25,915 bases of DNA from Acutalibacteraceae bacterium (GTDB lineage: Bacteria; Bacillota; Clostridia; Oscillospirales; Acutalibacteraceae), in contig JAZQTE010000333.1 in NCBI GenBank assembly GCA_045630505.1, positions 1-25,915 of the forward strand, written 5' to 3'. Below, piece by piece: positions 1 through 25,915 of this stretch (position 1 is the stretch's first letter; every line of letters starts with the position of its first letter). The position numbers were made by a program, and so were the translations under genes. Under the pieces are notes generated by a model that was given only the letters and a program-made list of their open reading frames with translations, ran no database searches and was not told the DNA's origin.

Positions 1-164
1 GGTTCAGCAGCCAGAATGTCCAGCTTGGTCTTGAAAGAGCCGGTGATGATCCAGTACAGAGGGAAGGTAAACAGCACCGCAATGATGCAAACCACCACAG
101 TGGAGGCGATAAAGTAAGCTTTTTCGAGCTTCTTGTTTCCATCCAGACGAATCGGATTGTTCAT
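1..164 (-). CDS. Carbohydrate ABC transporter permease (MalG/UgpE-like), 5' part only, runs off the window
   Basis: Not in the ORF track; translated by hand from ATG at 164: MNNPIRLDGNKKLEKAYFIASTVVVCIIAVLFTFPLYWIITGSFKTKLDILAAE. A hydrophobic helix followed by FPLYWxxxxSFK is typical of CUT1 MalG-type permease N-termini. RBS AAGGAGGT overlaps the upstream stop at 177-179. Confidence 0.85.
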   Translation of the reverse strand, partial: MNNPIRLDGNKKLEKAYFIASTVVVCIIAVLFTFPLYWIITGSFKTKLDILAAE

Positions 165-176
165 ATCGGCACCTCC

Positions 177-1616
177 TTATTTCACTTGCGAAGCAATCAT
201 ATAGGATTGCTTGTTATGCTTGCAAACGCTTTCGGCGTCAACGCCCAGCTCGCGGGCAATGATCTCGATCACCTTCGGGCCGCAGAAGCCGCCTTGGCAA
301 CGCCCCATACCTGCACGCACACGGCGCTTGATCGCGTCCATCGAACGGGCAGGGATCACCGAATGAATGGCATCGACGATCTGCCCTTCGGTAACGGTTT
401 CGCAACGGCAGATCACGTTGCCGTACAAGGGATTCTCACGAATAAGCTCGTCTTGCTCGGCACGGGAAAGTTCTCTGAACAGCGGAATGCCGCGGCGTTT
501 GGTGATAAAATTCTCCTTGAACGTGAGCGACAAGCCAATACCCTTGAGCATTTCGGCAACATACGAGCCAATGGAAACCGACGCCGTGAGCCCCGTAGAA
601 CGCACGCCCGACAGATTGACGTAGTTGGCAATATCGTCGTACACGTCGATATTCAAGCCTTCGGGGTTGCGGTTGGCACGCAAGCCGCAATACTGAGTAA
701 TGGTATCACGCAGCAACACACCGGGGATAAGCTTTTCCACGTCAGCCTTAATGGAAGCCAAGCCTTCGGCGGTAACAGATTTGTCTGTTTTATCCGTAAG
801 ATCCTCCGCCGTGGGGCCCACCAGCATATTGCCGTGAATGGTGGGGCACATCAGCTTACCCTTGGTAAGCTTCGTGGGAATGGGCAGCACAATGTGATTC
901 ACCTTGCACGCCGTATTGTTATCCAGAATATAGAACTGGCCCTTGCGGGGGTTCACGTAGTAATCATCCTTGCCCACCATGGCGGCAATCTCGTCGCAAT
1001 ACAGACCTGCGGCATTAACAACGTATTTCGCTTGAATATCGCCACCCGTCGTATGTACCACCGTGATAGCGCCGTCGGCCATCTCCATACCCGTAACCTG
1101 CGTGTTCAAAAGGAAACGGGCACCGTTCATCACAGCGTTTTCCGCCATGGCTACCACCAGCAGGAACGGATCGATAATGCTTTCACGCGGGATATACAAG
1201 CCGCCCAGCACGTCTTTCGAAAGCTCGGGCTCCATTTCCAGCAATTGCTCGCGGGAACGATATTCCACGTCGTGCACCTTGTTTTTAAAGGCTTTTTCCT
1301 TGATCGACGGCAGCTTTTCCAGCTGTTCCTCGTTAATGGCAGGCAAAATAGCGCCAATGCGAGAAAACGGAATGTCTAAATCCTTGCACAACGTATCGTA
1401 CATCGGGTTAGCCGCCACCACAAGCTGGGATTCCAGCGTACCCGGGGCTGCATCATAGCCCGTGTGAATGATCGCGCTGTTGCTCTTGGAGCAATCGCCG
1501 CCCACGTCTTCGTTCTTGTCTACGCAGATAACGTCCACGTTATACTTGGACAGTTCGCGAGTGATGGCCGTACCTACAGCACCGGCACCGATCACCAAAA
1601 CATCTGTTTGTAACAT
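177..1616 (-). CDS. FAD-dependent oxidoreductase, GlpA/LhgO-like, with C-terminal BFD-like [2Fe-2S] domain
   Basis: N-terminal VIGAGAVG dinucleotide-binding motif, SKSNSAIIHTG, and C-terminal CRCE...RAGMGRCQGGFC cysteine pattern. RBS AGGAGG upstream. Substrate is not determinable from sequence. Confidence 0.85.
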   Translation of the reverse strand: MLQTDVLVIGAGAVGTAITRELSKYNVDVICVDKNEDVGGDCSKSNSAIIHTGYDAAPGTLESQLVVAANPMYDTLCKDLDIPFSRIGAILPAINEEQLEKLPSIKEKAFKNKVHDVEYRSREQLLEMEPELSKDVLGGLYIPRESIIDPFLLVVAMAENAVMNGARFLLNTQVTGMEMADGAITVVHTTGGDIQAKYVVNAAGLYCDEIAAMVGKDDYYVNPRKGQFYILDNNTACKVNHIVLPIPTKLTKGKLMCPTIHGNMLVGPTAEDLTDKTDKSVTAEGLASIKADVEKLIPGVLLRDTITQYCGLRANRNPEGLNIDVYDDIANYVNLSGVRSTGLTASVSIGSYVAEMLKGIGLSLTFKENFITKRRGIPLFRELSRAEQDELIRENPLYGNVICRCETVTEGQIVDAIHSVIPARSMDAIKRRVRAGMGRCQGGFCGPKVIEIIARELGVDAESVCKHNKQSYMIASQVK

Positions 1617-1647
1617 AGATACCCTCCTATCGGTTTTTTACCCCGTC

Positions 1648-1676
1648 ATTATACCACACAATTCAAAATTTTTCAA
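1648..1676 (-). promoter_or_regulatory. Sigma-A type promoter for the oxidoreductase/ABC operon
   Basis: Minus strand TTGAAA (1676-1671), 17-bp spacer, TATAAT (1653-1648) preceded by TG-N (extended -10). Confidence 0.7.
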
Positions 1677-1707
1677 CACATCCACAAAATAAAGATTGAA
1701 AAATTTT
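1665..1707. repeat. Perfect 12-bp inverted repeat covering both divergent -35 boxes (candidate operator)
   Basis: AAAATTTTTCAA (1665-1676) and TTGAAAAATTTT (1696-1707) are exact reverse complements with a 19-bp spacer. Confidence 0.6.
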
Positions 1708-1724
1708 TGGAAATCCGCTATACT
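1696..1724 (+). promoter_or_regulatory. Sigma-A type promoter for the DeoR regulator
   Basis: TTGAAA (1696-1701), 17-bp spacer, TATACT (1719-1724), upstream of RBS AAGAGGG and ATG 1747. Confidence 0.65.
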
Positions 1725-1746
1725 AATAAGGAAAAGAGGGATACCT

Positions 1747-2505
1747 ATGCTCACAAGTGCACGACAACAGTTAATCGAAGAATTGATCGAGAAAAACGGC
1801 GAAGTTATCATCAGCGTTTTGGCAAAAGAGCTGGGCGTTTCGGTGGAAACGGTGCGCCGCGATATCAATGCGCTGAGCGAAGCGGGGCGCCTTGTGAAGG
1901 TGCACGGCGGCGCCGTGAGCGCCAACCGTCCCGTGGCCGAATCGCGCTACGAAAAACGGCGATTAGAGGGCAGCCAAGAGAAGGAACAGCTGGGAGCCGC
2001 AGCGGTAGCACGCATTGACGAGCAAGACGTGATTGCCATTTCGGCAGGCTCCACGTTGGAAAGCGTTGCCCGACATATCGTAAATAAACCGAATGTGACC
2101 GTGGTCACCAATTCCACGGGGGTAGCATCATCGGTGCAAACGTCGTGTCGTTGCGTGCTGCTCGGTGGGCAGCTCCATCCCGAAGAAGGCTACACGTTCG
2201 GCCCTGTCACCGCCGATCAACTGGCAAACTTCCATACCGATAAAGCCTTCGTGAGTGCCACGGCCGTCACTGCCGAGGGGCTTATGACCACCAGCATCGA
2301 AGAAGGCGATCTGCAACGAAAAATGATGGAAAACGCTGCACGCGTAATCTTGGTGGTGCAAAGCACAAAGCTCGGCGCCCGTTCGGTGTATCGTTACGCT
2401 GATTTAGAACTCGTTGACGAGATCATCACCGACCGTCAAAAAGCCCTCCCCCCCGATTTGGAAAAAGCCATCGAGAAACTGGGCATCACCCTTCATCGCG
2501 TATAA
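1747..2505 (+). CDS. DeoR/GlpR family transcriptional regulator
   Basis: HTH LAKELGVSVETVRRDINAL..G.LVKVHGGA, sensor domain with SAGST, VVTNS and DKAFVSA. Start moved from the track's TTG 1696 (which is the -35 box) to ATG 1747, which has an RBS. Confidence 0.93.
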   Translation: MLTSARQQLIEELIEKNGEVIISVLAKELGVSVETVRRDINALSEAGRLVKVHGGAVSANRPVAESRYEKRRLEGSQEKEQLGAAAVARIDEQDVIAISAGSTLESVARHIVNKPNVTVVTNSTGVASSVQTSCRCVLLGGQLHPEEGYTFGPVTADQLANFHTDKAFVSATAVTAEGLMTTSIEEGDLQRKMMENAARVILVVQSTKLGARSVYRYADLELVDEIITDRQKALPPDLEKAIEKLGITLHRV

Positions 2506-2543
2506 AAAGAAGCCTTGGCAACCGCCAAGGCTTTTCTTTTTAT
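2502..2543. terminator. Bidirectional intrinsic terminator between deoR and fucU
   Basis: Stem AAGCCTTGGC (2510-2519), loop AACC, GCCAAGGCTT (2524-2533), with an A-rich run on the left and a T-rich run on the right, between convergent stop codons. Confidence 0.88.
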
Positions 2544-2992
2544 AAATATCCTTTTGCCAGCAGTAGGTTTCCATACTGCTGTTCTTCACCGGTTTGAATG
2601 ATCGCATAGGCACGCTTGGCAGCATCATAAAACTCCTGCCGTCCAAACTTCCCCAACGTGATACCCACGTATTCTTCGGCAATAGTCTTTTCAAAATCGC
2701 CCCATACCGACGGTATAGGCGTACCGCGTTTTTTGTCGCTTTCGGTCAAATCCATCACGATTACGGGTTCCTCCGTGTATTCCACATCCAACGGGAACAG
2801 CGGCAAAATGGCCTCCAACAACGCATTGGTACTCACACCGGGACAATGGATCACGTGGCCTACCACCGTATCCTTGGCATACGCTTCGGCAGGAAAGTTA
2901 CCGTCTGCCAACACCAGCACATCGCTATGCCCCATATCGCACAAGACCTTCAGTACATCCCCCGTAAGAAGTTTACTAATGTTATTCAGCAT
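2540..2992 (-). CDS. fucU: L-fucose mutarotase (RbsD/FucU family, FucU-like)
   Basis: LKVLCDMGHSDVLVLADGNFP, LLEAILPLFPLD and FYDAAKRAYAIIQTGE..YGNLLLAKG match FucU as recalled; no RbsD-type GLPIP motif. Start ATG 2992 lies 7 nt after GGAGG (alternative 2998). Confidence 0.85.
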   Translation of the reverse strand: MLNNISKLLTGDVLKVLCDMGHSDVLVLADGNFPAEAYAKDTVVGHVIHCPGVSTNALLEAILPLFPLDVEYTEEPVIVMDLTESDKKRGTPIPSVWGDFEKTIAEEYVGITLGKFGRQEFYDAAKRAYAIIQTGEEQQYGNLLLAKGYL

Positions 2993-3007
2993 AACCATTC
3001 CTCCTTT

Positions 3008-4081
3008 TTAGGATAAATAGAACGACCGATACCACTCGGCAAAGCGGCGCAAACCCGTTCGCAAATCCGTAGACGGTTTGAATCCGAAATCTTCTTCCAA
3101 CGCACTTACATCCGCATACGTAACAGGAACATCACCTGCTTGCATCGGCACAAGCTTTTTATGCGCTTCAAAATCGTAATCCGAAGGTAACACGCCGGCT
3201 CGAATAAGTTCTTGCTGCAAAATATCCACAAAGTCCAAAAGATTTTCGGGAGAATTGTTCCCAATGTTATATATCTTATACGGCGGAATCGGCAATCCGT
3301 CTTCGCCTTTTTTCTTTTCGGGTGCACACGACATAACGCGTTTTACACCTTCTACGATATCATCAACGTAGGTAAAATCGCGCTTACAGTTACCGTAGTT
3401 GAAAATTTCAATCGTTTCACCGTTGCGCAACTTGTCAGTAAACCCAAAATACGCCATATCCGGGCGTCCTGCCGGCCCGTACACGGTAAAGAATCGAAGG
3501 CCCGTACAAGGAATATTGTACAGTTTTGCATAGGCGTGAGCCATCAGTTCGTTAGATTTCTTGGTTGCCGCATACAACGAAACGGGATTGTCCACCTTGT
3601 CTCCGGTAGAGTACGGCACCTTTTTATTCGTACCGTATACGCTGGAACTGGATGCATACACCAAGTGCTCTACGGGATAAACACGGCAGGTTTCCAGCAA
3701 ATTATAAAAACCAAGAATATTGCTGTGAATATAAGCGTCAGGATTGGTGATGGAATAGCGAACACCGGCTTGCGCTGCCAAATTCACAACAACCGAAAAT
3801 TCATAGTTGTCAAACAGCTCTGCCAACAACGCTTCGTCTGCCAAATCGCCTTTTACGAAACGCCATTCGATACTCGGCTTTTTTGCAACAAGTTTCTCGA
3901 TTTCGGACAAACGATACTCTTTCAAGGAAACATCGTAGTAATCGTTCATATTATCAAGGCCAACAATCGTCACCTTATCCAGCGTCCTTGCCAATTCCAT
4001 CACCAGATTGGCACCGACAAAGCCCGCTGCTCCCGTGACAAGTATCGGTTTCCCGTTCAATTGGATATTTTCTTGTAACAT
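3008..4081 (-). CDS. NAD-dependent epimerase, UDP-glucuronate 4-epimerase type (extended SDR)
   Basis: VTGAAGFVG, VNLAAQAGVRYS, YASSSSVYG, SLYAATKKSNEL (YxxxK), GLRFFTVYGPAGRPDMAYF, RDFTYVDDIVEG, MQAGDVPVTYAD. Confidence 0.88.
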   Translation of the reverse strand: MLQENIQLNGKPILVTGAAGFVGANLVMELARTLDKVTIVGLDNMNDYYDVSLKEYRLSEIEKLVAKKPSIEWRFVKGDLADEALLAELFDNYEFSVVVNLAAQAGVRYSITNPDAYIHSNILGFYNLLETCRVYPVEHLVYASSSSVYGTNKKVPYSTGDKVDNPVSLYAATKKSNELMAHAYAKLYNIPCTGLRFFTVYGPAGRPDMAYFGFTDKLRNGETIEIFNYGNCKRDFTYVDDIVEGVKRVMSCAPEKKKGEDGLPIPPYKIYNIGNNSPENLLDFVDILQQELIRAGVLPSDYDFEAHKKLVPMQAGDVPVTYADVSALEEDFGFKPSTDLRTGLRRFAEWYRSFYLS

Positions 4082-4085
4082 AATA

Positions 4086-7040
4086 TCACCACACCAATTT
4101 GCAATCCCACACGTCTACGGGATTATCTTGGAACACCTTTTTCAGGCGCTTATGTACGTCGTCCTTGCAAACACCTTTTTTCAAAATCGCTTGCAAGAAG
4201 CCGCCGCCGCCTGCACCACAGATCATTTTACCGTCGATCAAATCGTCAATGCTGCTGAAGATCTGATCGATCAACGTGTTGGTGCTGCCGCTGTCTACCA
4301 TATTCGACAGTTCCCAATGGCGGTTCATCAGCCGCGCAAACTCATCCACGTTGCCGCGTTCCAGTTCAAACCGCATCAGCACCGCCATTTTTTGCACCTC
4401 GTTGAGCGCATACAACGAATCGGGCTCGTTGCCCACGTAGCGTCCCACCACGTCACGCAGCAAGTTGCGTGCCAAGCGACGCTGCCCCGTATAGATAAGC
4501 ACGAAGCGTTCGTCCAACTCCTGCTTGGTTTCTTCCGAAAGCTCCACGTGCTGCACCTTCATTTGCTGATACAGCGCAGGGCGGCTGGTGATATATTTCA
4601 CACCGTCGGTCACGCCGCCCACTTGGTCTTGCCAACCGCCGCCCGTGGACATAATTTGCTCCATACACAGCACGTGGCCGTAAAGATCGTCTTCCGTGTG
4701 CGGAATTCCCATAAATTCGAATACCGCTTTCACACACGCCGCAGACAAAATCGAGCTGGTCCCAAGACCGCTGCCCTTAGGCACGTTGGTAACTTCGCTG
4801 TTCATCACAAAGCCGCCGCCCAAACGGGTAAGGATCTCTTTCAAATTCCCGCCCTCTTTAGGCAAGATGCCGCACGCCAGCAAACACGCTTTTTGCAGGG
4901 CGAACGGATCGTACGGGTCGCCCGTACGTTGCAAAGGCTCAATGGTATCAAACTCGCCGTGCACGTCCATATCGCGGCTGTCGAACACGATTTTGAGTTC
5001 GTCAATGCGTTCCATCGTCACCGCAACGGGCTTATCGCCACCCAGCAAGATGGCTGCATTCAGCACGGTACCGCCGTTTTCAATGCAGTACGGCGGCGTA
5101 TCCGACCAACCGCCGCCCCAGTTTACGCGAAGCGGCAATTTCACGGTATGCTTGTCCGTCACGATACGGCAGGTATCGTTGTATTGCAGATTGTCCAGTG
5201 TTGATTTCAAAATGGCACTTTGAATGGTCTTAAAGCATTCTGCCACGTATTTGTCGCCCTCGGTGCCGCCAAGTGCCATACCAATATAGTAATTGAGGCG
5301 CATTGCTTCGCCAAACTCAACGTTTTGCAAGCGCTTCTCCAGCCATTGCTTTTGAATGGATGTGAGTCGGTCGGCATGCAGCATTCCCTTGGCTTCACGC
5401 GCGGGCTTGCCGGCGCGAATGTGTTTAACAACACCGTCCATACGCACCAGCTCTTGCATTCTTTTGTTCCACGCAATAATGGCGTCGGCATCGGCATCGT
5501 TAAAGCCGGCACACAGCGATTTACGTGCAGCGGCTTTCCACGCTGCCAAGTCCCCTGCACCGTGCGCTAATGCATACACGTTCAGTGCGGCAGCCACTGC
5601 TTCCTGCACCGTATCACACACGGGATACAAATTCGCCGTCCACAGCGTGTGATTATCGTTATCCCACAGCTCTTCGACACCGATAAATTCCGTAAGCGGC
5701 TTGCCGAACAAATTACCCTCTTTGGGATTATCGTTCGTTCCGTAAATGCGCGCCACGAACTTGCCGTCTTTCTGTTTCAGCCCGTGCAGCACCACGTTGG
5801 ACGGAATGGTTTCGTTGTGAATATCAATGTACGACAGCACCACGTTATCCCCCACGGTGGCACCGTGGTGCACGTAGGAAACCTCCAAATAAACGTTTTC
5901 ACCCACGGCAGCACGGTCGGAAAGCACACTGTTATACCCTGCCGTGGCTTTACTGATGCTGCTGTTAATATGGTTCTTCCAGCCCAAATCACTGTACGCT
6001 TCCACACCGCCGTTCATCAGCGCCAAGATCTCGCGCGTGGTACCGAAATGAATGAATTTGGCAGGCGCTAAACGCAACAGTTTCATACGGTACGGGCGAA
6101 GCACACGCCACACGTCGGTGCGAGCGGCCTTTAATTCATCGCAGTAATCGCCCTCGGGCTTCTCGTTATAAAATTGCTCCAAGGTAGAATCCGTTGCCAG
6201 CGGATACAGAAAATCTCCGTACAGCGACAAACGCACCGTTTCGTTCACCAAGGCGTCGTATCGCTCATTGGTATCGATCAAGCTATACAGCGAGCGCAGC
6301 ATATCGGCCGAGAAGATCACGGCACCCGTATCGATATCCACACAGCCCTGCGCATTGACAGCACCGCGTTCGGTAAGCGATTCCACCGTTTGCTTGTGCA
6401 AAAATTCACGCACGTTACCGTCTTCCCCACCATTGAATACCCCGTGGTTTTTGCCGGTTTGTACGTCTTCCTTGAAAGAAATGGCCGCCGCACCAACGCC
6501 GCTGTAGTCGATCTGCAGCGGATTGAACAGGAGCAGCACGTCGCCCGACAGCAACAGCATTCCTTCGCGAATGCGGGCAGGCACGGAGCTCATACCGATC
6601 AGCAGTTCGTCAAACAGCGTGGATGCTCGCCCGTTCGGCAGCTCGTGCGGCACGGGAGAAAACAGCTTGCCGAGCGCACTGTACTGCGGCACACGCTTGC
6701 TGTCGCCGCCCGAATGGATCACCAAAATACGCAGCCCTCCGAAATCGGCACTGCCTATCTCGCTCGCCAAATAGCGCAACACGCCTAGCGTCGCACCGCC
6801 GCTACCCACGCGTTTGCCGTCACGATCGGGAACAACCGCAAATTTCGTGTGCAAAGGCAAAAATCCCGCCGCACGGCGTTCTTCGATCTGCGCGCGAAAG
6901 CCTGCCGCTTGCTGCTCGTTAGAAGCCGTAAGCACCACGTAATCCCAACACGCAAACGCTTCCTTCGTGAGCGAACGACAATAATCGTCCCACGTGTCCA
7001 TATACGATTGTGATAAAAACAACGACGTTAAGTTGGTCAT
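4086..7040 (-). CDS. fkp: Bifunctional L-fucokinase / L-fucose-1-phosphate guanylyltransferase (Fkp/FKGP)
   Basis: N-terminal pyrophosphorylase motifs RVGSGGATL, HSGGDSKRVP, SGDVLL, HFGTT, then a short beta-helix-like repeat region. C-terminal GHMP kinase motifs LPLRVNWGGGWSDTPP, PKGSGLGTSS, GGGWQDQVGG, CGAGGGGF. Start ATG 7040 chosen from spacing to AAGGTG (track uses GTG 7049). Confidence 0.9.
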   Translation of the reverse strand: MTNLTSLFLSQSYMDTWDDYCRSLTKEAFACWDYVVLTASNEQQAAGFRAQIEERRAAGFLPLHTKFAVVPDRDGKRVGSGGATLGVLRYLASEIGSADFGGLRILVIHSGGDSKRVPQYSALGKLFSPVPHELPNGRASTLFDELLIGMSSVPARIREGMLLLSGDVLLLFNPLQIDYSGVGAAAISFKEDVQTGKNHGVFNGGEDGNVREFLHKQTVESLTERGAVNAQGCVDIDTGAVIFSADMLRSLYSLIDTNERYDALVNETVRLSLYGDFLYPLATDSTLEQFYNEKPEGDYCDELKAARTDVWRVLRPYRMKLLRLAPAKFIHFGTTREILALMNGGVEAYSDLGWKNHINSSISKATAGYNSVLSDRAAVGENVYLEVSYVHHGATVGDNVVLSYIDIHNETIPSNVVLHGLKQKDGKFVARIYGTNDNPKEGNLFGKPLTEFIGVEELWDNDNHTLWTANLYPVCDTVQEAVAAALNVYALAHGAGDLAAWKAAARKSLCAGFNDADADAIIAWNKRMQELVRMDGVVKHIRAGKPAREAKGMLHADRLTSIQKQWLEKRLQNVEFGEAMRLNYYIGMALGGTEGDKYVAECFKTIQSAILKSTLDNLQYNDTCRIVTDKHTVKLPLRVNWGGGWSDTPPYCIENGGTVLNAAILLGGDKPVAVTMERIDELKIVFDSRDMDVHGEFDTIEPLQRTGDPYDPFALQKACLLACGILPKEGGNLKEILTRLGGGFVMNSEVTNVPKGSGLGTSSILSAACVKAVFEFMGIPHTEDDLYGHVLCMEQIMSTGGGWQDQVGGVTDGVKYITSRPALYQQMKVQHVELSEETKQELDERFVLIYTGQRRLARNLLRDVVGRYVGNEPDSLYALNEVQKMAVLMRFELERGNVDEFARLMNRHWELSNMVDSGSTNTLIDQIFSSIDDLIDGKMICGAGGGGFLQAILKKGVCKDDVHKRLKKVFQDNPVDVWDCKLVW

Positions 7041-7053
7041 ACCATACACCTTT

Positions 7054-7962
7054 TTATTTCAATATTTCTACTTGAGATATATCTAACATTTCCGACAAAA
7101 CACGGTCGGATTCCGGCAAGCGATTTCCGTCCATTCCACCGGCAGGAGTGAATGTCATCTCGCCAAAGTATACCTTATCATCCACCGCATAAAAATCCAT
7201 TCGCACAAACGGAAACGGCTTGGCCAAAATTTCTGCATATCTGAACAAGTCATCTACACACGCCGGCTTTTCGATGTAAAAATCTTCCGGCGCCGCCAAA
7301 CCGTCACGAGTAAGACGGTGTAAGTTCCACTCCTTATCATAAAAATAAAATTTCGGATGCCCACCGTTTTCTCTTCCAACACACAACAACAGAAATGCGG
7401 CTTTCCCGTTTATACAGTACAATTTATAATCGGTTGGTAAAAAGCCTTTTCCATCATTGAGGTATTTTTCGCAAATGATTTTCTTTGGCGCATATTTGTA
7501 TTGCATCTCTGAATGCGGCAACCAAAATTTGACTTTTCCCCATTTTTTAAGTTGCTTGATCGTTTCTTCCTTATTCAACTTGCTTTTGTCATCGCAAATG
7601 ATATTCATCCCTGCGCCAAAATTCCATTTGAGAGCAAATTGTTCAGGCAGTTCCTCCCACGGAATATCTTCTGCGCGATCCCACACACCAATGAGCTCGT
7701 TGAGAATTTCTTCACAACCGCAAGCTTTAACATACTCTCGAACTGCATACTTATCGGCGCATTGGATCACCAACGGATTATGGATATAGTTATTAAGTTT
7801 TAGCCACAAGTTTTTCTCATTAAACGTAACCGGATTTTTAAGATCCAACGGTTTTCCAAAAGCATATTTATACCGCATCTTGGTATTTAACGTGGGAGAT
7901 ATCATCGTTGCGATATGAAAACGCTTGTTCCAAATCTTACTCAAAGTTGTTCGTAAGCTCAC
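7054..7962 (-). CDS. TupA-like ATP-grasp protein
   Basis: PVTFNEKNLWLKL, ADKYAVREYV, LPEQFALKWN, IICEKYL, DYKLYCINGK, FPFVRMDFY, YFGEMTFTPAGG are characteristic of the ATPgrasp_TupA family. GTG start with AAGGGG RBS. Confidence 0.88.
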   Translation of the reverse strand: MSLRTTLSKIWNKRFHIATMISPTLNTKMRYKYAFGKPLDLKNPVTFNEKNLWLKLNNYIHNPLVIQCADKYAVREYVKACGCEEILNELIGVWDRAEDIPWEELPEQFALKWNFGAGMNIICDDKSKLNKEETIKQLKKWGKVKFWLPHSEMQYKYAPKKIICEKYLNDGKGFLPTDYKLYCINGKAAFLLLCVGRENGGHPKFYFYDKEWNLHRLTRDGLAAPEDFYIEKPACVDDLFRYAEILAKPFPFVRMDFYAVDDKVYFGEMTFTPAGGMDGNRLPESDRVLSEMLDISQVEILK

Positions 7963-7975
7963 CGTTTTACACCCC

Positions 7976-9109
7976 TTAATCTCGTTTTTCGCGCAAGCGT
8001 CTGACGGCGCGAGAAATTACCCAATTATTCGTTTCTACAGCATGATTATGATAAACAAAATTATCGTTCACCGTCTGTTTGAAAAATGCCGTTTTCACAA
8101 TCGTTTTGATATAGTCTTTTACCCCTTTAACGACCGTGAGCCCGCACGTGTTAAAAATATACTGTTTAAATGCGCCTCTATACAAATCAAGGCAAAAACG
8201 ATCGACGGTTTCAACGAGTTGATCCTTGTTTTCTTCTTTCAAAACATCACAATAGCCGTTCAATTCTTTTTCGTATTCTTCGTCGTTTTCATTTAATAAC
8301 AATCGGTTATTTTCAACCTTAACAGGAATCACTTCATAAGCTATTTCTGCACCTTCTATGCGCAAACCGACCATCATTGTTTTTAAATCTACAAAAGATT
8401 GCTTGCGTCGCTGCCACAAGAAGTTTCCCAGGCTATAGAAAATCAAACCGTCGCCATAACGTTCCCACCCTTGTACTACGTGTGGGTGATGACCAATTAC
8501 CACATCTACACCGAAATCAATAAAATTCCGATACGCATCCATCCACTCAGGCATCGGGATATGTAGATTTTCCAATCCGCCGTGCGCTAATAGGACAATC
8601 TTATCGCAAACCTTTTTATATTTTCGAATTTGAAGCAGCAACTCTCGTGAAAACAAATGGGCATGGCCGCAACGCTTTTGCGCATCCGCTGTACCAAAAC
8701 TGTTTTCAGCCGCTGAAAATAATGCGACCGTTACTCCGTCAGCATTGAAAACATAGGGTTCATAGGCGTTCTTTTCACCACAGCTTGCACCGATAACCGA
8801 ACCGCCCATCGACTCCAGGTTTCGCACGGTTGTATTCAGCGCTTTTTCGCCGAAATCCAAGATATGATTGTTCGCCAAACCAAACACGTCAAACCCCAGC
8901 TGCTTCACAACCGTATAGCTTTCATCACTTTGCAACAACAGCGGTCCTGCCTTTGGAGCGGGAGAACTTTTCTCAATATCCCCCGCTGCCCCCTCAAAGT
9001 TGCATACACGAATATCATATTCTTTAAACTTTTCGACGATCTCCGGTGACAATGCAAGCTGTCCATCACCTTGTACAGCAACATCGCCAACAAATAACAT
9101 GTTAAGCAT
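7976..9109 (-). CDS. CapA/PGA_cap family metallophosphoesterase-fold protein, no N-terminal membrane anchor
   Basis: FVGDV, CNFEG, LANNHILDFG, AHGGLE, VIGHHPHVVQG, YSLGNF. Start overlaps the wzx stop. Confidence 0.85.
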   Translation of the reverse strand: MLNMLFVGDVAVQGDGQLALSPEIVEKFKEYDIRVCNFEGAAGDIEKSSPAPKAGPLLLQSDESYTVVKQLGFDVFGLANNHILDFGEKALNTTVRNLESMGGSVIGASCGEKNAYEPYVFNADGVTVALFSAAENSFGTADAQKRCGHAHLFSRELLLQIRKYKKVCDKIVLLAHGGLENLHIPMPEWMDAYRNFIDFGVDVVIGHHPHVVQGWERYGDGLIFYSLGNFLWQRRKQSFVDLKTMMVGLRIEGAEIAYEVIPVKVENNRLLLNENDEEYEKELNGYCDVLKEENKDQLVETVDRFCLDLYRGAFKQYIFNTCGLTVVKGVKDYIKTIVKTAFFKQTVNDNFVYHNHAVETNNWVISRAVRRLREKRD

Positions 9110-10424
9110 TTTCTTTCTTCTTTCGTTTTACAAAGTTTTTCAATTCTTCAATACTGATTTTCCAAGAACGGAAATATAACCCAATAAACGAACGCGTTTC
9201 TTTAAAAAAGGCCGGTGCAATGAACGCCGTGGTGATTTGTGAAATTAACGTCGCGAAAGCCGCACCATTCATACCAAACAAAGGAATAAGAATACTGTTC
9301 AACAGAATGTTAACAATAGAAGAAATGAACACATAATACTTTGAATATTTGTTAAGGTTTTCTGCCAAAATCCACGTACTACCGCGCGCTGAACCAATCA
9401 TGGCAAAGCCCGTACTCCACATCAATATTGTAAGCGGCACATATGCTACCATATACTCTTGACCGTATAGTATGAAAATGGCCAATTTTCCGAAAATCAA
9501 CAACGCAATGCACACTATCACACTCATTGCCGAAACGCCGCAAAGCAACAGTGAAAGTAATCTGGTGTATTCTTTTTCGTCTTTTCCCTTTTTCTCCAAA
9601 ATCAGCACTTTGGCGGAATTGATGATAGCCGTAGGAACAAACTCCCACAAAGTTGCAATCATCGTTGCCGCCGTATAATATCCCACGGCTTTTGAATCCA
9701 TCATGGAACCCAGCATTATTTTATCCACTTGTGTATACAAAGCGATCGCAATGCCCGAAAGAATAAAATGATAGCTTTGCTTAAAGATTCTTTGGGCGGT
9801 ATTAAATTTAAAAGTTAATTTTGTACGATACCGTTTTAAAAAGAAAATAACAACAACCGCACTACTGACCAAATATTCTACGCAGGAAGATGCCGCAAAC
9901 CATTCAACTCCCACTCCGTTTGCCAAGAGTGCAATACGCCATATACACACGAAGGTGTATCCCACCATAGAAGCAATCGATATGAATTTGTATTCCAGTT
10001 TTGCTTGAAACCAATAAGAAACTGCTTCAAACGCACGAAGAACAAGCGCAAACGACTGTAAAAAAGTGACAATATACAACGTGGTGTTTCCCGGCTCGAT
10101 AACACGCAACAAGCCGGCGATCATCCCCATACACACCATTGAGGAGATCAACCGCATTACAAAAGCAGTACCAATAATCTCGCCGCGCTCATCCGGCTTT
10201 TGAATGAGTTCCTTAACAACGACACCGTTCATACCCAAAGTGGAAAAACTCACAAACAGCGAAACCATCGACTGCCCGTAGCCAATCAATCCGTAATTAG
10301 ACGGGCCTAAATACCTTGCGGTGATAGCACCAACCACAAGGGATAACAGCATCGTATAAATTTGATTGGCAACTTGCCAACCGGTACTCCCCAAAAATCG
10401 CCCAAGCGAATTTTTTTTCAACAA
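9102..10424 (-). CDS. wzx: Wzx flippase (MOP superfamily oligosaccharide exporter)
   Basis: Many hydrophobic segments; ARYLGPSNYG, DKIMLGSM, VGYYTAA, LIPLFGMNGAAFATLIS. TTG start with GAAGGT RBS. Confidence 0.9.
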   Translation of the reverse strand: MLKKNSLGRFLGSTGWQVANQIYTMLLSLVVGAITARYLGPSNYGLIGYGQSMVSLFVSFSTLGMNGVVVKELIQKPDERGEIIGTAFVMRLISSMVCMGMIAGLLRVIEPGNTTLYIVTFLQSFALVLRAFEAVSYWFQAKLEYKFISIASMVGYTFVCIWRIALLANGVGVEWFAASSCVEYLVSSAVVVIFFLKRYRTKLTFKFNTAQRIFKQSYHFILSGIAIALYTQVDKIMLGSMMDSKAVGYYTAATMIATLWEFVPTAIINSAKVLILEKKGKDEKEYTRLLSLLLCGVSAMSVIVCIALLIFGKLAIFILYGQEYMVAYVPLTILMWSTGFAMIGSARGSTWILAENLNKYSKYYVFISSIVNILLNSILIPLFGMNGAAFATLISQITTAFIAPAFFKETRSFIGLYFRSWKISIEELKNFVKRKKKENA

Positions 10425-10443
10425 AACGACACCTTCTATCCCT

Positions 10444-11349
10444 TTATCTCTTACCCAAAATTACGTGCTTAATATACAGCTTCGTTCTATCCCATAAAGA
10501 CATATGGAATTTATCGCCATACTTTTTAAGTATCGCTTTATCTGCTTCCAAATGCTCAAATACGCACGTGTGACCTTCTTCAAAAACGGCATCATACGCA
10601 TGATTATTCCCACTGTGTGTGCCCGAACCGTCTGTTCCGATATTCTGAATTCGGGAATACTTCGGAAACACGGTATACATTTCCAGCTTGTTTTGCTGAT
10701 AGCACCAACGGATAGCCCAAGAACTGATAAAGCCTTTCATTTGAGAATCCAACATTCCCGGCATATCGTTACCGGAAACGGTAAACTTCCGTCTCATAAA
10801 CGGATTGATCTTGAACCACTTGTAGTCTTTAACGTCCCAGTCGACTAAGTCCCAACGATCTTTCCACGTAGCCCATCCCCAACTGCAGCCACGATATCCC
10901 ATATACACGTCGTGCGGGTAGTCTAACGTTGCCGGATCAAAAAAGCTGTATCCGCTGATCGACCAGATCTTTGGATTATCCTTGTAGAACGCCAACGCTC
11001 CGTTCATATATTCTAAAAAATCGGTAGTGGTAAGCAAATCATCTTCCATAACGATAGCGCTGCCATGGTGGGTAATGATCTCAGTAACACCGTCGATCAC
11101 CGACGCGGCAAGGCCTTTATTCTTTTCGGCAAAACGAAGTTCCACTTTTTTAAACGATGCTGTCTTCGCAAACTCCGTTACCAATTCTCGGACACGTTCT
11201 ACCGAAGCAACGTCTTTTTCTTTCTTGGCACCGTCAGCAAAAATATATAACACGCTTTCCGCCGCTAAACGATTTTTGCTGAGAGCTTCCAACGTTTTTT
11301 GGGTATGTTCGTATCGGTTATATACAAACAGAATAATCGGTGCATACAT
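10444..11349 (-). CDS. GT-A fold glycosyltransferase (GT2/GNT-I-like)
   Basis: APIILFVYNR, IFADG, NKGLA.SVIDGV, IVMEDDL (DxD-like), SWGWATWKDRW. Start moved to ATG 11349 after AAGGAG; the track start 11406 overlaps wzy. Confidence 0.85.
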   Translation of the reverse strand: MYAPIILFVYNRYEHTQKTLEALSKNRLAAESVLYIFADGAKKEKDVASVERVRELVTEFAKTASFKKVELRFAEKNKGLAASVIDGVTEIITHHGSAIVMEDDLLTTTDFLEYMNGALAFYKDNPKIWSISGYSFFDPATLDYPHDVYMGYRGCSWGWATWKDRWDLVDWDVKDYKWFKINPFMRRKFTVSGNDMPGMLDSQMKGFISSWAIRWCYQQNKLEMYTVFPKYSRIQNIGTDGSGTHSGNNHAYDAVFEEGHTCVFEHLEADKAILKKYGDKFHMSLWDRTKLYIKHVILGKR

Positions 11350-11383
11350 AAACGCAAACTCCTTACTGCTTGTGAATTCAAAA

Positions 11384-12616
11384 TCACTCTGCTTCTTGTC
11401 GTTCACGATCAGCCGTCACGAAAAGGAACAACGGAATAGCAAAGCCTAATTCAAACGACCAAAAAGTGGGGTTTAAAATCTGTAGAATAATAACCATAGC
11501 GAAAGACAAAACGGCAACGTATCCGACCACGGTTCTTTGGGATAATGTACGATACCATTTCCAAAGGCAACCGCCTAAGGCGCAAACAATGGCCAAGCCC
11601 ACCAATCCCCACCTAGCTAACAAGTCCATAAAGAAAGAGTGTCCTCCGCCCTTTTCGGAAGCAAAGAATGACGTACCCAGTATCGGATTTTCCAAAAATG
11701 AATTCCAAGACGCTAAATACATATTCCGTCGCAGCTCGGTATCCTCGCCGACAGTTTCTTTGCCTTGCAGCATATTGGCAATGTCGGCAATTTTTTCTGC
11801 CGAACCTTCCAAAATCGGCCACTCGGATATCCAATTTAATATCGCAGGCAAAAACACGAAAACAATTATTAAAAATAAAACAATAAAGCCTATGCGGCGC
11901 TTTACCGTCTGTAAGCTACCCTGCGAAGGAAAAAAATAGACAATACAAGAAACAAGGAACAACAGTGCCGCCGTGGCAAATTCGCTTTCCACAACACACA
12001 AACCGCTAATAACCGTAACGACAACCGCCGGCAAAGTTTTATTCATCTTGCGCAAAAAGAACACAAAAAAAGGATGAAGCAAAACCAAAGAATAGATAAA
12101 CCCAAAGCCGCCGATGTTATAAGGATAATACAAATTAAACAACGCGGGCTCTGCCGTCATCGCACGGCTGGCTTGCGGAAAGAAAAGTGTTCCTATGTAA
12201 GTAGTAGCCGCCGTAATCGTATACGCTATAATCATTCCCCAGATCAGACGCGTCATCACTCGTTCGTTTTTTCGGATAATCACAAGATATCCCGATAATA
12301 ACGCCAACCCGCAAAGGAAAACATCCCAAAGTGCATAAAAGGGATCGCCGTTTTTAATCACCAACAGCTCTGCCGCCAACAGTAATAAATAGCATATCAC
12401 CGGAACGATCAGGATCGGCACCTTGTTCGCTTGGATTCGGCTTCCTAAAAACAGGAGGATAAACAAGCAGACCAAAAGTGCCATAGCAATATACGTACTG
12501 CAATAGTACGCAAAAATCGGTACCGTTTTCCAAAAAATATAAAAAAGCAATAATAAGCTTAACATCCAGTCCGATGGAATGCTCTTTCGCTTTTTAATAC
12601 CTTTTTGCAACTCCAT
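11384..12616 (-). CDS. wzy: Wzy polymerase / O-antigen ligase family membrane protein
   Basis: About 10-11 hydrophobic segments, a large late loop (RRNMYLASW.SFLENPILG) and GGHSFFMDLLARWGLVG. Polymerase versus ligase cannot be distinguished from sequence alone. Confidence 0.7.
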   Translation of the reverse strand: MELQKGIKKRKSIPSDWMLSLLLLFYIFWKTVPIFAYYCSTYIAMALLVCLFILLFLGSRIQANKVPILIVPVICYLLLLAAELLVIKNGDPFYALWDVFLCGLALLSGYLVIIRKNERVMTRLIWGMIIAYTITAATTYIGTLFFPQASRAMTAEPALFNLYYPYNIGGFGFIYSLVLLHPFFVFFLRKMNKTLPAVVVTVISGLCVVESEFATAALLFLVSCIVYFFPSQGSLQTVKRRIGFIVLFLIIVFVFLPAILNWISEWPILEGSAEKIADIANMLQGKETVGEDTELRRNMYLASWNSFLENPILGTSFFASEKGGGHSFFMDLLARWGLVGLAIVCALGGCLWKWYRTLSQRTVVGYVAVLSFAMVIILQILNPTFWSFELGFAIPLFLFVTADRERQEAE

Positions 12617-12620
12617 TCTC

Positions 12621-13892
12621 TTACTTTTCCCCCGTTAAAATCGTTTTGTAAATAGAAACCAAATCACTCGCAGACGTATATTCCGACAAATATTCATACA
12701 TATATTTTCGAGCTTCTGCACCCATTTCGGCAGCTCTTTGCGGCTCGTCCATCAAGTCTATGATAATACTTGCTAAATGCTCATATTCTTCAAAACGATA
12801 TAAGCACCCATTTTTTCCGTTATCTACAATTTCGGGAACGCCACCCACATAACTTGCCACACACGGAACACCAACCGCCATCGCTTCACGCAGAGAAACA
12901 GAATGGTTTTCAATGCTTGACGGCGTCACAAACACATTCGCCTTCGTCAATTCGTCGGCCATTTGTTCAGAAGCCAAGCGCCCCAGAAATTGAATGTTAT
13001 TTTGCAATCCATTGTCTTCGATCAATCGCATAACGTATTTAAGATATCCGCTTTGCTTAACTCTTTTTAAAATCCCACTTTCAAAAGGATCGGCCATTCC
13101 CGGAACACGCAAAATGGCATCAGGATATTTTTGACAAACGATCTTCATTGCGTTCAAAAGAACGTGAAATCCTTTTAACGGATACCCCACCGGAGCCGTA
13201 CAGAAAACAGAATGCTTTTTACAAGAATCAACGTTCCATTCCTTGTCAAAGAAAATCGGCTTATTATTTAATCTGAAAGTATGTATCCTGCAATCGGGAG
13301 CAATTCCTTTTATCACCGCTGCAGCCCAATCACTTTCGACAATAACATTCCCCGCCAGCTTCAATATTTCCTGCTCGAATTGCGCCCGTTTTTTATACAA
13401 CCGCTTTTGTTTTTTTATAGAGTCATTCTTCAAAAAATCGCGCAGAGAATATGCTTTCCTCAGTTCTTTTTCGGTCATACCGCCGAAATAATGCCGTTCT
13501 ATCGAGCTTAGAATGCCCTGCATGATAACTACCGTGGGAATGGAGCCGGCCGCACGAATAGCGCACAAGCTGTGTGTATATTCCGTTCCCCACACCATCA
13601 TCACATCCGGTGCAGCCGAATCAATAATCTCTTTCCATAAACGCTTATTTGATTTGCTTTCAAAATCGTACACGAATCCCTTGCCACGGGGAACACAGTA
13701 GTACGTAACGTTTTCTTCCGTGAAAGTTTGATATTCCTGAACGCCGCATATAAACGCAACCGAAAGTTGGATTTGCGGCTCTTTCATCAAATCATATAAC
13801 GTCGGATCCATCCACGTCCCGCTTGCTCCGGCAAAAGATAACCGTTTTACAGCACCGCCAATCGGCTGATTTGTTATCCATAAAACTTTCAT
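12621..13892 (-). CDS. Glycosyltransferase family 4
   Basis: MKVLWITN, KGFHVLL, FVTPSSIENHSVSLREAMAVGVPCVASYVGGVPE (ExxxxxxxE motif). Alternative start ATG 13925 overlaps the upstream stop (ATGA). Confidence 0.9.
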   Translation of the reverse strand: MKVLWITNQPIGGAVKRLSFAGASGTWMDPTLYDLMKEPQIQLSVAFICGVQEYQTFTEENVTYYCVPRGKGFVYDFESKSNKRLWKEIIDSAAPDVMMVWGTEYTHSLCAIRAAGSIPTVVIMQGILSSIERHYFGGMTEKELRKAYSLRDFLKNDSIKKQKRLYKKRAQFEQEILKLAGNVIVESDWAAAVIKGIAPDCRIHTFRLNNKPIFFDKEWNVDSCKKHSVFCTAPVGYPLKGFHVLLNAMKIVCQKYPDAILRVPGMADPFESGILKRVKQSGYLKYVMRLIEDNGLQNNIQFLGRLASEQMADELTKANVFVTPSSIENHSVSLREAMAVGVPCVASYVGGVPEIVDNGKNGCLYRFEEYEHLASIIIDLMDEPQRAAEMGAEARKYMYEYLSEYTSASDLVSIYKTILTGEK

Positions 13893-13921
13893 TTCCACTC
13901 CCACTTTCTTTGGAAGAAGCA

Positions 13922-14503
13922 TCATTCTTCGATCTTCTTAATAAACTTAGCCGGATTTCCGGCCCAAATTTCGCCGTCGGGCACATCCTTCGTCACAACC
14001 GAACCGGCACCAACCACGCTGTGCTTTCCAATCGTCACGCCTTTGAGAATGATGGAGAACGCTCCGATGAAAGCACCGTCTTTGATCTCTATCGGCTTAT
14101 TGACTGCATTGCGGTCGCCGTTTTCGATACGGTCACTAAATGAAACGGCATGGAAATCCGTATCATAAATACGGCAACTGCCGCCAATACGCACGTCCTC
14201 ACCGATTGTCACCCGTTCACGGGAAACAATGGTGCAGTTAGACAAGCCGCTGCGGTCACCAATGGTAATCACGCCGTTATGCGACGTGTTCAAGATCGCT
14301 CGCGTGTCACCGCCGATCTGATTCGAACGGCGGCAAGAGTTAATGGTCACTCCGTTGCCAATAGCAAGGGTACCTTTTCCGCAAACATAGATTTTACCGT
14401 TGATCCGCACGTTTTTCCCCACGTGAGCCTTGCGGAGTTTTAACACAATAGAATTGTACAAAAAATCAAAACCATATAACAATTTAACGATCAATGTTTT
14501 CAT
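13922..14503 (-). CDS. Hexapeptide-repeat acyltransferase (maltose/galactoside O-acetyltransferase-like)
   Basis: Left-handed beta-helix repeats, IYDTDFH, IGAFSIILKGVTIGKHSVVGAGSVVTKDVP..EIWAGNPAKFIK. ATG 14503 overlaps the upstream TAA (TAATG). Confidence 0.9.
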   Translation of the reverse strand: MKTLIVKLLYGFDFLYNSIVLKLRKAHVGKNVRINGKIYVCGKGTLAIGNGVTINSCRRSNQIGGDTRAILNTSHNGVITIGDRSGLSNCTIVSRERVTIGEDVRIGGSCRIYDTDFHAVSFSDRIENGDRNAVNKPIEIKDGAFIGAFSIILKGVTIGKHSVVGAGSVVTKDVPDGEIWAGNPAKFIKKIEE

Positions 14504-15408
14504 TAAAGCTCCACACCTTTTTGTAAACAAGCGCGTATCGCATCCGTGTATTTTTCGGGAATTGTATCTTCAACTTCAATTTCGAAAGCCGCATCACTTT
14601 CCGTTAGAATCTTCTCTTTAATTTGATTGGTATAACAAATGGTGTTTTGACGGCCCAAATACCGTGCCCACATAGAAAACGACGATCCGCTTGCAATAAA
14701 CAGCGGCGCTTTAGATAAAGCAATAATATCACTGATCGCATTGCCAAACGTCTTTCTCTGCACGCTTTCCATCGACAGCAAGGGGGCTAACTCTTCGTCC
14801 GTCCCGTCTGAAAACACGTAGGCGGGTACCGTTACCCCACAGATAGCACGCACCTGCTTTAGCATCTCACAATACCATGTGATGGGTAATCGACTGTCGT
14901 GCTTTCCTGCTTTAAGTTCCGCCTCCGTTGCTTTTCCGAAATCGCCTAGCCGTACGTGCAGTAAAAGCGCACCCGCAGCATCAAATTGCAATACCGTTTT
15001 ATCACAAATGTTCGCATATAATGCTTCGCGAAGTTCTGCGTGTGCTTCACGGATCGGTTCAAAGGAACCAATAAACTTTTCAAATACCACAATGCCGTTT
15101 TCGGGGCATTGTTCTGCCATGCTCTCGTCAACTTTTTTGTGTGTCAGCAAAAGCCAAACTTTTTTAAAACCGCCAATCGCTCCGCCAGCATTGCGGAACA
15201 GCCCGATGTAATGACGTTTATCCGCTTCGCGGCGCAAATACGGGCCGATCTTAAGAGAAGGCCACGTAGGCCAGATTACACGACAACCGTTCTTCTTCGC
15301 ATAATCAAGCGCACGCCCGTATGCGAATAACAAATTCCCCAGACCGGCCCCACCTAATCGTATAAAAAACAAGTCTTTGGAAGATAACTTGGGATAAACA
15401 TATTTCAT
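14503..15408 (-). CDS. GT11-like (alpha-1,2-fucosyltransferase-related) GDP-sugar glycosyltransferase
   Basis: GLGNLLF (GT11 GLGNQxF), LHVRLGDF (HxRRGD-like), YVFSDG, and D...LS....I.SGSSFSMWA.YLG (NSTFSWW-like). Start ATG 15408 (alternative TTG 15417). Confidence 0.7.
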   Translation of the reverse strand: MKYVYPKLSSKDLFFIRLGGAGLGNLLFAYGRALDYAKKNGCRVIWPTWPSLKIGPYLRREADKRHYIGLFRNAGGAIGGFKKVWLLLTHKKVDESMAEQCPENGIVVFEKFIGSFEPIREAHAELREALYANICDKTVLQFDAAGALLLHVRLGDFGKATEAELKAGKHDSRLPITWYCEMLKQVRAICGVTVPAYVFSDGTDEELAPLLSMESVQRKTFGNAISDIIALSKAPLFIASGSSFSMWARYLGRQNTICYTNQIKEKILTESDAAFEIEVEDTIPEKYTDAIRACLQKGVEL

Positions 15409-15413
15409 AACGT

Positions 15414-16217
15414 TCAATCCTTTTCCGCCGTTCGTTTTGCAAATCTTTTAAGTTGGTTCCAAACCGACCGTAATTTGAGCCCCCAAGGAGCAGCCATAAA
15501 CGCAAAGTTCAATTTGTAAAACGGATTACTGACCGAACGCTTGGAAAACACGGTTCTCAGTGTCGGCTTTTTATAACCCGTCGTCGCTTCGTTTACACCG
15601 TAACGTACCGTATCGGTGCAGTAAATGACAAAACCCTTTTTGTGGGCACGAATCGTCCACTCATAATCAGACAAATAGTGAGGCAACAGCACGGGATGAA
15701 AACCACCGATCTTCATCCAATCGCTCACACGAAAAAATAAGCTGCGCGTGGAAGCGCAATTTGCTTCCGCTTGCGGTGTCGATATTCTCTCTGCCACCAC
15801 GGCAGGGAAGCGAAAATCCACCGCACCATCCACTTGTTCACCCGTTTGGATGCTCACACCGTATCCCGTAAGCAACGTGTTCGGTTTATCCTTTAGCACC
15901 GACAACGCGGTTTCTAAATACGCCGTATCCCATACCACGTCATCATTGGTGAGCATTACGTAATCGTTAACGTTAACATCGGCTTGTTTAACCCATTGAT
16001 AGGCCTTGTGCAGAGCACCGCCCCACCACAAATTGCCGTTTCCTTGCAGGATAACAGCATCGGGTAAAGCCGCCTTCACCATATCCGCCGTACCGTCGGT
16101 AGATCCGTCGTCCACCATCACCAAGCGAATATCTTGGTAGAACTGTGCCTTGAGTTGTTCAACAAATTTCTCGGTGATCGCTTTGCGATTATGTACCGCT
16201 GTGACGATATACAGCAC
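15414..16217 (-). CDS. Glycosyltransferase family 2
   Basis: IVTAVHNRK, VMVDDGSTDGT, GNGNLWWGG, MLTNDD, HYLSDYEW. GTG start with GGGGAAGG RBS. Confidence 0.9.
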   Translation of the reverse strand: MLYIVTAVHNRKAITEKFVEQLKAQFYQDIRLVMVDDGSTDGTADMVKAALPDAVILQGNGNLWWGGALHKAYQWVKQADVNVNDYVMLTNDDVVWDTAYLETALSVLKDKPNTLLTGYGVSIQTGEQVDGAVDFRFPAVVAERISTPQAEANCASTRSLFFRVSDWMKIGGFHPVLLPHYLSDYEWTIRAHKKGFVIYCTDTVRYGVNEATTGYKKPTLRTVFSKRSVSNPFYKLNFAFMAAPWGLKLRSVWNQLKRFAKRTAEKD

Positions 16218-16231
16218 AGCCCTTCCCCCTT

Positions 16232-17383
16232 TTATTGTTCAATACTGCGTTTTGCAATATCGCTATAGGCAAATTCTTTCATACCTCGTTCCACGGCCAC
16301 TCGTTTCATTTCGCCGTACACCTCGGCATCGCCCGTAATTTCTTCAATAGCGGTTTGTATTTCTGCCACACTGTCTTGCGTTAAAAACTTCACGTTACCG
16401 CCGAGATCTACGTGGGTGGTGCCATCCCAGTATTTACACAGCATCGGCACGCCCTGGGCTGCTACCTGCTCCCAAAACACCGAATGTCGGCCGGGAAACA
16501 CCACCAAATCGGCCGCGGCAAAATAGTCGTACGAATCTTTTGCCTGCACCCAGCCAATGTATTGCACCTGCTCGCCATCGGCAAGCGCATCGACCTGTTC
16601 TTTCAGTTCGGGTGTTACCGAACCGAAAACGATCAGCTTAATATGCTTGTTTTCAATGTTTTTCACCGCTTGCATCAACAGCAGCGTTTGCGTCTTAAAC
16701 GCATCGATCTTGCCGCCCGTCATCACTAAAAAATCGTCTTCGGCAACGCCGTATTGCTCGCGGATACGCGCACGCACTTCAGGCTTTGAAGCGGCTTCCA
16801 CTAATTCGTCATCGGCGCCCATTACCAGCAGCTCGCACTTATCGGCAGGCAGCTTGTACATTTCTCTCAAAAAGTCCACGCGCGCGGGTAACACCCCGTA
16901 GAACTTCGTGGTATACGGCTCAATGCGCTGTGCACACCACCGCCACACGATTTTATGTAAAATGTTTTTGGAAAGCCAATTCGTGGCACTATTGGAAAAA
17001 TCCGCATGATTATCCACATAAACCTTCACTTCGGGATGCTTTTTACAATACCGAACAACGGACAATATATTCAAAAATTGGCATCCGTGTACAAATATAA
17101 CATCCGGGTTTTCGTCTTGCAAAATCCGATGCGCGCCCAAAAACAATTTCACCTTTGAATCCACGTTCCCCAGAAAAGCGGGAATACGTCGCATTGTTAC
17201 GCCATGATAAACATATCTGTCGCGATTGTCTGTTTTAAAATTTGCATCCTCGCCGCGTACCCATTGCGAAGTCAACACCACAACTTCATTACCCAGTAAA
17301 CGATGATATTTTGTTAATGTGTTTTCTTGATAATTCCAGCCATCAGTTACCGTACCAACCAAACACACATGCAAAATCTTCAT
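16232..17383 (-). CDS. Glycosyltransferase family 4
   Basis: MKILHVCL, WNYQEN, VMTGGKIDAFK, DLVVFPGRHSVFWEQVAAQGVP. Start ATG 17383 after AAGGGA. Confidence 0.85.
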   Translation of the reverse strand: MKILHVCLVGTVTDGWNYQENTLTKYHRLLGNEVVVLTSQWVRGEDANFKTDNRDRYVYHGVTMRRIPAFLGNVDSKVKLFLGAHRILQDENPDVIFVHGCQFLNILSVVRYCKKHPEVKVYVDNHADFSNSATNWLSKNILHKIVWRWCAQRIEPYTTKFYGVLPARVDFLREMYKLPADKCELLVMGADDELVEAASKPEVRARIREQYGVAEDDFLVMTGGKIDAFKTQTLLLMQAVKNIENKHIKLIVFGSVTPELKEQVDALADGEQVQYIGWVQAKDSYDYFAAADLVVFPGRHSVFWEQVAAQGVPMLCKYWDGTTHVDLGGNVKFLTQDSVAEIQTAIEEITGDAEVYGEMKRVAVERGMKEFAYSDIAKRSIEQ

Positions 17384-17387
17384 ATTA

Positions 17388-18608
17388 TCAAATCCCTTGT
17401 CCTTTCGCGGCAACCTCCGCCACTTGTCGCAAACTGCAGTAAAAAGATTTTCTGCGTTCGTTCAATAATGAAGAAGCGAATTGCTTAGCTGTTTCTACAT
17501 TTCGTTGACTTTCCAAGGACATCCTCTCAGGCGAAGAAATAAAAGAAATTATCCCTTGAGCAAAACCGGCTTCATCTTCAAAATCAAACAAGAAATCTTT
17601 ATCCAACACTTCCGGAACACCGCAAGTAGGCGAAGAAAGGCACGGCATACCCTCGGCCATTGCCTCCAACAAGGCTCGCGGCAATCCCTCGGCTAAGGTC
17701 GGTAAAACAAATAAATCTGATGAGCGAATCACCTTGCGCACCTCATCACCATTTGCCAACCGTCCGGTAAACTCAACAAAATCTGCAATTCCCAATTCGT
17801 TTGCGTGTTGCTCAAACTCTTCTTTTAAAGGTCCGTCACCAACAAACCGAACAGAAACATCATATCCCTGATCCCGCACAATCTTTACAGCTTTCATCAA
17901 TGTGAGATGACCTTTTTCATAGCCGGTAAAAGCGTTTGAAACATGTGCAATACAAAATTTCTTCTGATTATCCGTCCAAACCCGAGCAGAAGCAAACGTA
18001 TCGTCAGATAACTCAACAGACGAATAAGCGGCTGTAAACGCACCGGAAGACGGTTTAAGAACCGCCTTTGGGGGATATCGCTTTTGTAAATAACTTTTTG
18101 TTACATACGATGCTCCGTCAGCCTTGGCACACATAGTTTTTACAATGTTGGTCCAATTGCGCCTTACTATCCACAGCATCAATTTGTTGCCGGATGCACG
18201 GGGACTAAAATTTTCCCACGGATCCACCACAATTTCAATGGCAAACGGTTTTTTTGTTTTAGCGTATATCCGAGAAAAAATATTTGCAGTAGCTGCCGGT
18301 AATCGGAAAATAGCACAGTCGAACTCTTTACAATAGTTTTTTACACATTTTAAAATCGAAAAGTATTTTTTGATATATTCAATCGGCCCGCGATATGCAG
18401 GCAACGGCAAAAACGTTACCCCTTCTCCACTCGAAAGTTTCTTGCCGCGCGGCGCCTCTTGTAATTCCGTTATTCGTACCGCGGCGTATACGTGGTCAAA
18501 CGCCTGTAAATAGCGCTTATAAAACACGTAATCATACACTGAATCAGCGTATACCTTACCATCAGGCGTTTTGTAATAATGTCCGTCCGCAACAATCAAT
18601 ACATTCAT
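17388..18608 (-). CDS. Glycosyltransferase family 4
   Basis: KGHLTLMKA, VGDGPLK, DLFVLPTLAEGLPRALLEAMAEGMPCLSSPTCGVPE. Confidence 0.9.
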   Translation of the reverse strand: MNVLIVADGHYYKTPDGKVYADSVYDYVFYKRYLQAFDHVYAAVRITELQEAPRGKKLSSGEGVTFLPLPAYRGPIEYIKKYFSILKCVKNYCKEFDCAIFRLPAATANIFSRIYAKTKKPFAIEIVVDPWENFSPRASGNKLMLWIVRRNWTNIVKTMCAKADGASYVTKSYLQKRYPPKAVLKPSSGAFTAAYSSVELSDDTFASARVWTDNQKKFCIAHVSNAFTGYEKGHLTLMKAVKIVRDQGYDVSVRFVGDGPLKEEFEQHANELGIADFVEFTGRLANGDEVRKVIRSSDLFVLPTLAEGLPRALLEAMAEGMPCLSSPTCGVPEVLDKDFLFDFEDEAGFAQGIISFISSPERMSLESQRNVETAKQFASSLLNERRKSFYCSLRQVAEVAAKGQGI

Positions 18609-18629
18609 TTCCGCACCAAACCTTTAGTC

Positions 18630-19856
18630 TTATCTTAACGAACAAATCACTGCAATATACCGCTTCGTTCCTACGCGACGCGACAAGGTCGCATCAATGA
18701 ATCTACGCCCGTTTTCGCCTTGCTGCAACAAACTCTCTTTGCTGGCTTTCATCGTTAAGATCGCTTTGTACAAGGCATCTGCATCGTCGGGCGGTACGCA
18801 TACACCACATTCGTTTTCTTTGGTGAAGCGAACCAACTCACTGTCGGTATCAAAAGATACCAACAACGGCGTTTTTGCCGCCATATAACTCCACGTTTTA
18901 CTGGGGACGGAATTTGCACCCACGCCGCCTTTGGAAATGATGAGCCCTACATCACCCAAACTAAATACGTTCGCGATCTCGCTGTAAGGCTGAAATGGCA
19001 ATAACGTAATGTTGTCTAACCTCTTATCGTGAATATGTTGTTTCAGAGTTTCCAAATAGGCGCCGTCACCCACCAGTACAAACCCTATATCGGTTTGCTC
19101 TTGAAATCGCTCAGCAACTGCGAGCAACAGTTCCATATTTTGCGTTAAGCCAATGTTACCGCTGTAAGCCACATAGAACTTATCCGCATCCAACCCATAT
19201 TGCGAAAACAGCGGATTCTCTTTGCGTTCTACGTGGTAAACTGCCTGTTCGTCCACCCAGTTGTAAACCACTTCGATCTTTTCTTCGGGCACACCTTTGG
19301 CCATGATATTTTTCTTGAAATCTTCCGAAATGACAATAATCTTATCGGCATTTCGGTAGGTAATATTCTCCATCCAACGGCCGATCTTGAAAGCCAAGGA
19401 ATCTTCCGTGCTGATGCCGGTGTGCACCAAAGAATCCGGAAAGATATCCTGCAGGTTGTATACCATCGGAATACGCTTGCATTTTTTAAGAAACGCCGCC
19501 ATAAACCCTTGCGTCGGAGGTGTACTGTCAATAAACATCACATCCGCCTTCGTGAAAAGGCCTTTCCACACAAAGGCCAAATTCAACAAGATGTACCGAA
19601 TAGCACGGCCCAGCGTTTTCTTTCCTTCTTGCATCATGGCAAAACGGTGAATACGCAGTTTGCCGCCGCACCGTTCTTCGTACTTGATTTTCTTATAACG
19701 CTGAATCGTTTCTTTATCAACACCACGTGTGGGCGTGGGTGCAAACAATTCTACCTCGATTCCCTCGTTCGCCATATCTTCAAACAAATTCACGGTCAAA
19801 TACATACTGGCCGCAATTTCCGGCTCAAAATACGAGCAAAACGTTAAAACCTTCAC
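18630..19856 (-). CDS. Glycosyltransferase family 4, WbuB/Cap5L-like (probably the second step after initiation)
   Basis: YFEPE, YNLQDIFPDS, VVYNWVD, YSGNIGLTQNME, SVPSKTWSYMAA. Start GTG 19856 lies 7 nt after AAGGAGG (track GTG 19862 is only 1 nt from the RBS). Confidence 0.85.
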   Translation of the reverse strand: MKVLTFCSYFEPEIAASMYLTVNLFEDMANEGIEVELFAPTPTRGVDKETIQRYKKIKYEERCGGKLRIHRFAMMQEGKKTLGRAIRYILLNLAFVWKGLFTKADVMFIDSTPPTQGFMAAFLKKCKRIPMVYNLQDIFPDSLVHTGISTEDSLAFKIGRWMENITYRNADKIIVISEDFKKNIMAKGVPEEKIEVVYNWVDEQAVYHVERKENPLFSQYGLDADKFYVAYSGNIGLTQNMELLLAVAERFQEQTDIGFVLVGDGAYLETLKQHIHDKRLDNITLLPFQPYSEIANVFSLGDVGLIISKGGVGANSVPSKTWSYMAAKTPLLVSFDTDSELVRFTKENECGVCVPPDDADALYKAILTMKASKESLLQQGENGRRFIDATLSRRVGTKRYIAVICSLR

Positions 19857-19871
19857 ACTCACGCCTCCTTA

Positions 19872-21068
19872 TCATTGAATATCAATCGTTATCTCTTTCA
19901 GTGCACCTTCACACACCGCTACCGCCTTTTCGGCCGTGCATGCCTGTGCAATCACAAAACCGAGCCGTGCGCCGCTGCTTGTAATCTCGGTAACCGTTTC
20001 TCCAACACCGTGTACGATACTGATCTGCCGAACGCCGTCTATACGTTCTGCTGCATCCACACCGTCAATGTTCTCTACCGTACCGGCAGTTTGCTCAAAA
20101 TACCGAATGGCACTTCCCCGTTTGAATTTGGGAGTGATTTCGGGCTTTTCACCCAATGCGATACGAATGCAACATCCCACCATGTCCACACCGGTGGACA
20201 GCGGAACCAAATGCGTGGTAATACAATCCCCACCCAATCGTGCACCGAGTTCTACAATCTTGGGACCTTCTTCGGTAACGATGATTTCCGTATGCGAAGG
20301 ACCGTTTGTGATTCCTACCGCGCGATTAGCCGCCTCGGCGATCCATTTGATTCGTTCTACCGTGCGCGAGCAAAGCTGCGTTGGCTGCGAATGCCCCATC
20401 TCAACAAAATGAGGGGCTCCCGTTGTCAGTTTATCCGTGATCTGAATGATATGGCACTCGCCGTCTACCGTCAGCGTTTCCACGCTCACTTCCGGCCCGC
20501 GCATATACTCTTCCACCACTACGTCGCCGCTACGCGAATAGGTGCGGCTGTATTCGTACGCCTTTTCCACGGCATCGGTATCGGTAATATCTTCTACCAA
20601 AAAAATACCGCGACTCCCCGAATTATCTGCCGGCTTCACCACAAACGCCGTCTTAAACTGTTTCGCCGCCATGCGGTATTCTTCCAAACACGAAACTTTA
20701 AAAAACTGCGGAATCGGTACACCATGCTCAAGAAGCGCTTGGCGCATAGCGGCTTTGTTAGTAGCTTTAAACGCTGTTTCTTCGCTAACGCCAACCAATC
20801 CCAGTTCCCGTGCCACTACTGCTACCGTACGCATCGGCATATCACTTGCCAACGTCATAACGCCATCAATTTCGTGACGTTTGGCAGCTTCCAGCACGGC
20901 CGGAATATCAATGGTGCTGATTACCTCTTTTTCAATGTCGCTTTCCGCAAAGCCCACGGCATCGGGATCCATATCCACAGCAACCACCCGAATCCCCATT
21001 TCTTTCGCCTTGCGAATGGCAGGGAGTTGCAGAATGCTTGCCCCTAAAATCATCAGCTTTTTAGTCAT
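19872..21068 (-). CDS. ATP-grasp domain ligase (carboxylate-amine ligase / L-amino-acid ligase-like)
   Basis: ILGASILQLPAI, NKAAMRQAL, VVKPADNSGSRGI, VVEEYMRGPEVSVE, HTEIIVTEEGPKIVELGARLGGD, and a C-terminal LAL-type domain (GARLGFVIA). Confidence 0.88.
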   Translation of the reverse strand: MTKKLMILGASILQLPAIRKAKEMGIRVVAVDMDPDAVGFAESDIEKEVISTIDIPAVLEAAKRHEIDGVMTLASDMPMRTVAVVARELGLVGVSEETAFKATNKAAMRQALLEHGVPIPQFFKVSCLEEYRMAAKQFKTAFVVKPADNSGSRGIFLVEDITDTDAVEKAYEYSRTYSRSGDVVVEEYMRGPEVSVETLTVDGECHIIQITDKLTTGAPHFVEMGHSQPTQLCSRTVERIKWIAEAANRAVGITNGPSHTEIIVTEEGPKIVELGARLGGDCITTHLVPLSTGVDMVGCCIRIALGEKPEITPKFKRGSAIRYFEQTAGTVENIDGVDAAERIDGVRQISIVHGVGETVTEITSSGARLGFVIAQACTAEKAVAVCEGALKEITIDIQ

Positions 21069-22137
21069 TAAGTGTCCTCACAATTTCATCACCGATATAC
21101 TGCATATCCTGCGGTGTGTATCGCTGATCACACGGAGCCGCCAGCATATATCGTTCTGTTTTATAAGCCGTTTCACACAGCACTCTTTTGCTTTCGTTCA
21201 GCGGCCAGATCACGGTGCAAAAAACACCTTTTTGAGCCAACTTTTTTTGAACCTCATCGCGCCGCTCGGTATAAAAAGGCACATACAGATCACTGACACC
21301 GACATCTTTCTGTATGAAAGAAACCCCTTTTTTTCTCAACTTTTCCATTAGAACTGCGGCGTTTTCGGCACGACATCTGCGGATAGCTTCCCAATCAATT
21401 TGCCGAGTCAACGACAACGAGTACAATGACATACCGCAAGGTTTTTCATCGCCATCAATACGGTCGGTAACTGTAGCGAACACCCTCCGATATCGTTCCT
21501 TAAGCGATACATCACCCGTTTCAAAGAACTGTTTTCGCATTGCTTGTGCTTCCAATCGTTCTTTGGCAAAGGAAATATCTTTTGAAAACTCATCAAACTC
21601 GGATGGATCCTTCGCCCATAACAAGCCCCCATCCGCAATGGCAGCCCACTTTCGCAGGCTGGCCACTGTATAATCCGGGCAAAAAGGAGAACTGCTCGGT
21701 TGCAACAGCGTATGGGTTCTGTCGTACACGAACTTCATAGCGGGATACGTTTTTTTAAGCCACTGCAAATCGGCATCTTCAAAAGCGCGATTCCCGAAAT
21801 AATCCATATATAGCAAAATCAATTCGGCTTCATCGCCGCGAATCTGCGCCGTTATACTATCAATATCCGCCGAATAATCCGGCTGCAAACGGTAGTAACG
21901 AATTTCTCGTCCGTAAAACTCAAACGGATCGCTCATAGAAGAGCAAGACAACGCAGGCATCAATATCACTGCGGCGTGTTTTCGTGCAATACACTTGAAA
22001 GCGTCACGTCCGCTTCTAAGTAAAAGGAGTCCCGCGTCTTTTTCAGTACGAGTTACCGTGTTTTCTTCACACGATGCCCATAAAAACGCGTTAGGTGCAG
22101 CATCGTATTCATAACCGTATTCCCTAACGACACTCAT
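21061..22137 (-). CDS. Atypical DegT/DnrJ-like PLP-fold protein of unknown function
   Basis: REYGYEY, SGRDAF, MPALSC, YMDYFG, YDRTH, SLRKW...DGG (candidate PLP lysine), C-terminal PCDQRYTPQDM. Start is one of GTG 22146, GTG 22140 or ATG 22137. Confidence 0.65.
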   Translation of the reverse strand: MSVVREYGYEYDAAPNAFLWASCEENTVTRTEKDAGLLLLRSGRDAFKCIARKHAAVILMPALSCSSMSDPFEFYGREIRYYRLQPDYSADIDSITAQIRGDEAELILLYMDYFGNRAFEDADLQWLKKTYPAMKFVYDRTHTLLQPSSSPFCPDYTVASLRKWAAIADGGLLWAKDPSEFDEFSKDISFAKERLEAQAMRKQFFETGDVSLKERYRRVFATVTDRIDGDEKPCGMSLYSLSLTRQIDWEAIRRCRAENAAVLMEKLRKKGVSFIQKDVGVSDLYVPFYTERRDEVQKKLAQKGVFCTVIWPLNESKRVLCETAYKTERYMLAAPCDQRYTPQDMQYIGDEIVRTLND

Positions 22138-22150
22138 CACACTCACACCT

Positions 22151-22786
22151 TTATTGGTTTAACATTTCTGCTTGCTTTACAGCTTCATCTTCGTTCGTTG
22201 TATCTTTATACACATTTTCGCTTTTCAGTACCGAAACCACGGTTTTAAATAAGATTTTCACATCCATCACCAACGTGCAGTTTTGAGCATAAAAAGCATC
22301 GCCCTGCATTTTTTGCTCTCCGTCAGCACCGTTGCGGTAATACGCTTGGCTATATCCCGTAATGCCCGGTCGCACGGTTAAAAAGACTTTAATATCTTCG
22401 GGATAGCGCTCTAACCAATCGGGGGGATCGGGACGCGGGCCAATCAAACTCATTGAACCGTTCAGCACGTTCAAAAACTGCGGCAATTCATCTAAACTGG
22501 TCTTTCTCATAAACCGACCGATCGGCGTTACACGCGGATCATCTTCGCCATTATATGTAGAACCGTCGGCCAAACGGATATCCGGTGCGTTCACGTACAT
22601 GCTGCGAAATTTATACATCTTGAAAAGCTTGCCGTTTTTGCCGATGCGCTCTGCATTGTAAAACACCGGCCCCTTATCGGTAAAATGAATGATCGGCGCC
22701 AACACCACAAACACCAACGCAAAAATCGGCAACCCAACCAAGCATATCAAAAGATCAAACAGCCGTTTAAAAACCTTCTTGTACAT
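22151..22786 (-). CDS. Initiating phosphoglycosyl (undecaprenyl-phosphate sugar) transferase, small PglC/WcfS-like
   Basis: FKRLFD plus one hydrophobic segment, MYKFRSM, DDPRVTPIGRFMRKTSLDELPQFLNVL.GSMSLIGPRP, RPGITGYSQ. Start ATG 22786 after AAGGGG. Confidence 0.92.
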   Translation of the reverse strand: MYKKVFKRLFDLLICLVGLPIFALVFVVLAPIIHFTDKGPVFYNAERIGKNGKLFKMYKFRSMYVNAPDIRLADGSTYNGEDDPRVTPIGRFMRKTSLDELPQFLNVLNGSMSLIGPRPDPPDWLERYPEDIKVFLTVRPGITGYSQAYYRNGADGEQKMQGDAFYAQNCTLVMDVKILFKTVVSVLKSENVYKDTTNEDEAVKQAEMLNQ

Positions 22787-22797
22787 AACCAAGCCCC

Positions 22798-24018
22798 TTA
22801 ACGAATATACTCTCTCACAATTGCCGTATAGCACTCGATCACGTAGGCCACGTCCTCGTCCGTCAGACGAGTATGAAGCGGGAGGGTAATCTCGTTCACA
22901 TACTGTGCGTAGGCATTCGGGAACTGCTGAATATCAAAGCCCAGTTTTTTGTACGCCGTGTGCATCGGCAACGGTTTGTAATGCACGTTGCACGCCACAC
23001 CGCGTTCGGCCATTTTCACGATGATCTCGTTGCGCTGTTCCTCGGTAATGCCCGGCACGCGCGTGATATACAAATGCCCCGACGACGTATGTTCGCCCGT
23101 ATAATGCGGCAGCGTTTGCACGCCCAGCGGTTTCAATGCCGCATCGTACCGTTCGATGATCTCACGGCGGCGAGCCAGCATAGCGGGATAACGGCGGAAC
23201 TGCGCCAAACCCATAGCGGCGGCCACATCTGTCATATTACACTTATACCACGTGCCGATTATGTCGTATTCCCACGCACCGAGCTTTGTTTTTGCCAACG
23301 CATCTTTATTTTGACCGTGCAGCGACAGCAGCTGCACACGGCGATAGATTTCCTCGCTGTCGATTCCGTCGATGGGGCGCCACGTCAGTGCGCCGCCTTC
23401 CGCCGTTGTTAAATTCTTTACGGCGTGGAAACTGAAGCTGGAAAAATCCGCCATATTGCCACACATCACGTTGCCGCGTTTTGCGCCAAAGGCGTGCGCC
23501 GTATCCGCCAGTACCACCACACGGCCGATCGCCTTTTGCCACTCGGTTTTCGGAGTGAACAAGCGGCGTTTTCTCTCTACCGCTGCAAAAATGCGATCGT
23601 AATCACACGGAATGCCTGCGATGTCCACGGGAATGATGGCTTTGGTTTTTTCGGTAATGGCGGCTTCCATTGCCTCGTAATCCATTTCCAAGCTTTGGGA
23701 TTGGGTATCCACTAAAACAAGGGTAGCCCCCACATGGCAAACCACCGATGCAGAGGCCGTATAGGTATAGGCAGGGACGATCACTTCGTCACCCTCGCCG
23801 ATTCCCAGTAAGCGAAGGGCCATTTCGGCACACGCCGTTTGGGAGTTTAAGCAGCACGCTTTATCCGTCCCCACGTATGCGGCGACATTTCGTTCCAGTT
23901 CTTTGGTTTTCGGTCCGGTCGTGATCCAACCCGAACGCAACGCCTCCGCTACCTCAGATATTTCTTCTTCGGAAATATCCGGCGGCGAAAACGGGATATT
24001 TCGTTTTACTTCATCCAT
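22798..24018 (-). CDS. DegT/DnrJ/EryC1/StrS sugar aminotransferase, resembling the pneumococcal AATGal aminotransferase
   Basis: NIPFSPPDI, SGWITTGPKTKELE, DTAHA, FSFHAVKNLTTAEGG (PLP Lys), LSLHGQNKDALAK, YKCNMTD, NVHYKPLP. Start ATG 24018 or TTG 24027 (better RBS spacing). Confidence 0.92.
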   Translation of the reverse strand: MDEVKRNIPFSPPDISEEEISEVAEALRSGWITTGPKTKELERNVAAYVGTDKACCLNSQTACAEMALRLLGIGEGDEVIVPAYTYTASASVVCHVGATLVLVDTQSQSLEMDYEAMEAAITEKTKAIIPVDIAGIPCDYDRIFAAVERKRRLFTPKTEWQKAIGRVVVLADTAHAFGAKRGNVMCGNMADFSSFSFHAVKNLTTAEGGALTWRPIDGIDSEEIYRRVQLLSLHGQNKDALAKTKLGAWEYDIIGTWYKCNMTDVAAAMGLAQFRRYPAMLARRREIIERYDAALKPLGVQTLPHYTGEHTSSGHLYITRVPGITEEQRNEIIVKMAERGVACNVHYKPLPMHTAYKKLGFDIQQFPNAYAQYVNEITLPLHTRLTDEDVAYVIECYTAIVREYIR

Positions 24019-24089
24019 ACCGTTCAACCCGATTACCCCTCTTCTTCCCCAAAACACGCAAACAGTAGGCGCACTTATAATTAATATAT

Positions 24090-24118
24090 ATTATATTATA
24101 TAAAGCAACCACTGTCAA
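24090..24118 (-). promoter_or_regulatory. Perfect consensus sigma-A promoter for the polysaccharide locus
   Basis: TTGACA (24118-24113), 17 bp, TATAAT (24095-24090); a second overlapping TATAAT at 24100-24095. Confidence 0.85.
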
Positions 24119-24140
24119 CCTGTTTTTGTGAATCAAAGAC

Positions 24141-24165
24141 AAAAAAGCCGCCCGTTTGGGCGGCT
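24141..24165 (-). terminator. Intrinsic terminator of argS
   Basis: Minus strand AGCCGCCC-AAAC-GGGCGGCT followed by a T run, 13 bp after the argS stop. Confidence 0.88.
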
Positions 24166-24178
24166 GATTTTTGCAATT

Positions 24179-25912
24179 TTACATTGTTTCGGGAGCGTCG
24201 ATTTTGAGCAATGTGAGCACATTTTTAAGGCCGATGCGCGTAGCCGCACACAGTGCCAAACGGGCCTGCTGCAAATCGGTTTCCACACCGCGTACACGGC
24301 AAGCGTTGTAGAACTTGTGGAACAGCGTAGCCAGATCCAATGCGTAACGCGTCATCCCTGCAGGATCCTGCGCTTTGGCACACGCAACGATCTCGGCCTC
24401 GTAGTTTGACAAATGACGAATCAACTCGCGTTCCTCGGGCGCCTCCAACAAGCTGAGCGTTTCGCGTGATGTATCGGTAAGCGAAACACCGTCCTCCGAC
24501 AACGTACGGAAGATGGAGCAAAGGCGCGCATGAGCGTACTGCACGTAGTACACGGGGTTCGAAGAGGATTGCTCGATGGCAAGCCCCAAATCGAAATCCA
24601 TTTGCGTGTTGGCTTCGCGCAGATTGAAGAAGAAACGCGCAGCATCCACGGGCACTTCGTCCAACAAATCGGCGAGCTGAATCGCTTTGCCCGAGCGCTT
24701 GGACATACGCACCACTTCACCGTCACGCATCAAGCGAACCAGCTGCATCAGCGTGACCTGCAGGCGTTCACCGTCGAGTCCCACGGCGTCCATTGCGCCC
24801 TTCATACGGGCCACGTGGCCGTGGTGATCGGCGCCCCAAACGTCGATACACATATCGTATCCGCGAGCAAATTTATTGCGGTGATACGCAATATCCGCTG
24901 CAAAATATGTGGGGTTTCCGTTGGCACGCACCAAAACTTCGTCTTTAATGCCTTCTTCCACACCGTCACGATTGGTGTGCTTTTTGGCCTGATATTTCTC
25001 GCCGTGTTCGCCTGCGCGATACCACAACGCACCGTCTTTTTCATAGGTAAGGCCACGCTCGGTAAGCAGTGCGATCGTTTCCGCAAGCTCACCGTTTTGG
25101 TGAAGCGTGGATTCGGTGAACCAACGGTCGTACACAATGCGATACTTCGCCATATCCTGCTTCATTTTTTCGATATTCAGCGGCAAAGCGTATGCGACCA
25201 ACGCCGCGCGGCGCTCCGCTTCCGGCTTGTCCAAATAGCTGTCGCCATGGATAGCAGCAAAGTTTTTCGCGTGTTCACGGATATCGTCACCGTGATAGGC
25301 ATCCTCGGGCATTGCCACGGCTTCTTCGCCGCGATACAGCTGCTGATAGCGCACGTCAAGCGACAAACCGAATTTATCGATTTGGTTGCCGGCATCGTTG
25401 ATGTAGAACTCACGCCACACCTCGTAGCCTGCGGCTTCCAGCACGGCAGCCATACAGTCGCCCAGCGCGCCGCCACGGGCGTTACCCATGTGCATCGGGC
25501 CGGTGGGGTTGGCAGAAACAAATTCCACCATCACCTTTTTCCCTGCGCCAAAATCGCTGCGGCCATAGGCTTCGCCGCCCTGCAGTACGGCGTTTACCGC
25601 ATCGGCGTAATACACGGGCGAAAGGAAAAAGTTAAGAAAACCGGGGCCGGCCACCTCTGCACGCGCCAAATACGTTCCCTCGAGCTGAATATGCGAGAGC
25701 AAGCACTCCGCAATCATACGGGGCGCTTTGCGGAACGCACGGGCGGATACCATCGCCACGTTGGCCGCCAAATCGCCGTGAGAACGGTCACCGGGCACCT
25801 CAACGGTAAAATCGGGCAACGGCTCGTTCGGCAATTCACCTGCTGCCGCAGCAGCTTCGGCTGCCGCCTTCAGCACATCACGCAATTGATCTTCAAGTCG
25901 GATCGTAGCCAT
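24179..25912 (-). CDS. argS: Arginine--tRNA ligase
   Basis: HGDLAANVAM, AGPGFLNF, EFVSANPTGPMHMGNARG (HIGH), DVWGADHHGH, MSKRSG (KMSKS), NPVYYVQYAHAR. Confidence 0.98.
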   Translation of the reverse strand: MATIRLEDQLRDVLKAAAEAAAAAGELPNEPLPDFTVEVPGDRSHGDLAANVAMVSARAFRKAPRMIAECLLSHIQLEGTYLARAEVAGPGFLNFFLSPVYYADAVNAVLQGGEAYGRSDFGAGKKVMVEFVSANPTGPMHMGNARGGALGDCMAAVLEAAGYEVWREFYINDAGNQIDKFGLSLDVRYQQLYRGEEAVAMPEDAYHGDDIREHAKNFAAIHGDSYLDKPEAERRAALVAYALPLNIEKMKQDMAKYRIVYDRWFTESTLHQNGELAETIALLTERGLTYEKDGALWYRAGEHGEKYQAKKHTNRDGVEEGIKDEVLVRANGNPTYFAADIAYHRNKFARGYDMCIDVWGADHHGHVARMKGAMDAVGLDGERLQVTLMQLVRLMRDGEVVRMSKRSGKAIQLADLLDEVPVDAARFFFNLREANTQMDFDLGLAIEQSSSNPVYYVQYAHARLCSIFRTLSEDGVSLTDTSRETLSLLEAPEERELIRHLSNYEAEIVACAKAQDPAGMTRYALDLATLFHKFYNACRVRGVETDLQQARLALCAATRIGLKNVLTLLKIDAPETM

Positions 25913-25915
25913 GTC

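What the first reader, a model, noticed from the sequence alone, without database searches (positions are those of the whole stretch)
2540..15408. Complete fucose scavenge-activate-transfer route inside a Firmicute surface-polysaccharide operon
Seen: fucU (2540-2992), bifunctional fkp (4086-7040) and a GT11-like transferase (14503-15408) lie in one co-oriented Wzx/Wzy locus, and no gmd/fcl (de novo GDP-fucose) genes are in the window. Established: in Bacteroides fragilis, Fkp converts external L-fucose to GDP-fucose for surface glycans; FucU interconverts fucose anomers; GT11 enzymes make alpha-1,2-fucosyl linkages. Inference: this clostridial organism builds scavenged, possibly host- or diet-derived, fucose into its surface polymer. 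If gmd/fcl are absent genome-wide, surface fucosylation would depend on environmental fucose and could give an H-antigen-like epitope. A mutarotase co-transcribed with Fkp in a biosynthetic rather than catabolic operon points to a dedicated salvage module.
Basis: partly seen in the sequence, partly recalled or inferred. Interest (0 to 1): 0.82.

Follow-up and report, generated by a model that had tools for sequence, protein, structure and literature searches.

The report
Fucose-salvage cassette in clostridial capsule operon
A gut Clostridia bacterium carries, in one 19-gene surface-polysaccharide operon, the genes to turn free fucose into GDP-fucose and a fucosyltransferase-like enzyme to use it; the genes are real and the reading holds, but this arrangement is common and already annotated in gut Clostridia.

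Summary
fucU (2540-2992), an Fkp homologue (4086-7040) and a GT11-like transferase (14503-15408) lie on the minus strand. They share one tightly packed 19-gene Wzx/Wzy-type operon, bounded by a consensus promoter (24118-24090) and a terminator (2508-2535). Fkp keeps every BfFKP kinase-site residue checked and all pyrophosphorylase residues within the aligned stretch except one conservative R79K change. The GT11-like protein only just passes Pfam. However, it has the HxRxGD motif and a confident fold matching only GDP-fucose fucosyltransferases. All 21 Clostridia genomes sampled that hold this family also have gmd or Fkp.

No gmd or fcl was found in this 86%-complete MAG, in its three closest relatives, or in 23 of 30 Fkp-bearing genomes. 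The genome has GH29 fucosidases and fucI. The salvage-only reading is therefore plausible but not proven.

fucU lies directly beside fkp in 18 of 80 related loci. In 8 loci fkp sits beside gmd-fcl, which fits GDP-L-fucose as the product.

The clade is widespread and NCBI already names some members. This scan has reported Fkp in clostridial polysaccharide operons several times on other DNA. I class it as a new member of a known kind, of modest interest. The H-antigen idea is untested.

The parts
24090..24118 (-). Sigma-70-type promoter (TTGACA, 17 nt spacer, TATAAT; 12 of 12) upstream of the operon. The argS terminator hairpin lies just before it at 24146-24165.
22798..24057 (-). DegT/DnrJ/EryC1-type sugar aminotransferase, the first gene of the operon
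   Evidence: Pfam 305 bits
22151..22834 (-). Initiating sugar-phosphate transferase (Bac_transf)
   Evidence: Pfam 204.5 bits
19872..22146 (-). Weak PLP-fold protein (21061-22146) and an ATP-grasp L-amino-acid-ligase-like protein (19872-21068). Probably a decoration module, not part of the fucose route.
15414..19862 (-). Three GT4 glycosyltransferases and one GT2 glycosyltransferase
14503..15408 (-). GT11-like transferase, the candidate GDP-fucose-dependent fucosyltransferase. It has an HVRLGDF motif.
   Evidence: Pfam PF01531 24.6 bits against 23.9; motif; AF2 model with pLDDT 90; fold matches to NodZ, POFUT1, AtFUT1, FUT8, WbgN, WbnK and FUT1/2; co-occurrence with gmd or Fkp
13922..14530 (-). 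Hexapeptide-repeat acetyltransferase
12621..13925 (-). GT4 glycosyltransferase
11384..12616 (-). Wzy-like polymerase; the match is below Pfam's cut-off
   Evidence: Wzy_C 28.5 bits against 31.7
10444..11406 (-). Protein of 320 aa with only a faint GNT-I-like match; possibly a glycosyltransferase
9102..10424 (-). Wzx flippase (MOP family)
   Evidence: Polysacc_synt_3 95 bits
7054..9109 (-). CapA-like PGA_cap protein (7976-9109) and TupA-like ATP-grasp protein (7054-7962)
4086..7040 (-). Fkp homologue: N-terminal fucose-1-phosphate guanylyltransferase domain fused to a C-terminal GHMP-family L-fucokinase domain
3008..4081 (-). Extended SDR that most resembles UDP-sugar (hexuronate or HexNAc) 4-epimerases. 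It is not gmd or fcl.
2540..2992 (-). FucU-type L-fucose mutarotase, the last gene of the operon
2508..2535 (.). Bidirectional intrinsic-terminator-like hairpin (12 pairs) between fucU and the convergent DeoR gene

Best explanation
This is a fucose-salvage supply cassette, fkp plus fucU, at the 3' end of a Wzx/Wzy-type surface-polysaccharide operon. Inferred model: free L-fucose is probably released by the organism's own GH29 fucosidases from host or plant glycans and then taken up. FucU brings it to anomeric equilibrium. [quoted passage not shown] Shown here: gene identities, conserved active-site residues, operon structure, comparative linkage, and no gmd or fcl detected. Inferred: substrate, product, acceptor, linkage, co-transcription and dependence on external fucose.
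For: Fkp: Pfam Fucose_pyrophosphorylase 290 bits plus GHMP domains, and 215 bits to B. fragilis FKP 5yys. The BfFKP kinase-site residues R592, W599, D601, T602, G717, E751, G759, Q761, D762 and A900 are all identical. The pyrophosphorylase residues D31, G38, S39, H73, G75, G76, S78, R80, K89, D136, V137, H168 and G169 are kept, and R79 is a lysine (alignment; residue roles from PMC11982464 and PMC12732313). In 8 of 80 related loci fkp lies within 10 kb of genuine gmd and fcl, with a ManC-type gene as well in the one locus annotated by Pfam. That is as expected if both routes feed the same GDP-L-fucose pool. FucU: the best solved matches are mouse fucose mutarotase 2wcu (1e-29), B. longum FucU and E. 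coli FucU, against 1e-4 for RbsD. It lies within 600 bp of fkp in 18 of 80 loci and within 10 kb in 23. In 12 of 16 such genomes it is the only RbsD/FucU gene. GT11-like: invariant H154, R156, G158 and D159 in the family alignment. The model has pLDDT 90. The listed PDB fold matches are all GDP-fucose fucosyltransferases and the top Swiss-Prot matches are GT11 members. Of 40 genomes with this family, 29 have gmd and 6 more have only Fkp. All 21 Clostridia among them have one or the other, against gmd in 8 of 97 in a class sample. Operon: promoter, terminator and gene gaps of 21 nt or less. Supply and dependence: no gmd or fcl in the genome; GH29 fucosidases and fucI are present; gmd is absent from 23 of 30 Fkp-bearing genomes, including the three closest relatives; and 20 of those 23 have GH29.
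Against: There is no biochemical or compositional evidence for this organism or this Fkp clade, and I found no paper on Fkp in Clostridia. Fkp scores 457 bits against the NCBIfam equivalog cut-off of 721, and FucU 91 against 141, so both are diverged from the characterised proteins. BfFKP and TxFKP also accept D-arabinose and tolerate changes at C5 (PMC12732313, PMC11982464), so sequence does not fix the sugar. The GT11 Pfam match is marginal and the best structural neighbour is a colitosyltransferase. Only 7 of the 80 Fkp loci have this GT11-like family within 10 kb, so Fkp does not depend on it. No fucose transporter was identified (FucP not found). The MAG is 86% complete in 452 contigs, so gmd and fcl could lie in unassembled DNA.
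Confidence: 0.72

Rival explanations
1. The route is real but not obligatory. gmd and fcl lie in the unassembled 14% of the genome, so fucosylation does not depend on external fucose.
For: The genome is 86% complete with 452 contigs of median 3.2 kb. Seven of 30 Fkp-bearing genomes do carry gmd, sometimes beside fkp.
Against: gmd was not found in the three closest relatives that share the locus, nor in 23 of 30 Fkp-bearing genomes. In the family sample the Fkp-positive and gmd-positive genomes do not overlap: 3 and 5 of 80, including Fkp genomes that are 93-99% complete.
Confidence: 0.15
2. This Fkp clade activates another sugar, such as D-arabinose or L-galactose, and the transferase moves that sugar rather than L-fucose.
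For: Characterised FKPs are promiscuous at C5 and accept D-arabinose (PMC12732313; PMC11982464). The protein falls below the NCBIfam equivalog cut-off. The top fold match of the transferase uses GDP-colitose.
Against: All ten sugar- and phosphate-contacting kinase residues are identical to BfFKP. The gene is linked to fucose-type mutarotases. It lies beside gmd-fcl in 8 loci. The genome has fucosidases and fucI, so free fucose is the sugar most likely to be available.
Confidence: 0.07
3. GDP-fucose is made here, but the GT11-like protein is not the fucosyltransferase. Another transferase of the locus (GT2, GT4 or the 320-aa protein) adds fucose, and the GT11-like enzyme uses a different donor.
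For: The Pfam match is marginal and partial. 73 of 80 Fkp loci lack this family within 10 kb. Five of 40 genomes with the family showed neither gmd nor Fkp, including one complete genome.
Against: The family has an invariant HxRxGD motif. The listed fold matches are all GDP-fucose or GDP-colitose transferases. 35 of 40 genomes, and all 21 Clostridia, have a GDP-fucose source.
Confidence: 0.12
4. fucU sits here by chance or serves fucose catabolism, and has no role in salvage.
For: FucU is classically a catabolic-operon gene, and the genome has fucI.
Against: It lies 15 nt after the SDR and before the operon terminator. It is adjacent to fkp in 18 of 80 loci from several families and in two Victivallales MAGs. 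It is the only FucU in 12 of 16 such genomes. This genome has a second paralogue, 38% identical, on another contig.
Confidence: 0.08

Closest known systems
Bacteroides fragilis FKP (Fkp), bifunctional L-fucokinase / GDP-L-fucose pyrophosphorylase (PDB 5yys, 9iit, 9iip; PMC11982464, PMC6468028)
   Same: Same two-domain order and a similar length (984 against 949 aa). The kinase-site residues checked are identical and the pyrophosphorylase residues are kept apart from R79K. Same proposed use, putting scavenged fucose on surface glycans.
   Different: The whole protein scores only 215 bits, and the N-terminal domain aligns weakly by pairwise search (24 bits). It is below the NCBIfam equivalog cut-off (457 against 721). 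Here the gene is inside a polysaccharide operon with fucU, and no gmd or fcl was found. From my own knowledge, not checked here, B. fragilis also has the de novo route.
Mammalian fucose salvage: fucose mutarotase (FUOM/FucM, PDB 2wcu) with fucokinase and GDP-fucose pyrophosphorylase
   Same: A mutarotase is paired with a fucokinase. The window's FucU has mouse FucM as its best solved match (1e-29). From my own knowledge, fucokinase uses the beta anomer and the mutarotase speeds salvage incorporation.
   Different: In mammals these are separate genes and are not in an operon. Here the kinase and pyrophosphorylase are fused and are apparently co-transcribed with the transferases that use the product.
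GT11 alpha-1,2-fucosyltransferases and relatives (E. coli WbnK, WbgN colitosyltransferase, FUT1/FUT2)
   Same: GT-B fucosyltransferase fold and an HxRxGD donor motif. These are the top Swiss-Prot fold matches, and Pfam PF01531 is just passed.
   Different: Identity is 13-17%. Only the C-terminal half matches the Pfam model. The motif reads HVRLGDF, with L at the position that I recall, from my own knowledge, as the second arginine of the classic GT11 motif. Acceptor and linkage are unknown.
Fkp genes in other clostridial polysaccharide operons
   Same: Same clade at 64-87% identity in 80 loci from Acutalibacteraceae, Oscillospiraceae, Lachnospiraceae, Blautia, Ruminococcus and others. NCBI names some of them as bifunctional fucokinase/L-fucose-1-P-guanylyltransferase.
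   Different: This locus holds mutarotase, Fkp and a GT11-like gene in one delimited operon, in a genome with no gmd or fcl detected. Only L009 and L013 show a close GT11-like homologue in the same locus; weaker matches occur in five others.

Membership tests
Fkp (bifunctional L-fucokinase / GDP-L-fucose pyrophosphorylase) | N-terminal fucose-1-P guanylyltransferase domain fused to a C-terminal GHMP kinase domain in one polypeptide of about 950-1000 aa | tested here: met
   PF07959 at residues 106-479 (290 bits), then PF00288 and PF08544 at 753-965. NF009948 aligns over positions 48-940 of 974.
Fkp (bifunctional L-fucokinase / GDP-L-fucose pyrophosphorylase) | Kinase-site residues of BfFKP: R592, W599, D601, T602, G717, E751, G759, Q761, D762, A900 | tested here: met
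   All are identical in the phmmer alignment to 5yys. Their roles are taken from PMC11982464.
Fkp (bifunctional L-fucokinase / GDP-L-fucose pyrophosphorylase) | Pyrophosphorylase residues: D31, H73, G75/G76, R80, K89, D136, H168, and also K187 and H272 | tested here: inconclusive
   D31, G38, S39, H73, G75, G76, S78, R80, K89, D136, V137, H168 and G169 are conserved within the aligned stretch 28-173, and R79 is a lysine. Q186, K187, F270 and H272 lie beyond the pairwise alignment and were not checked.
Fkp (bifunctional L-fucokinase / GDP-L-fucose pyrophosphorylase) | Score above the NCBIfam equivalog cut-off (NF009948, 721 bits) | tested here: not met
   456.6 bits. No clostridial homologue searched reached the cut-off either. 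The model is tuned to Bacteroidota-type proteins, so this is a diverged clade.
Fkp (bifunctional L-fucokinase / GDP-L-fucose pyrophosphorylase) | Makes GDP-L-fucose from L-fucose, ATP and GTP | not testable with these tools
   Needs an enzyme assay.
FucU / L-fucose mutarotase (RbsD_FucU) | Family membership, and closer to fucose mutarotases than to RbsD ribose pyranase | tested here: met
   PF05025 114 bits. Matches to 2wcu 1e-29, 3mvk 4e-28 and 2wcv 7e-20, against RbsD 1ogc 1e-4.
FucU / L-fucose mutarotase (RbsD_FucU) | Score above the NCBIfam L-fucose mutarotase equivalog cut-off (141 bits) | tested here: not met
   90.6 bits.
GT11 (alpha-1,2-fucosyltransferase family) | Pfam PF01531 at or above the gathering score | tested here: met
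   24.6 bits against 23.9, covering residues 153-280 only. Most homologues carry a precomputed PF01531 hit. The pass is marginal.
GT11 (alpha-1,2-fucosyltransferase family) | GDP-fucose-binding HxRRGD-type motif | tested here: met
   HVRLGDF at 154-160. H154, R156, L157, G158, D159 and F160 are invariant in 24 homologues. The second arginine of the classic motif is a leucine.
GT11 (alpha-1,2-fucosyltransferase family) | GT-B fucosyltransferase fold | tested here: met
   AF2 model with pLDDT 90.3. Foldseek PDB matches are NodZ, POFUT1, AtFUT1, POFUT2 and FUT8 (E 4e-6 to 3e-4, TM 0.4-0.5). Swiss-Prot matches are WbgN, WbnK and FUT1/2 (E 6e-10 to 1e-6, TM 0.5-0.56).
GT11 (alpha-1,2-fucosyltransferase family) | Transfers L-fucose in alpha-1,2 linkage, usually to galactose (H-antigen type) | not testable with these tools
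   Acceptor and linkage cannot be read from sequence. The only indirect support is co-occurrence with a GDP-fucose source (35 of 40 genomes).
Wzx/Wzy-dependent polysaccharide locus | Initiating phosphoglycosyl transferase, flippase and polymerase | tested here: met
   Bac_transf 204.5 bits and Wzx Polysacc_synt_3 95 bits. Wzy_C scores only 28.5 against 31.7, so the polymerase call is weak.
Wzx/Wzy-dependent polysaccharide locus | Chain-length regulator or tyrosine-kinase genes (Wzz/CpsCD type) in the locus | tested here: not met
   None of the 22 window proteins scanned has such a domain. The rest of the genome was not searched.
De novo GDP-fucose pathway (Gmd, Fcl) | gmd and fcl present | tested here: not met
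   The best gmd score in the genome is 41 bits (cut-off 415) and the best Fcl score is 36 bits (cut-off 500), both from other SDRs. The genome is 86% complete.

The most novel reading that the evidence does not exclude
In most Fkp-bearing gut Clostidia, including this one, free fucose is the only route to GDP-fucose. Whether the capsule is fucosylated would then depend on fucose that the cell frees with its own GH29 fucosidases from host mucin or plant glycans. fucU-fkp would act as a portable precursor cassette attached to otherwise variable polysaccharide operons. That would make surface fucosylation of abundant gut Firmicutes depend on diet and host, and it would make these bacteria labelable with fucose analogues, as shown so far only for Bacteroidales.
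Probability: 0.4. Interest if true: 0.55.

Novelty: new member of a known kind. Interest (0 to 1): 0.35.

Why it matters
Surface fucosylation by salvage is a textbook feature of Bacteroides and is tied to gut colonisation. The evidence here suggests that many gut Clostridia have the same ability, often with no de novo route and often with a mutarotase beside Fkp. I found no experimental paper on this. If confirmed, capsule composition in these bacteria would depend on available fucose. Fucose analogues such as alkynyl-fucose could then label or track them in communities. The value lies in pointing to cultured strains that can be tested, not in a new mechanism.

Tried and rejected
1. I considered whether the SDR at 3008-4081 is a hidden gmd or fcl, or an enzyme that modifies GDP-fucose. 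I rejected this. It scores far below both cut-offs. Its nearest solved relatives after 5u4q are UDP-sugar 4-epimerases. It is a very common Clostridia protein, with 8000 hits at E <= 1e-60 and many about 80% identical, so its presence beside fkp in about 6 of 80 loci is not a specific link. Its exact substrate is still open: the atlas names and a paper search for 5u4q gave nothing.
2. Sequence and profile searches of the PDB with the GT11-like protein found nothing meaningful. Only the fold search was informative.
3. A FucP-type fucose permease was not found, so the uptake system is unidentified.
4. fucA and fucK gave only family-level matches below the equivalog cut-offs, so only fucI is securely identified for catabolism.
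5. Sequencing runs: no RNA holder is listed, and the DNA holders have small shares (at most 0.21) in animal gut and manure metagenomes that I did not lay. This gives no evidence on expression or habitat.
6. Literature searches for Fkp or fucose salvage in Firmicutes, Clostridia or Lachnospiraceae found no specific study. The FKP phylogeny paper does not mention these taxa by name.
7. I did not run complex prediction, because no binding claim is made.


Full report
**Observation.** The window is contig C333 of a fragmented MAG: 1.97 Mb in 452 contigs, 86% complete and 5% contaminated. Twenty minus-strand ORFs fill positions 2540-25912.

RbsD_FucU is at 2540-2998 (114 bits). Fucose_pyrophosphorylase plus GHMP kinase domains are at 4086-7049 (290 bits). 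Glyco_transf_11 is at 14503-15417 (24.6 bits against a cut-off of 23.9, C-terminal half only).
- The same strand carries the rest of a Wzx/Wzy-type locus. In order: a DegT aminotransferase, a Bac_transf initiating transferase, a weak PLP-fold protein, an ATP-grasp ligase, four GT4 and one GT2 transferases, a hexapeptide acetyltransferase, a Wzy-like protein, a 320-aa protein with a faint GNT-I-like match, Wzx, a CapA-like protein and a TupA-like ATP-grasp.
- Gaps between the 19 genes run from -37 to +21 nt.
- A 12/12 sigma-70 consensus promoter lies at 24118-24090, just after a terminator that closes argS. A 12-pair bidirectional terminator at 2508-2535 separates fucU from a convergent DeoR gene.

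The three genes therefore sit in one delimited operon of about 21.6 kb, with fkp, the SDR and fucU as its last three genes.

**What the gene between fucU and fkp is.** The 357-aa SDR at 3008-4081 matches the broad GDP_Man_Dehyd Pfam model. Against the specific models it scores only 41 bits for gmd (cut-off 415) and 37 bits for Fcl (cut-off 500). Its best solved relative is 5u4q (1.6e-106), whose substrate I could not establish. The next are UDP-GlcNAc and UDP-GlcA 4-epimerases: WbgU, WbpP, 6zl6 and MoeE5. It is a very common Clostridia protein. It is neither a de novo GDP-fucose gene nor specifically tied to Fkp.

**Fkp.** The protein aligns over 893 of 974 positions of the NCBIfam Fkp model, but scores 457 bits against a cut-off of 721. 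It scores 215 bits to B. fragilis FKP.

- In that alignment every residue reported to contact fucose-1-phosphate or to catalyse phosphoryl transfer is identical: R592, W599, D601, T602, G717, E751, G759, Q761, D762 and A900.
- The pyrophosphorylase residues inside the aligned stretch are kept: D31, G38, S39, H73, G75, G76, S78, R80, K89, D136, V137, H168 and G169. R79 is a lysine. Residue roles come from PMC11982464 and PMC12732313.
- K187 and H272 lie outside the pairwise alignment and were not checked.

The clade is large. 6017 proteins matched at E <= 0.001 among the 8000 candidates scored. 170 stretches in species-representative genomes encode a relative; the best 80 loci were kept, at 64-87% identity. 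They come from Acutalibacteraceae, Oscillospiraceae, Lachnospiraceae, Blautia, Ruminococcus and Roseburia, and from two Victivallales MAGs. NCBI already names some members as bifunctional fucokinase/L-fucose-1-P-guanylyltransferase.

**Comparative context of fkp.** I scanned the 80 loci in six frames.

- fucU is within 10 kb of fkp in 23 loci and within 600 bp in 18.
- Genuine gmd and fcl (E below 1e-190) are within 10 kb of fkp in 8 loci. In L033, the one locus annotated by Pfam, a ManC-type gene is there as well. Having salvage and de novo genes in one locus fits a shared product, GDP-L-fucose.
- In 16 genomes where fucU is linked to fkp, that gene is the only RbsD/FucU member in 12.
- This genome has a second paralogue, 38% identical, on another contig and not next to fucose genes.
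- The window's FucU is closest to the mouse, Bifidobacterium and E. coli fucose mutarotases and far from RbsD.

**The transferase.** The Pfam match is marginal and PDB sequence searches found nothing.

- The family alignment of 24 sequences, down to 46% identity, has an invariant HVRLGDF block.
- The AlphaFold model is confident (pLDDT 90.3).
- The listed Foldseek matches in the PDB are all GDP-fucose fucosyltransferases: NodZ, POFUT1, AtFUT1, POFUT2 and FUT8. The top Swiss-Prot matches are GT11 members: the WbgN colitosyltransferase, WbnK and FUT1/FUT2.

As an independent test I fetched 79 loci that encode the family and searched 40 of their genomes.

- 29 genomes have gmd and 8 have Fkp. 35 have at least one. 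One of the five without either still has fcl beside the gene.
- All 21 Clostridia genomes among them have one or the other: 15 gmd and 6 Fkp only.
- For comparison, gmd is in 8 of 97 genomes of a class-wide sample. In a sample of 80 genera from the window's family, gmd is in 5 and Fkp in 3.
- Related genomes are not independent, so I give no test statistic, but the enrichment is large.
- Linkage and acceptor remain unknown, so the H-antigen idea is untested.

**Is salvage the only route?**

- No gmd or fcl was detected in the genome.
- None was found in the three closest relatives that share the fkp and fucU end of the locus; two of them also share the SDR (L008, L009, L010).
- gmd was missing from 23 of 30 Fkp-bearing genomes tested.
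- In the family sample the Fkp-positive and gmd-positive genomes do not overlap.
- The genome holds at least two clear GH29 alpha-L-fucosidases and a full fucI (917 bits) with an AraC regulator.
- 20 of the 23 genomes with Fkp and no gmd also have GH29.

This fits an organism that frees fucose from glycans, burns part of it and diverts part to GDP-fucose. With 14% of the genome missing, obligate salvage remains likely rather than shown. No FucP-type permease was found.

**Locus history.** Genome GC is 52.6%. Fkp (54%) and the flanking glpD, DeoR and argS genes match it, while the central genes are 40-48% GC. L009 and L010 share the flanks, fkp, the SDR and fucU at 66-90% identity, but differ in the middle. 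The one same-genus genome searched (99% complete) has no Fkp. This is the usual mosaic of variable polysaccharide loci.

**Comparison with what is known, and novelty.** The mechanism is that of Bacteroides Fkp. The pairing of a mutarotase with a kinase is the one known from mammalian salvage (my own knowledge). Three things differ here: the host lineage, the placement inside the polysaccharide operon, and the apparent lack of the de novo route. I found no paper on this in Clostridia. The family is already annotated, and this scan has reported Fkp in clostridial polysaccharide operons several times on other DNA, with follow-ups that called it ordinary. My results agree and add counts: fucU adjacency, frequent absence of gmd, the link between the GT11-like family and a GDP-fucose source, and GH29 co-occurrence. 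I class it as a new member of a known kind, with interest 0.35.

Noticed in passing
L033:12999-13907 (and L011, L038, L049, L055, L057, L087): An AraC-family regulator of about 300 aa lies directly beside fkp in about 7 related loci, most of which also carry gmd and fcl. It may be a fucose-responsive regulator of GDP-fucose supply. It is absent from the window.
   Followed up: partly
window 7054-9109 and 19872-22146: The operon holds two ligase-type modules: a TupA-like ATP-grasp with a CapA-like protein, and a weak PLP-fold protein with an L-amino-acid-ligase-type ATP-grasp. Together with a UDP-sugar 4-epimerase-like SDR, they suggest amino-acid decoration of the polymer.
   Followed up: no
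G000:C321:2372-2821 (L096): A second FucU paralogue, 38% identical and with a stronger Pfam score (143 bits), sits next to a ZIP transporter and a PIG-L deacetylase, not next to fucose catabolic genes.
   Followed up: partly
G000:C374:8433-11307 (L093): An L-fucose isomerase (917 bits) has a divergent AraC regulator at a contig end. Any downstream fucK or fucA genes would be cut off by the assembly.
   Followed up: partly
L040 and L069 (Victivallales MAGs): Fkp is 70-71% identical to the window's protein, with fucU immediately upstream, in MAGs labelled as another phylum. This suggests the fucU-fkp pair moved between phyla, or that the contigs were misbinned.
   Followed up: no
window 7001-20000 against the flanks: The locus is a compositional mosaic. 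Central polysaccharide genes are 40-48% GC, against 52.6% for the genome, 54% for fkp and 53-56% for the glpD, DeoR and argS flanks.
   Followed up: partly
L168 (Pseudopelagicola sp. complete genome): A GT11-like homologue, 37% identical, occurs in a complete genome where neither gmd nor Fkp was found at E <= 1e-50. Distant members of the family may therefore use another donor.
   Followed up: no
G035:C19:61427-62398: An Fkp-like match in a genome of the same family has two in-frame stops (TAG and TAA) and may be a decaying copy.
   Followed up: no

Follow-up and report, generated by a model that had tools for sequence, protein, structure and literature searches.

TupA proteins take their name from the synthesis of teichuronopeptide, the product with which the protein from Bacillus halodurans is associated. 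For another TupA-like ATP-grasp domain, the C-terminal domain of Cj1438 from Campylobacter jejuni, the reaction has been described. The C6 carboxyl group of glucuronic acid is amidated with serinol phosphate or ethanolamine phosphate, and the HAD enzyme Cj1435 then strips the phosphate from the product (PMC11800379). CapA proteins are known from poly-gamma-glutamate (PGA) synthesis, in which they are the membrane-bound components of the PgsBCA/CapBCA systems. The closest characterized relative of the CapA protein analyzed here is MslH (PDB 8GQ9), which epimerizes the C-terminal Trp of a lasso peptide. MslH is a metal-dependent epimerase that acts at a C-alpha atom beside a free carboxylate; its catalytic dyads are His88/Asp91 and His295/Asp11, and calcium is bound by Glu44, Asn87, His259, and His261 (PMC10406935). 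The discoverers of MslH suggested that CapA, too, has epimerase activity (PMC8179263). Among the largely open-access papers searched, none on the biochemistry of PgsA was found. A polysaccharide of relevance is the O-antigen of E. coli O110, in which D-allothreonine is amide-linked to galacturonic acid (GalA) (PMC7685785).

The window, i.e., the whole stretch of 25,915 nucleotides that was analyzed, is one complete contig from an Acutalibacteraceae bacterium whose genome comprises 1.97 Mb and is 86% complete. Parts of the window recur in metagenomes from cattle and pig gut. It contains twenty minus-strand genes from argS to fucU, most of which overlap or are separated by gaps within about 20 bp. 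The operon encodes a DegT aminotransferase, a priming transferase, an ATP-grasp protein, seven glycosyltransferase-like proteins, an acetyltransferase, Wzy, Wzx, CapA, TupA, Fkp, an epimerase, and FucU. The tupA-like gene (7054..7962, minus strand; 302 aa, GTG start at 7962, stop at 7054) and the capA gene (7976..9109, minus strand; 377 aa, ATG start at 9109) are separated by exactly 13 bp, as the initial annotation had stated, and capA overlaps the stop of the flippase gene wzx (9102..10424, minus strand; PF13440/PF01943) by 8 bp. A contig from an independent bovine-gut run spans the tupA-capA junction (7802-8094, 1 difference), and therefore, the junction is not an assembly artefact. One RNA contig also matched tupA; as it may stem from DNA, it was not taken as a sign of transcription. 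The probable Wzy polymerase gene (11384..12616, minus strand) encodes a hydrophobic membrane-protein sequence with a weak PF04932 match under the cut-off, and its presence marks the locus as Wzx/Wzy-dependent.

The epimerase gene (3008..4081, minus strand; PF01370, best PDB match 5u4q with an E value of 2e-106) has the same orientation as the pair, with 4-bp gaps on either side of the intervening fkp gene (4086-7049, minus strand; bifunctional fucokinase/GDP-fucose pyrophosphorylase). Its product is 51% identical to the NAD-dependent epimerase adjoining ugd in the E. coli O110 locus and fits a UDP-glucuronate 4-epimerase, in line with the earlier assignment of a UDP-glucuronate epimerase to the same operon. 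GalA, which this enzyme would provide, is the likely acceptor sugar. Despite the uronate epimerase, the 86%-complete genome yielded no UDP-glucose dehydrogenase gene (PF03721 over the cut-off), which leaves the supply of uronic acid documented only in part; the gene may lie in the missing 14%. The block wzx-capA-tupA (7054-10424) has the lowest G+C content of the locus (0.41-0.43, GC3 0.42-0.45) and may therefore have been acquired as a cassette; the values of argS and fkp are 0.54-0.56 (GC3 0.64-0.65). The same operon also holds a route from fucose salvage to the surface, made up of fucU (2540-2998, minus strand), fkp, and a GT11-like gene (14503-15417, minus strand); of these, fucU and fkp are kept in the relative locus L001. 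At the other end of the operon (19872-24057, minus strand), genes for a DegT aminotransferase, a priming phosphoglycosyl transferase, a PLP-like ORF of 361 aa (21061-22146, minus strand), and a second ATP-grasp protein of the LAL_C2 type (19872..21068, minus strand; PF13535/PF18603) probably serve to make an N-acylated amino sugar.

The tupA product matched PF14305 with 136.8 bits (cut-off 25, E value 1e-39) over profile positions 5-239 of 241. Six residues, K112, E165, D178, K180, D256, and E268, were invariant among 43 relatives, and the protein has no sequence relative in the PDB. With the Cj1438 domain it shares the TupA-like ATP-grasp fold class, a capsule-type locus, a tailoring partner, and the expected amidation of a uronic acid at C6. 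In contrast to the Cj1438 domain, which is fused to a GT2 domain, the TupA of the window is a stand-alone protein, its partner is of the CapA type instead of the HAD type, and its locus is of the Wzx/Wzy type. Unlike in the Cj1438/Cj1435 route, neither a PLP-type gene for phospho-amine supply nor an HAD phosphatase gene was found beside the tupA-capA pair. The B. halodurans protein is likened to it by membership in PF14305 alone, and the window gives no sign of a glutamate chain. The precedent of Cj1438 makes it most likely that TupA amidates a uronic-acid carboxyl, as the initial annotation had suggested, and the amino group of an amino acid is predicted to be linked to the C6 carboxyl.

The capA product matched PF09587 with 159.4 bits (cut-off 27, E value 1.5e-46), and the motifs GD, NxE, NNHxxD, HxGxE, and GHHPH were present and invariant. 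With PgsA/CapA of PgsBCA/CapBCA it has in common this domain, the full motif set, and the logic of a ligase plus a CapA protein, and it is about 33% identical to CapA of B. anthracis over the catalytic part. However, it differs by the lack of a membrane anchor, an extra C-terminal tail, and an ATP-grasp partner. The N-terminus is MLNMLFVGDV, and the highest 19-residue hydropathy window is only 0.98, so a transmembrane or signal segment is lacking. In the AlphaFold2 model (pLDDT 96.4), the strand 2-12 comes first and a helical tail comprises residues 292-376, which agrees with the initial description of a protein that starts at its first strand and carries an additional helical tail. PgsB/CapB (TIGR04012) and CapC (PF14102) were neither present in the window nor found in the 86%-complete genome. 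Together with the missing anchor, this is in accordance with the earlier view that the pair is not a PGA synthase. An HMM of the tail recognized only close relatives and was unusable as a classifier.

MslH was the only sequence relative of CapA in the PDB, and it was also far ahead in the fold comparison (Foldseek E value 4e-17; VIA Z score 33, rmsd 2.6 over 285 residues), whereas the next entries, YmdB among them, had Z scores of 17.6 or less. The alignment covered residues 1-291 of the model and thus left the tail outside. The MslH residues Asp11, Glu44, Asn87, His88, Asp91, His259, and His295 correspond to D9, E39, N81, H82, D85, H176, and H210 of CapA. Both His/Asp dyads are therefore kept (H82/D85 and H210/D9), as are three of the four metal ligands (E39, N81, and H176), while His261 is replaced by Gly178; the invariant E180 or H208 may take its place. 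The residues D9, E39, N81, H82, D85, H176, H208, and H210 were invariant in 88 anchorless homologues. The catalytic residues were equally invariant in 43 anchored homologues, and hence they show an intact site and do not identify the substrate. The two proteins share the fold and the absence of an N-terminal anchor, and the substrate class proposed for CapA is likewise a C-alpha atom beside a free carboxylate. In contrast, the identity is only 17-25%, the helical tail is specific for CapA, the score with the MslH equivalog NF038314 was 48.7 bits and thus below the cut-off of 700, and the neighbors of capA are polysaccharide genes instead of a lasso-peptide cluster. CapA is a member of neither MslH nor CapBCA, but it probably works like MslH.

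To describe the neighborhoods of related genes, 164 loci were grouped by whether the CapA N-terminus carries an anchor (90 without, 43 with, and the remainder unclear), and ligase distances were counted only in loci of 6 kb or more. An amide ligase was encoded within two genes of an anchorless CapA in 52 of 67 loci, among polysaccharide loci in 43 of 45, versus 0 of 35 for anchored CapA. These and the following statistics describe this sample only, since the loci served to build the ligase HMMs and include related ones that are not independent: a ligase directly adjoined an anchorless CapA in 36 of 54 loci, versus 13.0 expected and a maximum of 25 in 10,000 shuffles, while the GT4 control was not enriched (14 of 39 versus 11.8 expected, p 0.26). 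The linkage is thus stronger than expected by chance. The nearest ligase was AsnB-like in 17 cases, CapK-like in 13, RimK-like in 12, TupA in 7, and ATPgrasp_ST in 3. As the ligase family varies, the conserved unit is a ligase plus CapA. The AsnB-like neighbors at distance 1 all lacked the N-terminal (glutaminase) Cys, and they therefore probably ligate an amine other than ammonia. Such cysteine-less proteins beside an anchorless CapA were seen in L005, L086, L087, L089, L090, L091, L094, L098, and L119, and they are candidates for a further family of glycan amino-acid ligases.

In a tree of CapA proteins made with a quick method, the ligase partner switched several times: the label of a TupA partner needed 6 changes, at least 4 of them forced, and the CapA of the window grouped with AsnB- and CapK-partnered proteins. 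The block wzx-capA-tupA was found in the same order in L001, L198, L199, and L200, and the CapA identities in these relatives were 65, 65, 50, and 39%. Seen from TupA, however, the partnership is optional: capA was near tupA in 1 of 11 loci in the family and in about 10 of the 52 tupA-bearing genomes of the class, the latter being a floor. The linkage of the two genes that the initial annotation had emphasized is kept in relatives, but it is not specific for TupA, as at least five ligase families are involved. The closest TupA relatives without an adjoining capA sit by AlaDh/PNT or octopine-dehydrogenase genes, and the gene beside TupA thus tends to encode an amino-acid tailoring enzyme. In L201, L262, L263, L264, L012, L111, L187, L203, and L204, genes of these two types are neighbors of a TupA or a RimK-like ligase gene, and a CapA is often encoded there as well; the dehydrogenases may make N-(1-carboxyethyl) amino acids with stereocentres possibly set by CapA. 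Mutual exclusion of opine dehydrogenases and CapA as partners was considered and ruled out, as 3 of 4 AlaDh-type loci also carry CapA. In L262, which has two TupA genes, a short Asp/Glu racemase-like fragment (4353-4691) directly follows capA.

E. coli serogroup loci, located via published primers, allowed a comparison with known structures. When E. coli genomes were searched at the DNA level with the capA of a Vibrio, the single match was a chance one. The O110 cluster comprises three GT4 genes, wzx, wzy, an ATP-grasp gene, and a gene for an anchorless CapA that shares the catalytic residues of the window protein; PLP or HAD genes were not found in it. The ATP-grasp protein and CapA are the only products of the cluster that are not needed for the sugar backbone. 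Of 5,426 complete E. coli genomes, just 2 carry this capA, and both are O110. L-threonine and D-allothreonine differ in configuration at C-alpha only. The co-occurrence of a D-allothreonine amide with an ATP-grasp protein and CapA as the only extra products is indirect, correlative support for an amide ligase and a C-alpha epimerase. Published work that was searched contained no role for the O110 CapA. The O110 cluster has in common with the window that wzx adjoins an anchorless, tailed CapA, that the ligase is an ATP-grasp enzyme, and that a UDP-uronate epimerase is encoded nearby. In contrast, the O110 ligase is RimK-like instead of TupA-like, and its CapA is 27% identical to that of the window and belongs to another branch of the tree.

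The other serogroups differed in composition. The O167 locus (L-alanine) has a ligase and no CapA, and the O91 cluster (glycine) has neither an annotated ligase nor CapA, which makes it uninformative for this comparison. The O143 locus encodes a PLP enzyme, an HAD enzyme, and a TupA ligase, again without CapA; we take its O-antigen to be that of S. boydii 8 and hence to carry a serinol amide. In O46/O134, TupA is present and CapA was found neither in the cluster nor on the chromosome. As these O-antigens were first published as bearing D-allothreonine, O46/O134 is a possible counterexample to CapA-dependent D-allothreonine formation; a later corrigendum reportedly changed the residue to L-threonine. 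O63 contains N-acetyl-D-allothreonine in another linkage and lacks CapA, showing that other routes exist. O110 is the only ligase-plus-CapA locus with a positive chemotype.

Taken together, the tupA-capA pair is most likely an optional tailoring cassette of a Wzx/Wzy surface polysaccharide. CapA is read as an epimerase because MslH is far ahead by fold and is the sole solved sequence relative, and because the dyads are kept. Our main reading, to which we assign a probability of about 0.6, is that a uronic acid is amidated with an L-amino acid and that the amide is then epimerized by CapA. By family precedent, TupA would use ATP in the cytoplasm to activate the C6 carboxyl of the uronic acid, probably GalA, and would couple it to an L-amino acid via the amino group of the latter, whose alpha-carboxylate stays free in the resulting amide. 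Fold, residues, and gene context suggest that the metal site of CapA would then bind this carboxylate and that the C-alpha proton would be exchanged between the dyads His82/Asp85 and His210/Asp9, as in MslH at the peptide C-terminus, yielding a D-amino-acid amide. Wzx would flip the finished unit. The substrate of epimerization may be a UDP-sugar, a lipid-linked unit, or a free amino acid before ligation.

The initial annotation had viewed CapA as a metallophosphoesterase that may process an intermediate. In its most concrete form, TupA would ligate a phosphorylated amine (e.g., serinol phosphate or ethanolamine phosphate) and CapA would strip the phosphate, as Cj1435 does. The fold is calcineurin-like, with YmdB and 5'-nucleotidases following MslH in the fold search, the Cj1438/Cj1435 route is real, and the window contains the PLP-like ORF. 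The invariant H208-x-H210 of CapA resembles the His175/His177 motif of YmdB when mapped by sequence, and given this motif a two-metal hydrolase site is still conceivable. However, the residue after the metal-binding Glu is Gly40 instead of the YmdB ligand Asn40, which is missing from MslH as well, and by the same mapping homologues mostly have A, C, G, or S at this position. In addition, the phosphatase step, where known or expected (Cj1435, O143), is assigned to an HAD enzyme, and O143 combines PLP, HAD, and TupA without CapA. Homologues of the O143 PLP or HAD enzymes occurred in 0 of 67 anchorless-CapA loci in a search that detects only O143-like enzymes, the O110 cluster has neither gene, and the PLP-like ORF is gone from the relative L270, which keeps capA-tupA. 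As the nearest characterized relative is moreover an epimerase with conserved dyads, this function has become unlikely. The removal or editing of the decoration by CapA as an amidohydrolase would agree with a mostly hydrolytic fold and with the constant company of an amide-forming enzyme, but O110 keeps its amide though CapA is present, and the searches turned up no characterized amidase of the CapA family; this is the least probable of all explanations and hardly to be expected.

Other alternatives retain epimerization and change its substrate. The order of steps is not given by the gene context, and TupA relatives also adjoin AlaDh/PNT and octopine-dehydrogenase genes, which are expected to act on free amino acids. 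CapA might thus act ahead of ligation and racemize the free amino acid (or a derivative of the opine type), of which TupA would then take the D-form. Yet the substrate of MslH is an N-acylated residue, and free amino acids are usually racemized by PLP or two-cysteine enzymes, which makes this order rather unlikely. It is improbable that CapA epimerizes an aminoacyl group put by the second ATP-grasp protein on the DegT-made amino sugar. D- and L-aspartyl amino sugars are known (PMC10609480), and the gene is kept in the two closest relatives, L269 and L270, but capA is about 11 kb away from this second ATP-grasp gene, compared with 13 bp for tupA, and wzx-capA-tupA persists in L199 and L200, whose incomplete contigs show no such ATP-grasp gene. 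An oligo-glutamate chain that resembles teichuronopeptide and is built on the uronic acid, with D-Glu introduced by CapA as has been proposed for PGA (PMC8179263), would suit the origin of the TupA name. Nevertheless, the enterobacterial loci with such ligases that were checked all carry a single amino acid or amine, and with capB and capC found neither in the window nor in the 86%-complete genome this chain is very improbable.

Both folds and both chemistries are already known, and their combination on a polysaccharide did not turn up in the papers searched. The initial statement that such a pair lacks biochemical characterization still holds for the pair itself, but not for its halves, each of which has a characterized relative (Cj1438 and MslH). 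The literature searched, most of it open access, contained no description of CapA as an epimerase of glycan-bound amino acids, nor did the search yield an account of the origin of rare D-forms such as D-allothreonine. If CapA is an epimerase, the chemistry of MslH would be extended from peptides to glycans, a common misannotation would be corrected, and a two-gene signature would predict the handedness of an amino acid from sequence alone. We give a little better than even odds to a broader view, namely that anchorless CapA proteins are a large class of predicted glycan-bound amino-acid epimerases, which provide a general post-ligation route to D-amino acids in capsules and O-antigens, including the D-allothreonine of O110, and which were recruited repeatedly beside at least five amide-ligase families in bacteria and archaea. 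If this is true, thousands of annotations as "poly-gamma-glutamate synthesis protein" are wrong. A ligase plus CapA would account for the rare D-allothreonine of E. coli O110, and the CapA of the window would be a soluble, tractable protein with which to probe whether the membrane-bound PGA enzyme is an epimerase, as has been proposed. The charge and the immunospecificity of surface glycans depend in part on amino-acid amides of uronic acids.

Several further loci were noted. The genome of the window encodes a second anchorless CapA (L272:2377-3468) between an HAD hydrolase gene and a PF02578 gene; a ligase or polysaccharide gene was not found on its 7.8-kb contig, and this position outside a polysaccharide locus speaks against the main reading. 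In E. coli S40 (O91), the region L268:9563-11290 is without wzx and most glycosyltransferase genes in comparison with L271 and looks like a deletion. The O110 strain E. coli L6-21 has its ATP-grasp gene split into two ORFs (L194:11530-12524), whereas the gene is intact in L197, and the strain is predicted to be a natural mutant without the threonine amide. Mixta theicola carries an O110-like cluster (L273:3618-11498) with the gene order GT4, GT4, RimK-like ligase, wzx, capA, an unannotated gene at the wzy position, and GT4, and by analogy its product is predicted to carry a D-amino-acid amide.
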